From assembly GCA_964506645.1 (NCBI GenBank), contig CAZDML010000002.1, positions 3,012-67,011 on the forward strand: a stretch of DNA of 64,000 nucleotides, written 5' to 3'. Positions 1 through 64,000 of this stretch are shown here, one piece after another. The position numbers and the translations under genes are program-made. Below the pieces are notes generated by a model. The model worked only from the letters and a program-made list of their open reading frames with translations, had not been told where the DNA came from and ran no database searches. Position 1 is the first letter of the stretch, and every line of letters starts with the position of its first letter. The DNA comes from an uncultured Elusimicrobia bacterium. GTDB lineage: Bacteria; Elusimicrobiota; Elusimicrobia; 2-01-FULL-59-12.

Positions 1-1382
1 AGTGGCAGTCCCATGACGCGTCCCACATCACGCACGACCAAGCGTGCCAGCATCGATCCAAACGTCACAATCTGTGCCACGCTCTTCTCGCCGTACTTCT
101 GACGCACGTATTGAATCACGCGCTCGCGGCCTTCGTCCGAAAAGTCGATATCCAAGTCGGGCATGCTCTTACGGTCGGGGTTTAGAAAACGTTCAAAGAG
201 AAGGTTGTACTTCACTGGGCAGACATCGGTAATCCCCAACGCATAGGCGACCAGGGCCCCCGCGCCCGATCCTCGACCCGGGCCCACGGGTATCCCATTT
301 TTCTTCGCCCAATGGATGAAATCCCACACGATCAGGAAGTAGGTCGAGAATCCCATCTTCCGGACAATGCCAAGCTCGTAGCGAAGCCGCTCGTGGTAGG
401 CCGAGGCTGTCGCGCCGTAGCGGCGTTCAAGACCCTGCAGACAAAGTTTTTCCAAATAGGTGTCAGCATTTTCGCCAGCAGGAACATCAAAATTCGGCAG
501 GAGCATCTGATCAAACTTCATCGACACGTTGCAGCGCTCGGCAATTTCCAGCGTCCGCTTCACGGCGTCTGGATGCGCTTTAAACACCTGATACATTTCG
601 GCCGCCGACTTGTAGTAAAACTCATGCGCGTTAAAACGCAGGCGGTTCGGCTCATCGAGCGTACTGCCGGTGCCGATGCACAGCAGGGCATCATGAACCG
701 CGGAATCTTCTTTCTTTAAATAGTGGCAGTCGTTGGTGGCAACCAGTGGAATGCCGGTCTTCTTGGAGAGTTCAATGAGGCGTTCATTCTGCCGGCGCTG
801 GTCCTCGAGACCATGGTCCATAAGCTCCAGGTAATAGTTTTCTTTGCCAAAAATATCCTGATAACTTTCCACCACGCTCATAACGCGCGATTCTTTGCCA
901 TCCAGCAGCGCTTCCGCCAGTTCCCCTTTTAAACACCCGGACAGCGCAATGAGGCCCTGGCCGTATTGTTTCAGGATTTCTTTGTCGACGCGCGGCTTGT
1001 AGTAGTAGCCTTCTAAAAATCCGATGGAACAAAGTTTGATGAGGTTGTGATAGCCCGTCATGTCTTTGGCCAGCACGGTGAAATGATAGAAGGCGTCTTC
1101 CTGGCCGCGGATGGAAGTGCGGTCGTGGCGGGACTTAGGGGCGATGTACATTTCACAGCCGATAATCGGCTTCACACCCACGGCCGTGGCTGCCTGGTAA
1201 AACTCCATGGCCCCGTAAAGGTTGCCGTGGTCGGTCAGCGCGAGTGCGGGCATTTTCATGGCCGCGATGGTCTTCAGCCATTCCCCCGGTTTGCCTTTTT
1301 CGTCCGTAATACGGCAGGCCCCATCGAGCAGGGAAAATTCAGAATGCGAATGCAGGTGAACGAACTGGGGAATCTCAGGCAT
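1..1382 (-). CDS. dnaE: DNA polymerase III alpha subunit, N-terminal PHP-domain part (about 460 aa; the gene continues beyond the window start)
   Basis: Minus-strand translation from ATG at 1382-1380 begins [22 protein letters not shown], the canonical DnaE/PHP N-terminus. The frame stays open to nt 1 and ends ..[16 protein letters not shown], matching the DnaE region near residue 440. It is absent from the ORF track only because no stop codon lies inside the window. Confidence 0.9.
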
Positions 1383-2451
1383 GGGGGGTCAGCGAAGCGG
1401 CGGTGGCTGCGGGAAGCTCGGGGTGAGCACCTTCCCCGGCGGCCTGCAGTTTGTCTTCAAACCGAGTGAGGCGTTTCTCCGATTCGCCAAACGATTTCTG
1501 GGCGTTGGTCAGGTGAAATCCGATTTTGCGGAAATCTTCGCCAAACCGCTCTAGCTCCACGCGCAGGCGATTCAGGTGATCCATGATTTCCTTGGCACGT
1601 TCTTCGACACGCATCCCGCGAAATCCCTGGGCGAGCGTCAAAAGATAAGCATAAAACGAATTGGGAGACACGGGCATCACTTGGCGAGAAATGGCGTACG
1701 CATACATGGCCTTCTCGCCGTCTTCTTCTTCCCCTTTAATAATCGTTTCGTAGTACACGTTCTCTGCTGGAATATACATCAGCGCAAAATGGAATGTCCC
1801 TTCCTCAGGAAGAATGTATTTGTTGGCGATGTCATCGATGTGTTTTTTGACGTTGCGTGCAAATTCTTTACGCGCTGCTTTGCGATCGGCGTCATTGGTG
1901 GCATCGAGCATGCGCTTGAAGTTTTCCAGCGGGAACTTAGCGTCGACCGGCACAATCCCTTCACTGAGCCGGATAATCGCATCGACAATCGTGCCGGACC
2001 GGAAATGGTGCTGCATCGCGTAATGTTCCGGGGGCAAAATCTCACGCAACAGGTTTTCCAGAAGGACTTCGCCCATGCCGCCGCGAAGCTTTGGCGGTCG
2101 CAGGATGTCTTGAAGACTCGACACGTCTTTCATCATCGATTGAATCTGGGTATTGGCTTGAGACAGTTGGCCCAGCTGTCCGCGCAGTTCTCCGAAAAGT
2201 TTGGCGGCGTTATCGAGCCGCTGATTCACGTCCACTGAAGAGTTCTGGATGCCTTTGGATACCGATTCCAGCTGCGACTGGAGGAGGGTGGCGTTCTGAG
2301 AAAGGCTTTGCGCGACCTGGGTCCGGAGGTTTTCAATCTGCTGCTGCATGAGCGGCAGCGCGGGGTCGGCCGGCGCCGCTTTCGGGCGTGAAACCACCCA
2401 TAAAAGGGCAATGACCAGGAGAAGAATAACGACTAAGAGGGCAATGAGCAT
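1375..2451 (-). CDS. rmuC: DNA recombination protein RmuC (N-terminal TM anchor, long coiled coil, RmuC nuclease-like C-terminus)
   Basis: 358-aa ORF with an N-terminal hydrophobic anchor ([19 protein letters not shown]), a Q/L-rich coiled coil and the conserved RmuC C-terminal region (..[33 protein letters not shown]..). It overlaps the dnaE start by 8 nt. Confidence 0.85.
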
Positions 2452-2501
2452 TGGGGTTAGGGCAGTACCGGAACGATACTACGGGTTTATTGTACCACTA
2501 C

Positions 2502-2864
2502 TTAAGGAAGGATGCCGAGCGCAAGCCAGGCGCCCGCCGTATCAATCGCCACGTCACGCGGCGACCCTACGCGCCCCAGGATAAAGTGCTGGTGGTATTC
2601 ATCGCTCACGGCATAGAGCGCACACAGGGTCAACGTCACGACAAACACCTTCTTCCACGTCCACGTATCAAAGGAATGCATTAAAGCGCGCGCCAGTAAT
2701 CGCGCCAGAATTGCGTATTCCACCATATGCGCGATTTTTCGCAAGAGAAAGTCCCATGGGCCTTCGACCATGCGCAGATAGGGAATGTGCGAGAGATAAA
2801 AAATAAGGGTCGCCCAGAGAAGGACGGGCAGCCAGTAAATAAAAAAGCGTTTGATCTGTTTCAT
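2502..2864 (-). CDS. VanZ-like family membrane protein
   Basis: Polytopic membrane ORF (..FFIYWLPVLLWATLIFYLSH..HMVEYAILARLL..LCALYAVSDEYHQHF..) typical of the VanZ family. I prefer the start MKQIKRFF (ATG 2864-2862), which forms an ATGA overlap with the stop of the upstream gene. The track ORF extends to 2927. Confidence 0.65.
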   Translation of the reverse strand: MKQIKRFFIYWLPVLLWATLIFYLSHIPYLRMVEGPWDFLLRKIAHMVEYAILARLLARALMHSFDTWTWKKVFVVTLTLCALYAVSDEYHQHFILGRVGSPRDVAIDTAGAWLALGILP

Positions 2865-3619
2865 CGACGTTTCTTCCAATCCTGATAGGCCGGATACCAT
2901 CCCTGCACTTTCCAGAGAAGCTCCCAACCGTTGGTGCGCGGAAACACAACCACACGTCGCAAGCGAAACACATTTTCGGCATGGTTGCGGCGGCCATGGT
3001 CCGTCACAAAAGCGCCCTGATAGCCCGCCTCAAACACCATCCGGTCAACGTCTTCTGTCGTTTCGCCATAGGGATAGGCAAATGTCGGAAGGGTTTCGCC
3101 GAGAATGTCTTCCAGCTTCTTTTTGTTATCGATGATTTCACGACGGGCGGTTACCGCGTCAACCTGAGGCAAGTGCACGTGACTGGCCGTATGTCCGCCT
3201 ACTTCCATGCCGGCTTTTCGCCAGGTGCGTAGTCCTTCTGCTGTGAGCAGTTTCGCGCGGCCATCGTCCCAGCGATTGGTTTCCCCCAAATAGGCCGACA
3301 CCGAAAATACCGTCGCCGTAAATCCCGCGTCTTTTAAAAGGGGCAGAGCGAGTTCGGTCATGTCTTCATAGGCATCATCAAATGTAATACCGACCGATCG
3401 CGCGGGAGCGCTTTTCCCTTCTTTGAGAAGAGCAACGTATTGATTCAGGGAGATGCTGCGATAGCCGAAGCGTCGCAGCAGCTGCAAATGCGACCGCAGT
3501 TGATCCGCACTGACGGCAATCCGATGCGGATCGACCGCCCGGGTCGGCGTTTCGTTAATGACGCGATGATACGTGAGTATGGGTAAGTAGGGCATAAACC
3601 TGGTCCACCGCTTGGGCAA
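2861..3619 (-). CDS. polysaccharide deacetylase (NodB homology / CE4 family)
   Basis: ILTYHRV.. N-terminus, TFDDAYED (TFDD metal-binding motif), ..GGHTASHVHL.. and FAYPYGE motifs, which are the NodB-domain signature. An alternative start is MPYLPILTYHRV at about 3595. Confidence 0.8.
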   Translation of the reverse strand: MPKRWTRFMPYLPILTYHRVINETPTRAVDPHRIAVSADQLRSHLQLLRRFGYRSISLNQYVALLKEGKSAPARSVGITFDDAYEDMTELALPLLKDAGFTATVFSVSAYLGETNRWDDGRAKLLTAEGLRTWRKAGMEVGGHTASHVHLPQVDAVTARREIIDNKKKLEDILGETLPTFAYPYGETTEDVDRMVFEAGYQGAFVTDHGRRNHAENVFRLRRVVVFPRTNGWELLWKVQGWYPAYQDWKKRR

Positions 3620-4637
3620 CCGATGTTAGATTGTAATAGGTTTCGACGTGCTGACGGCCCCAGGGGCCGAGCGTTTTCATCCGAGCTGAATCGGTCAGCG
3701 CCTGGCGCAACGAAAGCTCGAGCATTGCCGGGACAAAACGCAGACCGCTTAAATGATCGCCAAAATTAGTTTCCAAGCAGGACGCCAACGTCTCCGGCGA
3801 CACGAGTCCGAGAATCCCTCCCTCCCCCATCGCAATGACAGGCTTTTCCTGCGCCATGCTTTCCAAGGCGGACCGCCCTCCCGCAATGACGACGTCACAC
3901 CCCGCCACATAAGACGCCAAGTTAGGAATAAATCCGACCGCTTGAATCGTGCTGGGGGCAATGGCTTGGCTCACGACTGCCAGTTCGCGCTCGAGGTCGG
4001 CACGGTGTTCCTCGGGCACGCGGCCCGCGACCAGAAACTGCATACGCGGCAGCGTTTTCCCACAGCGCTTGAGCACATCAAAAACAAACGAGGCGGCTCG
4101 CCAGCGTCCTCCTGTTAAGCGGCCGAGCAAAAGCACTTTCGGGACGTCCCCGGGCGAAGCGGGGGTGGCGGGTGGGAGGTCGATGCCGTTGCGAATGAGA
4201 TGAATTCGCTCTTTGGGAAATTTGAAGTGGGTTTCAAGGTGGCGCGCCACGACCTCGTCGATGGCAATGGCCTGATCGCCCAAACAAGGAAAAAGTTTTG
4301 AGAAAAGGTGAACGGGTGGCGGCTGATGAATGGTGGTCACGTGAGGGATCTTGCAGAGCGCGGCGGCCTGGGCTGCCACCCAATGCGCCCGACGCGAGTG
4401 CGAATGCACGAGATCAATTTTATGCTCCTCGATGAAACGTTTGACGCGCAAAGTATTGCGCACCCCGCCCGGAATCGCCTTCTGCGAGATCGGCAGCGAG
4501 AGATACTCCTGGCCATAGTGAAGCGTATCAGAGATCCAGAAAACCTTGTGGCGCGGGCCCCACGCTTTGGCGAGGGACACACAGTAGGTTTCGGAGCCGG
4601 CTGGCTCCAGGCACGATAAGAGGAAGAGAATGTTCAC
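3555..4637 (-). CDS. glycosyltransferase, GT-B fold (family 1/4-like)
   Basis: Has the N-terminal Rossmann-like NILFLLSCLEPAGSE and a C-terminal donor-binding half (..LLLGRLTGGRW..AGRVPEE..IAGG..EKPVIAMGEGG..). The likely start is GTG 4637-4635 (VNILFL), immediately after the stop of the downstream amidase gene. The track ORF extends to 4739. Confidence 0.7.
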   Translation of the reverse strand: MNILFLLSCLEPAGSETYCVSLAKAWGPRHKVFWISDTLHYGQEYLSLPISQKAIPGGVRNTLRVKRFIEEHKIDLVHSHSRRAHWVAAQAAALCKIPHVTTIHQPPPVHLFSKLFPCLGDQAIAIDEVVARHLETHFKFPKERIHLIRNGIDLPPATPASPGDVPKVLLLGRLTGGRWRAASFVFDVLKRCGKTLPRMQFLVAGRVPEEHRADLERELAVVSQAIAPSTIQAVGFIPNLASYVAGCDVVIAGGRSALESMAQEKPVIAMGEGGILGLVSPETLASCLETNFGDHLSGLRFVPAMLELSLRQALTDSARMKTLGPWGRQHVETYYNLTSVAQAVDQVYALLTHTHVSSRH

Positions 4638-4638
4638 C

Positions 4639-6366
4639 TTACGGTTGGACGAGGAACTCTTTGATGCCTTGCAATATCGATTTGGCCACGCTCTGGTGGA
4701 AGGTGCTGTCGAGCAGAAGCACTTCCTGCTCCGGCACAATGATATACGCCTGTTCGGTTAGCACGGCGGGCATCTGCGTCATGCGGCACACGGCAAAATC
4801 GGCGTAGAAGAGCCCGCGATCCGGCAAAAGTGTGTTCTTTTTGTAATACCCATGAATCGCTCGCGCCAGGGGCATGCTTTGCGGATGGTAGGCATAGATA
4901 CTGAACCCGTTGGTGACGAGCGGGTTCTCTCCAAATCCCGAGGCATTGCAGTGCACGCTCACAAAAAGCCGCGCCTGATTGGCCCAGGCAATAACGTGCC
5001 GCTGGTAGAGCGGCACATCGGCATCTTTATCACGAATAAGAAAGGGTTTGGCTCCGGCTTTTTCCAGGCGGTCGGCCACGACTTTGGCAATTTGAAGATT
5101 GATGTCCTTCTCGCGCGTGCCATGCGGGCCGGTGGCGCCCATTTCGGTACCGCCGTGTCCGGCATCGACCGCAATCACCATCCCTTCAAGGGATGTGGAC
5201 GGCCAGGGCTTGCGGATTTCAATCACGAACGTGTTGCCTTCGTAACGCGTGTCATAGCCCCACCACTTCTTAAAGCGCGGCTGTATGAGGATCTGACAGG
5301 TTTCTGGACCGACCTGCTTCCAGCGAATATTTTGAATCAGGGGGTCTTCGGGATCGTACCGGATAAGATCCGTTTTATTGGATGCCCCATAAAACGTCAA
5401 CGTCAGCAGGGTGGGATCCATGGTGTGTTCGGTCCGGTAGGGAAGTACATCTTCGAGCGGAATGCGGATTAACGTGCTCTCCGGCTGATGCGTGACCGTG
5501 ATATTGGACAAGAGGCTTCGCGGGGCGGACGATCCAGGCGGCAATTCCTGCACGGCACTTTCTTTGATCCAGCCGCTTTGCGTTGGTGAAAGCCGAATGC
5601 GCCACTGCCCATTGGATTTTCCCGTCAACTGAACGCGCATTCCCTTGTATACAAACATGTCGTAGCCGCCATCCGGAGCCGTGCGAACCGCACAGACATC
5701 TTCAGTAATCTGGCCGATGCGGGGGACCCGTATGGCTTCGACTGTGACGCGTCCTTTGCTCGAAGCGTCGGTTTCCCGACCGTTTAATTTGAGCACCGCC
5801 TGCACATTCACATGATCGGCTGAATCGCCCTGCGGAAGAACATAGGTCCCTTTGTATACCCCACGGCCCCCGGCATCAATCAAAGGAATATGTTTCTTGA
5901 GCCCATGAATGTTGCACCAAGCTTCGCCGCCGGGGGACCCTTGAAACGACAACGACAAGACATCGCCAGGCATCAACCACATATCGTCCTGCGGCGCCAC
6001 AGATCCGGGCTCAATCGTCAGGGGTTTGGTGGGGCTGACACGAAATCCTTCTGCCACCGTGAAGCGGCGGTCGAGCTGGGTCACTTCTCCGGATGCATTG
6101 CGCACTTCAAAATGCAGAACATTCTCTCCCGGCGTGACGGGCTGCATAATCAGAAAGCCGCCCTGCGCATGCACAGACATGGAGCTGCCGTTCACAGAAA
6201 CCATGCTGCCGGGGGTGACAGCCCCGTATACAAAAAGCTGAGAGATCGAAGGCACCTTCATGCCCTCGGAAGGATGAATCACACTCACGTTAGGCGCCTG
6301 AGCAAACACTCCGGCAGAAATAGATAGCAGTCCTGCCGCAAGCAGTGAGAAACGTGTCACGTTCAT
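4639..6366 (-). CDS. N-acetylmuramoyl-L-alanine amidase (Amidase_3 catalytic domain, AmiC-like) with signal peptide and ~380-aa N-terminal beta-rich extension
   Basis: Signal peptide MNVTRFSLLAAGLLSISAGVFAQA. The C-terminal 190 aa (IAVDAGHGG..REKD..VSVHCNA..GFSIYAYH..LTEQAYI) match the zinc amidase Amidase_3 fold. Confidence 0.8.
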   Translation of the reverse strand: MNVTRFSLLAAGLLSISAGVFAQAPNVSVIHPSEGMKVPSISQLFVYGAVTPGSMVSVNGSSMSVHAQGGFLIMQPVTPGENVLHFEVRNASGEVTQLDRRFTVAEGFRVSPTKPLTIEPGSVAPQDDMWLMPGDVLSLSFQGSPGGEAWCNIHGLKKHIPLIDAGGRGVYKGTYVLPQGDSADHVNVQAVLKLNGRETDASSKGRVTVEAIRVPRIGQITEDVCAVRTAPDGGYDMFVYKGMRVQLTGKSNGQWRIRLSPTQSGWIKESAVQELPPGSSAPRSLLSNITVTHQPESTLIRIPLEDVLPYRTEHTMDPTLLTLTFYGASNKTDLIRYDPEDPLIQNIRWKQVGPETCQILIQPRFKKWWGYDTRYEGNTFVIEIRKPWPSTSLEGMVIAVDAGHGGTEMGATGPHGTREKDINLQIAKVVADRLEKAGAKPFLIRDKDADVPLYQRHVIAWANQARLFVSVHCNASGFGENPLVTNGFSIYAYHPQSMPLARAIHGYYKKNTLLPDRGLFYADFAVCRMTQMPAVLTEQAYIIVPEQEVLLLDSTFHQSVAKSILQGIKEFLVQP

Positions 6367-7007
6367 CGTTGAAGGACGCGGGGACGCCAGTAGGGAAGGA
6401 TGTAGGCTTTCGGATCGGTCGGGATCTGCAGCTGCGTACCGGGGTCGACGTTGTCAAAATCGTTGATGTGCGCTTCGTTGGCCCGCCAGATGGTCACCCA
6501 TCCCGGCCCTTGATGGAAGGGCGATTGCGTCACGGCAATTTTCCAGAGGGTGTCTCCTTTTTTAACCGTATAGACACCGGCCACGGGGTTTTCACGGTCA
6601 CGGAAGGTCTTGAGTGCGGCCCACGCTTCTTTGGATGCCGCTACCGCCAGTTCCAGTTTGTCTTCGGCCAGATAACTTTTTGCCGCGCGAAGGGGATTGG
6701 CTACTTCTGGAATTTCGCCAAAATGTTGATGGAGCGGCTTGTACGCTTCACCGACCACAGCAATCGCCTGCTTGGCGCTGTTACGCAGCTTGGCGGCGGC
6801 TTCGGCCTCTTCCTGCGGCACATTCAGCGGCGGAGTACTCTGCGTTTGCTGAAGCTCATGCTGCTTCATCGCCTGAATGGCATGCGCGCGTTCAAGAGCC
6901 ATTTCCGCTTTCTCATCAGCGCGCTGCTTTAAATAAGCGGAAATACCAAAAATAAGAAAGAGGGTACCGAGGAACACAACCAGGATCTGCAGGCGAGTAA
7001 TCTTCAT
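6363..7007 (-). CDS. LysM peptidoglycan-binding domain protein with N-terminal membrane anchor
   Basis: TM anchor (LQILVVFLGTLFLIFGI), a coiled-coil linker and a C-terminal LysM-like module (YTVKKGDTLWKIAV..). It overlaps the amidase start by 4 nt. Confidence 0.65.
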   Translation of the reverse strand: MKITRLQILVVFLGTLFLIFGISAYLKQRADEKAEMALERAHAIQAMKQHELQQTQSTPPLNVPQEEAEAAAKLRNSAKQAIAVVGEAYKPLHQHFGEIPEVANPLRAAKSYLAEDKLELAVAASKEAWAALKTFRDRENPVAGVYTVKKGDTLWKIAVTQSPFHQGPGWVTIWRANEAHINDFDNVDPGTQLQIPTDPKAYILPYWRPRVLQR

Positions 7008-7016
7008 CGTAAAAGG

Positions 7017-7406
7017 TCAGTAGCGCCAGAGATGAAAACGTACATTAAATTCTCGGCGCTCATGAAAAAGCCAGCTGAGCAGCGTGCTGAATACGGAAAA
7101 CAACACCGAACCGGCAATGGCCCAGGGATAATCCCGGATCATCAAGCCCGGAATGATGTAGCCCACGCTGAAAAAGATGGCGGCATTTAAAAAAATCGTA
7201 AAGATACCCAGGGTCAAAATGTTGAGCGGCAGGGTCAGAAACAGTAGGACGGGACGAACAAAAGCGTTTAAGAGGCCGAGGACCAGTGCGCTGAAAATAC
7301 AGGCGTGCCAGGTTTGAAACCAGACGCCGCGCGGGATGAGGTACGACACCAGTAGCAGTGCGATACCGTTACTGATCCAGCGCAGAAAGAACGTTTTAAT
7401 ACCCAC
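7017..7406 (-). CDS. phage-holin-family-4 / DUF360 (YvlD-like) small membrane protein
   Basis: 129 aa with four predicted TM segments and the repeated motif ..LNAFVRPVLLFLTLPLNILTLGIFTIFLNA.. characteristic of the DUF360 / holin superfamily IV proteins. Confidence 0.6.
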   Translation of the reverse strand: MGIKTFFLRWISNGIALLLVSYLIPRGVWFQTWHACIFSALVLGLLNAFVRPVLLFLTLPLNILTLGIFTIFLNAAIFFSVGYIIPGLMIRDYPWAIAGSVLFSVFSTLLSWLFHERREFNVRFHLWRY

Positions 7407-7882
7407 TAAAACATCTCCTGTTGGATGCCGTCGCCCCCTGGGAGGGTCTGGGAGCGGTTGCGGCCTTTCAGTTTTGCCCGGTTCAACGTTTCGTTGAGCA
7501 GCTTATCCGCTCTGGCAATAAGAGCGGATTCCCGGGGAATCTGCTTGTAAAGGATCGACTCAAATCCCTGCGCTAAAGACTTTACCTTTTCTGAAAGCGC
7601 TTTCAAATGGGGGTCTTTAATTTTGTAGACGCCCTGCAGTTGATAAATCAGCAGTTCGCTGTCGGCATGGCAGACGAGATGTTTGGCTTTGCGGGTTTTG
7701 GCAAGTTCCAGGGCAAACAGGAGCGCAAGGTATTCTGCCCGGTTGTTGGTGGTTTCACCGATCAGATGGCTGGCTTCCAGCAGAACATTGTCTTTGGCGT
7801 CACAGATCACGACGCCGATCGCCGCCGGCCCCGGATTTCCCCTCGCACCCCCATCGGAATAGGTATGCAGGGTAGCCGACAT
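7406..7882 (-). CDS. rnhA: ribonuclease HI (type 1 RNase H)
   Basis: TYSDGGARGNPGPAAIGVV.. and ..TTNNRAEYLALLFALE.. are the RNase HI catalytic motifs (DEDD). Its stop overlaps the DUF360 start. Confidence 0.75.
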   Translation of the reverse strand: MSATLHTYSDGGARGNPGPAAIGVVICDAKDNVLLEASHLIGETTNNRAEYLALLFALELAKTRKAKHLVCHADSELLIYQLQGVYKIKDPHLKALSEKVKSLAQGFESILYKQIPRESALIARADKLLNETLNRAKLKGRNRSQTLPGGDGIQQEMF

Positions 7883-8379
7883 CAGCGGTAATTCTCGAAC
7901 TGGAGGGCCAAACCGTAATCGGCACTGCGAAGAAACGTAATCACGCTCTGGAGTTCATCTTTGGATTTGCTGCTCACGCGCAGCTGATCGCCCTGAATGC
8001 TGGCCTGGACTTTAAATTTCTGATCTTTAATCGCACGAACAATTTCTTTGGCTTTATCGGAGACGATCCCCTGGGTCAGTTTGGCTACCTGACGCACGGT
8101 CCCGCGTTCGGCAGGCTCGATCGACTGCATGTCGAGCGCTTTCAGCGACACGCCGCGCTTTACAAATTTGCTATGCAGAATATCGATAACGCTCTTAAGC
8201 TTCTGTTCGTCGTCGGAATAGAGCGTAATTTTCGATTCCTTCTTATCGAGATCCATTCGCGAGACACTGCCTTTAAAATCAAACCGTGTGCCGATTTCTT
8301 TGTTGGCCTGTGCCACTGCGTTCTCGACTTCTTGCATATTTAATTTTGAAACAACATCAAAAGATGATTCGTCTCCCAT
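7882..8379 (-). CDS. yajQ: YajQ family nucleotide (cyclic-di-GMP) binding protein (UPF0234)
   Basis: 165 aa with N-terminus ..SSFDVVSKLNMQEVENAVAQANKEIGTRFDFKG.. collinear with the YajQ family (PSFDIVSEVDLQEV.NAV..). It has the duplicated ferredoxin-like halves typical of the family. Confidence 0.85.
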   Translation of the reverse strand: MGDESSFDVVSKLNMQEVENAVAQANKEIGTRFDFKGSVSRMDLDKKESKITLYSDDEQKLKSVIDILHSKFVKRGVSLKALDMQSIEPAERGTVRQVAKLTQGIVSDKAKEIVRAIKDQKFKVQASIQGDQLRVSSKSKDELQSVITFLRSADYGLALQFENYR

Positions 8380-8391
8380 AAGGGTCCTCGC

Positions 8392-9633
8392 TTAATCGAC
8401 GATACGTTCAAAAAAAGATTTGTGCCCGGTCGACAAGTCGCCCAGAAATTCCGCCGGTCGTTCTTCCCACACTTTAAAGTGATAGCGGATCGCATCCAAA
8501 ATGCGCAGTGTCGCTTTGCCATCCCCGTAGGGATTCACGGCATTGGCCATCCGTTCATAAGCCCGCTGATCGCTGAGCAAGCGATGAATGTCTTCAAACA
8601 CACTCTGTTCATCGACGCCGGCCACTTTGGCCGTGCCGGCCGCCACGGCTTCGGGACGTTCGGTGACTTTACGCAGCACAAGGACCGGTTTCCCCAGTGC
8701 CGGGGCTTCTTCCTGGATCCCCCCGGAGTCGGTCACTACGATATAGGAACGCTTCAGCAGATTCACGAGGTCGAGATAGTCGACCGGCGGGATCAAATGA
8801 ATCCGTTCATGCCCTTTCAGAATTTCATCCGCTGCTTTCTGCACGTTGGGATTCAAGTGCACAGGATAAATCACATAAACCCCCGGATGCTGGTCAACGA
8901 TCCTGCGCAGCGCTCGGAAAACATTTAAGAGCGGGGCGCCGTGGTTCTCGCGGCGATGCGCCGTCAGGAGAATCATCCGGGAGGCCGGCTGATTGGCCAG
9001 GCCGGAGGCTTTCGGGTCAAACATTTTCTTCAGTGTCGTATCCGTCCAGTCGTGCGCTTCGCGGATGGCAATAAAAAGTGCGTCGGTCACCGTATTGCCG
9101 GTGACATAAACCCCTTCTTTGGAAATGTTTTCCTGAAGCAAGTTGTGTTTGGCCTGATGGGTCGGCGCAAAATGAAGTGCACAGAGATGGTCGGCCAGAA
9201 CGCGACTGGATTCTTCCGGAAAGGGATTGGCTTTATCGTAGGACCGCAGGCCGGCTTCCACATGACCGATGGGAATACGATGGTAGAACGCTGAGAGCGA
9301 GGCAGCGAACGTTGTAATCGTATCGCCATGCACCAACACCAGATCGGGCTTTTCTTTATCGAGAATCGGTCCGAGTTTATTAAGCACTTCCGTGACGACA
9401 TATTCCAGGCTCTGGTTCTTCTGCATGATGTTTAAATCGTAGTCCGAAGTGATATTGAATAGCGTCATCACCTGGTCAAGCATCTCGCGGTGCTGTCCAG
9501 TCAACACAACACAGGTCGTAAAATCATTTGGACGTTTGCGCAGCGAACGCACGACCGGCGCCATCTTAATGGCTTCCGGGCGCGTCCCGAAAACGACGAG
9601 CACTTTAATGTTTTTTTTCGGGGCAGTGGACAT
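8392..9633 (-). CDS. wecB: UDP-N-acetylglucosamine 2-epimerase (non-hydrolysing)
   Basis: N-terminus KVLVVFGTRPEAIKMAPV.., then ..HVEAGLRS.., ..VTGNTVTDAL.. and a C-terminal ..VTDSGGIQEEAPALGKPVLVLR.., which are the WecB/MnaA signature blocks. Confidence 0.85.
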   Translation of the reverse strand: MSTAPKKNIKVLVVFGTRPEAIKMAPVVRSLRKRPNDFTTCVVLTGQHREMLDQVMTLFNITSDYDLNIMQKNQSLEYVVTEVLNKLGPILDKEKPDLVLVHGDTITTFAASLSAFYHRIPIGHVEAGLRSYDKANPFPEESSRVLADHLCALHFAPTHQAKHNLLQENISKEGVYVTGNTVTDALFIAIREAHDWTDTTLKKMFDPKASGLANQPASRMILLTAHRRENHGAPLLNVFRALRRIVDQHPGVYVIYPVHLNPNVQKAADEILKGHERIHLIPPVDYLDLVNLLKRSYIVVTDSGGIQEEAPALGKPVLVLRKVTERPEAVAAGTAKVAGVDEQSVFEDIHRLLSDQRAYERMANAVNPYGDGKATLRILDAIRYHFKVWEERPAEFLGDLSTGHKSFFERIVD

Positions 9634-9634
9634 A

Positions 9635-10681
9635 TCAGGACTCCTTCACGATCGCTAGAAAAATAGCAAACACGGACAAAATCAGCGTCAACACGTAGAC
9701 CAAAAGCACAACCTCGCGCCCGGTCCATCCCAGATTCAGCAGCTTATGATGCAGATGCTCCCGGTCGGGCTCCATGAGCTTGGACTTTCGTTTGTACCGG
9801 CGCACCATGGAGAGCGCCACATCAATGACCGGCAGCGCGACACCGATCACGGGGATCATGAGCGAAAGCACGGCGGTGGTTTTGAGCGTGCCGATGACTG
9901 TAATAGCCCCCAACAGGAACCCGATCCCCAGCGCGCCCCCATCGCCCATAAACACCTTAGCCGGTGAAAAATTATACGGTAAAAATCCGAGGCATGCGCC
10001 GCAAAGTGCGGCGGACAAAATCCCGGCGAGCTTGAGCTGATTAGAGACAAACGGCGCAGCCGAGGCTCCTTGAATCACAGCCACCCCGAGAAAGGTTGCT
10101 GAAGCAATCGCCGCCAGACCCACCGCCAGACCGTCCAGTCCGTCGGCCAGATTCACAGCATTCATAAACCCAATGATCCAGAATACCGTGATAACCTGCG
10201 AAAACAAAATGGGGAACTGCACATACGACATCCAGGGCAGGCGCAACCCGGAAATCCGTACGCCGTAATCAAGCGCCATAAACGCCGCAATAATTTGCGT
10301 CAGGAGTTTCACGATGGCGGGCACCGGCTGACGGTCATCGCTCATACCCAGAACCAGCACCACGGTCAAGCCCACCAGAATACCAATCATCTGTTTATCA
10401 AGAGCGACCACGGTCAGAAGACGGCCTTGATCGTAGAGAGAATGACGGTATTCGAGCAGCGTACGGAAGGCAGGGAATCCCACGTAGACCCCCAGGATCG
10501 CGATGATCACGCCCAGGTAAATGGCGATGCCGCCCCAGCGCGGGATCGGCGTGGCATGGACTTTACGTGCGTTGGGCTGGTCGAGGACGTTAAACCGCTT
10601 GGCCAGCCAGATGGAAAAGGGCGTCGCCGTGAAGCTGGCGGCGCACGCGACTAAAAAAGCCGCGAGATAAAGAAGTGGCAT
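9635..10681 (-). CDS. MraY/WecA-family UDP-HexNAc:undecaprenyl-phosphate HexNAc-1-phosphate transferase (GT4 polyprenyl-phosphate transferase family)
   Basis: Polytopic membrane protein with ..NARKVHATPIPRWGGIAIYLG.., ..NAVNLADGLDGLA.. and ..GDGGALGIGFLLG.. motifs of the MraY/WecA/TagO family. It sits adjacent to wecB. Confidence 0.8.
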   Translation of the reverse strand: MPLLYLAAFLVACAASFTATPFSIWLAKRFNVLDQPNARKVHATPIPRWGGIAIYLGVIIAILGVYVGFPAFRTLLEYRHSLYDQGRLLTVVALDKQMIGILVGLTVVLVLGMSDDRQPVPAIVKLLTQIIAAFMALDYGVRISGLRLPWMSYVQFPILFSQVITVFWIIGFMNAVNLADGLDGLAVGLAAIASATFLGVAVIQGASAAPFVSNQLKLAGILSAALCGACLGFLPYNFSPAKVFMGDGGALGIGFLLGAITVIGTLKTTAVLSLMIPVIGVALPVIDVALSMVRRYKRKSKLMEPDREHLHHKLLNLGWTGREVVLLVYVLTLILSVFAIFLAIVKES

Positions 10682-10688
10682 GGATCTC

Positions 10689-11942
10689 CTAGGAGCGAAG
10701 CCGTTCGGTGTACATCGGATGTTTCATACAAAGCTTTTTAACCGCTTGTCGAATGGACGACAGGTTCTTGGTGTTGTCCGGCGCACCGAGCACCTGATTG
10801 ATCCAGGACGCAACCTGTAGCATGTCTTTTTCCTTGAGGCCGCGGGTCGTCATCGCCGGGGTTCCAAGACGGATGCCGCTGGCGATAAACGGTTTTTCGG
10901 GGTCGAAAGGAATCGCATTTTTGTTCACTGTGATGCCGGCATGATCGAGCGCCTTTTCTGCTACCGCCCCGGTAATCCCTTTGGAACGCAGGTCGAGCAG
11001 AAACATATGGCAGTCGGTTCCACCGGTCACGATGCGCAGTCCATGACCCGCCAAGGCTTTGGCCAACGTGCGGGCATTGGAAAGCACCTGCTGCTGATAT
11101 TTCTTAAAAGAAGGCTTGAGCGCCTCACCAAACGCCACCGCTTTGGCAGCAATCACGTGCATCAGCGGGCCGCCCTGAATACCCGGGAAGATGAGCTTAT
11201 CGAGCGCAGGAGCGAACGAGGCCTTGCTCAGGATCATGCCACCGCGAGGCCCGCGCAGGGTCTTGTGGGTGGTGGTCGTCACAAAATCGGCGTACGGCAC
11301 CGGACTCGGATAAACGCCTGCGGCCACAAGGCCCGCGTAATGGGCCATGTCGACCATATAGATCGCGCCGACCTTATCACAGATCTCTCGGAAGCGCTTC
11401 CAGTCGAACACACGGGCATAGGCGGAGGCGCCCACACAGATGAGTTTCGGACGATGCTGGAGCGCCAAGCGTTCGGCTTCGTCATAATCCACGAGCTCGG
11501 TATCCTGGCGGACGTTAAATCCAATGACCTTAAAGAATTTTCCGGAAAAATTGAGCGGGTGGCCGTGCGTCAGATGTCCGCCGTGTGCGAGATTAAGCCC
11601 CATGATCGTGTCGCCGGGCTGGAGCACGGAGTAATACACACCCATATTGGCAGAACTACCAGAATGCGGCTGGACGTTGGCATGTTCGGCTCCAAAAAGT
11701 TTTTTTGCGCGTTCAATGGCGAGATTTTCAGCGATGTCGACCTGCTCACATCCACCGTAGTAGCGCTTACCGGGATACCCTTCGGCATATTTATTGGTCA
11801 GCACGCTGCCTTGGGCTTCGAGCACCGCTTCTGAAACCATATTTTCTGATGCGATGAGTTCCAGCGAATAGGCTTGGCGCTGTGTTTCGCCCAAAATGGC
11901 TTTATAGACCTGTGGATCTTGTTTCTTTAGAGTGTTTTTCAC
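10689..11942 (-). CDS. glyA: serine hydroxymethyltransferase
   Basis: Collinear with GlyA (..[39 protein letters not shown].. and the PLP-lysine region ..[15 protein letters not shown]..). It starts with GTG at 11942-11940 and has an AGGAAGG Shine-Dalgarno sequence 10 nt upstream. Confidence 0.95.
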
Positions 11943-12436
11943 GACGGGGTCCCTTCCTTTGGCCAGAGTTTAGAAATAAGGCGGTCAATTGTTTGCTTCA
12001 AATCATCACGGCAGATGCGGCACGCATCCTGCGACATCCCGATGGGATCTGGAATATTCCAGGAGCCAATGGCATCCGGCGGATCGCCGGCAAATTCTTT
12101 GAGCAAAAATGTTTTCGGCTCGGATTTAATAAACTGCTCCAGAATAAAGTTCTTATGCCCTTCTTCCGCCACGAGAATGAGATCGGCTTCCTGAATGTCG
12201 TTGCGCTCGATGGGGCGTGCTCGGTGCGCCGACACATCAATCTTCCATTCTTTGAGCGCATCCGCGACACCGGCAAACGCGGGACGTCCAAACAGAGCAT
12301 GCGTCCCGCGCGAAAACACCTTCACATCGGGAATGCCGTTCTTGGCCAGCCCATCCTTCAGCAGAGCCTCGGCCAGAACGCTGCGGCAGCAGTTGGCCGA
12401 ACACACCATGAGAATCGATTGCGGACTCTTTTTCAT
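11939..12436 (-). CDS. low-molecular-weight protein-tyrosine phosphatase (LMW-PTP/ArsC-like fold)
   Basis: P-loop CX5R motif at the N-terminus ([18 protein letters not shown]) and a conserved DP motif (..WNIPDPIG..). It overlaps the glyA start by 4 nt. Confidence 0.8.
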
Positions 12437-13158
12437 TTCCCGAAGAGGACCCGTTCGAGATCCTTTTTGGGAATGGCCCCTTCACGTTTTACAGAAAACG
12501 GAAAGGCGGAAACATCAATCACGGACGACGCTTCTTTAATACGGCAACGACCGCCATCGATCGACCACGCCACACGTGCGCCAAACAACCGATAGGCTTC
12601 TTCCCCAGACACCGCCGGTTCATCGCCCGATTTATTCACGCTCGTGGTCGCCAGTGGAAGCCCGGCCTGTTTTAAAAGTGCCAAGGCGATCGGATGATCG
12701 GGGATGCGCACGGCCATGGTTTCGCTCCCCCCCGTCACGAGCCGCCCGAGCGCCGAGGCGCGCAGGACAAGGGTAAGAGGTCCGGGGCAAAACACTTTGG
12801 CGAGTTTGAAGGCTTCACGAGGAATTTCTTCCACCAGCGGGGCCGCCGCTTCCAGAGAGGACACGAGAAGTGCCAGGGGTTTACGCCACGTTCGGCCTTT
12901 CAGGGCATAGATGGCGCGAATCCCTTGCGGGGAAAATGCGCTCGTCCCAATGCCGTAGACCGTTTCCGTCGGAAAGATAGCAACGGCACCTTCTATCAAA
13001 GAGCGGGCAATCTGTTTCAGCTGAGCCGTGCTGGGGGCTGCGTGCTGCGCATGGATTAGAATCCCTTTTTTCGACTCAGGATTCAGCGCTTTCTTCACAG
13101 CACTTTTTTTACGTGCGATAGCGCGCGTTGATGTCGACATATTGTCCCGTAAAGTCAC
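12433..13158 (-). CDS. tsaC: L-threonylcarbamoyladenylate synthase, YrdC-domain type
   Basis: ..AVAIFPTETVYGIGTSAFS..IRAIYALKGRTWRKPLALLV.. is the YrdC/Sua5 signature. The true start is possibly MSTSTR at about 13140. The tsaC-PTP-glyA order mirrors the Bacillus ywlC-ywlE-glyA neighbourhood. Confidence 0.85.
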   Translation of the reverse strand: MTLRDNMSTSTRAIARKKSAVKKALNPESKKGILIHAQHAAPSTAQLKQIARSLIEGAVAIFPTETVYGIGTSAFSPQGIRAIYALKGRTWRKPLALLVSSLEAAAPLVEEIPREAFKLAKVFCPGPLTLVLRASALGRLVTGGSETMAVRIPDHPIALALLKQAGLPLATTSVNKSGDEPAVSGEEAYRLFGARVAWSIDGGRCRIKEASSVIDVSAFPFSVKREGAIPKKDLERVLFGK

Positions 13159-14404
13159 AGGTCCAATACCAACCCTGAGCCTTTCCTTGGTGCACGCGAA
13201 TCGTAATAATGACTTCCTTCGCCTTTAACGGTTCTCGCGCCTTTTCCGCAGACACCGCCGTCGGGGCACCCTGTCGAAATACGCACAAGGTTCCAAAAAA
13301 GATATCCACTTTCGATGGATCCAGGACCACGCCCGAACGACCGATCGCGGCGAGAATACGTCCCCAATTTGAATCTTCGCCATAGGCTGCCGTTTTGACG
13401 AGCGGCGATGTCGAGACGGTCATGGCCATCTGCTGGGCTTCGGCTTCGGTACGAGCGCCTTCGACACGAATTTCCAAAAATTTACTGGCGCCCTCACCAT
13501 CTCGAGCTATTTTTTTCGAAAGATCGATACACACCTGATCCAGGGCTTGAAAAAAGGCTTTCTTATCTTCGGAGGACTTAATCCGGACCCCGGAGGCCCC
13601 ATTGGCCAGCACGAAGACGCTATCGTTGGTCGACATATCGCCATCGACCGTCACGCGGTTAAAGCTATTTTCCGTCGCTAGCGCCACATGAGACTTGAGC
13701 GTGGCCACATCAATCTGTGCATCCGTCAGAATGAACCCCAGCATCGTGGCATGCTTGCCTTTCAGAGAAGGCACCGGATGATGTGGCGTTGGCGCGACAG
13801 GGACACGATTGCCTTTGGGTCGATCGCCTAATTTCCCCGTGAGTGTCATAAGCGGGTGAATCATGCCCGCGCCTTTGGCGCAGCCCCAGACTCGGACTTC
13901 TTTGCCGGCAATCAGGATGGACTGGTGAGCAATTTTAACCACCATATCGGTCGTCATGATGGCTTCGGCCGCCTTATGAAAGGCGTGCGCCTGCGTTCCT
14001 TCTTCCGTAAATATCTTCTGGGAAAGCATCGGGATCTCTTCGGACAAAAGATCCATGGGCATAAAATCCCCGATCACGCCCGTGGAGGCAATTTGGACAA
14101 GATCCGGAGAAACATTATGTGCCTGGCTGGCCCATTCGATCGTTTGCTTGGCTTCTCGCACACCGCGCTCACCGGTACAACAGTTGGCGCAGCCGGAATT
14201 CACCATAATGACCTGCGCTTTTCCTTTCTTTAACCGTTCCTGATCCAGAGGGATATGCACGCACTTCACGCGGTTTGTCGTGAAACAAGCCGCGGCGGTG
14301 GCCGGAGTTTCCGAATAAAAAATGGCGAGCCCGTGGCGACTGGGTCGGGGACGATCTTTGCGCGGCAATCCGGCCGCTCGAAACCCTAAGGGAAGCGTAC
14401 TCAT
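13109..14404 (-). CDS. argJ: bifunctional glutamate N-acetyltransferase / amino-acid acetyltransferase
   Basis: ..ATMLGFILTDAQID.. contains the autocatalytic-cleavage Thr region of ArgJ, within an ArgJ-like alpha/beta subunit layout. 431 aa. Confidence 0.9.
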   Translation of the reverse strand: MSTLPLGFRAAGLPRKDRPRPSRHGLAIFYSETPATAAACFTTNRVKCVHIPLDQERLKKGKAQVIMVNSGCANCCTGERGVREAKQTIEWASQAHNVSPDLVQIASTGVIGDFMPMDLLSEEIPMLSQKIFTEEGTQAHAFHKAAEAIMTTDMVVKIAHQSILIAGKEVRVWGCAKGAGMIHPLMTLTGKLGDRPKGNRVPVAPTPHHPVPSLKGKHATMLGFILTDAQIDVATLKSHVALATENSFNRVTVDGDMSTNDSVFVLANGASGVRIKSSEDKKAFFQALDQVCIDLSKKIARDGEGASKFLEIRVEGARTEAEAQQMAMTVSTSPLVKTAAYGEDSNWGRILAAIGRSGVVLDPSKVDIFFGTLCVFRQGAPTAVSAEKAREPLKAKEVIITIRVHQGKAQGWYWTCDFTGQYVDINARYRT

Positions 14405-15438
14405 TTGAGAGCCGTAGTCTCCTCGAATCCGAACATCAGATTCATATTCTGGATCGCCTGTCCGCTGGCGCCCTTAGTGAGGTTGTCGAGCGCTGCAATG
14501 ACGATCGCATGCGTACCCGTCGGGCTGACCGCCACACCGATATGGCACATATTGGTATAGGTGACGCCTTTGACCTCCGGCGATTCCATCGCCGGCAAAA
14601 CAGTCACAAAGGGTTCGCGTGCGTAGTACGCCCCATAGATATCCCGAAGCGCTTCCGCGGACATTTTCTTTTTCAGCGGGGCATAGAGGCAGGCCAGAAT
14701 GCCCCGATTCATGGGCGCGAGCTGCGGCACGAAAATAAATTCTACTTTCTGAGTTCTGAGTCCTGAGTCCTGAGCTGCTTTTGTCCATTCCTGCAAAATT
14801 TCCGGATGGTGCCGGTGGCCCTTGAGTCCGTAAGCCTGCATGCTTTCGTTGGCCTCGGCATAAAGGTAGGTGTTGTCGAGCTTGCGACCGGCACCGGAGA
14901 CACCGCTTTTGGCGTCGATGATGATCGGGCCTTTGCCGAGAAGGTTTTTGGCAAAGAGTGGAAGCCCGGCCAGAATGGAGGTGGTGGCGTAACAACCGGG
15001 ATTGGCCACGAGCTTCGCTTCTTTTATCATTTCCCGGTAGCGTTCGGGCAGGCCGTAGACGGCTTCCTTTAAAAGTTTCGGGACCGGATGAGCACCATAC
15101 CAGGCTTCGTAGGTTTCGTCATCTTCCAGCCGGAAATCCGCAGAGAGATCGATCACTTTTGTGCCGTGCGAGAGAAACGCGGCCGCCGTTTTCGCCGCTG
15201 CGCCATGGGGCAACCCCAAAAACACCACGTCCGAATCCTTCGCGATTGTTTTTACATCCATTTTCTCGCATAGATGGCCGCAGTGACCCTTTAAAAATTT
15301 ATGAATCGAGGCAATCGGCTTGCCGACATAGTTCTCCGAGGTCAGATGACTGATCCGGATGTCCGGATGGCGAATGAGGTACCGCAGGAGTTCGCCTCCC
15401 GTATAGCCAGTCGCGCCTATGATGGATATATTAATCAT
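14401..15438 (-). CDS. argC: N-acetyl-gamma-glutamyl-phosphate reductase
   Basis: MINISIIGATGYTGGELLRYL.. (NAD-binding), the catalytic ..ANPGCYATT.. cysteine and a C-terminal ..LDNLTKGASGQAIQNMNLMFG... The start is at the internal MINIS (about 15438). The track ORF extends to 15516 into rsmI. Contains an in-frame heptamer-repeat insertion (see findings). Confidence 0.9.
   Translation of the reverse strand: MINISIIGATGYTGGELLRYLIRHPDIRISHLTSENYVGKPIASIHKFLKGHCGHLCEKMDVKTIAKDSDVVFLGLPHGAAAKTAAAFLSHGTKVIDLSADFRLEDDETYEAWYGAHPVPKLLKEAVYGLPERYREMIKEAKLVANPGCYATTSILAGLPLFAKNLLGKGPIIIDAKSGVSGAGRKLDNTYLYAEANESMQAYGLKGHRHHPEILQEWTKAAQDSGLRTQKVEFIFVPQLAPMNRGILACLYAPLKKKMSAEALRDIYGAYYAREPFVTVLPAMESPEVKGVTYTNMCHIGVAVSPTGTHAIVIAALDNLTKGASGQAIQNMNLMFGFEETTALK
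14747..14774. repeat. 28-nt tandem heptamer array (TTCTGAG TTCTGAG TCCTGAG TCCTGAG) lying in-frame inside argC
   Basis: Seen directly in the sequence. It encodes ..AAQDSGLRTQK.. in the ArgC segment between the PEI(L)Q and V.F.P.L blocks, which is 5-7 residues longer here than in typical ArgC. Confidence 0.6.
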
Positions 15439-16135
15439 CGTTTTCGTTGTCCGTTGTCGTAGGGTGCACCAGCAGCACCACTTCGCCTTTGATTTCTTTG
15501 TCACCCAACCGCTCAATCACACTCTCGATCGAGCCGCGGATAAATTCTTCGTAGACCTTGGTCAGTTCGCGGGCGACCACCACAGGGGTCTCCGGCGGGA
15601 CCAAGCCCTTCACAAGCGCAAGTGTGTCTTTGACGCGGTAAGGGGATTCGTAAATGACGAGGGTGCTTTCCGTTGCCAGGGCCTTGGCAATCATCTTCTT
15701 GGCCCGAGCGGGTCTCCTCGGTAGAAATCCTATAAAAAAGAAGCGGTCTGTGGGCAGTCCCGACGCCACAAGCGCGGTGATCGCCGCACAGGGCCCGGGC
15801 AATGAGACTACCGGGATATCGGCCTCGAGTGCCGCCTGCACGAGCTCGGTGCCCGGATCGGACAGACCCGGCGTGCCCGCATCGGTCACTACCGCCACAC
15901 GCTTACCGTCTTCCAGCGCGCGAATCACTTGATGCGTCTTCCCCGAACTGCTGTGGGCGTGATAACTCCACAACGTCTTGGTGATTCCCAGGTGGTTGAG
16001 AAGCCCGAGCGTCCGGCGGGTATCTTCGCAGGCCACCACATCCACGTCTTTTAAAACCTCGATCGCTCGCAGGGTCAGATCGCCCAGATTGCCGAGCGGC
16101 GTTGGCACCAGATAAAGCGTGCCTGTGTTACGCAT
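15431..16135 (-). CDS. rsmI: 16S rRNA (cytidine1402-2'-O)-methyltransferase
   Basis: ..LYLVPTPLGNLGDLTLRAIEVLKDVDVVACEDTRRT.. together with the tetrapyrrole-methylase fold blocks identifies RsmI. Confidence 0.9.
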   Translation of the reverse strand: MRNTGTLYLVPTPLGNLGDLTLRAIEVLKDVDVVACEDTRRTLGLLNHLGITKTLWSYHAHSSSGKTHQVIRALEDGKRVAVVTDAGTPGLSDPGTELVQAALEADIPVVSLPGPCAAITALVASGLPTDRFFFIGFLPRRPARAKKMIAKALATESTLVIYESPYRVKDTLALVKGLVPPETPVVVARELTKVYEEFIRGSIESVIERLGDKEIKGEVVLLVHPTTTDNENDD

Positions 16136-17273
16136 GCGTCACGGCCAGAAATTCCTTCTCGGTCGTGGGAAGGTTTTTGGATTCCAAGTGCTCCAGCACT
16201 TTCAAAAAAATGTCGACGATCACCGGATCGAATTGCGTGCCAGCCTGCCGACGAAGTTCGGCCACCGCCGCGCTCTTGGGCATGGCTTTCCGATACGTCC
16301 GGTCGGAGGTCATCGCGTCCCAGGCATCCACCACAGACACAATCCGTGCGCCCAGAGGAATTTCTTCCCGCGCCAGTTTCTCCGGATAGCCCTGGCCGTT
16401 AAACCACTCGTGGTGGTAATACACAATCGGCCAGATCGCATTTAAAAAATCCATATCCGCGAGCATCGTCCGTCCGATCGCAGGATGTTCCTGTACGCGC
16501 CGATATTCGTCCGGGGTCAGTGGGCCGGCCTTACGTAAAATGAGATCTTCAATACCGATTTTTCCCAGATCGTGCAGAATGGCCCCCGTCTCGACCCATG
16601 CGATGAGTTGCTGCGGCAGTTTCATGGCTTCCGCTACATGTTTGGACAGGAGACTCATCCGTTTGGAATGGCCGTGGCTGTACGGATCGCGGGCCGCCAG
16701 TGCGCGCTCAAACCCACGTACCACCCAAGCCTCATTGGAGATGGACCGCTGATGCGTTTCCAAGTTCTCCAACAAGAGCGAGGCCTCGGCTGCGATCAAC
16801 TCCGCCAGGCGCACAGCCGAGGGAGCGAAATCCCCCGACGCAGGCCGGCTGCAGATCAGAAGCCCAACCACCTGATGGCGTGACGTACACGGCACAAGAA
16901 TATAGGGCGCCTGCAGAAATTTATCGGTCGATGCGGAGGCCTGAGGCGGCGGTGTGCCAACTTTGGCGACCACCGTTTTTGTGCCCTGCAGCGCCTTGCC
17001 GAGAATGCCGATTCCCAGCCGCACCCGCAGGGCATCGGCGGCTTCGGGCGCCAGTCCGCGCGCGCCGGCCACACGCCATTCAAAGTGCTGCGGATCGACA
17101 TGCAGTAACACAACCTGTTCGGCATCCAAAAGACCATGGGCAGCCTGAAGAACTCCGTTGGCCACATCACGCCAGGGAAGATCCTCCCCAGAGGCACGCC
17201 GGAGGTTCACACAATGAGAGAAAAAGTCAGCGAGATAACGGAGAGAATCCGTTTCGGGAGGAGACTGAACCAT
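16128..17273 (-). CDS. GAF-domain / HD-GYP-domain cyclic-di-GMP phosphodiesterase-type signalling protein
   Basis: The C-terminus has HDLGKIGI..YYHHEWFNGQGYPEKL..VDAWDAMTSDRTYR, which are the HD and GYP motifs. The N-terminal 170 aa is GAF-like. Confidence 0.8.
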   Translation of the reverse strand: MVQSPPETDSLRYLADFFSHCVNLRRASGEDLPWRDVANGVLQAAHGLLDAEQVVLLHVDPQHFEWRVAGARGLAPEAADALRVRLGIGILGKALQGTKTVVAKVGTPPPQASASTDKFLQAPYILVPCTSRHQVVGLLICSRPASGDFAPSAVRLAELIAAEASLLLENLETHQRSISNEAWVVRGFERALAARDPYSHGHSKRMSLLSKHVAEAMKLPQQLIAWVETGAILHDLGKIGIEDLILRKAGPLTPDEYRRVQEHPAIGRTMLADMDFLNAIWPIVYYHHEWFNGQGYPEKLAREEIPLGARIVSVVDAWDAMTSDRTYRKAMPKSAAVAELRRQAGTQFDPVIVDIFLKVLEHLESKNLPTTEKEFLAVTHA

Positions 17274-17293
17274 AGTTTATTTTACGATATGAA

Positions 17294-19423
17294 CTATTTC
17301 TTGAGAAGTTGACGGACGACCGTGCTGATGCCGGCCGCGTCGAGTTGGTTGCGACGGTAGTTTTCCTCGGTCGTGCCGGAACCGACATGGTTGGCTTTGG
17401 GCGTCACATTGGCGCCCAGGGACTTCAGAACAATACCGGGATTGCGTCCGATGAGCCGGGCCTGGTTGACCGCGTCTTTGACGCGGTGTCCGAGCGCATG
17501 GGGTTCAGCATCATGGACAGTGAGAATAGGGGTATTGTCTTCCAGCAGATCGCGCACAAACGGAAGGTCCACGCGCTGCAGCTTATTGATACTGACCGCA
17601 TTGATGACCTTGGTCACGATGCCTTGCGCCGCCAGCTCATTGCTGGCTTTAACCGCTTCGGCCACCGTGGCACCAGAAGCCACGATGATCAGGTTGGGTT
17701 TGCCCGAGGCTTGGGTCGGAACCACGTAGCTTCCCTGTTCCAGCTTCTTGCGATAGTCAGGCAATGCGGACAAGCCTAAATTGGTAATCGGATGGCGCGT
17801 ACAGCGCAGATAGATCGGATGGCTGGGCGGGCCGTTTTTCACGACACGCTCCACGATCAATCGCGTAATTTCAGCCGCTTCCTGAGAATCGGCCGCTTCA
17901 AAAAGTTCAAAGAGATCGCCATCGACTCCGGAGAAATGATCGAGCATCCCGGGCGTGGAAACACCCATCTGGCTCTTGCCGTCTGGACCCACGCCACAAC
18001 CAGAGTGTGTGCCAACGGCCACATAGAACGATCCAAATGCAGCCGCATGATTGAGTTCGTCTGCAGCTTCCAGCAAGAAATTGTCGAACGTTCCGATAAA
18101 CGGAATCAGACCTTCGTAGCCAAGACCCGCGGCCTTACCGCAGGCGTTGCATTCCGCAATACCTTCCGGAAAATACGCTCCGGTCGGATTGGACTTGCCA
18201 TGACGGCCGGCCACTTTTTCCAAACCGAACATCTGCACGGAATCCTGCAGGTCAGGCGAGGTTGCCACAACTTCCGGATACTGTGCGGCGAGCGCCGTCA
18301 GCGCCTTACCGAACCCTTCGCGTGTGCTGGCAGCCTTATCCGTCGGCTGATAATTCGGGAACGCCTGAGGGCCGGCGGCTTTGCGAGTGTCTAAATGTTT
18401 CTGACGTCGTTCTGCGACTGTTTTCTTGTTGGCCTGATTGACATTGTCTTTGTCCGCAGACGAAATCGCAGACTGCTTCGACCAGGCTGTCTGGTCAGCT
18501 TTGTCGATCGAGCCAATACGTGCTTCGATGATCGGAAGCGCTCTGGCGAGCTGTTCTTCGGTGGGTGCTACACCGTGAAATTTATATTCCCCCGGCTTGT
18601 GACCGTTGTATTCCATAAAGTCGACGCCTTTGCCTTTGATCGTGTCGACAATAATCACGGTCGGCCGTCCGGCTTTGTGGGCTTCCGCTTTGGATTTGAG
18701 CAGCGCGTCTCGCAACTTCGTAATGTACTCGCGATTCTTCGCCGGTTCGGCGGATTCCCCGTTCAACACAACTACGTTCCAGCCGAGTCCTTGAAAAACG
18801 GTTTCGTATTTGGCCGGAGTGAGGTCGGCAATGCCAGCCGTCTGCTGCGCCTTGTTGCGGTTCAAGATCCAGGTCATGTTATCCGCGCCCACGAGCGCCG
18901 CATTGGCAGCAGCCTCATACACTTGGCCCTCTTCGGCTTCACCGTCACCGATGATACAGACCGTATGATAATCCTGCCCTTTGTAGCGGGCGGCCAGCGC
19001 CATACCAAGCGCTTTGGACCCTCCCATACCGAGCGCGCCGGTCGAGCAATCAATGCCGGGTGTCAGCAGCCGAGTTGTATGTCCCTGCGCAATGACGTCT
19101 GGGTTCTGCCGTAAATCCATCAATTCTTTTTCCGACCAGCCTTTAAAACCGGCCAAGGTCAGCGCGGTGTACAGCATCGGAGCCGTGTGGCCTTCACTGA
19201 GCACCAGGCGGTCGCGGTTGTCCCAGGAGGGTTCATTCGGGTCATAGCGGAGCACGCCGCCAAAATACAGAACAGCCATGACTTCGGCGAGCGACAGGGT
19301 GCCGCCCGGATGGCCGGAACCGGCCCGGGTCAGGGCTTTCAAATTGGCAAGACGCATCGTTTCGGCCTGCAGGCGCAGCCGTTCCGCAATATCCACGCTC
19401 TGTGACACCGCTTGTGACGCCAT
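17294..19423 (-). CDS. tkt: transketolase, single-chain fusion of the N-terminal (TPP-binding) and C-terminal (Pyr + C-terminal domain) halves joined by a ~60-aa low-complexity linker
   Basis: The N-terminal ..GSGHPGGTLSLAEVMAVLYF.. and ..GDGEAEEGQVYEAA.. (TPP motif) match split-transketolase subunit A. After the linker (..SIDKADQTAWSKQSAISSADKDNVNQANKK..), ..REGFGKALTALAAQYPEVVATSPDLQDS.. matches subunit B. Confidence 0.85.
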   Translation of the reverse strand: MASQAVSQSVDIAERLRLQAETMRLANLKALTRAGSGHPGGTLSLAEVMAVLYFGGVLRYDPNEPSWDNRDRLVLSEGHTAPMLYTALTLAGFKGWSEKELMDLRQNPDVIAQGHTTRLLTPGIDCSTGALGMGGSKALGMALAARYKGQDYHTVCIIGDGEAEEGQVYEAAANAALVGADNMTWILNRNKAQQTAGIADLTPAKYETVFQGLGWNVVVLNGESAEPAKNREYITKLRDALLKSKAEAHKAGRPTVIIVDTIKGKGVDFMEYNGHKPGEYKFHGVAPTEEQLARALPIIEARIGSIDKADQTAWSKQSAISSADKDNVNQANKKTVAERRQKHLDTRKAAGPQAFPNYQPTDKAASTREGFGKALTALAAQYPEVVATSPDLQDSVQMFGLEKVAGRHGKSNPTGAYFPEGIAECNACGKAAGLGYEGLIPFIGTFDNFLLEAADELNHAAAFGSFYVAVGTHSGCGVGPDGKSQMGVSTPGMLDHFSGVDGDLFELFEAADSQEAAEITRLIVERVVKNGPPSHPIYLRCTRHPITNLGLSALPDYRKKLEQGSYVVPTQASGKPNLIIVASGATVAEAVKASNELAAQGIVTKVINAVSINKLQRVDLPFVRDLLEDNTPILTVHDAEPHALGHRVKDAVNQARLIGRNPGIVLKSLGANVTPKANHVGSGTTEENYRRNQLDAAGISTVVRQLLKK

Positions 19424-19477
19424 GGGGATTTCCCTTTTAGTAGAGGTTATTCTCGAAGGTTGAACGTCGAGGATGTG

Positions 19478-19508
19478 ATTTTATCAAAGTGTCCCGCGTG
19501 GAAACAAC
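19478..19508 (-). promoter_or_regulatory. candidate sigma70-type promoter for the tkt gene block: -35 TTGTTT (19508-19503), 16-nt spacer, extended -10 TGaTAAAAT (19486-19478)
   Basis: This is the only non-coding gap (19424-19512) in the first 28 kb. The motif was read directly off the minus strand. An AAGGGA Shine-Dalgarno sequence precedes the tkt ATG. Confidence 0.3.
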
Positions 19509-19512
19509 CGAG

Positions 19513-20132
19513 CTAACCGCGTTCACTGATGTCACGGAAGGACCAGACCCGGCCGATAATGCGGTCGCCGATCTTTTGAGGCATGGAGTAGCACTCCACA
19601 ATTTGACGGGTTTTAAGATGAATGAGGTCATGGCTGAGGGCTTCGGGATGTGTATTCAGATACACGACGGTGCCAAAAAGCACATCCGGGTCCGCCAATT
19701 GACTGAGCACGTCTTTAAGCGTCTGTTTTTCTGTCCAGGACGTCACCTGGCTGGCGGGAATCTTCCACAGTTCCGTAAAACGCTGATTGGCAATCAGAAT
19801 CTTCTTTTTGAGGTCGACCACCAGAATACCATCGGGCAAGCTGACCAGAGTGGAGCGAAAAATGGCGAGTGCGCGGTCGGCCAACGTAGACGTGGATGCC
19901 GGCGCTTCCGCGGACTTTCCTTTTTCTTTCAGCGAAATATACATCTCGAGCAGTTCTTTGGAGGTCAGGTCGAGCGAACGCTTTAGCACTTCCTGCTGGG
20001 TGTCATGCTGTTCGTAGGTCTCATTGATCGCATTCACAAACGCTTTCCATTCGGCCGGCGTGATTTTGCCGTCTTTTAAATACTGTTTGATCTGCTTCTC
20101 GAGCAAAGGATGCAGGGGATTACTGTGGGGCA
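19513..20132 (-). CDS. PAS-domain protein (sensor module only, ~205 aa)
   Basis: The C-terminal 110 aa (..LPDGILVVDLKKKILIANQRFTELWKIP..IGRVWSFRDISE) is a PAS fold. The start MPHSNPLHPLL (ATG about 20132-20130) is preferred over the track's 20295, which overlaps the upstream gene. Confidence 0.55.
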
Positions 20133-20953
20133 TAGGGATTCTGCAGCCGGATCGTAATCTGATAAGCGTTAGAGGTGGTGGGTCCCGCTTCGTCTTCAGC
20201 GACAACCGCCACGGTAAACGTCGTGTCATCGGTTGGGGGTTCATCCGTGGACTGAATGGCATCGATAAAATCGTCAAAATGTCCGTGTGCATCAACTGAT
20301 AACGCCCCCTGGTGCTGAATGCCGCGACCGGAATCTACCGTATAGGTCAGTTTGGTCAAGGAACAGCCCGCTGGCACCTGCGTGTCGCCGCGCAAACGAA
20401 TGCGCAGCGAGGGAATGCTTCCACGGTAGCTGGTCTTCAACGGTTCTGCGGTCAACGTTACCTGCGGAGCCGCCGAGCACAGAACCTTCACAAGGCCCTC
20501 CGCAGGCTCGGACCATTCGCTGGCCAACACCGTGCCTTTCTTACGGCTCTTCATGTACCCCTGCGCGCGCACGCGGTACGTGTACGTTCCAAATCCCAGG
20601 TCGCTGTCCACAAAACTGGTTTCGGTCACCGTGCCAATCGTCGTGCTTCCGCGCGACACATAAAAAGCAAAGGCATCAAACACGGGCGCCGGCGTAGGCG
20701 CCTGCCACTGCCAGTGCAGCGTGACTTTGTTGCCGAGCACCACAGCCTGCACATTAAAAGGAGGAAGCAGTCCGCCTGGCGCAGCGAGGGGTGGCGGGGG
20801 CGGTGCTTTCGGAGTCGGAGGCACTGGGTTGGATAAGTCAAAACGTTCGATGGTTTTTAAAAAATCGTCACGTTCCACTTCGGCAGCATGAGCAGAAACA
20901 CCAACGCTCAAATCCCAAGCTCCAAATAAGAATCCAACAACCAAGACGGCCAT
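20120..20953 (-). CDS. secreted protein with fibronectin type III-like domain and C-terminal beta-rich domain
   Basis: Signal peptide MAVLVVGFLFGAWDLSVGVSAHA, a proline-rich linker (PPTPKAPPPPPLAAPGG) and an FN3-like block (..VTLHWQWQAP..YTYRVRAQ..). Confidence 0.5.
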   Translation of the reverse strand: MAVLVVGFLFGAWDLSVGVSAHAAEVERDDFLKTIERFDLSNPVPPTPKAPPPPPLAAPGGLLPPFNVQAVVLGNKVTLHWQWQAPTPAPVFDAFAFYVSRGSTTIGTVTETSFVDSDLGFGTYTYRVRAQGYMKSRKKGTVLASEWSEPAEGLVKVLCSAAPQVTLTAEPLKTSYRGSIPSLRIRLRGDTQVPAGCSLTKLTYTVDSGRGIQHQGALSVDAHGHFDDFIDAIQSTDEPPTDDTTFTVAVVAEDEAGPTTSNAYQITIRLQNPYAPQ

Positions 20954-20990
20954 TTGGATCTTGGTGCTTGATGATTGGAATTTGATTTTC

Positions 20991-23900
20991 TTATTGTGCC
21001 AGAGCCGACACATCGCCGTATTTCTCCTTGAGGGACGGGTCCATTTTCACCGCTTTGGAAAATGCGTCAGATGCCTTTTTGGCAAATCCTTGTTTCAAAT
21101 ACATGCGCGCAAGATTCAAGTGAATGCCCGCATCAGCCGGGTCGCGTTGCGCGGCTTCTTTATACAACGATTCCGCTTGTTCATACTCTTTATGCAAGAA
21201 GGCAATGTTTCCAAGATTGTTGTAAGCAGCAGCTGCCGTGGCTGCATCGGAACGTGCTTTGTTTAAGTAGGCACGGGCCTCATCGAAGCGCCGGAACTCC
21301 GCCGCCAAAATGCCCATCTGCAGCTGCGGCTCACCGGCAGCCGGGTTTTTCTCCAGTTCCTGCTTGGCCGCTGCCAGCCGGGTCTGCCAACGCAGATCCA
21401 CAAGCGCTTTCCAATCTTTACCAAAACGTGTTTCTACGGCCTCGTGCGCTGGCATCTTCGTCACTACGGCCGTTTCAGCCAGCGTGGCCGGCTCATAGGT
21501 TTGCCAGGCTTGATGAATGTCGATAACACCGACTTTGCCCGCCGCGCTCAACCGGCGGTACTCGTCTGCCGCATGTTTCCAGGCTTCCATAAAGGAAGAG
21601 CCCAACATCGTGATCTCCAGTGGAATCCAGTAGGTGCCCGCATATGAAACAACCATCGGCTCGGGCAGACCCAGCACCTGCAAATCGGACTCGCCGGTAT
21701 CAAACATCAGGAAGAGATGTCCCGGCACATCAAGCGCACAACTCGGCACACTGAGACTTTCCAGCGCCGAAGCGAACATCGCCACGACATCCGAACAATC
21801 ACCGCTTTTGCGCGACACGGTTTCGCGAGCGAACTGCAGTGAATCGACTGTGGACGAATCCAGCGACACGCGGTCGTAGGGATTATTCGGCCGCGGAACA
21901 TAGGATATTCCGTAAGTACCCAGCCCAGCGAACAGCGCCCAGGCCGTTTTAATCGGTGCCGGCAGCGGACTGACGGCATGCACGTCTTCATAAGGAAGCA
22001 CCAGCGAACGTGCGACATCAATAACCGGCGGGTCGTTCGGTGTCACAAACGCGGCAAATCGTTCCTTGTGATCCCAACGTATGCTGTTGCGCGAGTAGAG
22101 CTTCAACGGAAAGTTCTTCACGACCGTATTTTCCTGGCCGCCCTGATAAAACGTCAACTTCACTTGCGACTGGATCGGCGTGGTTTCCGTCACTTCGAGA
22201 ATTTTATTATTGAAGGTCGCCAGCACGGGCACTTCTTTCTCCTGGCGGAAGCGCAACTCATCGATCGGGGTGTCACTGGGAAAATCCATATAGCCCTGGA
22301 TGGCAAAATCGATTTTTAGTTTTTGCACTGGAGCGGGTCCGTTATTGCGCAATACCACTTTGCCAAACGGTACACGGCTGTAGTATTTGTAGTAGGCTGA
22401 GAAAATATCATCGAACTGTGCCGACACAATTTCCAGGCGCGGGCCACTGGTTGACGGCTTGGCCATGACGCGCACCGGGACCGAAGGCACGCTGGTAGCC
22501 CCCTGCAGTGACTGCGCAGCAACCATATAGGTATAGGTCGTTTCCGGTAGGAGCGAATCATCGGTGAACGTCGTTTCTACGGTTTCTTTTAATTTTTGGG
22601 GTTCGGCCGGAGGCAATGCACGATACACGACATATTTCGGAGGAAAACGCATCTTGGACGCTTCCCAGGCCAATTCCACATAGCCTTCGCCACCCGTCGC
22701 TTTCAACTGGGTCGGCGCGGGAGGGGCCACCACCACACGGAACACCTGGATACGGCCTTCTTCGGCCGTATACAGCCGTCCATCATCGCTCAGCACAAAT
22801 GACCGCGGCTTGTTGAGAAATCCTTTGGACAGACCCGGAGCGCCGAACCCCCCGACAAACACACCCTGCTCGTCATACACCACAATCCGCCCGCGCTCGG
22901 CATCGAGCACATACAAATAGCCTTCCCGATCGACACTCAGGTGCCGCGGCTCTAGCAATGCTTCCCCGCCAATCATTCCCATTTCGTGCAGGAAACGACC
23001 CGAGGCGTTAAACGACACCACTTTGTGATTGTCGACATCAGCAATATAAATTTTGTCGTTGTCCCAAGCCACTGACACAGGTGTTTTTAGCTGGCCGAGT
23101 TCTTTGCCTTTCTGGCCGCCCGCGTAAAGGAAGAGTCCCTGATCATTAAACGCCTGGAAGCGGCTATTGCCGGTATCGGCTACAAAAATCGTACCCTGCT
23201 TGTTCACAAAAAGACCCTGAGGCGCAGAGAGATCTCCTTGGCCGCTCTTAAACATGGAAGCCGATTTACCGATTTCTGCCAGCCGATTGCCCGAGGCATC
23301 GCATTTCAGAATTCGGTTATTACCACGGTCGGCAATGAAATAGTTTCCCGCCGCATCGACCGTCAGCGCGATATCCGAACGTACGCCCAGCTTTGTCTTT
23401 AGGGGAAGGGTATCACTCGGCTTGCCGTCACTATCGAGCAACGTGATCGTTCCCGTTTTGGCCGAGTAAGCCGCCAAACGGCCATCGGACAACAAAGCAA
23501 GGCGGTCGGCATCCACATTCCATAAATTTTTCAGGGCTGCCTGGAAACGGACGGTGGGGGTCGGCGTCACAGCCGGCGGATAATTTTGGCGGGATAAGGC
23601 AAAGACCACGACGCGGTGATTGTCGGTGTCAGCAATATAGAGTTGATCGTTCCAGCACGCCAGCGCATTCAGGCTCTTAAACTGACCCTCACCGCTGCCG
23701 GCACGCCCAAAGGCACCCAGCGTATGTCCGTTCAAATCCATTTCACGAAATTGGCTCGCCCCGCGATCGGCCACATATAGAAGTCCCTGCGCGGACATGG
23801 CTAGCGCACCAGGTTTACTAAATGCTTTCATGCCCGGCTCCGCGCCGGAATAAGAACGGAACAATTGCCCCGCTGTCGACCACTGCTCGATCTGACGCAG

Positions 23901-24560
23901 TTTGGCGTTGGTGACATAGATACGTCCCGAGGCATCCACCGCCACCCCTTCCATTTCCGACCCGGTATCAATCGCTTTCAAAAAGATGCCCGTCTTGGAA
24001 AAAAGCTGAACGCGCTTGTTGCCGGCATCGGCGACAAGAATCACGCCGTCTTGGCTCACCGTCACGGCCACTGGATTGCGGAACTGACCGGGGCCTGACC
24101 CATGCTCGCCAAACATCAGCCGTGGTTTTCCATCTGGGGCCAGCACTTGAATACGGTCATTGCCGGTATCAGCGACATAAATCGATCCTTCGCTGTCTGT
24201 CGCTAATCCCTGGGGCTCAGAAAATTCGCCCGCCCCTTTTCCGGCACGACCCAGCAACGGAATATCAACTTCCCCCGAGGAGGTATACACCGTCAACGCA
24301 CTGGCACTGCCGTTGAGCACCCAGACACGCCCTTGCTTATCCACGGTGAGCGCCACCGGATCAAAGCGCTGCGTGGTTGTCGGCGCGAGCAGTGTTTGTT
24401 TGAGCTGGAGAGTGTCGTAGGCGAAGACGGGTGACTGGTAAATTCCAAATCCCAAACACCAAGCTCCCAATAAATTCGAAAAACAAAAACGCCAAACTCT
24501 ATTGTAGTTTCGGCGATTGGAGTTTGTTTGGAGCTTGGAATTTGGTGTTTGGTGATTCAT
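20991..24560 (-). CDS. large secreted multidomain protein: NHL-repeat beta-propeller(s) + FN3 + transglutaminase-like cysteine-protease core + C-terminal TPR repeats
   Basis: Residues 50-620 carry many NHL blades (..YVADTGNDRIQVL.., ..ILVADAGNKRVQLF.., ..YIADTDNHRVVVF.., ..FIADRGNNRILK..). FN3 lies at about residues 630-720. A Cys-His-Asp block (..SGDCSDVVAMFASAL..PGHLFLMFDTGE..) marks the transglutaminase-like core. The C-terminal TPRs include ..AYNNLGNIAFLHKEYEQAESLYKEAAQRDP... It has a long N-region signal peptide. Confidence 0.7.
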   Translation of the reverse strand: MNHQTPNSKLQTNSNRRNYNRVWRFCFSNLLGAWCLGFGIYQSPVFAYDTLQLKQTLLAPTTTQRFDPVALTVDKQGRVWVLNGSASALTVYTSSGEVDIPLLGRAGKGAGEFSEPQGLATDSEGSIYVADTGNDRIQVLAPDGKPRLMFGEHGSGPGQFRNPVAVTVSQDGVILVADAGNKRVQLFSKTGIFLKAIDTGSEMEGVAVDASGRIYVTNAKLRQIEQWSTAGQLFRSYSGAEPGMKAFSKPGALAMSAQGLLYVADRGASQFREMDLNGHTLGAFGRAGSGEGQFKSLNALACWNDQLYIADTDNHRVVVFALSRQNYPPAVTPTPTVRFQAALKNLWNVDADRLALLSDGRLAAYSAKTGTITLLDSDGKPSDTLPLKTKLGVRSDIALTVDAAGNYFIADRGNNRILKCDASGNRLAEIGKSASMFKSGQGDLSAPQGLFVNKQGTIFVADTGNSRFQAFNDQGLFLYAGGQKGKELGQLKTPVSVAWDNDKIYIADVDNHKVVSFNASGRFLHEMGMIGGEALLEPRHLSVDREGYLYVLDAERGRIVVYDEQGVFVGGFGAPGLSKGFLNKPRSFVLSDDGRLYTAEEGRIQVFRVVVAPPAPTQLKATGGEGYVELAWEASKMRFPPKYVVYRALPPAEPQKLKETVETTFTDDSLLPETTYTYMVAAQSLQGATSVPSVPVRVMAKPSTSGPRLEIVSAQFDDIFSAYYKYYSRVPFGKVVLRNNGPAPVQKLKIDFAIQGYMDFPSDTPIDELRFRQEKEVPVLATFNNKILEVTETTPIQSQVKLTFYQGGQENTVVKNFPLKLYSRNSIRWDHKERFAAFVTPNDPPVIDVARSLVLPYEDVHAVSPLPAPIKTAWALFAGLGTYGISYVPRPNNPYDRVSLDSSTVDSLQFARETVSRKSGDCSDVVAMFASALESLSVPSCALDVPGHLFLMFDTGESDLQVLGLPEPMVVSYAGTYWIPLEITMLGSSFMEAWKHAADEYRRLSAAGKVGVIDIHQAWQTYEPATLAETAVVTKMPAHEAVETRFGKDWKALVDLRWQTRLAAAKQELEKNPAAGEPQLQMGILAAEFRRFDEARAYLNKARSDAATAAAAYNNLGNIAFLHKEYEQAESLYKEAAQRDPADAGIHLNLARMYLKQGFAKKASDAFSKAVKMDPSLKEKYGDVSALAQ
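24440..24550 (-). other. strongly self-complementary TTGG/CCAA-rich segment overlapping the first ~40 codons of the NHL gene (possible 5' regulatory RNA structure or a small inserted repeat)
   Basis: CCAAGCTCC (about 24533-24525) pairs with GGAGCTTGG (about 24467-24459). This is flanked by CCAAACACCAA / TTGGTGTTTGG and a nested CGCCGAA / TTTGGCG stem. Confidence 0.4.
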
Positions 24561-24561
24561 G

Positions 24562-25437
24562 TTATTTTCGTTTTTTAGCGAGCTGTAAGGTGTTGTGCAG
24601 TAGCATCGTCACGGTCATCGGCCCGATCCCGCCAGGGACGGGGGTAATGGCCGAGACTTTGGGCAGCACCGCATCGTAGTCCACGTCCCCACAGAGTTTC
24701 CCCTGTGTGTCACGGTTGATACCCACATCGATCACAACCGCGCCTTCCTTCACCATCGAAGCTTTGACAAAGCGCGGCTGGCCGATCGCCGCGACAAGAA
24801 TATCGGCTTCGCGGCAGACCGCTTCTAAATTGTGTGTTCGGGAGTGGCACATGGTCACCGTCGCATCCATTCCAAGCAACATCATCGCGATCGGCTTACC
24901 GACCAGCTTCGAACGACCGAGAACGACGGCGCGCATGCCGGCGACCGGAATTTTGGAACGCTGAAGCACCTGAATGGACCCGTGCGGTGTACAGGAAAGC
25001 GGTGTTTTTCCGGAGGCCATCTCCGACCAGCTCTTGTATTCAAACAGTTGGCCCAGGTTGTAGGGATGCAGGCCGTCGGCATCCTTGCCGGGATCCATCG
25101 TTTCCAGAATCGGAGTCGAATCCATGCGGTTAGGCAACGGCAACTGAAGCAAAATCCCGTCGACCTTGGGATCGGCATTAAGTTTTTTCATCAGGGCAAT
25201 CAGTTCGGCCTGGGTCGTGGTAACGGGTAGGGGTTTATGGATCGATTCAATACCCACTTCGATACAGGCTTTAATTTTATTGCTGACGTACGTATGCGAC
25301 GCCGGGTCTTCGCCGACTAAAATGGTGGCCAAACCGGGTTTTCGCCCGGACGCCTTCTGATACACTTCGACGTCTCGCTTAATCTCCGCACGAATGTCTG
25401 CGGCCAACCGTTTTCCATCCAGAATGAGTGCTGCCAT
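24562..25437 (-). CDS. folD: bifunctional methylenetetrahydrofolate dehydrogenase / methenyl-THF cyclohydrolase
   Basis: Start MAALILDGKRLAADIRAEIK.. (the track ORF begins further upstream inside metF). It has ..VGEDPASHTYV.. and ..PVPGGIGPMTVTML.., the FolD signatures. Confidence 0.9.
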   Translation of the reverse strand: MAALILDGKRLAADIRAEIKRDVEVYQKASGRKPGLATILVGEDPASHTYVSNKIKACIEVGIESIHKPLPVTTTQAELIALMKKLNADPKVDGILLQLPLPNRMDSTPILETMDPGKDADGLHPYNLGQLFEYKSWSEMASGKTPLSCTPHGSIQVLQRSKIPVAGMRAVVLGRSKLVGKPIAMMLLGMDATVTMCHSRTHNLEAVCREADILVAAIGQPRFVKASMVKEGAVVIDVGINRDTQGKLCGDVDYDAVLPKVSAITPVPGGIGPMTVTMLLHNTLQLAKKRK

Positions 25438-25438
25438 G

Positions 25439-26341
25439 TTAGATATCCCCCAACAACGAACGTGAAACACCGCGGCGCAGGGAAGCCAGATGCGCCAGAA
25501 TTTCAAACGTCGCCCGCGATTTATTGAGTGTGTAAAAATGAATGCCCGGGGCACCGCGCTGCAAGAGTGCACGCCCCTGAAGGGCAGCGTGATTTATTCC
25601 GATGCGTGTCACCGCCTCATTATCCGTCTGCACCGGCTCGAGTTCGGAGTGCAGTGTCGCAGGAATCGATGCGCCGCACAGTGTGGCAAAGCGCTGAACC
25701 TGTGCAAAATTGGTGATCGGCATGATCCCGGGAACGATGGGACAGGCAATACCCAAGGCACGAGCGCGTGAGACAAACTCAAAATAGGAGTCATTATTAA
25801 AAAAGAGCTGCGTGGTGACGAAGGAGGCCCCAATGTCGACTTTGCGTTTCAAATTTTTCAGATCTTCGTCCAGGGAAGGGGCTTCCGGATGCTTTTCAGG
25901 ATAGCCGGCCACACCAAAACAAAATTTCCCCGCCCGCGCCACTTCTTCGGCCAACTCGTTGGCATAGTGGAAGCCATCAGGATGAGGAACAAAGGCCGTC
26001 ATCCCTTTCGGCGGATCCCCACGCAGCACCAAAACATTTTCAATGCCATGGTCAGCCAGTTCGGCCAGTATCGTACGTATTTCCGATTTGGAGTGACCGA
26101 CACAAGTTAGATGCGCCATGCCGGTAATACCGAATTCTCTCTGGATACGTTCGACGATTTCCAGCGTTTTGGCCCGGGTGCTCCCCCCGGCGCCATAGGT
26201 TACGGACACAAAATCAGGTTTGAGCGGCTGCAAACTGCGCACCGCATCCATCAGCGCACGTTCCCCCACCTCATCCTTAGGCGGAAAAAATTCGAAGGAA
26301 AAAATAGGGCGGCTTTGTTTAAAAAGTTCGGAGATTTTCAT
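25439..26341 (-). CDS. metF: 5,10-methylenetetrahydrofolate reductase
   Basis: MKISELF..IFSFEFFPPK..VSVTYGAGGSTR..LRGDPP.. are classic MetF blocks. It lies directly upstream of folD. Confidence 0.9.
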   Translation of the reverse strand: MKISELFKQSRPIFSFEFFPPKDEVGERALMDAVRSLQPLKPDFVSVTYGAGGSTRAKTLEIVERIQREFGITGMAHLTCVGHSKSEIRTILAELADHGIENVLVLRGDPPKGMTAFVPHPDGFHYANELAEEVARAGKFCFGVAGYPEKHPEAPSLDEDLKNLKRKVDIGASFVTTQLFFNNDSYFEFVSRARALGIACPIVPGIMPITNFAQVQRFATLCGASIPATLHSELEPVQTDNEAVTRIGINHAALQGRALLQRGAPGIHFYTLNKSRATFEILAHLASLRRGVSRSLLGDI

Positions 26342-26342
26342 G

Positions 26343-26828
26343 TTAGGACCAGGCCTCAAGCACCCGGAGTTTCCGGGCCAGAATTTCTAAATTTTCGATA
26401 TCCTCCCGATTATAACGGAGGAGGTGCTCCAGCGCTTCCTGTGATCCGCGCTGATACGAAGCCCACAAATTCATCGCCTGCAACCCATCGGTGCCTGCCG
26501 TTTCGCGGTGAATGCCCAGCTGCACTTCGATCGACTTGAGTCCACCCTTGAGCTTTTTCTTGCGACAGTCCCGTAACAGATCCTGGTGAGGAATAAGTGC
26601 GGCAAGATCCAGCCCCAGATGGTCCCGCAATACCGGGAGGTCGAAACAGGCCCCATTAAAGGTATAAAGCCGACGCACTCCTTCGAGTCCTTCCAATATT
26701 TTAGCCGCGGAAATGTCGGGGGCAACCCATTGGACCGTGCCGCGCAGCGGGCGATAGACACCCACAACCGTGATCCGACGTTCCCAAGAGGTTTCTATAT
26801 CAAGGAAGGCGAGTTGATCCAGTTCCAT
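26343..26828 (-). CDS. RNase H-like 3'-5' exonuclease family protein (YprB / PF13482-like)
   Basis: ..LAFLDIETS.. (Exo I acidic motif), ..LYTFNGACFDLPVL.. and ..LLRYNREDIENL.. (YxxxD Exo III) identify a DEDD-type RNase H-like fold. Confidence 0.55.
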   Translation of the reverse strand: MELDQLAFLDIETSWERRITVVGVYRPLRGTVQWVAPDISAAKILEGLEGVRRLYTFNGACFDLPVLRDHLGLDLAALIPHQDLLRDCRKKKLKGGLKSIEVQLGIHRETAGTDGLQAMNLWASYQRGSQEALEHLLRYNREDIENLEILARKLRVLEAWS

Positions 26829-27690
26829 CAGGACAAACGATCATAGCTTTTTCTGGGGCGATGGAAAACTGGACAGATTTGACGGGATGTGTGGCCGGCT
26901 CTCCATCAGCCTGAGGCCACAATTCGGTCTCCGCAGTAATCGTAAGCGCCTGGGCCCGCAAGGCAATCATCGGGCGATTGCCCACCGGTTTCCCCAGTTT
27001 ACCCAGAACCAAACGTGACACCAGCCGCCATTTGGGCATCCGGGGTACCAGAAAAAAATCGAGCCAGCCGTCTCGGGGGTCGGTGCTCTTAGAGAAATGC
27101 AAACCACCAGAGAAATACGGTGCGTTGCAGGCCAGTCCCATAAAGAACGTGCCTTCAATCGACCCCTTGTCCCAGCTCGCCTGGACCGAAATTGGTCGGA
27201 AATTGCGCAGACTGCGCAGCGGTTTGAGCGCCGACTTGCCGGCCTGCTGTGTGGCCGCACGACGTCCAAAGCCAGCATTGTTTAAAAAGTAGATCGAATC
27301 CATTAAACCGAGGTCGGTGGCGCGGACGTTGCCGGTAAAGAGCGCTCGAAGCGCCTCAGCAGACCGTTTTTTACGCAGTCCGAGATAGCGGGCAAAATCG
27401 TTGCATGTTCCGGCGGGCACCACACCGATCTCCATCGTCGCGAGCCGCTTACGCTGGGCAAGGACCTGGATCACACGGTTAAGGGTGCCGTCGCCGCCGA
27501 TCACGCCAATACGCGAACATCCTTCTTCCATCGCCTGACGCAGGTGATTTTCCGTCGATCGTGACTGCGTACGGTCGACGTCTCCGAACCGCGGTATCCA
27601 ACCGTACTGCTTGGCGGCTTTCGCCGCCATGTCGCGGTAGTCCCAGGCTTTTTCGCGCTTGGTGGGATTTAAAAGGAAAAAGATTTTCAT
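26800..27690 (-). CDS. diacylglycerol-kinase-catalytic-domain family lipid kinase (YegS/DgkA-type)
   Basis: ..RIGVIGGDGTLNRVIQVL.. (GGDGT motif) and ..GVVPAGTCNDFAR.. identify the DAGK_cat fold. The probable start is MKIFFLLNP. Confidence 0.8.
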   Translation of the reverse strand: MKIFFLLNPTKREKAWDYRDMAAKAAKQYGWIPRFGDVDRTQSRSTENHLRQAMEEGCSRIGVIGGDGTLNRVIQVLAQRKRLATMEIGVVPAGTCNDFARYLGLRKKRSAEALRALFTGNVRATDLGLMDSIYFLNNAGFGRRAATQQAGKSALKPLRSLRNFRPISVQASWDKGSIEGTFFMGLACNAPYFSGGLHFSKSTDPRDGWLDFFLVPRMPKWRLVSRLVLGKLGKPVGNRPMIALRAQALTITAETELWPQADGEPATHPVKSVQFSIAPEKAMIVCPDGTGSTRLP

Positions 27691-28751
27691 TATTTCACCC
27701 AAATCGGGTTGCTAAAAATCCAGGGGCGCATGCGACCGCCGATCTCCTGATCGACTTCGATGCGGTACACCCCCGGTCGGTCGAGATCCTGTTCCAGGTA
27801 CGCGCGTTTTTTCTCCAGCCAGATCAATTCTCCATTGCGAATCAAACGGATGTTACCGCGCGATGGAATCTTTACAGCCAGGAGCCCGGGTCCCTGGCGT
27901 TCAAACGTTTCCCCCATCGTAGCGCGCCGCTGGTCGTTGAACACCTCAAAAGAAAATCCCTTCGGGTCGTTCCATAAATCGAGAGAGACATACGAACGCC
28001 CCTGGCGCAGCGCGTTAAAAATCGCGGCACGGTCTGCCGCAACGTCCTGCTTCAGAGGTTCGGGCAACAGCACATGCGTACGCAGCGTTCGAAAGGCAAA
28101 ATCAAAAGGGAAAATACGCCGCTGGAAGAACAAAAAGCTTCGGCGGTTGGCATGATTGTCGAGCTCGCCGATCGCAACACAATGACCGGCCTGGGTGAGG
28201 GTGTCCCAACGGGCCAACGTCTTCTTGTGCGGGCCATGCAGATATCGCGATGGAAACAGATGGGCCCAGAGCACCCGCGGATGCGAGGTAAGAGCACTGC
28301 TCCAATCTCCGATCAAATCCCAGATGCTCAGACCCGCATAGCCTTTCACAGACCAGTCGATCCAGGGGTATGCGCGCATGCCCACAAGCGGGGCACCCCG
28401 GTGATCGGGATGGGCAATAAACCCGAACCCACCCTGGGCATTCACCGCATCGATGACCGTTTGAGGCTGAGCATGGGTTTTCCAGACAACCACCGGTTTT
28501 TGAATGTTGAACGCCAGGTAATGGTTGTAGCGCGGGGAGACCTCTTCGCCCGTCAGCATCAAAAAGGATTTTCCCGCGCGGGCATACCATTGCTCACCAC
28601 CTGCCTTTTGCGCCTCCAAACGAAAATGATCGGTGACCACAGCATAGTCGAGCCCGACCCGCAGCGCAGCCTCTGCAATGGCGGGCAGCGGTGTACGCGC
28701 GTCATACGAATACTCGGAATGGAAGTGGATGCATCCCGCGTAATCGTGCAT
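27690..28751 (-). CDS. PHP-domain (CehA/McbA-like) metal-dependent phosphoesterase
   Basis: N-terminus ..CIHFHSEYSYDA.. (the HxH of the PHP fold), ..AVVTDHF.. and ..GFIAHPDH.. are His/Asp metal-ligand motifs of the PHP superfamily. Confidence 0.6.
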   Translation of the reverse strand: MHDYAGCIHFHSEYSYDARTPLPAIAEAALRVGLDYAVVTDHFRLEAQKAGGEQWYARAGKSFLMLTGEEVSPRYNHYLAFNIQKPVVVWKTHAQPQTVIDAVNAQGGFGFIAHPDHRGAPLVGMRAYPWIDWSVKGYAGLSIWDLIGDWSSALTSHPRVLWAHLFPSRYLHGPHKKTLARWDTLTQAGHCVAIGELDNHANRRSFLFFQRRIFPFDFAFRTLRTHVLLPEPLKQDVAADRAAIFNALRQGRSYVSLDLWNDPKGFSFEVFNDQRRATMGETFERQGPGLLAVKIPSRGNIRLIRNGELIWLEKKRAYLEQDLDRPGVYRIEVDQEIGGRMRPWIFSNPIWVK

Positions 28752-28759
28752 GGGACTCC

Positions 28760-29428
28760 TTATTCGATGGGGGTTGAGAGTTGAACGTCAACGAGGGGAT
28801 GCGTCAGCCAGGACAGCATTTTAGAGAAGACCGCAAAACGGTTTCGGATGGCCGGTGTCGCTCTCACAATCACGGGGGCAGCCGGTTTCGCTGCAGGCGC
28901 AGCGGCTTTACGGGAGAGTTCTTCTCTCCGCAGGCGCTGTGCCAGAAGCGAACAGTCTTCCACGCGGGTGCACACGGCGTTGAGTCGGTGCGTCAGATGG
29001 GTGAGCATGCGGCGGTACAAACGAGCCTGTGACCGCCAGCTCGACGGCAGCTCCGCGGAGGCATGATCCAGCATGGCGGACGCCCGTTCGGTTTGACGCT
29101 GGATACGCTGTACGACCTGCGCTATCGCCAGAACTTCTTTTAAAGGAAGCGCGGTTTTGTCCCATCCACGGATCTGCGTTTCGCACTCGGAGGTACGCTG
29201 GCTAATGAGATCGAGAATCTGTCGAAGGTGATGTAGGGGATTCTGCGGCACTGTGACAGTCACCGTCACAGACGGACGTACCGCCGCACGAGACCGCGCC
29301 ACGGCAAGATCCAGGCGCTCTTCATGAAAAGCCAGACGCTCATAAGCGTCCTGAATGGCCTGCGCTAACCCTACGGGCGGCGTGTGGGCAGCGGCACTGT
29401 GATGGCCGGCTGATTGAGATAATTCCAT
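28760..29428 (-). CDS. hypothetical protein (alpha-helical, no recognisable domain); last gene of the coiled-coil operon
   Basis: ORF only. It is tightly linked downstream of the Pro/Ala-rich protein, overlapping it by 58 nt, so an internal alternative start is possible. Confidence 0.35.
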   Translation of the reverse strand: MELSQSAGHHSAAAHTPPVGLAQAIQDAYERLAFHEERLDLAVARSRAAVRPSVTVTVTVPQNPLHHLRQILDLISQRTSECETQIRGWDKTALPLKEVLAIAQVVQRIQRQTERASAMLDHASAELPSSWRSQARLYRRMLTHLTHRLNAVCTRVEDCSLLAQRLRREELSRKAAAPAAKPAAPVIVRATPAIRNRFAVFSKMLSWLTHPLVDVQLSTPIE

Positions 29429-30174
29429 AGTTTGGTCAGTAAAGAGGTATGCGGTTTCGACCCGTGCGCATCCAGCGGTGGCAGCAGACTGGGTTTAATT
29501 TCAGTCACGGTAAGACGTTCGACCGGAACCGGTACAGGAACCGGGATCGGCACAGAAGCTGCGGCAACCATTGTCGCCGGAGCTTCAACAACAATTGGAG
29601 CAGGCTCTGTTTTACGTTCGGCGATCAGCATTTCCAGCTGTTTGTGGGACTCGGCAATTTCTTTTTGCAGCGAATCGATGACATTTTTCTTCGCTTCCAG
29701 TTCGCCAGACCACTGGGCCTTCTGCGCTTCAAAGTTTTTTTCCAGAGTTTTCAGCTCGTCCTGCCATTCCTGCTTCACCGTCGCCACGGTTTTTTCAAAT
29801 TGAGTAGCCTGGAGATCTTTCATGGCCTGCTGGCTCTGGAGGAGTCCCTGCAGCTGCTGCTTGAGCTGCTGTGCGCTGATGACGTGGCCCTTTTTCAAAT
29901 CCATTTCCAGGGCTCGCAGCTGCGGATCGGCCGCGATCTGCCAGGAGACCGTCGGTGCCGAAGCCGGTGCGGGTGAAGGAGCCGATGCCACGACAGGAAC
30001 AGCCAGCGGTGGAACCGCAGGAGCGGGTGCCGGGACTCGGAGAACGGGTGCGGGGTCTGCTTTTTGCGGTGCAGGAGCAACCGCATCTGGCGAAGACACA
30101 ATGGTCAGCGTCGGGATCGAAGGAACTCCCTGCGATCCTTTGCTTTCGCTGGGCGGATGCTGGATAAATTTCAC
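29371..30174 (-). CDS. Pro/Ala-rich coiled-coil protein (267 aa)
   Basis: N-terminal APAPQKADPAPVLRVPAPAPAVPPLAVPVVASAPSPAPASAP, a central Q/E/K coiled coil (..KQQLQGLLQSQQAMKDLQ..) and a C-terminal PIPVPVPVPVE. Its ATG overlaps the stop of the upstream gene (ATGA). Confidence 0.45.
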   Translation of the reverse strand: MKFIQHPPSESKGSQGVPSIPTLTIVSSPDAVAPAPQKADPAPVLRVPAPAPAVPPLAVPVVASAPSPAPASAPTVSWQIAADPQLRALEMDLKKGHVISAQQLKQQLQGLLQSQQAMKDLQATQFEKTVATVKQEWQDELKTLEKNFEAQKAQWSGELEAKKNVIDSLQKEIAESHKQLEMLIAERKTEPAPIVVEAPATMVAAASVPIPVPVPVPVERLTVTEIKPSLLPPLDAHGSKPHTSLLTKLWNYLNQPAITVPLPTRRP

Positions 30175-32228
30175 GCCGCTTTTCCTTGGGTCGGACGAGT
30201 TTTGAGCGATTCCAGCGCGGATTTCATGTCCTGCATGGACTGTTTAATGTCGCCTAACGCTTTTTGTGCCACGGGTGTTGCCGCCGCTGGCTGAGTCGCT
30301 TTCTTTTCCAAATCCAATTTTACACTATTCCATTCCGATTCTTTCTTGGTCCATTCCGTTTCCTTTTTCGCATGCTCTTGCTGCAGCTTATTGATTTCAT
30401 TCTGCACATTTGTGAAAGCATCTTTGAGAGCACTTTGGGCCGATTTCCACTGCTCTTCCTTGGCCGACCATTCCGCCAGCGTGTGCTGCGCTTCTTTGTA
30501 ATCGGATTGGCTGCGATTCAGATCTTTTTCAAGCATGTCCTGGCGCGCTTTGAGTGCTTCCATTTCTTTCTGTGCGTCATTCATATCCTGCTGATGGGCC
30601 AGAATCGCTTCTTTCTGTAGCTGCAGTTCCTGTTGGCGAGCGTCGAGCACCGTACGCAACGAGCCTAGCTCCAATTGCATGGCCTGGCGGGATTCCTCGG
30701 CTTCTTTTTCTTTCATTTGCACTTCAGCAATACGAAGCAACAGTTCCTTGGACTGTTTTTCATACTGATCGCGCTCTTCCACCAATCGCGACTCTGCCTG
30801 CTGGACATGCTGCTGAGCAAGATTGAGCTGTTGTTTAAATTCAGCAATGGCAGCTGTTTTTTCATGCTCGATTTTTGTGCGTTCCTTTTCAAGACGCTGC
30901 TGGTATATCACGGGCATCTCATGGAGCACCTCTTCGCGCGCTTGGAGGCGAATCGACTCTGCCTGTTTTTTCCATTCACTGCGCTCCACCTCAAACCCAC
31001 GTTTCATATTCGCGATTTCAATGCGTAGCTGTGCAATATCTTCTTCGCGCTGCGTTACGCCGTATCGGGCCGTGTCGCGTTCGGAGCGGAGTTGCGACAG
31101 CATCCCTTCCCAGTACTGTGCCCGTTCCTGATCACGGCGGACAAATTCCCGTTTAATATCTTCTTCGCGCGATACGACCTGCGATTCCAGGCGCTGGCGA
31201 ATCTCAAGATGATCCTGCTCAAGTTGGTCGAGTTTGGTCTGCCAACGCAAGCGCTCCTGCTGTTGCTGGACGTCCGTCTGCTGAACCTGTGACTGTAAAA
31301 GTGCGATCTGGGCTTTGAGCTGCCCTTCGTCGCGCAAGCGTTTTTCCAGTTCGGCCTGCATTTTCTGCTCATAGGTCTGCCGGTCCTGCAGGGCTGTCTC
31401 TTTGATGCGCTGAAGCATTTCATCTTTCTGGTCCAGCGCATCTTGCAATTTTTCATTGTCGAGCTCGGCCTGACGTTTCAGCTGGCTAATCACTTCATCG
31501 CGCTCACGCGTGGAGGTCATCCACTGATTTTTTTCTTCGTGATAGCGACGTTCGATCTCGCGCATCTGGCGCGTTAAATTCTGTTCGACTTCGCGCTCCA
31601 TCTTTTCACGTTCTTTAAGCTGATTCTTCAGCGCGATCATCCAGGTTTCCCGCTCATCGGCAATCCGGCGTTCCAGATCTTTAATCTGGCCTTCCGCCTT
31701 GCCGCGCGACTGCTGCAGTTCCTGTTCGTATTTTTCCCGGCGCAATTTTTCCTGCATGTCACGCAGCTGCTGTTCAACGCGCACGGAAAGATTTTCATCC
31801 TCCTTGGCCTTGAGCGTCTGGATCATAAGCTTCTCGTGTTCTTCCTTTAACTGGCGTTCCAGGTCCTGGACCTGTTTTTCCATGGCTTTCTTGGATTCCA
31901 TCTGTTCCTGAAAACGGCGTTCCATTTCCTGCATTCGGGCTTCCAGGAGATTGGTCATAGGGGCGGCACCGGGCGTCGGGGGCATTCCCATAGGCGTCAT
32001 CGGACGCGGCGGCATATTGGGCATGGACGGCTGTGGCACAGCGGGCGCAGGCGTTGGAGCGGGCGCGGCGGCCTTGGGCATCGCAGGGGGCATGACACTG
32101 CCCATCGCTGCAGGCGGTGGGGGCGGCGGCGGGGGTACCGGCCGGCGCGCGGGCGGCGGCGGGGGTACAGGTTTCGAGGCTCCGGGTCCCGGCGGGGGCG
32201 GCGGTGTCATTCGCGATTCTTCAGCCAT
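30171..32228 (-). CDS. polyproline (FH1-like) N-terminus + ~580-aa continuous coiled-coil protein
   Basis: MAEESRMTPPPPPGPGASKPVPPPPPARRPVPPPPPPPPAAMG.. followed by uninterrupted E/K/Q/R/L heptad-rich sequence to the C-terminus. An AAAGGAG Shine-Dalgarno sequence lies 8 nt upstream. No signal peptide or TM. Confidence 0.6.
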   Translation of the reverse strand: MAEESRMTPPPPPGPGASKPVPPPPPARRPVPPPPPPPPAAMGSVMPPAMPKAAAPAPTPAPAVPQPSMPNMPPRPMTPMGMPPTPGAAPMTNLLEARMQEMERRFQEQMESKKAMEKQVQDLERQLKEEHEKLMIQTLKAKEDENLSVRVEQQLRDMQEKLRREKYEQELQQSRGKAEGQIKDLERRIADERETWMIALKNQLKEREKMEREVEQNLTRQMREIERRYHEEKNQWMTSTRERDEVISQLKRQAELDNEKLQDALDQKDEMLQRIKETALQDRQTYEQKMQAELEKRLRDEGQLKAQIALLQSQVQQTDVQQQQERLRWQTKLDQLEQDHLEIRQRLESQVVSREEDIKREFVRRDQERAQYWEGMLSQLRSERDTARYGVTQREEDIAQLRIEIANMKRGFEVERSEWKKQAESIRLQAREEVLHEMPVIYQQRLEKERTKIEHEKTAAIAEFKQQLNLAQQHVQQAESRLVEERDQYEKQSKELLLRIAEVQMKEKEAEESRQAMQLELGSLRTVLDARQQELQLQKEAILAHQQDMNDAQKEMEALKARQDMLEKDLNRSQSDYKEAQHTLAEWSAKEEQWKSAQSALKDAFTNVQNEINKLQQEHAKKETEWTKKESEWNSVKLDLEKKATQPAAATPVAQKALGDIKQSMQDMKSALESLKTRPTQGKAA

Positions 32229-32249
32229 GGCAAGCTCCTTTCAAACGGT

Positions 32250-35200
32250 TTACGACGCTTTCGGTTTTTTCTTCAAATCGAGTGACGCGCGCAGGCGGCT
32301 GGCCCACGTGCTGAGCTGCGTATTGGACGGATCCAGTGACAGCGCCCGATCCACGGCCTCGGCGGCACGCTGCTCATCGCCCTGGGCATGGTAGGCCAGA
32401 GCCAGGTACTGATACGCTGCACCCCAATGAGCATTCTTCTCCAAACATTCCTGAAACGACCGGATAGCATCGGGCCACTGCTGCGCTTGATAAAAATGGA
32501 CACCGGCCTCAAACGACGACCAGGCCGCCGCGCCCAGGCGCTCGGTTTTGGCACTGGTCGGCGAGAGCACGCCGTCTTTAAGTCCTTCGACCTGCGTGCG
32601 CAGGTTGTCCACCAGCTTTCGAGTGCTGTCGCGCAGCGCCGTCATTTCCTTGTCCTGTTTTTCAATCTGGGTCATGAGCTGCGTAAAGAGGGTTTCACGT
32701 TCTTTAATCAGCGTGTCAAAGTGTTTCTTCATCTCGGCCTGCTGGTCCTGAATCTGTTTGATCTGTGTTTCGAGCTGGCGACGCTGAGCTTCAAGTGCGT
32801 GCTGGGCGGATGCGTCGCGAGCGGCTGCATTTTTGGAAGACTGCATATCGCGCTCCTGCATCGCAGCCAGCTGTGTCTGCACCGTTTTTAGCTGAGTCGC
32901 CACGCGGGCCTGCTCGGTCTTATGGTGTTGGCGCACGCGGTTTAATTCTTCCGTCGACTGCTTTTTCAGCTTCTCCAGTTCTTTGCGACGTTTCTCCGCT
33001 TCTTCCTGCAGTCGACGGTCGCGCCATTCCAGGCGGTTTTTTGCCACCCGCAAATCTTCTTCCTTAATATGCAGTTGTGATTCCCAGGTCGATTGCTGCT
33101 GTTGGGTGACCTCTTTCAAATGGGCAAGCTGAACACGCAGCGGTTCAAGGTCTGTCTCGATCTGCCCCTTCAAGCGCTCCTGCTGGGTTTCCATCTCAGA
33201 TTCTTTGAGGCTGAGTTCCATGTGCAGCTTGGTCATGGACTCTTCCATGCGGCGCACTTCTTGTTCCGCATGTTTTTGCAGCTGCTGAATATCTTCTTCG
33301 AGCTGTCTCTTTTCCTGATCCAGTGCCTGCTTTTCATTTTGCCACTGTTCCAGAGACGAGCCCCACTGCAACTCTTCGCTGGATTCGCGTTTCTGAATTT
33401 CGGCGACCGCACGACTCATCTCCGCTTCTTTGTCAGCCACCTGACGCTGATAATGGGCTTGGAGTTCCTCCAGCTCCTTCTCACGTTTTCGGATCTGCGA
33501 CAAGAGAGCCTGGCGGTCCTGGTCATGTGCCGTTTCCAGCGATTTGATTTCGCTCTGCAGCCGTACGTCCCACTGCGCTACTTCCTGCCGCAGCTCGCTG
33601 ATTTCATTGGCTTTTTCTTTGCGCAGCGCTTCCCAATGATCCTGCGCCTGCGCAAGATGGCTTTTGAGCTGGTCAATCTGAGTGCGCAGCGCCGTATTGG
33701 TGGATCTCCAGGAATTGACCTTTTGATTAAATTCTTCGCCCAGCACTTTCAAGCGGTCTTTGGAGGAGGTCAGGAGATCTTCCAACTCCTGTTCCTTGGA
33801 CGCCAACTGCGATTCAAAAGATTTGCGGTCTTTTTCTGTCTGCGTTTGCAACGCGGTCAGCGTTTCCTGGACCTTGCGTTTTTCTGTGTCAAAGTGGGTG
33901 CTCTTTTCCACAATCTGCTGATCACGCTGCATCTTGGCGCGGTTGAGTTCGTTTTCCAGCTGACGGATTTCCTTTTCACGGTTGGCCAGCTGTCGTTCCG
34001 ACACTTCCTTATGATCTTTGAGCTTCCATTCCAATTCGTCTTTGGCTTTTTCCAGCTGGAAGCGTTCTTCAGCAAATTGTTTGGCCAAACGGTCGAGTTC
34101 GCCTTCCCGCTCAGCTTCTTTAGCCAGCAAATTGGAGCGCAGCGTCGTGATTTCGGAATCGCGAGCGGCACACTTTTTCGCCCATTCTTCTTTGAGCTGA
34201 ACCAGCTGTTCTTTGATCTTTTCTTCTTTGTCATGGCCGCGGCGCATGAGCGTGGACAACGCACGGTCGTAGCGGTCAAGGGTCTGCTGGTGTTTGGCCT
34301 GATCTTTGACGAGCTGCTGCTGAATATGGGCAATGCGTTCCTCGCGAACGCGGATTTCCTGAGGGAAGCCGGCCTGCGACTGTTTGAGTTCTCCCTCAAT
34401 CTGCTGCAGCATGTCTTGCAACGTGCGGGCTTTGACGGTGGCCGAATGGATCAGCTCGCGCTTCTTGGCTTCGTGCGCCACGGCCTGCTGGCGCACCTGT
34501 TCTTCGAGCTGTTCAACCAAAAGGGTTTTTTCGGCGTGTTGTACTTTGCCGGAATTGACCAGGGCTTCCTGCTCAGAGCGCAGGGCATCGAGCTTGGCTT
34601 TGAATTCGGCACGCGCCTCACGAAACTGGGTATCCCGCGTCTCGCGTTCGGTCTTGGCTTTCTGCGTGATCTGCTGCAGCTGTTCTTTTAGTGCTTTCTG
34701 TTCGTTTTCCAGATCAAAAAGCTGTTTGTCGTGTGTCAATTTTTCATCTTTCAATGCTTCCTGCAGCTGCTGGTAGCGATCTTGGAGCGGCTGCACCTGC
34801 TGGTCAAGGATTTTTTGTTCTTGTTCCAGTTTCTGGGCATGCAGCATTTCCTGCTTCTGAATTTCGGCTTCCAGCGCCAGCTTCTCTTTTTCTTTCTTGT
34901 CGACTTCCTGACGCCAATAAATCTGGATGCGTTCTTTGTCCCCTTGAGCCGCGGCCAGCTGCTTTTCCATCGAAGCCCGCTCGGCGTCAATCATCTGCTC
35001 CTGCTCATGGGCAGCGGCAACCAACTCTTTGTAGCGGGTTTCCAAGTTCTGGCGCAGAGCACCCAACTGATTGGCCTTTGACTGCACTGACGCTTTGTAC
35101 TGTTCACGTGCCTGAGCAATTTCTTTTTCTAAATTGAGGATTATGCTCTGTGCTTTGGCTGTTTCTCTCTGACAGGCGTCCCGTTTTTCCTGCATGGCCT

Positions 35201-37217
35201 GGTCAAGCAGTTCCGGCAGGTGGGCCAAGCGAGCGGCCATATCTGCACGCTCTTTTTCTTTGGCTTCCATCGTCTTCTGGAACTTAACGTCTTCTTCACG
35301 GCGCACAGCCATAAAAGCTTCAAGCGCTGCACGGCGTTCTTCAAATTTCTTGCGCAACCGCTCTTCCTGCTCCGCATTGCGCTTGCGCAGCATTTCTTCT
35401 TTGGCTTTGAAATCTTTTTCCAGCGTTTCAATGGCGTTACGGTGGTCAATCTCGTAGCTTTGGGACGATTCCTGAAGCTTGGTGATTTCGCGTTCAAGCG
35501 CACGCACGCGAGAGCGGGTCGCTTCCACCTGGCGCGAGAGCGCCGTTTCTTCCGTAGTGTATTTTCCTTTCAGCGCGGCTTCCTGAGTCGCAAGCGTGGC
35601 GGCGAGTTCTTTGATCGCCTGCTCTTTAAGTCTAATCTCTCCCTGGAAGCGCAGGCGCTGCTCCTGCAGTCCTTGTTCGGCTTCGCCTTTCTGACGTTCC
35701 AGCTCGACCGTTTCGGCCTGTAAAACACGTGCAGCATCTTCGTTCTGCTGCGTCAAATCCTGCAAGCGTTTTTGAGCACTGGCTTCCAGTGTCGCTTGTT
35801 CCTCGCGCAGCTCAACCGAGCGCGCTTCAAATTGTTTCAGCTTCTCCTTCTGCTGATCTTCCAACGCCTGGAGCTGAACCGCGAGCACTCGCTTTTGCTC
35901 ATTGATAGCACCCATGCGCTGCCCGTACTCTGAATCGAGTTTGCGTAGAGCCGTGCGGATGGATTCCTGAGTCTGGGTGAGTTCTGCTTCTTTATTTTCC
36001 AGGGAGATTTTCCAGCTCTGCTGTTCCTCTGCCAACTGACGCTGCACGGACTGCACCTGCGCTACGGCAGAGGCCACGGTCTCTTCTAAAATTTTCTGTG
36101 CCTGTTCCGCGCGGGTCTTGGCATCCGTTTCCACAAGCACTGATTTCATCTTAAGCTGCTGAATTTGTTCCTCGCGTGACTGCAAGAGCTGCTGCCAGGA
36201 TTGGTTTTCCTTTTCAAAATGGGCTTTGAGCGCGGTGAGTTTTTCCAACGCGCGGTCGTGTCGGTGCGTAATTTCTTGCAGACGCTTTTCCTGTTCGAGC
36301 TGCCAGGCGGTCTGACGTTCCTGCAGCGCCGAGTGCAGCCGAGTGCGTTCTTCTTCCTTCGACTTCATCGCTTCTTCCCAGGCTTTGCGGCGTTCGGCCC
36401 ACTGTTTCTCCAGCGTCTGCAAACGGGTTCGCCAGAGTTCTTCAGCCGCCTTCTTCTGCGCGTCCTGATCCTGCATTTCTTTCTGCAGGCCGGTCTCGCG
36501 GCGTGCCAGTTCCTGCTTGAGTGCCATCAGTTCTTCATCGCGGGCTTGGATCACTTCCTGCCATTTCTGGCGTTCCTGAAGGAGCCGGGCTTCCTGCACC
36601 TGCACCGATTCCTCGGCCTGGCGCAGCGCCTGCACACGGGATTCTTCTTCTTTGTCCGTGAGATTCTTTTTTTCGATGTGTTCGGCTTCCACCTGACGCG
36701 CGGCCTGTTCAAGCTTCTTTTCGCGGTCGGCAAGCTGGCGCGTCCAGGCCGCAGAATCTTCGTTCAGCTTGCGTTCGAGGAATTTAATTTCCCGCTGCGC
36801 ATCCTGCTGGAGAAACTGCAGGGACTGCTGATTGGATTCGCGCTTTGTCTTAAACGTGATATCGAGTTTTTCCAGCTGCGAGCGCGTCGCCTGGATTTCT
36901 TTATCCAAGTTCTGCAGGCGCACCTGCGCTTCGGCGCGTTCTTTGAGGATCAGGTCTTCGAGGTTCGGCTTATCGGATTTGGGAGTGGACCCGTCTTGGG
37001 CCGAACCGGCTTCCGGTGTGGCGGGCGTTTCTGCAGGAGGAGGTCCGGCCGGTTTTTTGACCGACCGTACTGTTTTGGGGGCTGTTGGTTTCGTGGAAAT
37101 GGGAGCTGACGGAACAGACGCCTCGGACGCAGGAGTGTCCTGAGCCTTGTCTTTCGAAGGCGCAGGATCTGCAGGTTTCTTCCCCCACAGGTTTCGGAAA
37201 CGGTCGGACATGGACAT
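32250..37217 (-). CDS. giant (~1656 aa) coiled-coil protein with a C-terminal TPR domain
   Basis: About 1550 aa of E/K/Q/R/L-rich predicted coiled coil, then TPR-like ..AHWGAAYQYLALAYHAQGDEQRAAEAVDRALSLDPSN... The start is MSMSDRFRNLW (ATG 37217-37215) with a GGGAG Shine-Dalgarno sequence. The track's upstream MHVKK start would lie inside the predicted promoter. Confidence 0.65.
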   Translation of the reverse strand: MSMSDRFRNLWGKKPADPAPSKDKAQDTPASEASVPSAPISTKPTAPKTVRSVKKPAGPPPAETPATPEAGSAQDGSTPKSDKPNLEDLILKERAEAQVRLQNLDKEIQATRSQLEKLDITFKTKRESNQQSLQFLQQDAQREIKFLERKLNEDSAAWTRQLADREKKLEQAARQVEAEHIEKKNLTDKEEESRVQALRQAEESVQVQEARLLQERQKWQEVIQARDEELMALKQELARRETGLQKEMQDQDAQKKAAEELWRTRLQTLEKQWAERRKAWEEAMKSKEEERTRLHSALQERQTAWQLEQEKRLQEITHRHDRALEKLTALKAHFEKENQSWQQLLQSREEQIQQLKMKSVLVETDAKTRAEQAQKILEETVASAVAQVQSVQRQLAEEQQSWKISLENKEAELTQTQESIRTALRKLDSEYGQRMGAINEQKRVLAVQLQALEDQQKEKLKQFEARSVELREEQATLEASAQKRLQDLTQQNEDAARVLQAETVELERQKGEAEQGLQEQRLRFQGEIRLKEQAIKELAATLATQEAALKGKYTTEETALSRQVEATRSRVRALEREITKLQESSQSYEIDHRNAIETLEKDFKAKEEMLRKRNAEQEERLRKKFEERRAALEAFMAVRREEDVKFQKTMEAKEKERADMAARLAHLPELLDQAMQEKRDACQRETAKAQSIILNLEKEIAQAREQYKASVQSKANQLGALRQNLETRYKELVAAAHEQEQMIDAERASMEKQLAAAQGDKERIQIYWRQEVDKKEKEKLALEAEIQKQEMLHAQKLEQEQKILDQQVQPLQDRYQQLQEALKDEKLTHDKQLFDLENEQKALKEQLQQITQKAKTERETRDTQFREARAEFKAKLDALRSEQEALVNSGKVQHAEKTLLVEQLEEQVRQQAVAHEAKKRELIHSATVKARTLQDMLQQIEGELKQSQAGFPQEIRVREERIAHIQQQLVKDQAKHQQTLDRYDRALSTLMRRGHDKEEKIKEQLVQLKEEWAKKCAARDSEITTLRSNLLAKEAEREGELDRLAKQFAEERFQLEKAKDELEWKLKDHKEVSERQLANREKEIRQLENELNRAKMQRDQQIVEKSTHFDTEKRKVQETLTALQTQTEKDRKSFESQLASKEQELEDLLTSSKDRLKVLGEEFNQKVNSWRSTNTALRTQIDQLKSHLAQAQDHWEALRKEKANEISELRQEVAQWDVRLQSEIKSLETAHDQDRQALLSQIRKREKELEELQAHYQRQVADKEAEMSRAVAEIQKRESSEELQWGSSLEQWQNEKQALDQEKRQLEEDIQQLQKHAEQEVRRMEESMTKLHMELSLKESEMETQQERLKGQIETDLEPLRVQLAHLKEVTQQQQSTWESQLHIKEEDLRVAKNRLEWRDRRLQEEAEKRRKELEKLKKQSTEELNRVRQHHKTEQARVATQLKTVQTQLAAMQERDMQSSKNAAARDASAQHALEAQRRQLETQIKQIQDQQAEMKKHFDTLIKERETLFTQLMTQIEKQDKEMTALRDSTRKLVDNLRTQVEGLKDGVLSPTSAKTERLGAAAWSSFEAGVHFYQAQQWPDAIRSFQECLEKNAHWGAAYQYLALAYHAQGDEQRAAEAVDRALSLDPSNTQLSTWASRLRASLDLKKKPKAS

Positions 37218-37237
37218 AGGTTTATTCTCCCGCAGTG

Positions 37238-37265
37238 AGTTTAGTCCGTATTGACAGCATTTCAA
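37238..37265 (-). promoter_or_regulatory. candidate sigma70-type promoter of the coiled-coil operon: -35 TTGAAA (37265-37260), 16-nt spacer, -10 TAAACT (37243-37238)
   Basis: Read on the minus strand inside the 37218-37404 gap. It is followed by GGGAGAATAAACCT-ATG. Further upstream are an AT-rich block and the CTCAG/CTGAG motif array. Confidence 0.35.
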
Positions 37266-37367
37266 GGCTTTTTTTACATGCAACGAAATGGGGAGAAATG
37301 GCCCAAAACAGCTCAGAATGCAGAATTCAATGCTCAGAGCGATAAAAAGACTACCTATATATAAGAT

Positions 37368-37395
37368 TTCTGGGTTCTGAGCCCTGAGTACTGAG
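37368..37395. repeat. 28-nt tandem heptamer array (TTCTGGG TTCTGAG CCCTGAG TACTGAG), intergenic; preceded at 37312-37338 by two copies of GCTCAGA in opposite orientation
   Basis: Seen directly in the sequence. It matches 24 of 28 positions of the array at 14747-14774. Confidence 0.6.
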
Positions 37396-37404
37396 GTGCG
37401 CCTG

Positions 37405-39021
37405 TTATTCCGGGCGCAACTGCTTCATGAACTCGCTGATTTCTTTGTCGTTGGGGTCGATTTCCAGCACGCGGCTCCAGAGCTTGCGAGCGCGGGTATG
37501 GTCATCGAGCAGGAAGAAGGCAGAGCCCATGATCTTCATGGACGTCACATCGTTCGGGTTTAGATCCAGGATGTCCTGGCATTTCTTGATGGCGACATCG
37601 TACTTGCCTTCCAGAATCGCCTGGCGAGCATCGAAGATCTTCTGATCGACCGGGCTGAAGAGTTCCGGACCCTTCGGCCGTTCGGTCTTGTCAAGATTGG
37701 TGTCAGCTTCCATCTTGTTGAGGAGCGACAGGAGCTTCTCGTTGCGCGGATCTTTGAAGTACGCCTGACGCAAAGCAGCAATCGCGCTCTTGGTGTCGTC
37801 GTTGACGTAAGAGAGCACGCCCTTGCGCACCATCGCCGCCGATTCCTCATTACCCATGGCTGACGGTACGTTCGCCACCACTTTCTGGAATTTCTCAACG
37901 AGCACCTGGACTTTCTTGTTTGACGGATCCACGTCCAAGGACGCCTGCAGCTGTTCCTGCGCTGCCAGGAAGTTCCCGGCTTCCATTGCCTTGTAGGCTT
38001 TTTGGATGAGCGCATGGACGTTTTCTTCGCGGCGTTCCAGGACGGAACGGCCAAATTTAAAGGAGACGGAGATGCGGCTTGAGGTTCCCAAGGTGTGCAG
38101 GCCCAAGGCATAGTCAAAGGTCAAGCTCTTTATGGAATAGCCAAAACCCACATCGGTTTCGCGCAGGCCTTCACCCAAGTCGTATTGAATCCCCACACGG
38201 CCTTTGAATTTCTTTGTAAAGCCAAATTCCCCACCCAAATGGAGTCCGGTGTTGGCCGCGAGGTTTTTATCGATATCTGTCGAAAGCAAGAGGCGGCGTT
38301 TGAAGAACTGGTCGGAAAAACCGAAGCGGAAAACCAGAGGCAGTGTGTCGGACGTATCGCCCGAGGTCTTGGCGTAGACGTCCCGGATGGTCAGACCAAA
38401 GCGACGCAGACCATCGCGCGTATCGAGCAGAGCCCCCAGGTCAGCTGCCAGAGAAGAATCGGACGAGGTATCCACAGCACGAGTGATCTGGCGAATCGAG
38501 GTTCCAATTGCCACATGGTCGACCACCTTGCGGCCGTAGGAGAAGCTGTTGGCCGATTCGCTCACCTGGAAGCCACCGCCCTTTTCTACGCTCGTATAGG
38601 TCTGCGTGTTTGGGTCGATTTTGGCGGTCACACGTTCAAAGCCGCCGCTGGAGAGTTGTGTCATGCTGACGCCCCAGGCGCTGCCTCCCTTCTTGGACGG
38701 ATGCACATAGGAGTAGAAATTGTATTTGGTTTCACCGTAGAGGGTGGCCTGCAGGAGGGTCAATTCTTTGCGGGTGAGCTGGGACATGCCCGCCGGGTTC
38801 CAGTAGGTGGCGCTGGCATCATCCGCAACGCTGACGAAGGCACCGCCCATGGCCAGGCTGCGGGCGCCGGCGCCGTAGGACAGGAATTCCGTCACCTGGC
38901 CGCCGGTGGCTTCAGTGTGGCCAATCGACGGAACGAGTGCGATGAACAAAATTAAAACGCACGCTCTCTGTAGAGAGAACATGCGCCCAAAAAACCCAGC
39001 AAAGGTCTTCGTTAAGTTCAT
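37405..39021 (-). CDS. FadL/PorV-family-like outer-membrane beta-barrel (N-terminal ~330 aa) fused to C-terminal TPR repeats
   Basis: Signal peptide (..CVLILFIALVPSIGHTEA). The N-terminal motif ..FLSYGAGARSLAMGGAFVSVADDASATYWNPAGMS.. matches the FadL/TodX/PorV family plug-hatch region (FadL: ..GLGRAYSGEGAIADDA..NPA..). Alternating beta-strand patterns follow to about residue 330. The C-terminal 200 aa are TPR-like (..AYKAMEAGNFLAAQEQLQASLDVDPSN.., ..ILEGKYDVAIKKCQDILDLNPND..). No Shine-Dalgarno-like sequence. Confidence 0.5.
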   Translation of the reverse strand: MNLTKTFAGFFGRMFSLQRACVLILFIALVPSIGHTEATGGQVTEFLSYGAGARSLAMGGAFVSVADDASATYWNPAGMSQLTRKELTLLQATLYGETKYNFYSYVHPSKKGGSAWGVSMTQLSSGGFERVTAKIDPNTQTYTSVEKGGGFQVSESANSFSYGRKVVDHVAIGTSIRQITRAVDTSSDSSLAADLGALLDTRDGLRRFGLTIRDVYAKTSGDTSDTLPLVFRFGFSDQFFKRRLLLSTDIDKNLAANTGLHLGGEFGFTKKFKGRVGIQYDLGEGLRETDVGFGYSIKSLTFDYALGLHTLGTSSRISVSFKFGRSVLERREENVHALIQKAYKAMEAGNFLAAQEQLQASLDVDPSNKKVQVLVEKFQKVVANVPSAMGNEESAAMVRKGVLSYVNDDTKSAIAALRQAYFKDPRNEKLLSLLNKMEADTNLDKTERPKGPELFSPVDQKIFDARQAILEGKYDVAIKKCQDILDLNPNDVTSMKIMGSAFFLLDDHTRARKLWSRVLEIDPNDKEISEFMKQLRPE

Positions 39022-39336
39022 CGTTTATTCGGTAACCCCGCTATCCGCCTAACTTCAGGAGAGGACCGGAGGCTTTGCGTCGCCAGATTTCTCTGACTTT
39101 GCCGTTATCGTGAACGACTTAAATACACGTCCCGTGCTACAGAATGAGTTTAAACTTGGAACTATTAAAAAGCTATTGAAAAATCAATCTGTTAATGTAA
39201 ATTACCTGTCAAGCACCCTAATTTTAGATATTCAAAATCAGGCTGATTTTTAAGCTTGTTTTAAATGCTTGTGTAAACTGTGATTTTTCTGTGAGGGGGC
39301 CCGATTGAAGGAAAATCTAGGGAGAGTTATGGGAGA
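39022..39336 (-). promoter_or_regulatory. 315-bp AT-rich intergenic region between the giant gene and the PorV-like gene; contains a perfect TTGACA hexamer (minus strand, 39212-39207) and other -35/-10-like elements
   Basis: This is the largest non-coding stretch in the window and is markedly AT-rich (39120-39300) relative to the rest of the window. The motifs were read directly. Confidence 0.3.
39233..39251 (-). terminator. possible intrinsic terminator hairpin downstream of the giant gene (AAAATCAG-GC-CTGATTTT, perfect 8-bp inverted repeat)
   Basis: Inverted repeat read directly at 39234-39250, 85 nt after the giant gene stop. The minus-strand RNA would form the stem followed by a weak U/A-rich tract (GAAUAUCUAAAAUU). 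Confidence 0.3.
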
Positions 39337-42300
39337 CTAGTGGATAACCCCGATCTTGCGGATAACCGTCGCGGAACCCTTCTGACCGCCGGCCTTAATC
39401 TGAGCCAAATAGCCGCCCTTCGATACTTTCTGACCGGCTTCGTTCGTGCCATCCCATCCGCCCGGAGGCACCGTATTCGGGCCCTGACGACCGCCTTCAG
39501 TACCACCTGGGAAGCTCCAGTGCATGACGCGGTAGCCGAGCAAGTCGTAGATCGTAATTTCTACATCGGCGTCGCCAGCCAATAGATAGGTAATGAAGGT
39601 CTTCCCTTCCAGACCACCCTTACGTGTATCCACCGGGTTCGGGTAGTTCGACACTTCCGAGATGATGTCTTCCGGCAGACCCGTGTTTACCGTCTCAGAA
39701 ATCGTCGACCATTCGCTGGCCGTCCCGGCGCCGTTGATCGTCTGAATCTGCCAGCGGTAGAAATTGTTCGGCGAACGTGCCGCACCTGTTTCCCCATTTA
39801 GGTAGACCAACGGTGAGGTGGTGCTAGCGCCGCCAATGCTGGCTGCACCGCCTGGCGCATGCAGACTGTAGGCAGGCGCGTTGTTGTTGATGTTCGATCC
39901 GAAGGTGTAGCTCGGAGTCGAGGTCATGATAATTTCTGTCGGCACAGGACTCGTTCCTTCGAACTGACGGATCTTGTAAGCGAAGATGCCCGACGGGCCG
40001 TAATCCGACGGCACCGGCCACTGCAGGGTGACGATACCGGTGTTGGACGTCTTCGGCAGATTGATGAACTTCGACGGTGGCGCAGGCTTCGTGACATCGA
40101 CATGCACAGTGCCCATCATCACCGGCGATGGCGGCAATGTCAGGCCGTTGATCGTAGTAATCGTGCGCACGAAGAAGTAATAGGTCTTCGTATCTTCCAG
40201 ACCCAAACCGGTCAGCGTGATCGGAGGCGTCTGACTCAGCGAGACCCAGCCGGTCAAGCTCGGAGCAATCGTCGTATTGCTTGACGCGCTCATACCCACC
40301 TGATAGGTCACGGTCACATTGGCCGGCAGAGACGGAGGCACCGTGGTCCAGTGCGCGGAGATCGCACCCTGATCATGGACCCAAGCTTCCGGCATATAGA
40401 CGCCTTCCAGTCCCGAGACAGTGCTGGTCGTTAAATCCGGACGCATGGTCACGGTGCCCACTTGCACTGTCTGGAAGTTAAAGATTGGCACAAGAGCGCT
40501 GCGAATCGGGTAGACGTTGCTTTGATCCTGCAGCGCGGTGAGCGGAGTCATGGTTATAGCGCCTGCAGAGGCCACTGAAATGCCTGCACTATGGCCCTGG
40601 GTCGCCGCACCGGATCCGTCGACGGTACCGATATCTGCGGAGACTAGCAGCGTAGCCCCCGACGTATTAATGCTCACTGCTGTCGAGAACGGAATGGTCG
40701 CCAGTCCACCGATAAATCCACTGGAGGTCGTGCCCCATGGCAGCGAGCCCAAGAGTGAATCGCCGGCGTCCAGCTTCCCGTTATAGTTGGTATCCAGATG
40801 CACATAAAGTCTCGAGAAGTCGCCATCCCCCACCAAGTTGGGCGGAGTTCCCGTCGACGTGGTAATGGTGCCCAGTTGCGTTAAGGTCAACGAGCTCACC
40901 ACCACTTGATTGATACTGGGCTGGATGGTCACACTCATCAATGGAACACTCGCCTCGCCTTCCAATGCCGACCCCGGAGCCAGCGATTGGCCGCTCACGC
41001 GCACTGTCAGCGGGCTGATGGTCACCTGGCGCGATTCCACGGGGATGCCATTCGGCAGCATCTGATCGACACCGATCGGCGTGAACGAACCGCCGAACCA
41101 GCCTGGATCAATAATCGTCAGACCTTCCGTGTTGTTTGAGGTCGCGCCCGTCGCGATATCGTACGCTACAAAGTAGGTTTGTGTCGTGGGGCTCAAGAGC
41201 TGATCTTTAATCGTCAGCTGCACCGTCTTGGGATTGGTGCCATTCGGGTCCGGCTGCACGAAGGTGCCCGAGCTGATCAATTCATCCGTCGTCGGCTCCA
41301 GGATGCCATTGAAATTCACGTCACGGTACACTTTCACGAGTCCAATATCGTCATTGGAACCCTGGGTCTGCACGGCGCCGGCACCTTTGCGCGAGATCTT
41401 GAGCGTGTTAAACAACGCCGTAGATACATTCGAGCGCAGAGAGAATTTCAGGATTGGAATGTCTTTATCGCCCTGTGTCGCATACACCGGCGTAATGCTC
41501 GTATCTGGTGAAAACGACACTTGATCCGGATATTCCGAGAACGCCGCCAGTTTTGTCGTCAGCGGCGGATTGGCCGAGAGTGTCACAAGGTCCGGTGTGA
41601 TCACAGCGAAGGATGTCGTCGCCGATATAAGTCCTCCAATACTCACCGCTTCGCCCGCATCCTGTACACCGTTGTTATTCAGATCGCGGTAGACCGGCAC
41701 AAACGGGTTAATGTCATAGGTAATGAAGTAGTTCATCCCCGTAATCTTATCGGTCACATTCGGAATAATCTGCTGCGCCGTAAAGGTAATGGCGCGTACG
41801 CTGTTCGTAAAGTTATCGGTGCCCGGAGTAATCTGACCCGGTTTTGTCCCCGCATCACTGACCAGGGTATCATTCACCACGCCGCGAACATTGGTCGCAA
41901 TCGCATGCACCGCCGCAGTGGTGCCCAGGAAACCGCGGGTGAGACCGGTGAAGTTGCCCGCCAAGTCGTTGTTCGCATAGCGAATGAGTTCGCTACCGAC
42001 CAACAGTACAGCCGGACCGATAGGGAAAGACGTCGAGACAGCCACCTGCAAGCTTGAATCCGACGCCGTGATGGCCTGAGACAGTGTTGAGAGCGGAAGG
42101 GTGTTGCCATCATCGAAGATGCCGTTGTCATTGATATCTTTCCACACGTTCATGCGCAGGACATCGCCGTCGTCGGGTTTAGCGCCTGTACGGGTGAGTG
42201 TAAGGCCGGTCCAGATGACGGTGTTTTGATTGACCTTCAAATTCATCTTCGCTACCGGCACATTTGTTGCATTCTGCTGAATGACCGTCGGCAGGAGATC

Positions 42301-45300
42301 CGTAAAGACAACGGTCATCGTATCAACCGTCGCGCCAATCACATGGTCGCCCGTCTGCATCGGGAAGTTGGTCGGCATGACCGAGTGGATCCCGTCGCCG
42401 GCGACAAGCGCCCCCACGGTGAAAGCGTCTTTGGTGATCGCGTTCAGTGCGAAAGCATGACCCGCCGTAGCCGACTGGCTAATATCCGCCACAACCCAGT
42501 ACGTCGCCGGCGCAGTACTAATGAGCACATACCCCGGACTGCCGAGGTTTGGATCATTGACAGCCAAATGAATCGAGCCAAACTGAGACACACCACTGCC
42601 GACCAGGGTGTTCTGAATACCAATTTCTCCATCGGACGTACGGTAGAGCGTGTCCCCGCTATACACTTTCACCGCTGAGAGATCGCTGTCAGCACCTGAA
42701 AGGCCGCCCGGTGTGCGTCCCAGATCCAGCGAGAACCAGCGGATGTTGTAGTCGTCGATATCCTGCAATGAGAATTTGATCAGCGCTACGTTGCGCATGC
42801 CCTGCGTGTAGTTCACACCGATATAGTTCGGCTGTTCCACGCTGTTCACATAGGTATAGGTCGAGTGGATGGCCGGCGGCGTCGTGCAGGAACCAGACAC
42901 GCAGCGCGAGAGACCCGTAAGCACGTTGCCCAAGATGCCGGTATAGCCCAGCACTTCGGCGTCAATCACCATCAAACCGCTGGTCGGCATACCGCTAGAG
43001 GTGTTCAAGGTGGCCGTCACATCGTTGCTCATGACCGGCGCCAAGAGGTGCGGCAGTGGATAGTTGCCCGTATCTGTTGAGAAGTAATAGGTCGAGCTGG
43101 CCTGCAAGCGCTGCGGTTTGGGAATAATCGTACGCAGTTTCGAGCTGGCAGGCATGTTCGTGCCCGACATCGTATTGGGCGCTGAGATGTTCACAAAGAC
43201 CGGCGAGCTCACGGTGACACCGATCGTGTTCTGCGGGGTCGCAATATTGGCCATATCGAAGGTGATGAAATAGTTGTTGAGTTTGCGGACGGCCGTATCT
43301 ACTTTGAGCGGGCCGGTCGTCAGGTCGTTCAAATCCGTGGAATACGTCACGGTATCGAAGTTAATGCGTGCCAGGCCGGCGGCCGGGTTACCAAATACCC
43401 CTGAGCCCAGGGGTGGCGAGTCGACGGCGACGTTAAAGATACCGGTGCCTGCACGGTCGTACCATACTTTGACACTTGTAATATCGCTGTCGGCAGCCGT
43501 TCCCGCGCGCGACACCGTGATACCGGTAAACCCAGCACGGGCATGGTTGGTGCGCATATCGAAGCGTAGGACGGCCTGATTGGTTGCACCTTGCTGCAGG
43601 TAATCGCCGACCGTTGTATTTGTGGAGGTCAGCACCACCGTATCCACATATTCCTTGACGTTGGTGATATAGGTTCCCGCCGTCTGTCCGAGAGGCGGCA
43701 GCCCGATATTGCCCGAATGATTACCCACCAAATCCGGCGTATCAACAACGAAGTACGAGGTCGATGCAATTTCTACACCGAGAGAATCCTGCGAGTTTAC
43801 ATTCGCCAGGTAATTAATATCCATGACGATAAAGTAATTCTTCGGTGTGACAAGAATTTCCTGACCATTTAAAATACCGTTTGGATCGACCAGATCCAGA
43901 TAGGCCTGGCCCTCCACATCCGTGCCTGCCGTATGGGCAGCGGCCACGGTGCCACTGCTGGCGCGCACCACACCCGTCAACTTGTTGTTTGTCAAATCCA
44001 AAGCGGTATAGGTCATTTGCTCATCATCAATCCAGACCAGACCCGGAGCCGGCGGATAGGCACTGGCGTCGTTGACCGGAATCACGGTGGTGGATGCATC
44101 GACATCCGCGGTCAACACTTCATGCGGAAACTCATAGACTTTGGATGTGGACGTCACCAGTGTATCGGCATTCACTTCAAACAAGCCGTCATTGTTGTTG
44201 TCGTAATACACGCGGATCGCATCAATATCACGAGCATGGTTAAAGCCGTTCGGATTGCCACGATCCAGTCGCAGATGGTTCCAGATCGCGCTGTTCACTA
44301 AGCCGCCCCCAAGCGGGTTGCGCACGGCCAGTGTCATCTTCATCGCGACCACATCGGTGTCTCCCTGGGTCGCCACTTGGCCAATGTTAAAACCGTTGGC
44401 CGGGTCGTTCACACGGGTCAGATCCAGTTCGTCCGTGCTCGGCTGGACAGGCACCTGCGTAGAATTAATTTGTGAGAATGCGCCCACGGTCCCATCGGCA
44501 GGGAAGATATCGGACGGGTTACGGACAGACGCGCCTTGTGTATTAAGCGACGCTGATGGGCTTAAGTGATACGCGATAAAGACATAGCTGGTCGTCGGCG
44601 TCACGATCAAATTGGAATTGAGTGTAATCGAGGTGACTTGGTTCACAAACGTGGCACCGCTGGTGATATCGCAGTTATCCAGCGATGGGGTAAAGACGCC
44701 ATCGCTGTTACAATCTTTATAGATTTTCACGTCCGCGATATCCGTGTCGTCTCCGGTTCCCGTGCGGCTGACACGGATACGGTTCACCGCACCCTGGAAG
44801 GCATCGGTCCAGAAACCCAGGCGCAACATGCCAACCTGGTCGCTTCCCTGGCTGACATAATTTTGTTGTCCGAGCCCTGTCCCCGGATCCCACCAAGCAG
44901 CAAGATCCTGTCCATCCACGCGAATCGTAGCGGGCTGACGAAGAACGGGCGAGGTGCTCGTAACCACAGGGAAGTTGTTACTGGCCATACCCAGACCCAC
45001 CACTGTGACTTGGCTGGCGGCCGTGACTTTGAGACCGAGGTTGGCTGGCAGTGCAGTCACCACATCGCTGGCCACACGGACTGAGACAAAGTAGTTCTTT
45101 GCAGAAGCCGCTGTAATCGGCAAGCTCAGGTTCGCAAACGTAGCGACTCCATTTACGAACGTCGTGCTACTGACCATCGGATCCGGCTGGACTCCTTGAT
45201 AGGTCGATTCTGGCTGGAATTTCCCGTCGTTGTTAATATCGTAGTTCAGATCCAGCTCTGCAATGTCACTATCGGCGAGCGCCCCCGACGCTAGATTCTT

Positions 45301-48300
45301 CGTAAGGACAATCTGACTAATGATGGTCGAGGATGAATAGGTCGGCGGTTGCACTTGGAAACTAAGACGCATCATAGGCACCGGCAAGTATTGTGGATCT
45401 ACAGGAACTGTTCCGTCGCCCTGAGCCAAGCTTGTCTTACCCTGCCACCGTGTCCCCAAGAGCAACACCTGTTTGGCGTTATACGTGGGATCTGTCGTGG
45501 GCACAGGCGACAGATCCACCGGCGTCATGACGACACCGGCGGTCACCAGATCACCATAAGAATGCACGGGGACGATGCGCGCTGCATCGTTTGTCCAGCC
45601 CTGGAGCGTATCTTCATTCGGATCAAAGGCGTTGTTGCTCGGAACTACCGGTGGAACAACCGTCACAAAATCAGTCGCTGACACATGCAGCGTCTCCTGT
45701 ACGCTGTCGGTCATGAGCAGATTGGAGTATGTCCCCGCATCGGCGACCTTAAAGGTATAGCTGGACACCACATGCGCCAAGTCGGTCGCATCATAAATCT
45801 GGACCGTGGTGGTTGAACCCGAGGTACCAAACTGAACCGTACCCGTGTAATACTGACCGTTTTTGACATCGCCGCGCGCCACGTTGCCAAATTGGTCGCG
45901 CGCCACAATATTTCCAAACGGCAACAGGTTGTTGACGGGCATCGGGTTATTGACGTTATTAATCGGTTCGATCGTGAGATACGCTGCCGGCGCCGGCGAA
46001 ATAAAGTGCGTGGTGGTCGCCGAGGTGAGGGCACCGACGCTGTCGAAGGCCACCATGGTGCGCGTGCCCTGCTGCGTATCGTAGTAGTACATACTGACCG
46101 AGCTATTGCCAGCGAGCATCTGCACCGGCAGGACGTTCGGCAGGACAGGGCCCGGAATGTATTTGAAGAGTGACAGGTTGGACGCATCGGTGTAGCCGTA
46201 GGCACCGGTGGAATTCGATACATAGAAGTTCACGACCGTGTTTGCGGTCACAGACGAAATATTGAGGTACGGGTCCATCGCACGCACGGTGATCACGGTG
46301 TTGGTCGGCGCACCCACCGAGTAATTGGGTTCATACTGCACGGTCGTTCCGGCCACGAGGTAGCGTGACGGGGTAGCAAACACCAGCTGGCTCGCCGGCG
46401 CTGGGGCCACTGTATAGGTTGAGTTTGCTGATACAAAACCGTTGCGACTGATGGTCACCGTACGATCACCGGCCAGCGTGTCCTTCATATAGAAGGTCAT
46501 CGTACTCTGACCCACGGCTATCGTGGCCGAGCTCGTTCCCGACTGGAAGGCGGAGGTACTGTACGGTGTGGCAAAGCTCGCCGTTCCCGGAACATCTGTC
46601 GTTAAGGTGAACACCGCGGCCGAATTGGTGATCGGGCTCGGGTTGCCGAATATATCTTCCGAAGCAAAGCGGAACTGCTGGGACGTTGTTCCCGCCACAA
46701 GCGCCGATGGCGCGCTCAGGAAACCAATCTGATAGAGCGCGTTGGGAGAAATCGTCACTTTCTGCGTCCCGGTACTCAGAAGCGCGCCATCAATGGTCCC
46801 TGTGGAGAAGGCCCGCAGCATCGGGCTCGACACCGGCGCTGTATAGTTTTCACTGGCGTTCGTATCCAGGTAGTAGAAGGTCGTACCCCAGAAACCGCTG
46901 TTGATCGTCACGGTCGTGATTGGATTCACAAAAGACGGCGCCGGCGGTGCAGCGAAGTAGGACGTTGACGACGAGAAGCCGTAAGCGTCGTAGCTCGATG
47001 AGACCACACGGTAGCTGGCCAAGAAGAGGGTCGCGGTGGAGACCACCGGCGTTGGATTGCCATAGGTATCTTGAATTTCTAGATTCAGATATGACAGGTT
47101 CGGATTACCGGTGAGAGAGAGCGGCGTTCCGGCGACGAGTGTACGCACCGGGTTATGGAAAGCAATCTGCGCTTTGGCATCCGGATTCACGATAAGGTCA
47201 TACGAGGTCCTTACGTTAGAGTTGGCGTAGCCTGTTCCGCCGATGTAGGCGCGCAATGTCCAGGTCCCTACACGACCGTCTTCGATCGGCGTGGAGGACA
47301 TCTTGTCGAAGTAGACGAATGTCTTCTGCGTGTCGCCACCGCTAAACGCCAGGTTGGTAATCGGCACACCGAGCAAATTCGGATCCTGGAACTCGTAATC
47401 GTGGTTGCTGGAGGAGAAGCCGCGCCCCGCATGCACCGCGACCTGGCCATTGGCGGTGTAATCGAGTTGCACCGTTGATCCCTGATAGTCCGTCGGGTTG
47501 TCAAAGTCGTCACGACGTTCCAGTGTAAAGAGCGGCAGGTGCAGATAATCCTGGCCTGCGGTCTGCGACACCGGTGGAGAGACAAACGCCAGTTTGCTCG
47601 TATCACCACCTGTTGTAATCATGCGTCCAGACTGGTTGGCCACCGGTTGCGCTCCGACCGTTGCGCTAAACCGGACAGCGCCATAGTCGCCGGCGTGCGA
47701 GGAGACGTAGTAATACACCGAGACAGCGCCACTGGAGTTGGTTACCGTGGATGTCGTCGGTACGGGTGGCACGGCCGATGATGCAGAGGCATCGAAGGAT
47801 ATCGTCCCAGCCACACCAGACACATTCGCCGTGGTCAGGGCCACCGTAATACCGGCGCTGTCCGCATAGTTGTCGTAGGGGTCCGCCAGACGCGCCGTCA
47901 CCGGCCAGCGGCCCAGAGACGACAGCGTTCCCGCCGGTACATTTTGATCACCAGCCGGATCAACCACCCACTGCGACGGCGCACCTGGGGTCACGGTAAT
48001 ATACGAAGGGGTTGAGTACACGACCCCTGTCGGCGACCAGACATTGTTGGTGTCAATCGTCCAGCCGCGCGTCGAGTTCACGTTAATCGGATCGGAATCA
48101 TCCACTGCCTGCAGCCATCGGCTGCCTGCCGCACGCAGGCTGAAGTAGTTGGTCAGACACTTCTGTCCGCTGCCCGTAATTAAATTAAAGGTTGTGGTGC
48201 CGGGTAACCAGGGCGGATCCTGGTTGCCATCCGTGAGATAGCCGTTGCCTGTCGTCTCCGCATTGAAGGAAATCGATGTCACCGTGGAGGTTGACGTATG

Positions 48301-51300
48301 CGGACCCGTCGACAGAATATTGTGATAGGCATCGTGCATCACCACACAGCCACTGAAACCGACACCGGCCGAGCTGGTTGTCGGCAGACCCGTGATATGC
48401 AGATGATGTTTGGGACCCGGATACACACGCAAGGCATTGGACGCGCCGGAAGTAATTGCTGTTGTGCCCACCGGTGTCGTAGGCGTGGTCGAAGCCGTGA
48501 TCACAAAGCTAAGTTGCGCCGAGCTGGCAACAACTGTCCACGGCATGTAGCCGACACCATTCAAGAGCTGGCTCGGGTTGGCCGGTGACTGCCAGTTTAC
48601 ATCTGAATCGTTGGACGTTAAGAGGACTTCCGGCATCGTGCCGAGGCTGACCAGGTTGTACTGCGCATCCGTCAGATAGACGGTGGTCACAAAGGCTGTA
48701 CCCGCTACCTGAGAGGTCGGGCTTCCGGTACGACCGGTGGCCGAGCCCTGGAGCGGCGCTTCCCCTGGCATCACAACCATCAATTTGGTGGCCGATCCCG
48801 CCAGCACATTGAACGAACCGGTATCCGGTGAAACCGAAGTTGCCCAAGTCGTGGTCGGGTCAACCAGGTTGGTATCGACCGCGCTGGCCGTGCCGGTGCT
48901 AGCCGTACGGAACTGCAGCGTCACATTGGCCACGCTCTGGCCGTTGCTGATTGTCTGCGTGGCCGGTTCCGTATCGTAAGGATCAGAGGTACGCACGGCG
49001 ACCTGTTCGGTCAAGTGCGACGTCACCGCGTTGAAATACGTATCGGACACCTGCAGAGTGGCCGTGTAAGTAGATCCCGCCACGAAGGTATTCACGGTGC
49101 CGGTTTTGCCCGGAGCCCCGGAGCCCGGCGTTGCGGTTTCACCCGGCAAAAGCAGGAGCAGCTTGGTCGCTGATTTCGGACTCGCCGTAAACTGGGAAGA
49201 AATGGAAGACGTCCAGGCCGTACCGTGACCGACCGTCACATCATCGGCACGGAAGAATTCGGTGGTCGCTTTATAAAGCGTGTATACAAAGGTTGTCTGG
49301 CCAGAGGCTGCATTAATCGCTTGCGTGCTCGGATTCACGGCATAAGGATCCTGATTGCCCACAATTGAAATCTGAACATCAGCGGTGTTAGCACCCGGAT
49401 TGGCCGGTGGTACAGTGATCGTATTGAAGAATTTATCGGTCACGTACACGCTCACCTGCAGCAAGTTACCGACCGTGTAGGCTGACGGGGATCCGGCTTT
49501 ACCGGTGGCCGTTCCGTAGGACGGTGTTTCACCCGGCAGCACCGTCAGTAGTTTGCGGGTCGCACCGCCGCTGCTATTGGCGCTCACGGCGATTGCCGCG
49601 GTGAGTGATTGTGTGTAGTTGGAAGTCCCCAGATCCTGCGCCGTCAGTGTCCATCCGGTATTGGTGGATGTCAGTAGCGTCATCGGGAATGTGTAGCTGC
49701 CGGTGGTTACGTTAATAGCCACAGGATCGAGCCCATCGGATGTCCACGGACCCGTGGATTGATCGTTCGGATCTGACGACGTTACGCGCAATGTGCCCGT
49801 CGCGCTGGCCACGAGGTTCCAGAAACCGTCAGTGATATTCACCGTCGGATAGAACACCACCCCCGCCGTCTGCGCATTGGGCGATCCGCTCACACCGCGC
49901 GTCATCAAGACGTTGCCCGGGACTGCGGTTTCGCCCGGCAGCACGAGCTGCAGCTTGGAGGCCCCAGCAGCAGTCACAGTAAACGTGGACGACGCCAGGG
50001 TAAGTGCTGGCGCATTCGTATCATTGGACACTGCCGTTACGGTGGTTAGACCGGCGGTCTGAACATTGATGCTGCTCACCTGGAGCTGCCCGCTGGAGAG
50101 CGAGTAGCTTCCTGGATCAGTGTCATACGCATCATTGGTGCCGACATAGATCGGGTTGCGGCCGGTCGAGACAATGTTGGAATACGCATCGGTAACATAG
50201 ACCGTGGCTGGCATATCCACACCCGCGATCTGTGTCGCGGCTGTCCCGTTGATGCCAGAACCCGCAACAAGCGTCTGGTTCGGCAGTGCAATTAAGAGTT
50301 TGGTCGGCGCACCGGCCTGCACAAACACGTTGGTGCTGGTGTCCGATGAATAGCCCAGAGCGGACTGATCCGCGGCCGTGTAGGTCCAGGTGCCGGCGGT
50401 GACCGGGGTCACACCGTAGACAGCGACCGCTGCCGAGAGCGACTGTGGGTTACCGCCCAAGTACGCCGATTCATTATCAAACGGATCGGTTGAAGTCAGC
50501 AGAACGCTCGGCATCGTAGCCGCCGACTGCACGTTGTAATAACTGTCCGTCAAGCGTACCGTCACGTTGTAGTTCGTACCGGCCGTCGCTGTGGTAGGCA
50601 AGCCCGTTTTGCCTTTGGCACCGCCAGCAATATAGCCCGCCACCGCCGTTTCGCCCGGTATCAGGAGCTGCAGTTTCGCAGCCGGACCGGCTGTCACCGG
50701 CACGACGGCAGAGGTATTGGACGAGACCGTAGTGACAGAATCGGAAGTGGTCGATGCGGTGATCGTCCAGCTCGAACTGGCGCGTGCAAAGACCATCTGG
50801 AAGATGGTCGCTCCGGCGCTGAGCGTTTGCGGATTAAGCGCTGGGGCATAAGGATCGGTGGTCGTCAGCTGCACTTTGACGTTGGCTGGAACTTTGTTCC
50901 AGTTCAGATCAACCACGTTCACCGTTACTGGGAAAGCCACGCCCGCGGCCTGGGTCGTGATGCTCACCGACGTTTTGCCCGTGGTCGAGCCCGGTACAGC
51001 GGTTTCGCCCGGCACCAGAATTTGCAGTTTCACAACGCTGTTCGCATTCACAGTGATCTGCGAAGATGTCACAGAAGAGGAACTTGCATCAAGCGGCGTC
51101 CCGGACATACGCAGCGCTGTGAAAGACGCCGTGGGGGTTGCTGTCTGCAGCGTAAAGGCGTAGTTCGTAGTACCGATCAACGAAATCGTTTGCGGGCTTA
51201 CAAATAGGTCAGACGGTGTTACCTTCACGCTGATCGATGCGGTCGGCACAACGTTAAAGTGTTTATCTACCGCGTTGACCGTTAACGTGTTCGAGACACC

Positions 51301-54300
51301 CGAGGTCCAGGCCGTCGGTGTGCCAGTGCGGCCCAGGCCGTTCAAATTGTACGTTCCTGAACCGGCGAGCACGCTTTCGCCCGGCAGAATCACTTGCAGT
51401 GTCTGTGCGGCGCCTGACTGCACCGGAATTGCTGGGGATACATCCGAAGCCACATTGAGACCTGGGGCACTGGCGGTTAGCGTCCAGCCTGTGGTGCTGG
51501 CAGTCGTCATCGTCCAGGCCTGAATCGTGGATCCTGCGGTAAGAGCGATGGAGAGTGGATCGGCTTGATATTCTGCCGTGCGATTGTCGTACGGATCCGA
51601 GCTGGCCAGGGTCATGCCCGGAGGCGTGGTGTTGGTCTTGTTGAAGAAGCGGTCGACCGTGCGCACCGTAACATTAAAGGAAGTGCCGGCGGTGGCTGTG
51701 CTGATGGACGTAGTCACTTTGCCGGTGGCTGACCCAGGAGCAGCCGTCTGGCCAGGCACCAAAATCTGAACTGCGTTCACGCTGTCGGGAGCCATCGTCA
51801 TTACACCGGATTGATAGGGTGCACTCAGCGTGAAGCCAGTGGCCGACGCCGTCACAGTCTGTGTACTGGCGTTTCCTGCTGCATTTTCTGCCGTCTTCAT
51901 CATGAACGGAATAAGCTGATAACCGCCGGTCAAGATCTTCGGACTATCCGTAGAGACCGGCACGGCGTTACCGTCGGACGATGTCAGCGTAACGACCGGG
52001 GCCGTCGTCGTCACAATATTGTAGTAAGCGTCTACCGCACGGACTTCGACAAAGTAGGTGGTGCCCACAGCAAACGCATCGAGTGTGCCTGGGGTGGTCG
52101 GATAGTTGGAGTCCGGCGATCCGGATTTGCCGCCTCCTGTGGTATTGCCTTCCTGGCTCGTTTCACCCGGGGCCAGCACGAGGAGTTTCTGCGCCGTGTT
52201 GGCCTGGACCGGAATCCATGTGGAATAGCCCATCGTGTAGGGATCGCCCGTCGCGGTGGACACCATGAGCTGCCAGCCCGCCGGATTGCGTGTAATCAGC
52301 GTCACACCGGTAATGACCACCTGACCCGTCTGACCTCCCGAGCCGGTCTGGAAGCTGCCAAGACCCTGGATGCCGGATTGCGCATTCGTGTCATCCGTAT
52401 TGAGCTGAAGGAACGTCGTCGCCGATTCAGCCAGGTTGAAATAGGAGTCGACCAGGCGCGCCGTCACATTGAACGGCGTCCCCGCGGTTTGCGTGTTAGC
52501 TGTGCCTGTCTTACCGCCGGACTGTCCAGCGTCGTACGGTGCACGGCCCGGATCTGCTGTTTCACCCGGCACCAGGACGATCAGTTTCGTTGGGGCCGCC
52601 GCATGGACCGTAATCGGATCGGTGGTCGTGCTAATGAGCGGTGCGCCGCCGTAGCCGGTAATCGTAGAGACAAACACCGTCCACGGGCCCGGCGCTTTGC
52701 GGAAATTAATGGTGTAGGCCGTGGGGCCGTTTACAACGGTCGTCGCCGGATCTGTATCGTAGGGGTCGCTCGTAATCATCTGAATCTGCGGCGTGATATC
52801 GGTCTTCGTATTGTAGAAGCGGTCGGTGATCGTTACGGTCGAGATGTACGCCGTGCCGGCCACAGCATCCGTGATCGCACCCAGGAAACCGCGCGCGGTA
52901 CCCGGCGTGTAGGTTTGTCCCGGCAACACCACAAGGACGCGGTCGGTCGTGGTGGCATTCACAACGACAAAATTGGAGGTATCCGAGCTGACGGTAATGC
53001 CGGAGACTGCGGTGGTGGCCGCGCCGACGGTCCAACCCGGAGCGGTGTTCGCCACTTTAAAGGTGATGTTAAAGGTCGCCTGACCGGCCGAGAGGCTGTT
53101 GGCCGCCGGGTTTATCGCGTACGGATCGGTGGCGGTCACTTGCACGGTCGGCATCGTGCCGCTGGTGACTTTGTTGTACTTTGCGTCAACCATGCGCACG
53201 GTGGTCGCATACGTCGCACCTGCAACCGTCGCACTGACCGATCCGGACTTCCCGAAGCCTGGCACGGCCGTTTCACCCGGCATGAGGAGCTGCAGACGAA
53301 CCGGTGCGCCCTGATTGACTGGGATAGCGGCGGACGTTGCGGTCGTAAGGTTGTACGCGTTGGCGTAGAGCACCTGCGGACTAAACGTATCGGTCGACAC
53401 GGCCAGCGTCACACCCAGGGTCGCCACACTCTGACCGCCGGAGAGACTGACGGACTGCGATGCTGGCGTGCCGTAGATATCGGACAAAGTGACGGTGGCA
53501 ATGGTCACGGTCGAAACGGTGTTGTAGAACGCGTCGACCGCGCGGATAGCGCCAATGGGCAGTGTAAAGGCAATACCTGCGGTTTGGGTATTGGGCGTTC
53601 CTGTCTTTCCGGTCACCGAACCCGGCGCCGCGGTTTCACCTGGCAGTAAGATCTGCAGTTTCGAGAGTCCGGCCGCATTCACTTTCACCGGGCTCGATAG
53701 ATGGATGTTGAACGGCGTGCCGCTTGCCGTTCCCGAGCTCGTCAGGGTCCAACCGGTGGCAGTCGCAGTCCGCAGGATAATACTGGTGTTGTCGGACAAC
53801 ACACCGTTCGATGTGCCCGCACCATTGATCAGCGGGTTGAGTCCGAGGCTGACGACATTGGAGTCATTGGTAATCACATAAATATTCACAGGGTTTCCGG
53901 TGGTATTGGCTTCCACCAGGTTCCAGTAATCATCGACCACGCGCACCGTGATCGGCACCGCCACACCGGCAGTCTGCGTCACAATCGCTCCGGTCTTGCC
54001 ACCGTTATTGGTCGGCCAGTAGCCCGTGCCCTGTACCGGCGTTTCGCCCTGCACCAGGATCTGTAGATTTTTCTTGGTGACATCCGGGTCGATCGTCAGA
54101 TGTTCATAGGCTGAGTTAAAACCGGTGGCGGTCGCGGTGGAGGCCGTGAACGGTGCCAGCGAAAGGTCGTAATCGGTGGTGCGCTTCGTGACGAAGTTCC
54201 ACAGGAAAGTCGAGGTGCCTTGCGTCAGTCCGATGCTGAGAGACGGCGACGGTTTGGCGTTCGTATCGTCGGTCTGCACGTTGACCGTGACATTGGTAGA

Positions 54301-57300
54301 AATAATATTGCCCCAGGTATCGGTCGCATCCAACGTAAAGGTAATAGTGGAGCCAGCGACGAAGTGCGCATCCGAAGCCGGGCCCGTGCGGGGGCCGCTC
54401 TTTAATAAGGTAGAACCGGGCAACGCACTTTCGCCATTCACCAGCAAGCGCAAGTAGCGAGGGCTCGACGCACCGGAATCCGGATAGAGCGTAAAGGCCG
54501 GCGACGTATAAGTCGGATTGCTCAGACCCACGATATTGCCACGGATCGTCTGGGAGGATCCGTTGTAGTCGACCGCACGGAACAGGGTGACGCTGAACGT
54601 CGTCGTACCGCTGGTCAGTGATTTTGCACCGACACCTGTCGCGAACGGATCATCGGGCGAGCTCAAAGTGAGCGAGCTTCCAGAATTGGTCTGGTTCCAA
54701 TAGCCGTCGACCGCATATACCGTTACGATCTGCGGCGTACCGGCAATCCATGAGGTCGGCGTTCCAGATTTGCCCCCCGTTCCGCCTGTGGCCGGCGCAT
54801 AGGGAGGCTGACCTGCCTGATACGTTTCACCCGGCAACACCACAAGTACGCGGTCCGCGCTACCCGCGGTGATCGGAATCGCGGCGGCCGAACCAGACGT
54901 GTACGCGCCTGTGTGGAACATGGAAACGGTCTGTGATCCGGCCTGATACATCTGGATCGCAAAAGAAGTCGTGCCGCTGGCAAGCGGTTGTGTGGTGCCG
55001 TCCGTATCATACGGATCGGTCGTCTGGAACCAGACGTTACCGGTCGCCACGCCGCCCACCGCATTGTTGTACGCGTCTGTGATCGTTGCAGTCGCTTTCC
55101 ACACCGCGCCCGCAGTTGCGCCAGTCGGACTCCCTGAGATGCCGCTTCCCGCGTTAAGCGTGGTGCCCGGCACAGTCACCATAATCTTGGTCGGCGAGTT
55201 CGCCACAACCGGCAGAGCGGCGGACACTTCATCGGCCAAGCGCTGGCCCGTCACGGTCGACACACGCACCGTCCAGCCGCTGCCGGAAGCGGTGATAAAT
55301 TGCAGCGCGAACACCGTCGTCCCGCTGGTCAGGTCCTGCTGGATATTGGTCTGCGTCGCATTCGGATCGCTTTCGATCATCTTGATCTTGGCCGCCGCAG
55401 TCGAAATCAAGTTGAAGTAGCTATCCGTCGCATTCACCGTAGCGGAGTACATCTGGCCAGCCGTAAACGGCGTGGCCGGGCTGCCAGATTTTCCAGTCGG
55501 CGATCCTGGAGCGGCCGTCTGACCCTGCACGAGGAGCTGCAGTAAGGTGGCCGAGCCACTGATCACCGTAAACGAGGTGCTGGTAGATGCTGTGAAGTTG
55601 TAGGTGTTGGATGTCACCACGTTAACGAAGTACGACGCGGTGGTCGTGGAGCGGTTGACCGCTGTAACGACCGTCCCTGAGCCGCCCGACAAACCGAAGG
55701 AAGCGCCGCCCGGATACTGCGTATATAAGGAAGCATTCGCGCCGACACGCACGACCGGGTTGTCATTGACCAGGTTGTAGTACTGGTCCGTACCAACCAC
55801 GGTCACAGTGAACGTGGAACCGGCGACCGGGCTCACACCGCCAAAGGGGGTACCTGTTTTCCCGCTGGCGGCGACATTGCCCTGCGACAGGCTTTCGCCC
55901 GGCAGCAGGATAACCAGGAGATGCGGATTTCCGGCGTTGGTGTCCGGGTTCACAAGCAGCGGGCCTGCGCTCGCATAGGTGTAGCCCGGACCGGTATTGG
56001 TCGTCACTGTCACAGTCCAGCCCGTGGTCGAGGCCGACTTAAAGGTGTGGCCGTAGGTCGTGAAATAGGTGCCGCTATTGATCGATTTGGTCGTGTCCGG
56101 ATCCGGCGAATCGTACGGATCGGTCGTCGTCAGACTCAAATTGACCGCTCCGCCGGGATTATTGACCACGTTGTAGTATGGGTCGGTGAGGCGCACGGTG
56201 AGGCTGTAGCTCGTTCCAGCCGTCGCTGCGGTGATCGAGCCTGATTTTCCACCACCTGCCACATTGCCCGGCACGGCGGTTTCGCCGCCCAGAAGAATAT
56301 GCAGTTTTGTCGGGCTGGCCACTTGCATCGGGATGTTTTGCGACACGTCCGAGTTCAGTGTCCCTGTCGCCGTTAAGACGTGAGGAATTGATGCCCCGTT
56401 TGAGGCCTGCGCACTAAGCAGCGTGACCGAGTAAGTCGTCGAACCCGAGGTCAACGCCTTCGTCTGCGCCGTGAGGCCTGGCGTTCCGTAGGCGTCATCG
56501 CTGGTTAAATACGTCGCAACGTTGGTCGAGATAATGTTGTACCAGTCATCCGTCGCATTGACCGTAACGATGAACGCCTGGCCGGCGGTCTGTGTATTGG
56601 GAGTTCCCGTTTTTCCGGCCGGGTTACCCGCGCCGCCAAAGTCTGCCGGGATACCAGCGTCAGCCGTTTCACCCGGGGCCACAATCTGATAGCGCGAGAG
56701 CGTGTTGGCCGATACGGTAAAGAACGTGGAATCGGCTGCGGCATAGGTCAGGCCTGGATCCGTCGCCTCAATTTGGTGATTCGAACCCGCAGTGACCAGG
56801 GTCACGGAGGCAATAAAGGTAGCGTTGTACCCGTTGTTGCCGACGTTCGTCATCACGAGGCTCGGTGGATACGTGGCGTATTGATCCATCGGCAAGGACG
56901 CCGCCGAGGCCGCCAACTGAACGGTCGGGAACGGCAGACCAGACACGTTCTTAATCGGATTCGAATAGGCATCGACCAAGTTCACAATGACGCCCGGCGC
57001 CTGAATCGCCACACCCGCGGTCTGCGCGGTCGGCGTTCCCGTCTTGCCGCCTGAGCCTGGGACGTTGGTTTCACCCGGCAACAAGACCTGGAAGACAGCC
57101 GTGTTGCTGGACGCTTTCACGTTCACACTCGAAATGGTTTGCGACGAAATGGTCGCGCTGTCCGTATCGACCGCCGAGAAGCTCCAGCCCGACTGTGCTG
57201 TACGCGGTGTGAAGGAAGCAAACACCACTTGGCCTTGGTTCATGGGCGTTGTGGAATTACCCTGAACATAGACATCGTTGCCCACGGTTGCGACATTGTC

Positions 57301-60300
57301 AGCCACATTACTGGTGTAGATGCCTGGGGCCCCACGATTGCGGTTCCAATAGTGGTCAACCGCCTGGATCGTGATCGGGAAAGCCACACCAGCGGTTGCT
57401 GATCCCGGCAGCGCTGGATTGGTTTTCCCCGCACCCCCCGGTGAGGACCCTTCATCGTAAGTCTGGTTCGCGGTTAAGACGCGCAATTTCACCACCGGGC
57501 CCGGATAGACTTTTACCCAGGTCGATTGATCCATCGTGTAATAGGAGCCTGAGCCGCCGTCGGACGGGTCGTTCTGATCGCGCACCGTCATGAGCCAGCC
57601 TTTCAGGTTGCGCGTCGGGTTGGTCGAAGGCGATGTCGGGTTGTTCTGCGTGCGGTAGGTTACCGTGCCGATCGCCACACCGTTATTCAAACTCATTGCC
57701 AGGAAGATCGGCGTCAGGTTGGGATCGCCGCTGAGCGAGGTATCCGAGTGCATATTCACCACCGGCATCGGCAGGTTGTTCGTAATCAGGTTGTAGTATT
57801 GGTCCACCAGGCGCACCGTGAAGGTGCTGGCAATACCCGCGTAGTAGAAAGCAGGGCTTCCGCTCTTACCGCCGTTGGTCTGATTATAAGGAGGCAAACC
57901 CGGTACCGCGGTTTCGCCCTGCATCACCAGCTGCAGGCGCTGTGTACCGACCGAGGCCGTATCGGCACCCACCGTAAAGTTCGAAGTCACGTAATTCGGG
58001 TTCGTGAGGACCGAGGTCGCCAGCACCACCTGCGAACCGGCGGTCACCGGTACAAGCGAGAACGTGGTCACACCCGAAGCCAACGTCAAGGACGACGGCA
58101 CCACCGCATAGGTGTCACTGGAAAGCGAGATCCAGACCTTATCCAGACTGTCCGAGGTGTCCGTGTTATAGAACGAGTCGACCCCATAAACAGTTGCCAC
58201 GAGTGTATTTCCGGCCAGGATACCATTCGGTGTACCGCTCTTACCCAGCGGTGTTGTCTGGTATTTGCCCTGGACACGCGACTCACCCGGCAGCATCACC
58301 AAGAGACGATTGGCCGTTCCGGGATTGATCGTAATATTGCTCGAGGTATTTCCTGTACCGGCACCAGAGACAGCCATTGTCTGCACGCCGGCACTTACCA
58401 TGGTCTGATTAAAGATGGTGGTTCCGGAAGAGAGCGGCTTATTGCCCGGATCTGTATCAAAAGAATCGGAGGTCGTCGCCGTAATCGTCGGGTTGCTTGA
58501 CGGCGTGACATTCCAATATTGGTCGACGGCGTTCACAGTAACTGTAAAAGGCGCCCCAGCAGTAAAGCTCAGAGGAATGGTGTTCTTGCCGGCCGGGGCT
58601 GTCGTTTTACCCCCCGCGTTGGTTTCGCCCTGGATCAAGACCTGTAATCCGACGGTTGTGTTGGGCACGACATTAATGCCCGTCTGATTGCCCGCTGAAA
58701 CGGCCAAGCCCGACACACGAGACACGGTCAGTGTACGGCCCAGCGCCGCTTTCAGCAGAGTGAGGCCATTGGTAAAGACATGAGTACCGTTATCCGATCC
58801 CGGTACAAAAGTGTAATTTGCCGGAAGGCCGGCGCCTGCACTTTCTGGTCCGATCGTAGCATCGGGATTGGCAATCGAGAAACCAACGGTACCGTTATAC
58901 GACAGTGCCACACCATTGGCGTTATCGAGCGCATTGACTGTGATGTCACGCGATGTACCGGCCGTGATATTGGTCGTCGTATCCACAATCACCTGCAGAT
59001 GATCGGCGGGCAAGGTCACGATAAAGTTGTTGCCGTTGCCGATGTCCGAGTTGGACTCGATGTTGCCGGCATTATCAATGGAGCGCGCCTTTGCCCAGTA
59101 GCGCTTACCGGAAATCCAAATACTGTTACTCGAGTAGCTCCAGTTAAGCGTTCCCGAAGCGTCGAGCCAGGAGTTGGCTTCATCGGTTCCGACGCGTGAG
59201 AAGGAGGAGTTGTTGACTGCGTTAAAGCTGGACGGATTGTAGAAATAGTCCTCCGGTCCCGCCGACTGGCCGGTGGGCGCGTTATCCAAACGCAGGGAGA
59301 TCTGCACTTTTCGGATGCCGGCTAGACCGACATCGGCCGCAGTTCCTGCGATGCTGGCCGGGTTCTGCTGCACGTCGTTATCGGCGGGTGATGACACAGC
59401 ACCGTGTGGCGTATCCGTATCAAAGATAACGGTCGACGTTGTGCCAGGGGTTTCCGTATTGCCCACCGCATCCACCGCATAGGCATGAACAATATAAGTC
59501 GCCCCGTTAGTCAGATTGACGGCATCAAGACCTGTGTTCCAATAGGACCAGGAAGCCGTCGATGTCGCAATTAGGAAATATTCCGTAGTCGCACCGAAAT
59601 TCGCGCCGTTAAAGTAGTGGGTCGCACCACCGCTGAGTTCTTCCACTGAGACATACACACGAGAAACACCCGCCGGATAAGTATTCGGGTCGCTGGCCGT
59701 TCCGGAAATAACCGTCATCGGTTCGATGATGGAATGGGCAGCGCCGTTCACCGGTTTCTGGATCAGTGTGATGGGCGCCGTTGTATCGAGAGTAAAGGTG
59801 ACGGTGTTGTACGCCACTTCAAAGTTGCCCGAACGGTCGTTGGCACGCGACTGGATGGTGTAACGGTCATCGGTGTACACGTTGGTTGAAATCGCCGGAC
59901 CTGTGGTCACTGACCAGGTGTAGTTGGGCAGTATGCCCGGGGTGACTTGTGCCGCCAACGGGAAGTTGAGGCTCGTGCCGGAGTTATCAAAGAGCGCCGT
60001 ACTCGGGTTGTAATATTGGCCCGAAGAATTGCCAATACGAATCTTGACACCGCCTGAGGCGATACCAGATCCGTTGGAACTGACATCACTGGCGGTCCCG
60101 CTGATTACGAGCGGCCCGGAAGACAGTCTCACATTGTTGGTGGGCAACGTCGTTTGTGATGTCGGTGAGCTGCTATCCACCGTGAAGTTAATGCCCCCCG
60201 CGCCCGTGACAAAATCAAACGTGGAGCCGAGGTTGCCGATCGGAATATTACCGGCATTATCGCGTGCGCGCACAAACATCTTGTAGCGGGCGTTGGAGCT

Positions 60301-62127
60301 GAAGGCGCCGGAGAGACTGTTGTAGCTCCAGGTGCCACTCGTAATGCCTACGACTGTCGCGCTCAACCACGGCGTACAACCGCTCGAACAATCGCCTGTC
60401 CAGCCACTGCCGTTCCAATAGGCATTGAGGGTATCCACAAACGCCACATCCACCGCCAAAATACCTGATCCTGTCGATGTATCGTCCATGGTGCCCGAAG
60501 CTAATGTCACCGCTTGTGGCACGCCACCGTTGGACGGCACGGAAATCTGCGACGTTGCTGTGCTGCTGTCGTAAAGTAGAGAAACCCCTGTGCCCGCCGG
60601 AACATCGGTGTTGAGCGGGCCAAATTCTACATTGCCCGCCTGATCGGTCGCGCGGCTGACAAAACGATAGCTGATACCGCTCGTAAAGGCGCTCTGCAGA
60701 CCGCCTGGCAGGCTGGAGGTCCAGGTGTTGGGAATCGGCGTGGTGCTGTTGGTGACAGTCAGCGTCGCGTAGTTCGGATCGGTAGCGCTGAAGTTAGCCC
60801 CATTCCACCACAAATTGTTGCTCAGACGCTTCACGGCCAATTGCACCGCACCGGTCGAGATCCATGCCGGGTTATTGAGGGCTCCGCTCAAGTTGTCCGT
60901 GGCCGTCCCGGAGACAGAAACCGCCGTGGTCGTTGTGAAATAGAGACCGCTGGGCGAGGAGATGGTGGTGGTCGGTATCAACACGTCGTAAACAAAGCGG
61001 TTCGTCACCGTGGTGACGTTACCGGCATTATCGCTTGCGCGCACCGCAAGGTCGTAACGGTGATCGTTCTTAAAGAAGAGGCTGGCATGCGTGTAGGTCC
61101 AGTTGGCCGTCGTCCCCAGCGCACCGATGAAGAACGGTCCGCCGGCAGTAAAGGTGCTGCCTGTCCAGTAGTTCGGCCCCCCGCCATCGACATCGGTCAG
61201 AGAAATCGTGACAGTACTGATGCCAGACGGTGTTCCACCCGGATCGCTGGAGGTTCCGGCAAACGGCGTGGAAATCTGAATCTGCGAGTGGAATGCGTTG
61301 TTGAGTGGCTGCGAAATGGTAACGCTCGGCACAGACGTATCATAGGTAAAGGTTGAAATCGTACTGATGTACGTGTTGCGATGCGGCGTCACTCCCGTGC
61401 CGGTCACGTTGTCCTGCACCTGCAGTTTCAGATAGTAGTTCTTATCTGACACCAGCGATGGCAAGGTGTAGGTCCAGGACGAGACAAAGATGGTCGCCAC
61501 ATTCGAAGAAATGGTCGGGATCCAGGCGGCGCCGTTCCAATAGACTTTGCTGCCGCCCGTACCACTGGAGAGTTGCACGTTTACATTGTTAACACCGGCC
61601 AAGTCATCGGACATGGTGCCCGTCAGAATGACCGTTGCGCTCGACACCGAGGCATTGGCTGCTGGCCACGTTAAGGAAGCCGTCGGCGATGTGAAATCGA
61701 TATTGAAGTTGAGGCTTGTCGTTGCGCTGATGTTCCCACCACCCGTTCCATCGCCCAGCGTGGTCTTGTCTTCTGAGCGCACATCGAGCGTCATGACATG
61801 GCTCATATCGGTCGGCCAGGTAATATCCACTCCGCTTTGCACATCGTAGTCCCAGTTGCCTGTGCCCGAACCCGATACCGAGCCGCCCGCATTCAGCCAA
61901 GCCGTTGTGGCATTCACGCTGGTCGAAGAGAACGTCGCGCCGTCCCAATAATAGGTAGAAGATCCCCGATGGATTTGTTCCAGCATCGGTGTCCGTTCCC
62001 TGAAGCGAGGTATTGTTCGCCACCACACCCAGTTCGCTCGGCTGATAGGAGATATTGGCTGTCGGTGTGGAGATGATAGGCGCGTTGGGTGCCGTCTTAT
62101 CAATAAGCATCGAAAATGACGAGACAT
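39337..62127 (-). CDS. giant extracellular multi-Ig-domain protein, main reading frame (7596 codons). It has, in order, He_PIG/HYR-like Ig modules, ~35 tandem ~95-aa invasin/intimin-like (Big-type) Ig domains, a divergent beta-rich region, seven ~230-aa modules with a DxNxDG motif, FN3, and a T9SS/Por-type (FlgD-Ig-like) C-terminal sorting domain
   Basis: A single 22.8-kb ORF. The Big-like repeats (about 58500-48450) share the pattern ..LLPGET(A/S)xPG..GK(T/S)G(T/S)P..QTAG..F.VTV.AVD.(Y/F)(W/Y)N..........V.L.(T/S)SD.., for example KLQLLIPGETAVAGYIAGGAKGKTGLPTTATAGTNYNVTVRLTDSYYNV. The DxNxDG modules (about 45300-40700) include DINNDGKFQPE at 45216-45248 and WKDINDNGIFDD at 42105-42150. FN3 is ..VTLQWPVPSDYGPSGIFAYKIRQFEG... 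The C-terminal tail ..NYPNPVDTRKGGLEGKTFITYLLAGDADVEITIYDLLGYRV..GGYLAQIKAGGQKGSATVIRKIGVIH (39650-39337) resembles the Por_Secre_tail/FlgD-Ig domain. The first ~55 codons of this ORF (62127-61965) are out of frame; the real N-terminus continues in the 61604-64000 frame. Confidence 0.8.
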   Translation of the reverse strand: MSRHFRCLLIRRHPTRLSSPHRQPISPISRANWVWWRTIPRFRERTPMLEQIHRGSSTYYWDGATFSSTSVNATTAWLNAGGSVSGSGTGNWDYDVQSGVDITWPTDMSHVMTLDVRSEDKTTLGDGTGGGNISATTSLNFNIDFTSPTASLTWPAANASVSSATVILTGTMSDDLAGVNNVNVQLSSGTGGSKVYWNGAAWIPTISSNVATIFVSSWTYTLPSLVSDKNYYLKLQVQDNVTGTGVTPHRNTYISTISTFTYDTSVPSVTISQPLNNAFHSQIQISTPFAGTSSDPGGTPSGISTVTISLTDVDGGGPNYWTGSTFTAGGPFFIGALGTTANWTYTHASLFFKNDHRYDLAVRASDNAGNVTTVTNRFVYDVLIPTTTISSPSGLYFTTTTAVSVSGTATDNLSGALNNPAWISTGAVQLAVKRLSNNLWWNGANFSATDPNYATLTVTNSTTPIPNTWTSSLPGGLQSAFTSGISYRFVSRATDQAGNVEFGPLNTDVPAGTGVSLLYDSSTATSQISVPSNGGVPQAVTLASGTMDDTSTGSGILAVDVAFVDTLNAYWNGSGWTGDCSSGCTPWLSATVVGITSGTWSYNSLSGAFSSNARYKMFVRARDNAGNIPIGNLGSTFDFVTGAGGINFTVDSSSPTSQTTLPTNNVRLSSGPLVISGTASDVSSNGSGIASGGVKIRIGNSSGQYYNPSTALFDNSGTSLNFPLAAQVTPGILPNYTWSVTTGPAISTNVYTDDRYTIQSRANDRSGNFEVAYNTVTFTLDTTAPITLIQKPVNGAAHSIIEPMTVISGTASDPNTYPAGVSRVYVSVEELSGGATHYFNGANFGATTEYFLIATSTASWSYWNTGLDAVNLTNGATYIVHAYAVDAVGNTETPGTTSTVIFDTDTPHGAVSSPADNDVQQNPASIAGTAADVGLAGIRKVQISLRLDNAPTGQSAGPEDYFYNPSSFNAVNNSSFSRVGTDEANSWLDASGTLNWSYSSNSIWISGKRYWAKARSIDNAGNIESNSDIGNGNNFIVTLPADHLQVIVDTTTNITAGTSRDITVNALDNANGVALSYNGTVGFSIANPDATIGPESAGAGLPANYTFVPGSDNGTHVFTNGLTLLKAALGRTLTVSRVSGLAVSAGNQTGINVVPNTTVGLQVLIQGETNAGGKTTAPAGKNTIPLSFTAGAPFTVTVNAVDQYWNVTPSSNPTITATTSDSFDTDPGNKPLSSGTTIFNQTMVSAGVQTMAVSGAGTGNTSSNITINPGTANRLLVMLPGESRVQGKYQTTPLGKSGTPNGILAGNTLVATVYGVDSFYNTDTSDSLDKVWISLSSDTYAVVPSSLTLASGVTTFSLVPVTAGSQVVLATSVLTNPNYVTSNFTVGADTASVGTQRLQLVMQGETAVPGLPPYNQTNGGKSGSPAFYYAGIASTFTVRLVDQYYNLITNNLPMPVVNMHSDTSLSGDPNLTPIFLAMSLNNGVAIGTVTYRTQNNPTSPSTNPTRNLKGWLMTVRDQNDPSDGGSGSYYTMDQSTWVKVYPGPVVKLRVLTANQTYDEGSSPGGAGKTNPALPGSATAGVAFPITIQAVDHYWNRNRGAPGIYTSNVADNVATVGNDVYVQGNSTTPMNQGQVVFASFTPRTAQSGWSFSAVDTDSATISSQTISSVNVKASSNTAVFQVLLPGETNVPGSGGKTGTPTAQTAGVAIQAPGVIVNLVDAYSNPIKNVSGLPFPTVQLAASAASLPMDQYATYPPSLVMTNVGNNGYNATFIASVTLVTAGSNHQIEATDPGLTYAAADSTFFTVSANTLSRYQIVAPGETADAGIPADFGGAGNPAGKTGTPNTQTAGQAFIVTVNATDDWYNIISTNVATYLTSDDAYGTPGLTAQTKALTSGSTTYSVTLLSAQASNGASIPHVLTATGTLNSDVSQNIPMQVASPTKLHILLGGETAVPGNVAGGGKSGSITAATAGTSYSLTVRLTDPYYNVVNNPGGAVNLSLTTTDPYDSPDPDTTKSINSGTYFTTYGHTFKSASTTGWTVTVTTNTGPGYTYASAGPLLVNPDTNAGNPHLLVILLPGESLSQGNVAASGKTGTPFGGVSPVAGSTFTVTVVGTDQYYNLVNDNPVVRVGANASLYTQYPGGASFGLSGGSGTVVTAVNRSTTTASYFVNVVTSNTYNFTASTSTSFTVISGSATLLQLLVQGQTAAPGSPTGKSGSPATPFTAGQMYSATVNATDSYFNLISTAAAKIKMIESDPNATQTNIQQDLTSGTTVFALQFITASGSGWTVRVSTVTGQRLADEVSAALPVVANSPTKIMVTVPGTTLNAGSGISGSPTGATAGAVWKATATITDAYNNAVGGVATGNVWFQTTDPYDTDGTTQPLASGTTSFAIQMYQAGSQTVSMFHTGAYTSGSAAAIPITAGSADRVLVVLPGETYQAGQPPYAPATGGTGGKSGTPTSWIAGTPQIVTVYAVDGYWNQTNSGSSLTLSSPDDPFATGVGAKSLTSGTTTFSVTLFRAVDYNGSSQTIRGNIVGLSNPTYTSPAFTLYPDSGASSPRYLRLLVNGESALPGSTLLKSGPRTGPASDAHFVAGSTITFTLDATDTWGNIISTNVTVNVQTDDTNAKPSPSLSIGLTQGTSTFLWNFVTKRTTDYDLSLAPFTASTATATGFNSAYEHLTIDPDVTKKNLQILVQGETPVQGTGYWPTNNGGKTGAIVTQTAGVAVPITVRVVDDYWNLVEANTTGNPVNIYVITNDSNVVSLGLNPLINGAGTSNGVLSDNTSIILRTATATGWTLTSSGTASGTPFNIHLSSPVKVNAAGLSKLQILLPGETAAPGSVTGKTGTPNTQTAGIAFTLPIGAIRAVDAFYNTVSTVTIATVTLSDIYGTPASQSVSLSGGQSVATLGVTLAVSTDTFSPQVLYANAYNLTTATSAAIPVNQGAPVRLQLLMPGETAVPGFGKSGSVSATVAGATYATTVRMVDAKYNKVTSGTMPTVQVTATDPYAINPAANSLSAGQATFNITFKVANTAPGWTVGAATTAVSGITVSSDTSNFVVVNATTTDRVLVVLPGQTYTPGTARGFLGAITDAVAGTAYISTVTITDRFYNTKTDITPQIQMITSDPYDTDPATTVVNGPTAYTINFRKAPGPWTVFVSTITGYGGAPLISTTTDPITVHAAAPTKLIVLVPGETADPGRAPYDAGQSGGKTGTANTQTAGTPFNVTARLVDSYFNLAESATTFLQLNTDDTNAQSGIQGLGSFQTGSGGQTGQVVITGVTLITRNPAGWQLMVSTATGDPYTMGYSTWIPVQANTAQKLLVLAPGETSQEGNTTGGGKSGSPDSNYPTTPGTLDAFAVGTTYFVEVRAVDAYYNIVTTTAPVVTLTSSDGNAVPVSTDSPKILTGGYQLIPFMMKTAENAAGNASTQTVTASATGFTLSAPYQSGVMTMAPDSVNAVQILVPGQTAAPGSATGKVTTSISTATAGTSFNVTVRTVDRFFNKTNTTPPGMTLASSDPYDNRTAEYQADPLSIALTAGSTIQAWTMTTASTTGWTLTASAPGLNVASDVSPAIPVQSGAAQTLQVILPGESVLAGSGTYNLNGLGRTGTPTAWTSGVSNTLTVNAVDKHFNVVPTASISVKVTPSDLFVSPQTISLIGTTNYAFTLQTATPTASFTALRMSGTPLDASSSSVTSSQITVNANSVVKLQILVPGETAVPGSTTGKTSVSITTQAAGVAFPVTVNVVDLNWNKVPANVKVQLTTTDPYAPALNPQTLSAGATIFQMVFARASSSWTITASTTSDSVTTVSSNTSAVVPVTAGPAAKLQLLIPGETAVAGYIAGGAKGKTGLPTTATAGTNYNVTVRLTDSYYNVQSAATMPSVLLTSTDPFDNESAYLGGNPQSLSAAVAVYGVTPVTAGTWTYTAADQSALGYSSDTSTNVFVQAGAPTKLLIALPNQTLVAGSGINGTAATQIAGVDMPATVYVTDAYSNIVSTGRNPIYVGTNDAYDTDPGSYSLSSGQLQVSSINVQTAGLTTVTAVSNDTNAPALTLASSTFTVTAAGASKLQLVLPGETAVPGNVLMTRGVSGSPNAQTAGVVFYPTVNITDGFWNLVASATGTLRVTSSDPNDQSTGPWTSDGLDPVAINVTTGSYTFPMTLLTSTNTGWTLTAQDLGTSNYTQSLTAAIAVSANSSGGATRKLLTVLPGETPSYGTATGKAGSPSAYTVGNLLQVSVYVTDKFFNTITVPPANPGANTADVQISIVGNQDPYAVNPSTQAINAASGQTTFVYTLYKATTEFFRADDVTVGHGTAWTSSISSQFTASPKSATKLLLLLPGETATPGSGAPGKTGTVNTFVAGSTYTATLQVSDTYFNAVTSHLTEQVAVRTSDPYDTEPATQTISNGQSVANVTLQFRTASTGTASAVDTNLVDPTTTWATSVSPDTGSFNVLAGSATKLMVVMPGEAPLQGSATGRTGSPTSQVAGTAFVTTVYLTDAQYNLVSLGTMPEVLLTSNDSDVNWQSPANPSQLLNGVGYMPWTVVASSAQLSFVITASTTPTTPVGTTAITSGASNALRVYPGPKHHLHITGLPTTSSAGVGFSGCVVMHDAYHNILSTGPHTSTSTVTSISFNAETTGNGYLTDGNQDPPWLPGTTTFNLITGSGQKCLTNYFSLRAAGSRWLQAVDDSDPINVNSTRGWTIDTNNVWSPTGVVYSTPSYITVTPGAPSQWVVDPAGDQNVPAGTLSSLGRWPVTARLADPYDNYADSAGITVALTTANVSGVAGTISFDASASSAVPPVPTTSTVTNSSGAVSVYYYVSSHAGDYGAVRFSATVGAQPVANQSGRMITTGGDTSKLAFVSPPVSQTAGQDYLHLPLFTLERRDDFDNPTDYQGSTVQLDYTANGQVAVHAGRGFSSSNHDYEFQDPNLLGVPITNLAFSGGDTQKTFVYFDKMSSTPIEDGRVGTWTLRAYIGGTGYANSNVRTSYDLIVNPDAKAQIAFHNPVRTLVAGTPLSLTGNPNLSYLNLEIQDTYGNPTPVVSTATLFLASYRVVSSSYDAYGFSSSTSYFAAPPAPSFVNPITTVTINSGFWGTTFYYLDTNASENYTAPVSSPMLRAFSTGTIDGALLSTGTQKVTISPNALYQIGFLSAPSALVAGTTSQQFRFASEDIFGNPSPITNSAAVFTLTTDVPGTASFATPYSTSAFQSGTSSATIAVGQSTMTFYMKDTLAGDRTVTISRNGFVSANSTYTVAPAPASQLVFATPSRYLVAGTTVQYEPNYSVGAPTNTVITVRAMDPYLNISSVTANTVVNFYVSNSTGAYGYTDASNLSLFKYIPGPVLPNVLPVQMLAGNSSVSMYYYDTQQGTRTMVAFDSVGALTSATTTHFISPAPAAYLTIEPINNVNNPMPVNNLLPFGNIVARDQFGNVARGDVKNGQYYTGTVQFGTSGSTTTVQIYDATDLAHVVSSYTFKVADAGTYSNLLMTDSVQETLHVSATDFVTVVPPVVPSNNAFDPNEDTLQGWTNDAARIVPVHSYGDLVTAGVVMTPVDLSPVPTTDPTYNAKQVLLLGTRWQGKTSLAQGDGTVPVDPQYLPVPMMRLSFQVQPPTYSSSTIISQIVLTKNLASGALADSDIAELDLNYDINNDGKFQPESTYQGVQPDPMVSSTTFVNGVATFANLSLPITAASAKNYFVSVRVASDVVTALPANLGLKVTAASQVTVVGLGMASNNFPVVTSTSPVLRQPATIRVDGQDLAAWWDPGTGLGQQNYVSQGSDQVGMLRLGFWTDAFQGAVNRIRVSRTGTGDDTDIADVKIYKDCNSDGVFTPSLDNCDITSGATFVNQVTSITLNSNLIVTPTTSYVFIAYHLSPSASLNTQGASVRNPSDIFPADGTVGAFSQINSTQVPVQPSTDELDLTRVNDPANGFNIGQVATQGDTDVVAMKMTLAVRNPLGGGLVNSAIWNHLRLDRGNPNGFNHARDIDAIRVYYDNNNDGLFEVNADTLVTSTSKVYEFPHEVLTADVDASTTVIPVNDASAYPPAPGLVWIDDEQMTYTALDLTNNKLTGVVRASSGTVAAAHTAGTDVEGQAYLDLVDPNGILNGQEILVTPKNYFIVMDINYLANVNSQDSLGVEIASTSYFVVDTPDLVGNHSGNIGLPPLGQTAGTYITNVKEYVDTVVLTSTNTTVGDYLQQGATNQAVLRFDMRTNHARAGFTGITVSRAGTAADSDITSVKVWYDRAGTGIFNVAVDSPPLGSGVFGNPAAGLARINFDTVTYSTDLNDLTTGPLKVDTAVRKLNNYFITFDMANIATPQNTIGVTVSSPVFVNISAPNTMSGTNMPASSKLRTIIPKPQRLQASSTYYFSTDTGNYPLPHLLAPVMSNDVTATLNTSSGMPTSGLMVIDAEVLGYTGILGNVLTGLSRCVSGSCTTPPAIHSTYTYVNSVEQPNYIGVNYTQGMRNVALIKFSLQDIDDYNIRWFSLDLGRTPGGLSGADSDLSAVKVYSGDTLYRTSDGEIGIQNTLVGSGVSQFGSIHLAVNDPNLGSPGYVLISTAPATYWVVADISQSATAGHAFALNAITKDAFTVGALVAGDGIHSVMPTNFPMQTGDHVIGATVDTMTVVFTDLLPTVIQQNATNVPVAKMNLKVNQNTVIWTGLTLTRTGAKPDDGDVLRMNVWKDINDNGIFDDGNTLPLSTLSQAITASDSSLQVAVSTSFPIGPAVLLVGSELIRYANNDLAGNFTGLTRGFLGTTAAVHAIATNVRGVVNDTLVSDAGTKPGQITPGTDNFTNSVRAITFTAQQIIPNVTDKITGMNYFITYDINPFVPVYRDLNNNGVQDAGEAVSIGGLISATTSFAVITPDLVTLSANPPLTTKLAAFSEYPDQVSFSPDTSITPVYATQGDKDIPILKFSLRSNVSTALFNTLKISRKGAGAVQTQGSNDDIGLVKVYRDVNFNGILEPTTDELISSGTFVQPDPNGTNPKTVQLTIKDQLLSPTTQTYFVAYDIATGATSNNTEGLTIIDPGWFGGSFTPIGVDQMLPNGIPVESRQVTISPLTVRVSGQSLAPGSALEGEASVPLMSVTIQPSINQVVVSSLTLTQLGTITTSTGTPPNLVGDGDFSRLYVHLDTNYNGKLDAGDSLLGSLPWGTTSSGFIGGLATIPFSTAVSINTSGATLLVSADIGTVDGSGAATQGHSAGISVASAGAITMTPLTALQDQSNVYPIRSALVPIFNFQTVQVGTVTMRPDLTTSTVSGLEGVYMPEAWVHDQGAISAHWTTVPPSLPANVTVTYQVGMSASSNTTIAPSLTGWVSLSQTPPITLTGLGLEDTKTYYFFVRTITTINGLTLPPSPVMMGTVHVDVTKPAPPSKFINLPKTSNTGIVTLQWPVPSDYGPSGIFAYKIRQFEGTSPVPTEIIMTSTPSYTFGSNINNNAPAYSLHAPGGAASIGGASTTSPLVYLNGETGAARSPNNFYRWQIQTINGAGTASEWSTISETVNTGLPEDIISEVSNYPNPVDTRKGGLEGKTFITYLLAGDADVEITIYDLLGYRVMHWSFPGGTEGGRQGPNTVPPGGWDGTNEAGQKVSKGGYLAQIKAGGQKGSATVIRKIGVIH

Positions 62128-63991
62128 TCAGGACAAAATTGCTCTGTGCATTATTGGCCATGTCGATGGCACGCATCACGACCGCATAGCGGGTATCGGT
62201 CACCAGACGCGAATCCAGATTGCCGCCATTGGTGTACTGCCAGGTTAGGGTCGACCCTTCCGCCGCTAAAAAGTTCGGTGTCGATTGAACGAGGACGAAG
62301 TTACTGCCATTGAACCACTTGGCCGAGGTTAAGTTCTGCAGGGCAATTTGAATGGTGCTCACGCGTACGTCATCATTCGATGTTCCAGTGATATTAGGCA
62401 GGGAACGAATGCCCGTGAGACCCATGAGCGGCAGCGTGACGGTCGCCGTCGGCGCGACGTTATCGTAAGTCACGGTCACGCCCACGTTCGCAGGAATGTC
62501 GGTCACGAGCGGACCAAATTCCGCATTGCCCGCAGTGTCCGAGGCGAGGCTCACGATATAGTAAGACGTACCGCTGACCAGAGACGTAATGAAGGCCGCC
62601 GGCATGGTGGATGTCCAGGTGTTGGGCACCGTCAGGCTGGTGTTGGTTACCGTAAAGGTGCTGTAGGTCGGATTGGCGCCCAGGAAGTTCGTTCCGTTCC
62701 ACCACTTGGCATCGCTTAAGCGTTCTACGGCCAGTTTTACACCATTCACCGGCACGCTGGACGGATTCACCGGTGCCCCCACGAGATCCGATGCGGTCCC
62801 GCTGATTAAGGTCCAGGACGTCACATACCCCGCGAGCGGGAAGGTCACGACCGAGGTTGGTTTCACCACGTCGTAGACGAAGCGGTTCGTGGTGGTTGAA
62901 ATATTGTTGGCCGAGTCGATTGCACGCGCCAATACATCGTAGCGATGGTCGTTCTTAAAGAAGAGCGATGCATGGGTGTAGGTCCAGTTTGCGGTCGTGC
63001 CTTGCGCCGCCAGGTAGAACGGTCCGCCCGCCGTAAAGGTGCTGCCGTTCCAGTAGTTCCCCGCATCGATATCCGTTAAGGCGATTGATACCGTGCTTAC
63101 GCCCACGGGCACCGAGCCCGTATCCGAAGACACTCCGGCAAACGGCGTCGACACCGAGACCGCCGAGTAGAAGCCGTTGGCCACCGGCAAGGTGATGCTG
63201 ATGTTCGGCGCCGAGCGGTCGTACGTAAAGGTGGAGAGCGCGCTCGTATAAATGTTCGGGTTTGACAACACGTTATCGGTGGCTTTTACACGCAAGTAGT
63301 AATTCTGATCATTGGTCAGAGTCGGCAATGTATACGTCCAGGACGAGCTAAAGAGCGTTGTGGCAACCCACGTCACGTTGCTTTGCGTAGTGGTCCAGCT
63401 GGATCCGGTCCAGTAATACTTTGTCACCGTGCCGCTGGAGAGTTCCAAGGCCAGGGCACTCACGCCGGAGAGATCGTCCGACATTGTTCCGGTGACGATC
63501 ACAGTCGCACTCGATACCGCTGCGTTGACAGAGGGCCAGTCAATGGAGACCGTGGGCGATCCAAAATCGATCTTAAAGGTGGTCGTGGAATAAGAACTAA
63601 AATTGCCTGAGCCGGTCCCGTCGATCAGCGTCGCGTTATCTTCCGAGCGGGTTTCCAACACCATGCCATGACTCATATCGGTCGGCCAATCAATATCCGA
63701 ACCGCTGGTGTTGTTGTAGTTCCAGGCCGTGCCCGCACTCTGCCAGGCCGTGGTTGCATTGACGCTGGTAGAGGAGAATGCAGCCCCATCCCAATAATAG
63801 GTGCTGCCACTCAAGACATAAGAAAGACGAATGTCCACACGTTTAATCCCGGAGGGGTTCGTGCCCGGATCACTATCGGTTCCACGAATCTGCGAATTGT
63901 TGACGATATGACCGATATCGGACGGCTGATACGCCGCGCCGTTGCTCGGCACGCTGACCGTCGGTGCGTTCGGAGCAGTCTTATCGATCAA
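60650..63991 (-). repeat. long tandem intragenic repeat: about 1.88-kb unit (copy 1 63988-62108, copy 2 62107 to about 60650, becoming diverged), each starting LIDKTAPNAP; the window edge cuts a preceding copy
   Basis: Protein-level alignment of the two copies. Shared blocks include STYYWDGA.FSSTSVNATTAW, WPTDMSH.M.L..RSED, SSATVI.TGTMSDDL.GV, SSWTYTLP.L..D.NYYL, STFTYD, STPFAG.SSD, and GSTFTAGGPF..A.GTTANWTYTHASLFFKNDHRYD...RA.D.A.N..T.TNRFVYDV. At the DNA level, GCAGTCTTATCGATCAAGAT matches GCCGTCTTATCAATAAGCAT at the copy starts. Confidence 0.5.
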
Positions 63992-64000
63992 GATCGTATA
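61604..64000 (-). CDS. 5' portion of the same giant gene in a different frame (open at the window edge; frameshift relative to the main frame near 61960-61970)
   Basis: The frame is open from nt 64000 (..YTILIDKTAPNAP..; the track's 'M' at 63991 is a TTG Leu codon). It encodes about 680 aa of Ig-like modules ending ..GTDTDAGTNPSGI, then runs out of frame. The main ORF resumes the homologous sequence (..GSSTYYWDGATFSSTSVNATTAW..) in another frame. Copy 1 has ..NPSGIKRVDIRLSYVLSGSTYYWDGAAFSSTSVNATTAW.. and copy 2 lacks about 38-40 nt there. Confidence 0.7.
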   Translation of the reverse strand, partial: YTILIDKTAPNAPTVSVPSNGAAYQPSDIGHIVNNSQIRGTDSDPGTNPSGIKRVDIRLSYVLSGSTYYWDGAAFSSTSVNATTAWQSAGTAWNYNNTSGSDIDWPTDMSHGMVLETRSEDNATLIDGTGSGNFSSYSTTTFKIDFGSPTVSIDWPSVNAAVSSATVIVTGTMSDDLSGVSALALELSSGTVTKYYWTGSSWTTTQSNVTWVATTLFSSSWTYTLPTLTNDQNYYLRVKATDNVLSNPNIYTSALSTFTYDRSAPNISITLPVANGFYSAVSVSTPFAGVSSDTGSVPVGVSTVSIALTDIDAGNYWNGSTFTAGGPFYLAAQGTTANWTYTHASLFFKNDHRYDVLARAIDSANNISTTTNRFVYDVVKPTSVVTFPLAGYVTSWTLISGTASDLVGAPVNPSSVPVNGVKLAVERLSDAKWWNGTNFLGANPTYSTFTVTNTSLTVPNTWTSTMPAAFITSLVSGTSYYIVSLASDTAGNAEFGPLVTDIPANVGVTVTYDNVAPTATVTLPLMGLTGIRSLPNITGTSNDDVRVSTIQIALQNLTSAKWFNGSNFVLVQSTPNFLAAEGSTLTWQYTNGGNLDSRLVTDTRYAVVMRAIDMANNAQSNFVLNVSSFSMLIDKTAPNAPIISTPTANISYQPSELGVVANNTSLQGTDTDAGTNPSGIFYLLLGRRDVLFDQRECHNGLAECGRLGIGFGHRQLGLRCAKRSGYYLADRYEPCHDARCALRRQDHAGRWNGWWEHQRNDKPQLQYRFHIADGFLNVASSQCLGVERNGHSDGHHVR

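Follow-up and report, generated by a model that had tools for sequence, protein, structure and literature searches.

Heptanucleotide repeats have been known since 1990 as an over-represented class of long repeats in many bacteria, and to our knowledge their origin and function are unexplained. The cyanobacterial STRR heptanucleotides, which are short dispersed arrays of tandem 7-nt units, have consensus units such as CCCCAGT in Calothrix and Anabaena. Two other kinds of element are comparable in part. Rickettsia palindromic elements (RPEs), which are 100–150 bp long and not composed of 7-nt units, form in-frame palindromes in surface segments of conserved housekeeping proteins. Phase-variable contingency loci can carry, in a coding region, arrays whose unit length is not a multiple of three.

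Three heptanucleotides are mentioned for Calothrix PCC 7601 (PMC4692102). Rehm et al. (2015) described the G-rich heptamers GGGAATC in Xanthomonas and GGGGA(C/T)T in Nostoc PCC 7120 (PMC4692102). These repeats have heterogeneous units, are in the majority four units long, occur in inverted pairs, vary between related genomes and sit within 50 bp of stop codons; their four-unit preference was attributed to G-quadruplex formation (PMC4692102). MacGregor (2015) reported TAACTGA direct repeats in marine Beggiatoaceae, Cyanobacteria and Bacteroidetes and noted the stop-codon asymmetry of their two orientations (PMC4679880). In most of these sets the repeats precede a start codon by a few nucleotides, and they were suggested to be sites for translational regulators (PMC4679880). 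Both papers cite work that ranks heptanucleotides first in abundance among long repeats and proposes polymerase slippage as their source (as cited in PMC4679880 and PMC4692102).

Here, we analyzed two heptamer arrays in a 64-kb stretch of DNA (the window) from a member of the Elusimicrobiota. The arrays belong to this known, unexplained repeat class, to which they add a new core (CTGAG), a new phylum and one translated copy.

Two heptanucleotide arrays in the window

An earlier note on this DNA had reported two heptamer arrays in the same orientation, and both are present exactly where it placed them:

14747–14774, minus strand: array 1, heptanucleotide array of four units, CTGAGNN on the plus strand and CTCAGNN on the argC sense strand
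37368–37395, minus strand: array 2, four-unit heptanucleotide array with CTGGG as a degenerate first unit; intact arm of an inverted pair

On the plus strand, array 1 (14747–14774) reads TTCTGAG TTCTGAG TCCTGAG TCCTGAG and array 2 (37368–37395) reads TTCTGGG TTCTGAG CCCTGAG TACTGAG; each consists of four head-to-tail 7-nt units in register. Tandem Repeats Finder called array 1 at 14749–14774 (period 7, 3.7 copies, 94% matches) and made no call at score 30 for the more heterogeneous array 2. The three-unit pattern CTGAGNNCTGAGNNCTGAG, with up to two mismatches, has four overlapping matches in the window, all inside the two arrays. Shuffled sequences give an expectation of 0.06, and none of 100 shuffles reaches four; in the window, the CTGAGNN pattern exceeds chance about 70-fold. 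The pentamer by itself is neither avoided nor enriched in the 64 kb (62 observed and 74 expected; 23 and 25.5 for CTCAG on the plus strand), and restriction avoidance or enrichment of CTGAG/CTCAG was rejected on these counts.

The two arrays align with 25 of 28 positions identical, one more than the 24 counted previously, and with 29 of 34 identical when three flanking bases on each side are included. Similarity is gone beyond this 34-nt block. Within it the likeness exceeds the core, with a shared spacer order (TT,TT,YC,..) and shared flanks (T.. and ..TGC). No target-site duplication is visible at either array.

As the relevant genes are all encoded by the minus strand, the sense reading of both arrays is CTCAGNN. 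Since 7 and 3 share no factor, three units present every reading frame. The codon cycle of (CTCAGNN)n, CTC AGN NCT CAG NNC TCA GNN, contains no stop in any frame, whereas (CTGAGNN)n, read as CTG AGN NCT GAG NNC TGA, has a TGA in every frame within 21 nt. Inside genes only the stop-free CTCAG sense can persist, which accounts for the orientation of the argC copy; of the 61 arrays found in long open frames among the matches listed (120 genome loci), 57 have the CTCAG sense. The TAACTGA repeats have the same property, as one of their orientations is closed by stops and the other is translatable, and they resemble the present arrays further in being 7-nt direct repeats of two to six units distributed across phyla. 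They differ in position, since one window copy follows a stop codon and the other is within a gene. At one locus (L020), CTGAG arrays grade into AACTGAA/AACTGAT units.

Array 1 is translated within an intact argC

Array 1 lies in the following gene:

14401–15441, minus strand: argC (N-acetyl-gamma-glutamyl-phosphate reductase), intact, hosting array 1 after the catalytic HRHHPE motif

The argC product contains the semialdehyde dehydrogenase domains PF01118, PF22698 and PF02774, matches the solved ArgC structure from T. maritima (PDB 1vkn) at E 1e-80, and is 100% identical to an NCBI protein (P0001); among named relatives, the nearest are from Elusimicrobiota. In the sense direction, array 1 reads GCTCAG GACTCAG GACTCAG AACTCAG AAA, and its codons CAG GAC TCA GGA CTC AGA ACT CAG encode QDSGLRTQ in the context (A)QDSGLRTQ(K). 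The gene is intact and the peptide is translated in frame, in agreement with the earlier statement that the array leaves the argC frame unbroken. In an AF2 model of the protein (mean pLDDT 87), residues 211–224 form a helix, 225–233 a coil and 234–238 a strand; from these boundaries, array 1 encodes the end of the helix and the following coil. Short in-frame repeats in conserved enzymes can thus be repeat-derived and not functional motifs, which calls for caution in annotation.

The segment between HRHxPEx and FxP has 21 residues in the window ArgC and 15 in 60 of the 72 unrelated ArgC genes that served as the comparison set, and an alignment with T. maritima ArgC (1vkn) has two 3-residue gaps in the array segment. 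The proposal that array 1 adds about 5–7 residues to a loop is therefore borne out against the usual ArgC loop, which is six residues shorter, but it does not extend to the closest relatives (75% identity). Their loop is as long as that of the window protein and is encoded by AAG/AAA (Lys)-rich, non-heptamer codons, so array 1 is not an insertion relative to them. Orthologues with the same extra residues in non-repetitive codons, which the earlier note had named as one half of what would count against it, thus exist among the closest relatives. Across 116 Elusimicrobiota homologues, for which the segment was delimited slightly differently from the HRHxPEx-to-FxP count, the loop has 14 residues in 43, 19–20 in 24 (mostly Lys-rich) and 8–38 overall.

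The RNA of the window argC loop is less structured than shuffled sequences (z +2.2), and the array is a solo arm without an inverted partner. In contrast to RPEs, the window argC copy is a single 28-nt arm without a palindrome, and an in-frame palindromic insertion is absent from it.

Heptamer alleles of the argC loop in relatives

Most long-loop alleles that were read as DNA hold 7-nt arrays, and their units, unit numbers and positions differ. In nine relatives, the argC loop contains from zero to about nine units with varied cores, as single arms or inverted pairs. The loop of P0012 reads GCTCAG GGCTCAG GGCTCAG AGCTCAG at the same position and in the same frame as in the window, and P0016 has the units of P0012 shifted 12 nt in the 5' direction. 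The other alleles combine two arrays: (GCCGAGG)n followed by (GCTCGGG)n in P0046 and P0068, (GGGACGA)3 followed by CCTCGTC GCTCATC TCTCGTG ACTCGTA in P0048, (GTTTCGA)n followed by (AACTCGA)n in P0045, and (CTCAGGC)n followed by (GGCCTTG)n in P0032. In these four groups (P0046/P0068, P0048, P0045 and P0032), the paired arrays are mutual reverse complements. The predicted RNA hairpins are stable in P0045 (−40.1 kcal/mol, z −7.5), P0048 (−40.2, z −5.4) and P0046 (−42.2 kcal/mol, z −2.6), with z −1.7 for P0068. The alleles P0045, P0046, P0048 and P0068 therefore resemble RPEs: a conserved housekeeping protein has an in-frame palindrome in a surface segment and is left intact.

The cores of the hairpin alleles avoid TGA, with NCGAG/CTCGN in place of CTGAG/CTCAG, and their variable core position co-varies between the arms (C:G, A:T, T:A). 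Orthologous argC arrays use the cores CTCGG, CTCGT and CTCGA, and the argC arrays of three different genomes have a common G,G,A,A spacer pattern. This pattern, together with the likeness of the window copies beyond the core, is more readily explained by common descent or copying than by slippage at each site independently. All argC lineages examined keep the reading frame. The loops of P0016 and P0121, cluster mates with a protein identity of 90% or more, are equally long and so give no sign of rapid switching; no strain-level length polymorphism was seen in this one informative cluster pair.

A neighbor-joining tree computed without the loop scatters the long-loop ArgC alleles among short-loop ones, which hinted at repeated independent insertion. 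This was ruled out by sliding-window and site-pattern analyses, which favor one recombining allele. P0048 and its insertion-free sister P0030 are 85–98% identical along the gene. Over the 60 nt that precede the insertion on its 5' side, the figure falls to 65–68%, and P0048 is there 79–88% identical to P0068/P0046. P0068 and its sister P0083 show the same local pattern. Four-taxon site patterns number 4 of allele type and 1 of background type in the tract, against 5 and 106 elsewhere (Fisher p 8.5e-5). Taken together, sliding-window identity and site patterns indicate that homologous recombination carried the hairpin tract into three or more backgrounds. A recent transfer between the window argC and P0012/P0016 was rejected, since no local rise in identity was seen. 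At the spot homologous to the P0048 insertion, P0030 has one GGGACGA and P0048 has three, which points to local tandem duplication.

The argC gene thus offers a natural allelic series within one housekeeping gene, ranging from no array through a single arm to a full hairpin that has co-varying arms and was moved by recombination, on which slippage, template switching, selection and drive could be distinguished.

Array 2 is one arm of a decaying inverted pair

The second site comprises the following features in addition to array 2:

37238–37265, minus strand: promoter match for the downstream coiled-coil gene, sigma-70-like TTGAAA-16-TAAACT; a consensus match only
37311–37338, minus strand: degenerate inverted arm of array 2; plus strand GCTCAGA ATGCAGA ATTCAAT GCTCAGA, units 1 and 4 intact
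37339–37367, no strand: A+T-rich spacer of 29 nt between the arms
37405–39021, minus strand: upstream gene, outer-membrane-type protein (UPF0164, weak FadL-like match) with C-terminal TPRs

The repeat pair lies between the end of the upstream gene and the next promoter-like match, which belongs to a gene for a 1677-aa coiled-coil protein. In Pfam, the upstream gene product, labelled PorV-like in the earlier note, matches UPF0164, an outer-membrane family, above the cut-off and FadL/TodX weakly, and has C-terminal TPRs. Array 2 starts 9 nt past the stop codon of this gene (37405–37407), correcting the 10 nt given before. The two inverted GCTCAGA copies that had been placed at 37312–37338 are both present, at 37311–37317 and 37332–37338. 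As they are 21 nt apart and in 7-nt register, they mark a degenerate four-unit inverted arm of period 7 (37311–37338), the inner two units of which have decayed. CTCAG occurs only 23 times on the plus strand of the window, so two in-register copies beside array 2 are unlikely by chance. The inverted repeat (I6) has 18-nt arms that are 83% complementary.

Array 2 thus lies in a 3' untranslated region, as the less decayed of two inverted arms. In the predicted RNA fold, GCUCAGAA pairs with UUCUGAGC across the spacer, no better than in shuffled sequences (z −0.85), and the pair is followed by UGUUUU. No terminator was called and no Rfam match was found at this site, and a role as a terminator or known RNA was rejected on these grounds and on the fold. 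At most, the site contributes a weak hairpin ahead of a short U-run.

A third heptamer-periodic element lies elsewhere in the window:

24440–24555, minus strand: TTTGG-type heptamer-periodic palindrome with CCAAANN / TTTGGNN arms of 51 nt (I1)

This palindrome directly follows the folD stop codon and overlaps the 5' end of an NHL/TPR gene, and its RNA fold is stable (−41.1 kcal/mol, z −4.8). In these 64 kb there are therefore two CTGAG arrays and one TTTGG-type palindrome, two of the three within 10 nt of a stop codon.

Distribution of CTGAG and other heptamer arrays

A scan of species-representative genomes for (CTGAGNN)3CTGAG, for which we estimate about one chance match in 596 Gb, placed (CTGAGNN)4 arrays at no fewer than 120 genome loci in many phyla. 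The matches listed include Acidobacteriota, Chloroflexota, heterocystous cyanobacteria, Nitrospirota, Planctomycetota, Verrucomicrobiota, Gemmatimonadota, Bacteroidota, Proteobacteria, Patescibacteria and Actinobacteria. Among these matches, the units are often mixed, with a fixed core, a variable spacer and frequent ABAB patterns; some genomes have several four-unit arrays of the same type per 8 kb, and other heptamers are abundant in the CTGAG-array loci. The matches listed in cyanobacteria (Nostoc, Nodularia, Fortiea and Trichormus) have CTGAG arrays alongside arrays of ACTGGGG, the reverse complement of STRR1.

After removal of one ascertained array per locus, arrays of three, four and five units among the matches listed number 20, 33 and 7.5, giving a mode of four. 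Inverted pairs within 120 nt account for 56 of 189 listed arrays (30%), with a 23:5 bias toward the arrangement CTGAG..CTCAG, and about a third of the listed arrays (61 of 189) lie in long open frames. Non-coding arrays among the matches listed are within 10 nt of the stop codon of a long ORF in 23% of cases, compared with 6% for random intergenic positions; orientation relative to the upstream gene shows no preference (23 and 21, among the same matches).

Heptamer arrays are generic. Arrays of permuted cores are present at 67 (GCTAG) and 116 (CGTGA) loci in viral contigs, versus at least 120 loci for CTGAG. As the permuted cores are about as common, arrays of many cores exist and CTGAG is not demonstrably special. 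In an unselected control of 79 ArgC-anchored metagenome loci among the matches listed, with one close relative (L127) set apart, the density of seven-periodic arrays was 0.76 per 100 kb. The Elusimicrobiota locus L208 contains a perfect (ATTGCTG)n palindrome between convergent genes (z −12.4). Among the papers searched, none prints CTGAG-type tandem units from bacteria.

Comparison with known repeat systems

The window arrays show the defining features of the heptanucleotide repeat class, and not those of contingency loci or regulator arrays. As in the STRR repeats, 7-nt units stand in tandem in short dispersed arrays; variation of the locus between related genomes, four-unit arrays and inverted pairs are present as well. 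They differ from STRRs in the CTGAG core, the Elusimicrobiota host and the translation of one copy in this genome. The four-unit preference and inverted pairs of the GGGAATC repeats are likewise shared by CTGAGNN arrays. Unlike the Xanthomonas and Nostoc G-rich heptamers, CTGAGNN cannot form a quadruplex, and the four-unit preference formerly ascribed to G-quadruplexes therefore also holds for a non-quadruplex unit.

In contrast to contingency loci, array 1 lies in a housekeeping enzyme and has four non-identical units, the P0016/P0121 pair has no length change, and the frame is always kept; copy-number switching between close strains was thus not seen. Since the arrays are short and heterogeneous and a relative at least 90% identical shows no length change, neither window copy is likely to be a switch. 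An array of regulator sites would hold a fixed promoter or start position across orthologues. Here, instead, one of the copies is part of a coding loop, the other begins 9 nt past a stop codon, and orthologues use other cores.

Origin of the arrays and alternative explanations

We think it probable, with moderate confidence, that four processes shaped the arrays: replication slippage, template switching, retention at harmless sites and exchange of alleles by recombination. Starting from a local seed, slippage in steps of 7 or 14 nt would create and alter arrays, intrastrand template switching may give the inverted arms, and arrays would be retained only at harmless places. In argC, such a place would be the surface segment, the length of which varies from 8 to 38 residues in Elusimicrobiota; because of this variation, array 1 is presumably simply translated as a hydrophilic loop. 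Alleles of this segment that bear arrays are exchanged between lineages via homologous recombination. The view of the earlier note that the arrays represent an expanding family or a slippage-prone repeat is in keeping with the varied 7-nt arrays of argC, the one and three copies of GGGACGA, and the 120 or more genome loci. Nevertheless, the four-unit mode, the fixation of five of seven positions and the enrichment near stop codons are unlike pure neutral slippage, and hint at selection or a defined generating mechanism.

An unlikely alternative is a functional hairpin or single-strand-binding array, acting as a stabilizer or terminator at the 3' end of RNA, or as a phased platform for a protein of which each monomer occupies about 7 nt. 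Cold-shock-domain proteins would be an example of such a binder, and a passage of PMC4679880 cites CspB as binding one protein per heptamer. Under this explanation, which we doubt, array 1 in argC would have arisen as a by-product or would represent a solo arm. A four-unit mode is also reported for Xanthomonas GGGAATC (PMC4692102), and among the matches listed arrays are enriched within 10–50 nt of stop codons and 30% form inverted pairs, with the 23:5 arrangement bias. Several folds are very stable (z −12.4 at L208, −4.8 at 24440–24555, and −5.4 and −7.5 in argC alleles), the UGUUUU after the site 2 pair would suit a terminator-like role, and the arms co-vary between argC alleles, so that there could be selection on the hairpin. 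Copying by template switching also gives covariation, however. Furthermore, the fold at site 2 (z −0.85) has no called terminator, the window argC array is a solo arm less structured than shuffles, and the matches listed have no orientation preference relative to the upstream gene (23 and 21) and lie inside genes in about a third of cases.

On a broader view, heptamer arrays of four units, alone or as inverted pairs, would together form a single class of structured elements found across bacteria, selected or actively generated, and not the debris of neutral slippage; we hold this to be improbable. If true, the four-unit rule would be independent of G-quadruplexes, the elements would colonize the 3' ends of genes and permissive loops, and the spread of the argC hairpin with co-converted flanks would imply drive (biased conversion, homing-like) or selection on the hairpin. 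We retain a functional or driven origin as a minority view because the mode of four units is seen without G-tracts, arrays sit close to stop codons, the arms co-vary and the hairpin tract has spread.

A miniature mobile element, that is, an array of about 28–34 nt or a REPIN-like inverted pair copied by an enzyme such as a transposase, with both window copies derived from one master, is quite unlikely. The window copies are 29/34 identical with their flanks, the inverted-pair architecture resembles REP doublets, and some genomes among the matches listed have several four-unit arrays of one type per 8 kb. REP/REPIN elements have many near-identical copies; in these 64 kb there are two copies that are 25/28 identical, and site 2 has a decayed inverted doublet. 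The scatter of long-loop ArgC alleles among short-loop ones in the tree would suit mobility but is explained by recombination tracts with co-converted flanks. The units track resident local sequence, as in the GGGACGA seed, terminal repeats and target duplications are absent at the window copies, and the countless different cores are not expected of one sequence-specific enzyme. The suggestion of a small mobile element made in the earlier note is consequently weakly supported, by the identity of the copies and the inverted pairs, while the lack of target duplication, with no transposase noticed near the copies, and the spread by homologous recombination speak against it.

A regulator that binds CTGAG/CTCAG in DNA or RNA, as also proposed earlier, or a restriction-modification enzyme specific for it, is largely refuted and highly improbable: the core is conserved with two variable positions and CTCAG is a known type IIS recognition sequence, but the window shows no enrichment or avoidance of the pentamer, coding-loop and post-stop positions are not regulatory, orthologous arrays have other cores, and the control cores GCTAG and CGTGA are about as frequent in viral contigs. 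Equivalent arrays with the unrelated units TTTGGNN and ATTGCTG are found in the same genomes.

Palindromes and arrays at gene boundaries

Two palindromes built of heptamer units adjoin stop codons, one in an Elusimicrobiota contig that also carries the ArgC homologue P0045 and one in the window.

Heptamer-periodic features at gene boundaries
L208 1725-1813: perfect palindrome with (ATTGCTG)n / (CAGCAAT)n arms
Window 24440-24555: heptamer-periodic palindrome, unit unlike CTGAGNN; 51-nt arms, 6-nt loop
L143 11158-11189; L194 1454-1491; L207 5528-5564: arrays 3' of argC, cores AACTCCG, AGGGGAC and GCTATCN

The L208 palindrome lies between two convergent genes, starting at the stop codon of the first and stopping 6 nt short of the second, ndk, and a variant unit in one arm is matched in the other. 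Its RNA fold has an energy of -64.8 kcal/mol (z -12.4 relative to shuffled sequences). The window palindrome, composed of the units AAATTCC AAATCCC AAACACC / GTTTGGA GCTTGGA ATTTGGT GTTTGGT, has an RNA z of -4.8 and directly adjoins the folD stop codon (24562). It falls within the first ~40 codons of an NHL/TPR gene ORF, whose N-terminus exceeds those of two orthologues by ~29 residues; the hydrophobic, signal-peptide-like segment of this ORF is encoded by the 3' arm of the palindrome. Heptamer arrays are also located just 3' of the argC end in unrelated contigs found via ArgC and in one Elusimicrobiota contig.

Arrays in coding sequences outside argC

Coding arrays outside argC
L123 324-348: CTCAG-type array GCTCGGC GCTCAGT GCTCAGT GCTC, sense orientation
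L035 47-4544; L067 90-2598; L098 3533-7244; L091 4816-8000: large ORFs with multiple CTCAG-sense arrays
Window 13027-13049: weak period-7 array, CGTGCTG x3.3, 75% matches, inside a Sua5/YrdC-like ORF (12433-13158)

The L123 array, in an Elusimicrobiota contig with the ArgC homologue P0032, lies within a 712-aa ORF in which no Pfam domain was found; therefore, coding copies are not confined to argC. In four contigs (Nitrospirota, Shapirobacteria, Fortiea, and Nodularia), the large ORFs listed above each hold 2-4 separate four-unit arrays that read CTCAGNN on the coding strand.

Array-dense viral contigs

Some viral-classified contigs (L264, L277, L292 (IMGVR_UViG_3300005578_000008, 40.8 kb); L267; L270) contain 4-12 distinct arrays of the (CTGAGNN)4 type, with both strands represented, a density far above that of the window.

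Other features of the window

A Glu/Lys/Gln-rich ORF of 1677 residues with a coiled-coil appearance occupies 32250-37283 on the minus strand. Just downstream of its end (32250), Tandem Repeats Finder detected a GGC-rich repeat with periods of 3 and 12 (32113-32165). One uninterrupted ORF of 7596 residues is present at 39337-62127, also on the minus strand.

What the first reader, a model, noticed from the sequence alone, without database searches (positions are those of the whole stretch)
28760..37283. Operon of giant low-complexity coiled-coil proteins (1656 aa with TPR, 685 aa, 267 aa, 222 aa) next to the surface-protein locus
Four translationally coupled genes follow a predicted promoter at 37238-37265, with ATGA overlaps at 30171-30174, an overlap at 29371-29428, and a 21-nt gap at 32229-32249. 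They encode about 2,830 aa of mostly E/K/Q/R/L heptad-rich sequence. None has a signal peptide or TM segment. The largest ends in a TPR domain.

Bacterial coiled-coil proteins this long are uncommon. Known examples, such as Scy/FilP, crescentin, CCRPs and AglZ, are cytoskeletal or scaffold elements. Given the position directly downstream of the PorV-like and giant-adhesin genes, these could form a cytoplasmic scaffold or filament. Such a scaffold could position or anchor the surface apparatus, or be a contractile or elastic element. The overall combination of adhesin, OM barrel-TPR and giant coiled coils with TPR and polyproline is not a described system.
Basis: inference. Interest (0 to 1): 0.8.

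Follow-up and report, generated by a model that had tools for sequence, protein, structure and literature searches.

The report
Coiled-coil rods of an Elusimicrobiota envelope machine
Four real genes for long, enzyme-free rod proteins belong to an undescribed gene cluster, conserved across the phylum Elusimicrobiota, that joins a giant surface protein and an outer-membrane barrel to flagellar-type motor parts (FliG, FlbD, MotA, MotB) in bacteria that mostly lack flagella, usually behind a c-di-GMP riboswitch.

Summary
The four minus-strand ORFs are real, with small corrections (1655 aa from ATG 37217; the 4-nt overlap is GTGA, not ATGA). The two large proteins are heptad-rich rods with no signal peptide or TM segment. 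The largest ends in TPR repeats. The predicted promoter is conserved in all six related loci.

No protein matches a known family: no SMC heads, no chemoreceptor, receiver or defence domains.

Related sequences give the context. The 685-aa protein has a Pro-rich N-terminus and a specific conserved core, with only 140 representatives among 1.84 billion proteins. It is found almost only in Elusimicrobiota. In 73 loci it sits in a recurring cluster: giant surface protein; c-di-GMP-I riboswitch; PorV-like barrel with TPR; membrane protein with FliG_M/FliG_C and TPR; optional ~600- or ~1600-aa coiled coil; the 685-aa family; FlbD; MotA; MotB.

In the window's lineage the FliG–FlbD–MotAB genes lie at a second locus. 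This was shown for two related genomes.

Best reading, from gene neighbourhood only: these are cytoplasmic scaffold or coupling rods of a proton-driven, c-di-GMP-controlled surface apparatus. I found no description of this cluster in the papers searched.

The parts
37238..37279 (-). Conserved promoter-like element: upstream GTAAAAAAAGC, -35 TTGAAA, 16-nt hexamer spacer by the scan, -10 TAAACT
   Evidence: Consensus scan. Conserved in the window and five distinct related loci, in an intergenic region with 42% mean identity. Found once per locus.
32250..37217 (-). 1655-aa coiled-coil protein (CC1656). N-terminal 'DRFRNLWGKK' peptide, ~85-aa P/A/S/T/K-rich low-complexity linker, ~1,450 aa of coiled coil, C-terminal TPR.
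   Evidence: Homologues of 1558-1851 aa sit in the same position in 13 distinct loci: 42-48% identity within the clade, 15-18% outside it.
32313..32531 (-). C-terminal TPR module of CC1656 (aa ~1563-1635)
   Evidence: Pfam TPR_2/TPR_1/TPR_16. PDB consensus TPR proteins. A similar C-terminal TPR module is present on the PorV-like and FliG-like proteins.
30171..32228 (-). 685-aa protein (CC685): Pro-rich disordered N-terminus, conserved helical core, variable coiled coil, short C-terminal helix
   Evidence: 165 relatives in the genome collection. Almost all of the 80 kept loci are Elusimicrobiota.
31920..32228 (-). Polyproline-rich N-terminal region of CC685 (aa 1-103)
   Evidence: pLDDT below 50 and no secondary structure. 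At least 15% Pro in the first 110 aa in 63 of 71 homologues.
31494..31916 (-). Conserved core of the CC685 family (aa 105-245)
   Evidence: 15 invariant residues, E130 to E215. Only 140 representatives with E<=1e-3 among 1.84 billion proteins, usually within the first ~250 residues. One long helix, pLDDT about 90.
29371..30174 (-). 267-aa protein (P267): P/A-rich, short coiled coil, P/A-rich, then a C-terminal docking-type peptide
   Evidence: The family is found only in window-clade loci L001, L002, L004, L008 and L013. The shared architecture is shown.
29395..29445 (-). C-terminal motif SLLTKLWNYLNQPAITV of P267
   Evidence: The motif [FL]xx[LF]Wx[YW]LN[EKQ]P[AIV][IL] recurs at the C-termini of small proteins after CC685, and of CC685 homologues, in many loci.
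28760..29428 (-). 222-aa helical protein (P222)
   Evidence: Only one full-length homologue, 55% identical, in 5.8 billion clusters. It has the same neighbours in L001.
28784..28828 (-). C-terminal motif FSKMLSWLTHPLVDV of P222
   Evidence: WL[MT]HP[LM]V[DE] is shared with the second small proteins of L008 and L013.
37405..39021 (-). PorV/PorQ-family outer-membrane barrel with C-terminal TPR (538 aa). It is the first gene after the riboswitch.
   Evidence: NF033709 PorV_fam 107.9 bits, cut-off 90. Pfam UPF0164 and TPR. Upstream of the coiled-coil genes in 38 of 73 loci.
39027..39112 (-). c-di-GMP-I (GGC variant) riboswitch aptamer, ending 5 nt before the PorV-like start codon
   Evidence: Rfam RF03167 59.9 bits, gathering score 59. 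The same arrangement is seen in 43 of 46 loci with a called PorV-like gene.
38945..38988 (-). 15-bp hairpin plus U-tract inside the first codons of the PorV-like ORF. Candidate expression platform.
   Evidence: Terminator scan. Fold z-score -3.98. Function not tested.
39337..62127 (-). Giant T/S/A/G/V-rich surface protein (at least 7596 aa) with a T9SS-type C-terminal domain below threshold
   Evidence: A giant gene lies upstream of the riboswitch in most loci.
26800..28751 (-). CehA/PHP metallohydrolase (27690-28751) and YegS-type lipid kinase (26800-27702). Both are translationally coupled downstream. Whether they belong to the system is uncertain.
   Evidence: The lipid kinase follows the small proteins in the window-clade loci where the region is held (L002, L004, L005, L008, L013) but not elsewhere.

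Best explanation
The four genes encode cytoplasmic, non-enzymatic rod and adaptor proteins. They are components of an envelope-spanning apparatus conserved across the phylum Elusimicrobiota.

The recurrent gene set is:
- a giant beta-rich surface protein with a T9SS-like C-terminal domain;
- a c-di-GMP-I riboswitch;
- a PorV/PorQ-type outer-membrane barrel with periplasmic TPR;
- an inner-membrane protein with a ~190-aa periplasmic domain, one TM helix, and cytoplasmic FliG_M and FliG_C domains plus TPR;
- zero or one extra coiled-coil protein (~600 or ~1600 aa, the latter ending in TPR);
- the Pro-rich CC685 family;
- small adaptors, or FlbD;
- MotA and MotB.

In the window's lineage the FliG-FlbD-MotAB genes have moved to a second locus. 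The coiled-coil genes there have their own conserved promoter.

Proposed working (inferred, not shown): proton-driven MotAB units act on the FliG domains. The coiled-coil proteins would be about 80 nm (CC685) and about 220 nm (CC1656) long if fully extended as continuous two-stranded coiled coils. They would form a cytoplasmic scaffold or mechanical link. Attachment would be through short terminal peptides ('LWxYLNxP'-type) and the C-terminal TPR modules. The scaffold would position, space or couple the motor units relative to the PorV-like/adhesin complex in the outer membrane. The closest analogy is AglZ in the Myxococcus gliding machine.

Expression of the envelope part responds to c-di-GMP.

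What is shown: gene reality, architecture, family specificity, conserved neighbourhood, the riboswitch, and the split locus.

What is inferred: physical association, the scaffold role, peptide-TPR docking, and any movement of the adhesin.
For: Rods without signal peptide, TM segment or enzymatic domain.

The CC685 core is a narrow, specific family, not generic coiled coil: 140 representatives among 1.84e9 proteins, with 15 invariant residues.

Of 165 genomic relatives, almost all of the 80 kept loci are Elusimicrobiota from several named lineages: Elusimicrobia, Endomicrobiia/Endomicrobiales, Elusimicrobiales and Elusimicrobiaceae.

In 73 loci with a CC685 homologue (many contigs are truncated):
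- FliG-like protein upstream in 49;
- PorV-like protein upstream in 38;
- extra coiled coil upstream in 27;
- MotA downstream in 30;
- MotB downstream in 23.

Domain identities of the neighbours:
- FliG_C E 1e-24 to 1e-28 and FliG_M.
- TIGR00207 113.6 bits.
- T. maritima FliG 1lkv E 6e-39.
- MotA_ExbB, and MotB_plug plus OmpA.
- FlbD E 1e-23.

Genes are separated by 0-50 nt or overlap in L010, L017, L045 and L059, and by 16-90 nt in L069.

Synteny is not just collinearity. Outside the window's clade the flanking housekeeping genes differ and PorV-like identity falls to ~40%, yet the core order persists.

The riboswitch lies upstream of the PorV-like gene in 43 of 46 loci.

The window's clade keeps the motor at a second locus:
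- FliG-like/FlbD/MotA/MotB-like lie at 2.29-2.31 Mb on the same 2.72-Mb chromosome as L005.
- They lie on another contig of the same genome as L013.
- Both FliG-like proteins keep the TM segment, periplasmic region, FliG_MC and TPR; a leader is clear in P0146 only.

Shared terminal peptides are seen across otherwise unrelated cluster proteins.

Shared C-terminal TPR modules occur on the PorV-like, FliG-like and CC1656 proteins.

The literature notes orphan motAB, flbD and fliG in non-flagellated Elusimicrobiota, with 'role unclear' (10.1101/2022.07.08.499144).
Against: All the evidence is comparative genomics. No interaction, localisation or phenotype data exist.

The 64-kb window itself holds no FliG, FlbD, MotA or MotB gene. 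In its clade the coiled-coil genes have their own promoter, so they could act independently.

No aptamer was found at the relocated motor loci.

The whole window is co-directional. Coupling continues into a metallohydrolase and a lipid kinase, with folate-metabolism genes (MTHFR, FolD) further downstream on the same strand. Adjacency inside the clade is therefore weak evidence by itself.

CC1656 is recognisable outside the clade only by size, position, terminal peptide and TPR (15-18% identity).

P222 is nearly an orphan.

The function of the FliG/MotAB module in these bacteria is unknown. Cultured gut or intracellular symbiotic species are described as non-motile.

The peptide-TPR docking idea has no direct support.
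Confidence: 0.55

Rival explanations
1. A free-standing cytoskeleton. The proteins are coiled-coil-rich cytoskeletal elements for cell shape, division or polarity, like crescentin, FilP/Scy or CCRPs. Their position next to the adhesin and motor genes reflects inherited gene order, not shared function.
For: Long rods without other domains. Weak generic profile similarity to crescentin, lamin, vimentin and myosin rods. In the window's clade they have their own promoter and lie apart from the motor genes. Downstream genes are housekeeping.
Against: The linkage to FliG-like, PorV-like and MotAB persists across named lineages whose flanking genes differ. Gaps are 0-50 nt or overlapping. The TPR module and terminal peptides are shared with the envelope and motor proteins.
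Confidence: 0.2
2. Exported cargo or surface fibrils. The rods are secreted or displayed through the neighbouring envelope complex, with the conserved terminal peptides acting as export signals.
For: Conserved short peptides at protein termini in several unrelated cluster proteins. Location beside an outer-membrane protein and a giant surface protein. Charged coiled coils do form surface fibrils in other bacteria (own knowledge).
Against: No Sec or Tat signal and no TM segment. No export gate, ATPase or ABC transporter in the conserved cluster. FliG domains and MotA loops are cytoplasmic in every known system (own knowledge).
Confidence: 0.08
3. An anti-phage or other accessory island. This would be a Zorya-like system in which MotAB-type proteins work with long coiled coils.
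For: Zorya couples a MotAB-like channel to a long coiled-coil tail (PMC11946911, listed).
Against: No PADLOC model hit beyond one 19-bit coiled-coil match. The cluster sits at a fixed place beside core genes across a phylum. Its partners are FliG and FlbD, not ZorC or ZorD.
Confidence: 0.03
4. SMC-like or chromosome-organising proteins, or spurious low-complexity ORFs.
For: TIGR02168 SMC 20.9 bits over the arm region only. SMC arms appear among the generic PDB hits.
Against: The curated cut-off is 567 bits. There are no ATPase heads and no hinge. The ORFs are conserved in length, order and core sequence in dozens of genomes.
Confidence: 0.02

Closest known systems
Myxococcus xanthus Agl-Glt gliding (focal-adhesion) machinery with the coiled-coil protein AglZ (own knowledge)
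   Same: A proton-driven MotAB/TolQR-type motor, TPR-rich envelope proteins, outer-membrane barrels and a surface adhesin. It also has a >1000-aa cytoplasmic coiled-coil protein that scaffolds the complex. This is the closest functional analogy for the rods.
   Different: No homology was found between the rods and any known family, and they have no receiver domain. The motor partner here is a FliG-domain protein with FlbD and genuine MotA/MotB, not AglRQS with GltG/J. Gliding has not been observed in this phylum.
Bacteroidota type IX secretion and gliding apparatus: GldLM motor, PorV, giant adhesin SprB (own knowledge; PMC8754138 and PMC9143113 listed)
   Same: A PorV/PorQ-family barrel encoded next to a multi-thousand-residue surface protein whose C-terminus resembles a T9SS sorting domain. 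The link to a 5:2-type ion-driven motor is the same idea.
   Different: The motor is MotAB with FliG instead of GldLM. No other T9SS core gene is seen in the flanks. The CTD is below threshold: 20.4 bits against a cut-off of 23. T9SS has no counterpart of the giant cytoplasmic coiled coils.
Flagellar rotor-stator module: FliG, FlbD/SwrD, MotA, MotB
   Same: Genuine FliG_M/FliG_C, FlbD, MotA and MotB domains flank the CC685 family in most lineages. They are retained elsewhere in genomes of the window's clade.
   Different: There is no FliG_N. The FliG domains are fused to a signal/TM segment, a periplasmic domain, a TM helix and a C-terminal TPR. No rod, hook, export-gate or C-ring genes are in the cluster. 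Most of these bacteria lack flagellar structural genes. The coiled-coil proteins have no flagellar counterpart that I could detect.
Bacterial coiled-coil-rich cytoskeletal proteins: crescentin, FilP/Scy, CCRPs
   Same: Very long heptad-rich rods without enzymatic domains. Weak generic profile similarity (crescentin E 5e-3).
   Different: No specific sequence relationship. These proteins carry a Pro-rich N-terminus, a family-specific core, terminal docking-type peptides and TPR. They are embedded in an envelope and motor gene cluster.

Membership tests
SMC / MukB / Rad50 | N- and C-terminal ABC ATPase head halves (Walker A, Walker B, signature motif) | tested here: not met
   No SMC_N or AAA hit in Pfam. 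TIGR02168 scores 20.9 bits against a cut-off of 567, over arm positions 230-415 only.
SMC / MukB / Rad50 | Central hinge domain between two antiparallel arms | tested here: not met
   No hinge domain in Pfam or NCBIfam. PDB hits cover coiled-coil arms only.
Methyl-accepting chemoreceptors | Conserved MCP signalling hairpin domain | tested here: not met
   No MCPsignal hit. Only a generic hit to 2ch7, E 2e-3, with the variable coiled coil.
AglZ-type gliding scaffold (Myxococcus) | N-terminal (pseudo)receiver domain followed by a long coiled coil | tested here: not met
   No Response_reg domain in any of the four proteins.
AglZ-type gliding scaffold (Myxococcus) | Association with a MotAB/TolQR-type motor and an envelope/adhesin complex | tested here: inconclusive
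   Gene neighbourhood with MotA/MotB, FliG-like, PorV-like and the giant protein in related genomes. Physical association was not tested.
Intermediate-filament-like CCRPs (crescentin, FilP, Scy) | Long uninterrupted heptad or hendecad rod without other domains | tested here: met
   Heptad coverage of 59% and 56% against 18% and 7% in shuffles. Helices of 150-200 aa.
Intermediate-filament-like CCRPs (crescentin, FilP, Scy) | Nucleotide-independent self-assembly into filaments | not testable with these tools
   Needs purified protein or imaging.
Flagellar motor proteins (FliG / FlbD / MotA / MotB) | FliG_M+FliG_C, FlbD, MotA_ExbB, and MotB_plug+OmpA domains in the proteins of the finding or in the window | tested here: not met
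   None in the four proteins. tblastn against the window finds only TPR similarity. The domains are present in neighbours of the homologues in other lineages and at a second locus in clade genomes.
Type IX secretion cargo/shuttle module | PorV/PorQ-family outer-membrane barrel | tested here: met
   NF033709 scores 107.9 bits against a cut-off of 90, for the 538-aa neighbour.
Type IX secretion cargo/shuttle module | Type A C-terminal sorting domain on the cargo | tested here: inconclusive
   TIGR04183 scores 20.4 bits against a cut-off of 23. The C-terminal ends of T9SS-dependent proteins match at E 1e-7 to 1e-3. Pfam Por_Secre_tail E 0.086.
Type IX secretion cargo/shuttle module | Core translocon and motor genes (SprA/Sov, PorK/L/M/N) in the genome | not tested
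   Only the window and 20-kb loci were available.
c-di-GMP-I (GEMM-I) riboswitch | Aptamer sequence and structure reaching Rfam's gathering score, placed 5' of a gene | tested here: met
   RF03167 scores 59.9 bits against 59, full length. RF01051 or RF03167 is found in related loci. 43 of 46 loci match with my own model.
c-di-GMP-I (GEMM-I) riboswitch | Binding of c-di-GMP and a ligand-dependent change of expression | not testable with these tools
   Needs in-line probing or reporter assays. I do not know the ligand of the GGC variant.
Zorya and other defence systems | Match to ZorA/B/C/D or another PADLOC model | tested here: not met
   Only PbeC at 19.3 bits on a coiled-coil stretch.

The most novel reading that the evidence does not exclude
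Elusimicrobiota possess a previously unrecognised kind of surface machine. A flagellum-derived rotor-stator (membrane-anchored FliG, FlbD, MotAB), with no flagellum attached, is coupled to a PorV-like outer-membrane complex that carries a giant adhesin. The coupling runs through giant cytoplasmic coiled-coil rods and TPR/peptide contacts. The machine moves, tensions or remodels the adhesin under c-di-GMP control. That would be a third, independently assembled type of motor-driven adhesin apparatus, beside Bacteroidota gliding and Myxococcus Agl-Glt. The rods of this window would be its cytoplasmic track or tether.
Probability: 0.35. Interest if true: 0.9.

Novelty: categorically new. Interest (0 to 1): 0.8.

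Why it matters
Most Elusimicrobiota carry fliG, flbD and motAB but have no flagellum. A published genome survey called the role of these genes unclear.

This analysis places those orphan motor genes in one conserved cluster. The cluster also holds a PorV-like outer-membrane protein, a giant surface protein, specific giant coiled-coil proteins and a c-di-GMP riboswitch. That turns an annotation oddity into a concrete, testable candidate machine with a defined parts list.

If confirmed, three things would follow:
- Flagellar rotor-stator parts can be re-used to power something other than a flagellum.
- PorV/CTD-type surface display would extend beyond the Bacteroidota superphylum.
- A new family of very long bacterial coiled-coil proteins would gain a defined cellular context.

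It would also provide a second-messenger-controlled surface system in a poorly studied, mostly uncultured phylum of very small cells.

Tried and rejected
- **Family scans.** Pfam, NCBIfam and PADLOC scans of the four proteins gave only TPR plus sub-threshold coiled-coil noise: FAM76, SMC arm, flagellin, PbeC.
- **PDB searches.** A profile of the CC685 family and the single CC1656 sequence gave only generic coiled coils and designed TPRs.
- **P222 homologues.** The database search found one homologue. The exact-sequence look-up of the window's own protein found no record.
- **Motor genes in the window.** tblastn for FliG-like, MotA and MotB found none.
- **Promoter at the motor loci.** The conserved promoter motif was sought upstream of the relocated FliG-FlbD-MotAB loci and was absent. 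There is no evidence of co-regulation through that element.
- **Riboswitch at the motor loci.** My aptamer model found none at those loci.
- **Literature.** Seven full-text searches (Elusimicrobia with FliG, MotA or coiled-coil; FliG-like with MotAB; FliG with PorV; the GGC riboswitch variant; E. minutum) found no description of the cluster. The one relevant item is the remark on orphan motor genes.
- **Fold search not run.** The AlphaFold model is three long helices, which would only match other helices.
- **Peptide-TPR complex not attempted.** The tool returns no contact information.
- **Ideas dropped.** Two ideas were considered and dropped for lack of any supporting hit. One was that CC685 is a diverged FliH, the gene that follows fliG in flagellar operons. 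The other was that the periplasmic part of the FliG-like protein is FliF-like. No Pfam hit supports either.
- **Residue-level check not done.** I did not check the FliG torque-helix charges rigorously, because the reference numbering rests on memory.

Full report
**1. The observation**

The ORF listing shows four consecutive minus-strand ORFs at 32250-37283, 30171-32228, 29371-30174 and 28760-29428.

- The first ORF probably starts at ATG 37217, behind GGGAG, which gives 1655 aa.
- The 685/267 junction is a 4-nt GTGA overlap, not ATGA.
- The 267/222 overlap of 58 nt is real.
- The 21-nt gap before the 685-aa gene holds an AAGGAG Shine-Dalgarno.
- Coupling continues past the fourth gene. TAAGGAGTCCCATG links it to a CehA/PHP metallohydrolase gene, which overlaps a YegS-type lipid kinase gene.
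- Every credible gene in the 64-kb window is on the minus strand.

**2. Nature of the proteins**

- The two large proteins have 43-44% E+K+Q+R. Neighbouring proteins have 20-22%.
- A crude heptad score covers 59% and 56% of them, against 18% and 7% after shuffling.
- Neither has a TM-like segment.
- The 267-aa protein is mostly P/A/V-rich with one short coiled coil. The 222-aa protein is helical.
- Pfam finds only TPR, at the C-terminus of the largest protein. The PDB search agrees.
- AlphaFold on the 685-aa protein with 34 homologues gives a disordered Pro-rich 103-aa N-terminus. Helices of 197, 152 and 160 aa and a short terminal helix follow.
- If fully extended as continuous two-stranded coiled coils, the rods would be about 220 nm and 80 nm long.

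**3. Known families**

- There are no SMC heads or hinge. TIGR02168 scores 20.9 bits against a cut-off of 567, on the arm only.
- There are no MCP, receiver or defence-system domains.
- A profile of the 685-aa family hits only generic coiled coils in the PDB.

**4. Relatives**

- The 222-aa protein has one homologue (55% identity) in 5.8 billion clusters. It has the same neighbours.
- The 685-aa protein has 33 database homologues. All the named ones are Elusimicrobia.
- Their alignment shows a Pro-rich N-terminus, a conserved core (aa ~117-233, 15 invariant residues), a variable coiled coil and a conserved C-terminal peptide.
- The core alone finds only 140 representatives among 1.84 billion proteins. 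It usually lies within the first ~250 residues of proteins that are mostly 600-1200 aa long. It is a specific family, not compositional noise.
- A scan of 185,579 species genomes found 165 relatives. Almost all of the 80 loci kept are Elusimicrobiota. They carry names from several lineages: Elusimicrobia, Endomicrobiia/Endomicrobiales, Elusimicrobiales and Elusimicrobiaceae.

**5. Conserved neighbourhood**

In the nearest relatives (L002, L004, L005, L008, L013) the order is:

- giant protein (up to 14,833 aa);
- PorV-like barrel with TPR;
- a ~1600-aa coiled coil;
- a 673-980-aa CC685 homologue;
- one or two small proteins;
- CehA in some, then the lipid kinase.

In these relatives FolD is ~70-75% identical to the window's. 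The PorV-like protein is 67-75% identical and the coiled coils 34-49%.

Outside this clade the flanking housekeeping genes differ and PorV-like identity is ~40%. A core order still persists.

I labelled ORFs in all loci with phmmer. The 73 loci with a CC685 homologue gave these counts, although many contigs are truncated:

| Neighbour | Loci |
|---|---|
| ~650-aa protein upstream | 49 |
| PorV-like protein upstream | 38 |
| Extra coiled coil upstream | 27 |
| MotA downstream | 30 |
| MotB downstream | 23 |

Identities of the neighbours:

- The ~650-aa protein has a signal/TM segment, a ~190-aa periplasmic region and a TM helix. FliG_M, FliG_C (E 1e-24 to 1e-28) and a C-terminal TPR follow.
- The ~262-aa and ~226-aa proteins are MotA and MotB.
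- A small ORF between CC685 and MotA in several loci of the Elusimicrobiales group is FlbD (E 1e-23).
- Genes are separated by 0-50 nt or overlap in L010, L017, L045 and L059, and by 16-90 nt in L069.

**6. The window's lineage has a split cluster**

- The window contains no FliG, MotA or MotB.
- A FliG-like-TPR protein (P0146) lies on the same 2,724,539-bp chromosome as locus L005. It is followed by FlbD, a 56-aa ORF, MotA and a MotB-sized protein.
- Another (P0058) lies on a second contig of the genome that holds L013. It is followed by FlbD, MotA and MotB.
- Both keep the TM segment, periplasmic region, FliG_MC and TPR; a leader is clear in P0146 only.
- So the motor genes are retained but relocated in this clade.

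**7. Regulation**

- Rfam finds a c-di-GMP-I-GGC aptamer at 39027-39112. It ends 5 nt before the PorV-like start codon.
- c-di-GMP-I or its GGC variant occupies the same place in related loci, sometimes in tandem.
- A covariance model built from nine aptamers finds 60 copies in 69 sources, all in operon orientation. 43 of 46 loci with a called PorV-like gene have one. In most loci it ends 3-8 nt before the start codon, or overlaps the longest-ORF start.
- No aptamer precedes the relocated motor loci.
- A 15-bp hairpin with a U-tract lies just inside the PorV-like ORF. Its role is untested.
- In the window's clade the 141-187-nt spacer before the ~1600-aa gene holds a conserved element. The alignment consensus is GTAAATAAAgcCTTGAAA-N17-aCTAAACT (N17 in all six copies).
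- This element occurs once per locus. It was not significant as a bare consensus match but is supported by footprinting.

**8. Shared short features**

- A C-terminal peptide of the type [FL]xx[LF]Wx[YW]LN[EKQ]P[AIV][IL] ends the small proteins after CC685 in many loci.
- The window's 267-aa protein carries it as LLTKLWNYLNQPAITV. The 222-aa protein carries a variant, FSKMLSWLTHPLVDV. The same type ends CC685 homologues of several lineages.
- In the window's clade CC685 homologues mostly end in LLxWL[RK]P...KAA. The window's own protein has ALESLKTRPTQGKAA instead, without the Trp.
- The ~1600-aa proteins begin with a related basic, often Trp-containing peptide.
- The 267-aa family is detectable only within the clade.
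- A similar two- to three-repeat TPR module ends the PorV-like, FliG-like and ~1600-aa proteins.
- These features suggest peptide-TPR or peptide-membrane docking. This is inference only.

**9. Interpretation**

The best-supported reading is that the four proteins are cytoplasmic rods and adaptors of a phylum-wide apparatus regulated by c-di-GMP. The apparatus links a MotAB/FliG/FlbD motor module to a PorV-like outer-membrane protein and a giant surface protein.

The C-terminus of the giant protein resembles a T9SS sorting domain but is below threshold.

The nearest functional analogies, from my own knowledge, are two systems:

- the Myxococcus Agl-Glt machine with its coiled-coil scaffold AglZ;
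- the Bacteroidota GldLM-PorV-SprB system.

Membership in either is not supported.

The rival readings are a free-standing cytoskeleton, exported fibrils, a defence island, and SMC-like proteins or artefacts. They are weighed in their own sections.

**10. Novelty**

One preprint notes that non-flagellated Elusimicrobiota carry motAB, flbD and fliG of unclear role. None of seven full-text searches found a description of this cluster or of these coiled-coil families.

A newer Pfam accession (PF27695) is attached to some Elusimicrobiales homologues in the database. It is absent from the local Pfam copy, so part of the family may already be catalogued as a domain of unknown function.

All functional statements rest on comparative genomics and need experimental tests.

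Noticed in passing
window 39027-39112 (-): c-di-GMP-I-GGC riboswitch aptamer ending 5 nt before the start codon of the PorV-like gene. The same arrangement is found in 43 of 46 related loci, sometimes as tandem aptamers. In most of them the aptamer ends 3-8 nt before the start codon or overlaps it, which suggests control at translation initiation.
   Followed up: yes
window 38945-38988 (-): A 15-bp G+C-rich hairpin followed by UUUUAAUUUUGUU lies inside the first ~25 codons of the PorV-like ORF. The second in-frame ATG sits in its 5' arm. It may be the riboswitch expression platform (terminator or start-codon mask).
   Followed up: partly
window 61604-63991 and 62000-62127 (-): The first ~50 residues of the 7596-aa ORF are Arg-rich and look out of frame. 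An overlapping ORF in another frame runs off the window end. The giant gene is probably longer, with a frameshift or assembly error near 61.6-62.1 kb. Related genomes encode proteins of up to 14,833 aa here.
   Followed up: no
window 39337-39816 (-): The last ~160 residues of the giant protein resemble a T9SS type A sorting domain or FlgD-Ig fold but are below threshold (TIGR04183 20.4 bits against 23). The gene sits beside a PorV-family gene, in a phylum outside the Bacteroidota superphylum.
   Followed up: partly
window 16128-17273 (-): A GAF + HD_5 (HD-GYP-type) protein, a candidate c-di-GMP phosphodiesterase, about 10 kb downstream on the same strand as the riboswitch-controlled genes.
   Followed up: no
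window 26800-28751 (-): A CehA/PHP-family metallohydrolase and a YegS-type lipid kinase are translationally coupled to the last coiled-coil gene. The kinase keeps this position in the window-clade loci where the region is held, but not elsewhere.
   Followed up: partly
window 20991-24560 (-): A 1189-aa NHL-repeat beta-propeller protein with C-terminal TPR, syntenic in the related loci where the region is held. Its function is unknown.
   Followed up: no
L085 10001-14095; L087 10001-14003: The relocated motor operon of the window's clade: FliG-like-TPR, FlbD, a conserved 56-60-aa ORF, MotA, MotB. It has no riboswitch and lacks the promoter motif of the coiled-coil operon.
   Followed up: partly
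L009, L012, L017, L045 (downstream of the CC685 homologue): In these lineages CC685 is followed by another large (1212-1519 aa) low-charge protein instead of MotAB. In L017 a second PorV-like gene follows as well.
   Followed up: no
C-termini of cluster proteins, window and loci L002-L084: Endings such as -KAA, -KAS and -AAA are enriched: 33 of 153 coiled-coil or FliG-like proteins end in AA, AS, GA or VA, against 35 of 637 other ORFs. This could be a degron or a recognition tag. It is unexplained.
   Followed up: partly
L040 (~1820-9900): One lineage appears to encode a 1208-aa fusion of the FliG-like protein with coiled-coil sequence, followed by a 963-aa coiled coil. A run of X in the translated neighbouring gene shows the assembly is imperfect, so this may be an artefact.
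   Followed up: no

What the first reader, a model, noticed from the sequence alone, without database searches (positions are those of the whole stretch)
30171..32228. FH1-like polyproline N-terminus on a bacterial coiled-coil protein
Residues 8-45 read PPPPPGPGASKPVPPPPPARRPVPPPPPPPPAAMG, followed by further proline-rich sequence through about residue 110. Uninterrupted poly-Pro runs of 8 or more are the profilin/SH3/WW-binding signature of eukaryotic actin regulators (formin FH1, WASP, VASP) and of bacterial effectors that mimic them. They are unusual in free-living bacterial proteins.

Together with the 267-aa Pro/Ala-rich neighbour and the giant adhesin, this raises the possibility of a host-interaction or epibiotic function. 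The run could alternatively be a rigid polyproline-II spacer.
Basis: partly seen in the sequence, partly recalled or inferred. Interest (0 to 1): 0.6.

Follow-up and report, generated by a model that had tools for sequence, protein, structure and literature searches.

The report
Proline-motif coiled-coil protein of Elusimicrobia
The poly-proline start of this bacterial coiled-coil protein is real and conserved, but it is most likely a docking peptide on a scaffold protein of an uncharacterised, c-di-GMP-controlled cell-envelope machine found across the phylum Elusimicrobiota, not a mimic of eukaryotic actin regulators.

Summary
Observation confirmed. ORF 30171-32228(-) encodes 685 aa with P5, P5 and P8 blocks at residues 9-39. 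Residues 1-95 are 41% Pro and the rest 0.7%. This is not genome-wide bias.

The protein belongs to an unannotated family found almost only in Elusimicrobiota (84 non-redundant loci). All members share one design: a Pro-rich N-terminal module, a conserved helical head, a variable coiled-coil rod (~75 nm here) and a short conserved C-terminal peptide. They have no signal peptide or TM segment.

What is conserved is an ordered peptide (ancestral KPxΦPPLPPG, repeated 2-3 times), not poly-Pro as such. The pure PPPPP...KPVPPPPP form is specific to the window's clade. The P8 run follows an 18-nt duplication.

The gene sits in a conserved array: giant surface protein, c-di-GMP riboswitch, PorV/PorQ-family barrel with TPR, a protein ending in a cytoplasmic 3-TPR domain, then this family. 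In most lineages the TPR protein is a mini FliF-FliG rotor-like fusion, and flbD-motA-motB follow. The window's clade lacks those genes at this locus.

Best reading: a multivalent docking peptide on a cytoplasmic scaffold, probably binding the upstream TPR domain (inferred, not shown). The FH1/host-actin reading is unsupported. Interest is moderate to high because of the machine it points to.

The parts
30171..32228 (-). Gene for the 685-aa family member ('FAM'): N-terminal proline-motif module, conserved helical head, segmented coiled-coil rod, short C-terminal helix ending in -GKAA
   Evidence: ORF. 33 homologues. 84 non-redundant loci. AF2 model. No Pfam or NCBIfam family.
32100..32228 (-). 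Proline-motif module, residues 1-43: cap MAEESRMT, P5 (32190-32204), linker GPGASKPV, P5 (32151-32165), ARRPV, P8 (32112-32135)
   Evidence: Sequence. The clade-wide pattern M[AS][DE]x2-4 P5-7 x3-9 [KR][PGS][VT]P5-6 is present in 17 of 17 aligned members. AF2 shows no regular structure, pLDDT 44-58.
32121..32168 (-). Two copies of the 18-nt unit GTACCCCCGCCGCCGCCC (32151-32168 and 32121-32138), 30 nt apart. This is a local duplication of the PVPPPPP unit, giving a third Pro block that most relatives lack.
   Evidence: DNA read. Relatives have two blocks; only the window and L012 have three.
31920..32099 (-). Low-complexity P/A/M/G-rich linker, residues 44-103. Probably a flexible or PPII tether between the motif module and the helical head.
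   Evidence: pLDDT 38-45 and no secondary structure. Only 26% identity within the clade, with many gaps.
31329..31919 (-). Conserved helical 'head', residues 104-300. It contains the family signature (...LKEEHEK...RVEQQLR.MQEKLRREK...ERETWM.ALKNQLKERE...).
   Evidence: 62% identity within the clade against 29% for the rod. Invariant columns E130...W196...E215 across 34 sequences. A single helix with pLDDT about 90. No PDB relative beyond generic coiled coils.
30309..31286 (-). Variable coiled-coil rod: helices 315-466 and 481-640, with breaks at 301-314 and 467-480.
   Evidence: AF2 secondary structure. Only myosin, tropomyosin, SMC and crescentin-type matches. Length varies from 650 to 1200 aa across the family.
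30174..30269 (-). C-terminal helix (residues 654-675, AQKALGDIKQSMQDMKSALESL) and tail ...TRPTQGKAA. This is a degenerate form of the family's conserved C-terminal peptide.
   Evidence: AF2. C-termini of 73 family members: LLxWLRPxKK...KAA, FWxWLNKPΦΦE, GRFLDTPIID..KKK, RLKWAΦKGKK.
32250..37283 (-). Upstream gene: about 1655-1677-aa coiled-coil protein ending in a 3-TPR domain (residues ~1590-1660). The start is probably at Met23 (MSMSDRFRNLWGKK). The stop lies 21 nt before the FAM start. The TPR domain is the candidate partner of the proline motif.
   Evidence: TPR_2 and TPR_16. The TPR is homologous to the TPR of FliG-like proteins. TPR-coding DNA lies directly upstream of FAM in 68 of 71 loci. 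The N-terminal SDRFR..KK motif is conserved in orthologues.
37405..39021 (-). PorV/PorQ-family outer-membrane beta-barrel with signal peptide and C-terminal TPR repeats. First gene after the riboswitch.
   Evidence: NF033709 at 107.9 bits, cutoff 90. UPF0164, Toluene_X and TPR in Pfam. Signal peptide read. Conserved position in relatives.
39027..39112 (-). c-di-GMP-I(-GGC) riboswitch aptamer in front of the barrel / coiled-coil / FAM gene string.
   Evidence: RF03167 at 59.9 bits, gathering score 59. The same element sits at the same position in 6 of 7 relatives tested. No strong minus-strand terminator between it and FAM.
39337..63991 (-). Giant T/S/G/N-rich surface protein: 7596-aa ORF 39337..62127, plus ORF 61604..63991 carrying the same repeat unit. 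The gene continues through a frameshift and off the window. The C-terminus resembles a T9SS type-A sorting domain.
   Evidence: No Pfam domain. Composition and termini. TIGR04183 at 19.6 bits against a cutoff of 23, plus C-terminal matches to T9SS cargo. Shared repeat. Giant genes of 5313-16125 aa sit at the same position in relatives.
28760..30174 (-). Two small coiled-coil genes overlapping the FAM stop: 267 aa at 29371..30174 and 222 aa at 28760..29428. They end in ...LLTKLWNYLNQPAITVPL and ...FSKMLSWLTHPLVDVQL, the same kind of C-terminal peptide that FAM carries in other clades.
   Evidence: ORFs. Orthologues end in KLWxYLNEPAΦ and WLMHPΦVD. FAM C-termini.

Best explanation
The ORF encodes a cytoplasmic, roughly 75-nm, segmented coiled-coil protein. 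It belongs to an unannotated family found almost only in Elusimicrobiota.

Its proline-rich start is the family's hallmark. It is a terminal short-linear-motif module, held on a flexible linker of about 60 residues in front of a strongly conserved helical head. The ancestral form is K-P-x-Φ-P-P-L-P-P-G, repeated 2-3 times. In the window's clade it became PPPPP...KPVPPPPP, and here one unit was duplicated, giving the P8 run.

I propose that the module is a multivalent docking peptide that fastens the rod to a partner in a conserved envelope machine. The most likely partner is the small cytoplasmic 3-TPR domain at the C-terminus of the protein encoded immediately upstream. The rod, its C-terminal peptide and the small coiled-coil proteins downstream would then build a cytoplasmic scaffold under the machine.

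The machine's genes form a conserved array: a giant surface protein, a c-di-GMP riboswitch and a PorV/PorQ-like outer-membrane barrel. In most lineages the array also holds a mini FliF-FliG-TPR rotor-like protein and FlbD-MotA-MotB stators.

Shown: the motif and its conservation, the architecture, the cytoplasmic character, the synteny, the riboswitch and the domain identities.
Inferred: docking as the function, TPR as the partner, and the scaffold role.

The window's own clade has no rotor or stator genes at this locus. Its link to a MotAB-type motor rests on orthology and shared synteny.
For: **1. Motif-level conservation, not just composition**
- N-termini are 25-42% Pro in about 70 of 73 species loci, against about 1% in the rest of the protein.
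- PP[LPVIMFA]PP occurs in 60 of 73 N-termini, at 19.3 per 1000 aa. The density is 0.00 in the rest of FAM and 0.04 in 873 neighbouring ORFs.
- PPLP occurs in 51 of 73 N-termini, against 9.2 (maximum 17) in shuffles.
- [KR]x0-1PxΦPPΦPP occurs in 26 of 73, against 0.3 in shuffles.
- All 17 aligned clade members keep the two-block pattern.

**2. The module is terminal**
It is unstructured in AF2.

**3. Cytoplasmic character**
There is no signal peptide or TM segment. Maximum KD19 is 0.49, and only 1 of 79 members exceeds 1.6.

**4. Synteny (unless stated)**
- TPR-coding DNA lies directly upstream in 68 of 71 loci.
- A FliG-like gene lies upstream in 61 of 71 loci.
- FlbD, MotA and MotB lie downstream in 44, 42 and 42 of 58 loci.
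- The c-di-GMP riboswitch is present in the window and in 6 of 7 relatives tested.

**5. The TPR domain is cytoplasmic and conserved**
The FliG-like protein is a signal peptide, an RBM-like periplasmic domain, a TM helix, FliG_MC and a 3-TPR domain with pLDDT above 90 and many invariant Tyr. The window's 1677-aa protein has no TM segment and a homologous TPR.

**6. Natural co-variation**
Two species loci (L084, L086) have lost the barrel, FliG-like, TPR and MotAB genes at the FAM locus. Their FAM N-termini have only 14-15% Pro and no PPxPP.

**7. Precedent**
The 3-TPR type III secretion chaperones SycD, IpgC and PcrH bind extended Pro-containing N-terminal hexapeptides in their concave groove (PMC3443056).

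**8. Other terminal peptides in the cluster**
The other coiled-coil proteins of the cluster also carry conserved terminal peptides. This fits assembly through short motifs.
Against: - No binding was tested.
- The family motif does not match the T3SS-chaperone consensus [PV]xLxxP above chance: 35 of 73 loci against 25.7 in shuffles.
- One locus (L085) keeps a Pro-rich N-terminus without a detectable upstream TPR.
- P0001 has the same MAEE start but no poly-Pro block.
- The co-loss case is a single lineage.
- Given 30-40% Pro, runs of 5 or more Pro are themselves no more frequent than shuffles predict. The exact length of the window's P8 run may therefore have no meaning of its own.
- The window clade lacks FliG-like and MotAB genes at this locus. 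Its machine may differ from that of the majority.
Confidence: 0.5

Rival explanations
1. FH1-like mimic: the poly-Pro tract recruits profilin or SH3/WW/EVH1 proteins of a eukaryotic host or prey, and the protein acts as an effector in a host-associated or epibiotic lifestyle.
For: The window sequence formally matches SH3 class I ([RK]xxPxxP, 3 times) and class II (2 times). It has one P8 run long enough for profilin-type binding. A giant surface protein is encoded nearby.
Against: - There is no secretion signal or TM segment.
- There is no actin-related or any other domain.
- Relatives come from groundwater, sediment, fen, lake and soil MAGs across the phylum.
- Across the family, SH3, EVH1 and P>=6 patterns are at shuffle level.
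- The ancestral motif is PPLPPG, and P8 is unique to this sequence.
- The gene lies in an operon-like string with structural envelope and motor genes under a c-di-GMP riboswitch.
Confidence: 0.04
2. Passive physical element: the Pro-rich N-terminus is only a stiff PPII rod or entropic bristle. It would keep coiled-coil rods apart or set a distance, with no specific partner.
For: The tract is unstructured with low pLDDT and very Pro-rich. The stretch at residues 44-103 is poorly conserved in sequence and length, as expected for a spacer. Run lengths are explained by composition.
Against: - The first ~30 residues carry an ordered, position-specific motif far above shuffle expectation.
- That motif is kept over phylum-level divergence, while the rod drifts to 22-29% identity.
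- The motif is at the extreme terminus, so it connects nothing.
- It degenerates where the neighbouring machine genes are lost.
Confidence: 0.2
3. Translational throttle: consecutive prolines near the start stall ribosomes and make synthesis depend on EF-P. This would tune the dose of this protein relative to its operon partners.
For: PPP and longer runs are established EF-P-dependent stall sites (general knowledge, not tested here). The runs lie within the first 40 codons. The window clade lengthened them, partly through an 18-nt duplication.
Against: Most of the family has PPLPPG-type diprolines, which are weak stallers, yet conserves the flanking Lys, hydrophobic and Gly positions. That points to selection at the protein level. 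This could be a secondary effect in the window clade rather than the primary function.
Confidence: 0.08
4. Neutral low-complexity expansion: GC-rich CCN repeats grew by slippage and are tolerated at a disordered terminus, with no function.
For: There is an exact 18-nt direct repeat. The number of blocks varies (2-3) and the adjacent linker is indel-rich. P0001 lacks the blocks.
Against: Mixed Pro codons (CCG/CCC/CCA/CCT) are used rather than a pure repeat. The two-block pattern is present in 17 of 17 clade members at 37-50% overall identity. The motif is conserved phylum-wide.
Confidence: 0.08

Closest known systems
Formin FH1 / WASP / VASP proline-rich regions, and bacterial mimics such as ActA
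   Same: Several short proline blocks sit in a disordered region next to a helical or oligomerising part. The ancestral family motif contains PPLP, as FH1 and WW class II ligands do.
   Different: There is no FH2, WH2 or EVH2 domain or any actin-binding domain, and no secretion signal. The hosts are free-living bacteria. EVH1, SH3 and long poly-Pro patterns are not enriched beyond composition.
TPR-peptide docking in type III secretion class II chaperones (SycD-YopD, IpgC-IpaB, PcrH-PopD)
   Same: [quoted passage not shown] YopD additionally uses a C-terminal amphipathic helix (PMC3443056). Here a 3-TPR domain is encoded directly before a protein with an N-terminal Pro motif and a conserved C-terminal peptide or helix.
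   Different: The motif differs: KPxΦPPLPPG or PPPPP rather than P/VxLxxP, which is not enriched. There is no T3SS. The TPR is fused to a rotor-like or coiled-coil protein rather than being a free chaperone. Binding is untested.
Myxococcus Agl-Glt gliding machinery: the AglZ coiled-coil scaffold, TPR protein GltI, the AglRQS MotAB-like motor and outer-membrane barrels with an adhesin (from my own knowledge)
   Same: A cytoplasmic long coiled-coil protein and TPR proteins are coupled to a MotA/B-family motor, outer-membrane barrels and a surface adhesin.
   Different: There is no sequence homology to AglZ and no receiver domain. The stators here are flagellar-type MotA/PomA (E=1e-48 to 6YSF) with FlbD and a FliF-FliG-like protein. 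Motility has not been observed.
Bacteroidota T9SS/gliding: PorV/PorQ barrels, CTD-bearing giant adhesin SprB, GldLM motor
   Same: There is a PorV/PorQ-family barrel (NF033709 above cutoff). The giant surface protein has a T9SS-type-A-like C-terminal domain. A CHU_C-bearing protein is present in one relative's locus.
   Different: The CTD match is below threshold. No GldLM/PorLM or other T9SS core genes are seen at the locus. The motor genes are MotAB/FlbD with a FliG-like protein.
Flagellar rotor and stator (FliF-FliG with MotAB)
   Same: In most relatives FAM lies between a protein with a FliF-RBM-like periplasmic domain plus FliG_M/FliG_C, and flbD-motA-motB.
   Different: There is no FliG_N, and the torque-helix charges are only partly kept. 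The protein has an extra C-terminal TPR. No export apparatus, rod, hook or filament genes are at the locus, and such Elusimicrobiota are reported to lack flagellar structural genes (bioRxiv 10.1101/2022.07.08.499144). FAM has no flagellar counterpart.
TonB / TolA energy transducers
   Same: Proline-rich and long helical segments are combined in proteins encoded next to MotA/ExbB-family motors.
   Different: There is no N-terminal TM anchor and no TonB_C or TolA C-terminal domain. The protein is cytoplasmic rather than periplasm-spanning.
Bacterial coiled-coil-rich cytoskeletal proteins (crescentin, FilP/Scy, Ccrp)
   Same: A long segmented coiled-coil rod with short non-helical ends. Crescentin appears among the weak PDB matches.
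   Different: Similarity is only compositional. The conserved head and the terminal motifs are family-specific.

Membership tests
Formin FH1-type / actin-regulator proline-rich module | Multiple poly-Pro tracts in a disordered region | tested here: met
   P5, P5 and P8 at residues 9-39. AF2 shows the region unstructured.
Formin FH1-type / actin-regulator proline-rich module | An adjacent actin-binding or nucleating domain (FH2, WH2, EVH2) | tested here: not met
   No Pfam or NCBIfam domain. The rest of the protein is coiled coil.
Formin FH1-type / actin-regulator proline-rich module | Recognition motifs (profilin P>=6, EVH1 FPPPP, SH3 PxxP) conserved beyond composition | tested here: not met
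   Family-wide frequencies equal those of shuffles: P>=6 in 5 of 73 loci against 3.2; EVH1 in 5 against 4.2; SH3 class I in 33 against 34.5.
Formin FH1-type / actin-regulator proline-rich module | Access to a eukaryotic cytoplasm (secreted effector, host association) | tested here: not met
   No signal peptide or TM segment. Relatives come from free-living environmental MAGs. Secretion by an unknown route is not excluded.
TonB/TolA-type transducer | N-terminal TM anchor that pairs with the ExbB/TolQ/MotA-family motor | tested here: not met
   Maximum KD19 is 0.49, and there is no hydrophobic segment in 78 of 79 members.
TonB/TolA-type transducer | C-terminal TonB_C or TolA domain | tested here: not met
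   No domain hit.
PorV/PorQ family (neighbouring 538-aa gene) | Score above the curated cutoff of NF033709 | tested here: met
   107.9 bits against a cutoff of 90. The specific PorV, PorQ and PorV2 equivalog models are far below their cutoffs.
T9SS cargo (neighbouring giant protein) | C-terminal type-A sorting domain (TIGR04183 / PF18962) | tested here: inconclusive
   TIGR04183 at 19.6 bits against a cutoff of 23. Por_Secre_tail at E=0.18. C-terminal alignment to T9SS cargo, PorU and PorZ tails.
Flagellar FliG (neighbour of the family in most relatives, not in the window) | FliG_M and FliG_C domains | tested here: met
   PF14841 and PF01706. 1LKV at E=5e-31. Foldseek at E=4e-11.
Flagellar FliG (neighbour of the family in most relatives, not in the window) | FliG_N domain and full-length equivalog score | tested here: not met
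   TIGR00207 at 115 bits against a cutoff of 226.7, covering model positions 124-337 only.
Flagellar FliG (neighbour of the family in most relatives, not in the window) | Charged torque-helix residues (E. coli R281, D288, D289) | tested here: inconclusive
   The alignment to T. maritima gives G, E and I at these positions. The mapping to E. coli numbering is from memory.
Flagellar-type MotA stator (in relatives) | Full-length similarity to solved MotA/PomA | tested here: met
   6YSF and 8UCS at E=1.4e-48, PomA at 1e-46. MotB_plug and OmpA in the partner.
c-di-GMP-I riboswitch (upstream element) | Rfam gathering score | tested here: met
   RF03167 at 59.9 bits against 59 in the window. RF01051 or RF03167 in 6 of 7 relatives, 53.7-70 bits.
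TPR-peptide docking pair (proposed mechanism) | Physical binding of the N-terminal proline motif to the upstream TPR domain | not testable with these tools
There is only gene-order evidence (68 of 71 loci) and one co-loss event.

The most novel reading that the evidence does not exclude
The family is the cytoplasmic arm or track of a previously undescribed, non-flagellar rotary machine of Elusimicrobiota. In this reading, a ring of mini FliF-FliG-TPR rotor proteins is driven by FlbD-MotAB stators. It is coupled through TPR-proline-motif docking to long coiled-coil rods inside the cell, and through a PorV/PorQ-like barrel to a giant surface adhesin outside. The whole system is switched by a c-di-GMP riboswitch. 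It would be a new kind of surface motility or adhesin-handling apparatus, of which the window's clade holds a rotor-less derivative.
Probability: 0.25. Interest if true: 0.85.

Novelty: new variant of a known kind. Interest (0 to 1): 0.6.

Why it matters
Free-living Elusimicrobiota lack flagella, yet they keep motAB, flbD and fliG homologues. The one paper found that mentions these genes calls their role unclear (bioRxiv 10.1101/2022.07.08.499144).

This finding places those genes in a fixed array: a giant surface protein, a c-di-GMP riboswitch, a PorV-like barrel, a FliF-FliG-TPR fusion and this proline-motif coiled-coil family.

It also supplies a concrete handle that can be tested with a synthetic peptide, namely the N-terminal motif and its candidate TPR reader.

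If the docking model holds, it would be a clear bacterial example of eukaryote-style assembly by short proline motifs. It would also be an entry point to a possibly new motor-driven surface machine.

If it fails, the tract is still a good natural case for studying EF-P-dependent N-terminal poly-Pro.

Tried and rejected
- **Exact-protein look-up of the window ORF:** not on record.
- **Pfam and NCBIfam on FAM, the 1677-aa, 267-aa, 222-aa and giant proteins:** only TPR or noise. PF27695, listed for distant homologues, is a weak 'CEP131_C' match, which is coiled-coil noise.
- **Profile search against PDB sequences:** generic coiled coils only.
- **hhalign of the family against the N-terminal part of the 1677-aa protein:** probability 96% over 82 gapped columns. 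I treat this as possible paralogy or coiled-coil bias, not as evidence.
- **BLASTP of the 267-aa against the 222-aa protein:** no similarity.
- **Literature searches:** Elusimicrobium+motB, c-di-GMP riboswitch+PorV, and a review of MotAB evolution yielded nothing on this cluster.
- **First attempt to scan the giant protein whole:** failed on length.
- **My crude ORF caller:** it miscalled antisense ORFs in high-GC loci, so I replaced the counts with tblastn on DNA.
- **Region-wise identity for residues 1-27:** distorted by the extra Pro block in the window, so I did not use it.

Full report
**1. The observation**

ORF 30171..32228 on the minus strand encodes 685 aa. It has an ATG start and a Shine-Dalgarno AAAGGAG 7 nt upstream. 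It begins 21 nt after the stop of the preceding gene.

The N-terminus is MAEESRMT-PPPPP-GPGASKPV-PPPPP-ARRPV-PPPPPPPP-AAMG. The Pro blocks are at residues 9-13, 22-26 and 32-39. A P/A/M/G-rich tract follows, up to about residue 91. Residues 1-95 are 41% Pro, and the rest of the protein is 0.7% Pro.

This is not a genome-wide habit.
- The window's 35 ORFs (5.4% Pro) should hold about 0.01 runs of 5 or more Pro.
- Only this ORF has several such runs. One other ORF (20120..21013) has a single P5.

The DNA uses mixed Pro codons. It also contains the 18-nt unit GTACCCCCGCCGCCGCCC twice, 30 nt apart. The third block is therefore a local duplication of a PVPPPPP unit.

**2. Architecture**

No Pfam or NCBIfam family matches. 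A profile search of PDB sequences gives only generic coiled coils: myosin rod, tropomyosin, SMC, crescentin.

AF2 with the family alignment gave mean pLDDT 73.6.
- Residues 1-103 have no regular structure (pLDDT 38-58).
- The helices are 104-300 (pLDDT about 90), 315-466, 481-640 and 654-675.
- Fully extended, the rod would be about 75 nm. This is my arithmetic at 0.15 nm per residue.

No hydrophobic segment exists. Maximum KD19 is 0.49, and only 1 of 79 family members exceeds 1.6. The protein is therefore cytoplasmic unless it is exported by an unknown route.

**3. The family**

A protein search found 33 homologues. Every hit that a source names is from Elusimicrobia MAGs, and the rest are unnamed metagenome proteins.

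A scan of GTDB species genomes found 165 relatives. The best 80 are almost all titled Elusimicrobia, Elusimicrobiota or Endomicrobiia, and they come from groundwater, sediment, fen, lake and soil. After removing duplicates I hold 84 loci.

Conservation is uneven.
- Within the window's clade the head (residues 96-260) is 62% identical to the window protein.
- The rod is 29% identical, the low-complexity linker 26% and the C-terminus 38%.
- Fifteen head columns are invariant across 34 sequences.

**4. The N-terminal module is conserved as a motif**

In 73 species loci the region before the head is 50-110 aa long. It is 25-42% Pro in about 70 of them.

The commonest form is M(D/E)DKDKK..KPGMPPLPPGMxKPxLPPLPPGGKPSLPP. 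All 17 aligned members of the window's clade instead have M[AS][DE]x2-4, P5-7, x3-9, [KR][PGS][VT]P5-6.

Some homologues seemed to lack the motif (P0006, P0017). Re-translating their loci shows that their gene calls were truncated and that they do carry it (L017 and L003). P0001 truly lacks it.

The motif statistics are as follows.

| Pattern | FAM N-termini with it | Control |
|---|---|---|
| PP[LPVIMFA]PP | 60 of 73 (19.3 per 1000 aa) | 0.00 per 1000 aa in the rest of FAM; 0.04 in 873 neighbouring ORFs |
| PPLP | 51 of 73 | 9.2 in shuffles, maximum 17 |
| [KR]x0-1PxΦPPΦPP | 26 of 73 | 0.3 in shuffles |
| PPG[Φ] | 37 of 73 | 11.4 in shuffles |

By contrast, SH3 class I and II, EVH1, P>=5 and P>=6 patterns occur at shuffle level.

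The conserved thing is therefore an ordered peptide. Uninterrupted poly-Pro is a derived feature of the window's clade, and P8 is unique to this sequence.

**5. Other terminal peptides**

FAM C-termini are also conserved. The forms are LLxWLRPxKK...KAA in the window clade (degenerate in the window itself), FWxWLNKPΦΦE, GRFLDTPIID..KKK, and RLKWAΦKGKK.

The two small coiled-coil genes that overlap the FAM stop are the 267-aa and 222-aa ORFs. Together with their orthologues, they end in KLWxYLNEPAΦ and WLMHPΦVD.

The upstream proteins of about 1600 aa start with SDRFRxxΦxKK and end in -KAS or -AA.

Several coiled-coil proteins of the cluster thus carry short conserved end-peptides. That pattern is typical of motif-mediated assembly.

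**6. Neighbourhood**

The gene order in the window is:
1. a giant ORF (39337..62127, continuing upstream);
2. a c-di-GMP riboswitch (39027..39112);
3. a PorV/PorQ-family barrel with TPR (37405..39021; NF033709 at 107.9 bits, cutoff 90);
4. a 1677-aa coiled-coil protein ending in a 3-TPR domain;
5. FAM;
6. the 267-aa ORF;
7. the 222-aa ORF;
8. PHP, DAGK and further housekeeping genes.

All of these are on one strand, with overlaps or gaps of at most 121 nt. There is no strong terminator between the riboswitch and FAM.

Relatives share this order. Counting by tblastn on the DNA:
- a TPR domain is encoded directly upstream of FAM in 68 of 71 loci;
- a FliG-like gene lies upstream in 61 of 71 loci;
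- FlbD, MotA and MotB follow FAM in 44, 42 and 42 of 58 loci.

The riboswitch sits before the barrel gene in 6 of 7 relatives tested. Giant genes of 5313 to 16125 aa precede it.

The window's immediate clade lacks the FliG-like gene and flbD-motAB at the locus. This clade comprises WIN, L001, L003, L009, L011, L012 and L017. I could not check whether these genes lie elsewhere in those genomes.

**7. The usual partner protein**

The FliG-like protein is highly conserved. There are 338 clusters at E<=1e-10, with 57-77% identity among the top 120, and every named hit is from Elusimicrobia.

Sequence comparisons place its core in the FliG family.
- It aligns to T. maritima FliG_MC at E=5e-31.
- It scores below the FliG equivalog cutoff and lacks FliG_N.

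AF2 gives the following layout:
- a signal peptide;
- a periplasmic alpha-beta-beta-alpha-beta unit with a disordered insertion;
- a TM helix;
- an acidic linker;
- FliG_M and FliG_C;
- a confident 3-TPR domain.

Foldseek matches FliG_MC (E=4e-11). It matches the periplasmic part to FliF rings: 9a67 at E=5e-5, and 7bk0 and 7d84 at probability 1.0. The protein is therefore a natural mini FliF-FliG-TPR fusion.

The cluster's MotA is flagellar-type (6YSF at E=1.4e-48). The torque-helix charges of the FliG-like protein are only partly kept (the residue mapping is from memory).

A preprint reports that free-living Elusimicrobiota lack flagellar structural genes but keep motAB, flbD and fliG. It calls their role unclear (bioRxiv 10.1101/2022.07.08.499144). 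I found no paper describing the array or this family.

**8. The surface side**

The giant protein has no Pfam domain. It is T/S/G/N/V-rich with 0.1% Cys. Its last 199 residues resemble a T9SS type-A sorting domain but score below threshold (TIGR04183 at 19.6 against 23).

ORF 61604..63991 carries the same repeat unit. The gene therefore continues upstream through a frameshift and off the window. One relative's locus has a CHU_C-bearing protein.

**9. Mechanism**

Shown:
- a cytoplasmic coiled-coil protein with a conserved, terminal, ordered proline motif;
- constant adjacency to a gene that ends in a cytoplasmic 3-TPR domain;
- membership of a riboswitch-headed array with envelope and, usually, motor genes.

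Inferred: the motif is a multivalent docking peptide, and the TPR domain is its reader. The arguments for this are:
- the gene order (68 of 71 loci);
- the terminal position, which rules out a spacer role for the blocks themselves;
- the precedent of 3-TPR T3SS chaperones that bind extended Pro-containing N-terminal peptides (PMC3443056);
- one natural co-loss.

The co-loss concerns L084 and L086. There FAM lies between a Peptidase_S41 gene and ribosomal protein genes, with no barrel, FliG-like, TPR or MotAB genes. Its N-terminus has only 14-15% Pro and no PPxPP.

The arguments against are:
- no binding test was possible;
- the motif is not the T3SS consensus;
- L085 keeps a Pro-rich end without a detectable TPR upstream;
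- the co-loss is a single event.

The stretch at residues 44-103 probably does act as a flexible tether. EF-P dependence of the P8 run is a likely side effect in this clade. That rests on general knowledge and was not tested.

**10. Verdict**

The FH1/host-mimic reading is not supported.

The tract is the clade-specific form of a phylum-wide docking-type motif on an uncharacterised scaffold protein. Its real interest is that it marks a conserved, unexplained array. That array contains a giant adhesin, a PorV-like barrel, a FliF-FliG-TPR fusion and MotAB, under c-di-GMP riboswitch control.

I rate it a new variant of a known kind, namely motor-associated coiled-coil scaffolds assembled through short motifs. 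Interest is 0.6. I give 0.25 probability to the bolder reading that it belongs to a new non-flagellar rotary surface machine.

Noticed in passing
window 39027-39112 (-); L001 3293-3376; L003 3058-3144; L004 5832-5910; L013 1063-1153; L024 5957-6035; L087 5855-5933: A c-di-GMP-I / c-di-GMP-I-GGC riboswitch sits in front of the PorV/PorQ-like barrel gene in the window and in 6 of 7 relatives tested. It was not found in L009. In the window a 15-bp hairpin plus U-run (38988-38955) lies just inside the annotated start of the barrel ORF. It could be the expression platform.
   Followed up: yes
L004 7872-9818 (P0130); L024 7803-9755; 61 of 71 related loci: A mini FliF(RBM-like)-TM-FliG_M-FliG_C-TPR fusion protein is very conserved in Elusimicrobiota. 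It is usually followed by FAM and then flbD-motA-motB and a lipoprotein of about 250 aa, in genomes reported to lack flagella. It looks like a rotor-like protein of an undescribed machine.
   Followed up: yes
window 39337-62127 (-) and 61604-63991 (-): A giant surface protein with no Pfam domain and a sub-threshold T9SS type-A-like C-terminal domain. The 795-aa ORF at the window edge shares its repeat unit. The gene therefore continues through a frameshift near 62.0 kb and off the window. Relatives reach 14833-16125 aa.
   Followed up: partly
window 37405-39021 (-): An outer-membrane barrel of the PorV/PorQ family (above the NCBIfam cutoff) fused to C-terminal TPR repeats. The architecture is conserved in nearly all related loci.
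   Followed up: partly
window 32250-37283 (-): The 1677-aa coiled-coil protein probably starts at Met23 (MSMSDRFRNLWGKK). This amphipathic, basic N-terminal peptide is conserved in orthologues. The protein occupies the place of the FliG-like gene in the window clade and shares its C-terminal TPR domain. hhalign hints at distant paralogy with the FAM head.
   Followed up: partly
window 29371-30174 (-) and 28760-29428 (-); orthologues in L001, L003, L009, L011, L012, L017: Small coiled-coil proteins downstream of FAM end in the conserved peptides KLWxYLNEPAΦ and WLMHPΦVD. These resemble the C-terminal peptide of FAM in other clades (FWxWLNKPΦΦE). They appear to be a shared docking or membrane-targeting motif.
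   Followed up: partly
C-termini of FAM (window 30174-30182), the 1677-aa protein (window 32253-32261) and ~585-aa coiled-coil proteins in L015, L018, L025, L026, L066: Many coiled-coil proteins of the cluster end in -KAA, -KAS or -DAA. This could be an ssrA-like AA-COOH degron or a ligand for a TPR carboxylate clamp. It is unexplained.
   Followed up: no
L084 9923-12262; L086 9920-12226: In two related species the family gene lies between a Peptidase_S41/PDZ gene and ribosomal protein genes (L3, L4, L2). The barrel, FliG-like, TPR and MotAB genes are absent there. The N-terminus has lost the proline motif (14-15% Pro).
   Followed up: yes
window 16128-17273 (-): A GAF + HD_5 (HD-GYP-type) protein, a candidate c-di-GMP phosphodiesterase, lies in the same window as the c-di-GMP riboswitch.
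   Followed up: no
window 20120-21013 (-): This is the only other ORF in the window with a P5 run. It is a membrane-anchored or secreted protein with a PPPPP linker before a beta-rich domain, next to the 1189-aa NHL/TPR protein. It has no family match.
   Followed up: partly
L013 13313-17872: In lineages that have both the FliG-like gene and the ~1600-aa TPR protein, FAM is followed by large secreted proteins instead of MotAB. One carries a CHU_C (T9SS type-B) C-terminal domain, and another carries a LysM domain.
   Followed up: no
window 30000-38000: AT skew is strong (about -0.3 on the plus strand) across the coiled-coil genes. This reflects their A-rich, Glu/Lys/Gln-rich coding strand.
   Followed up: no
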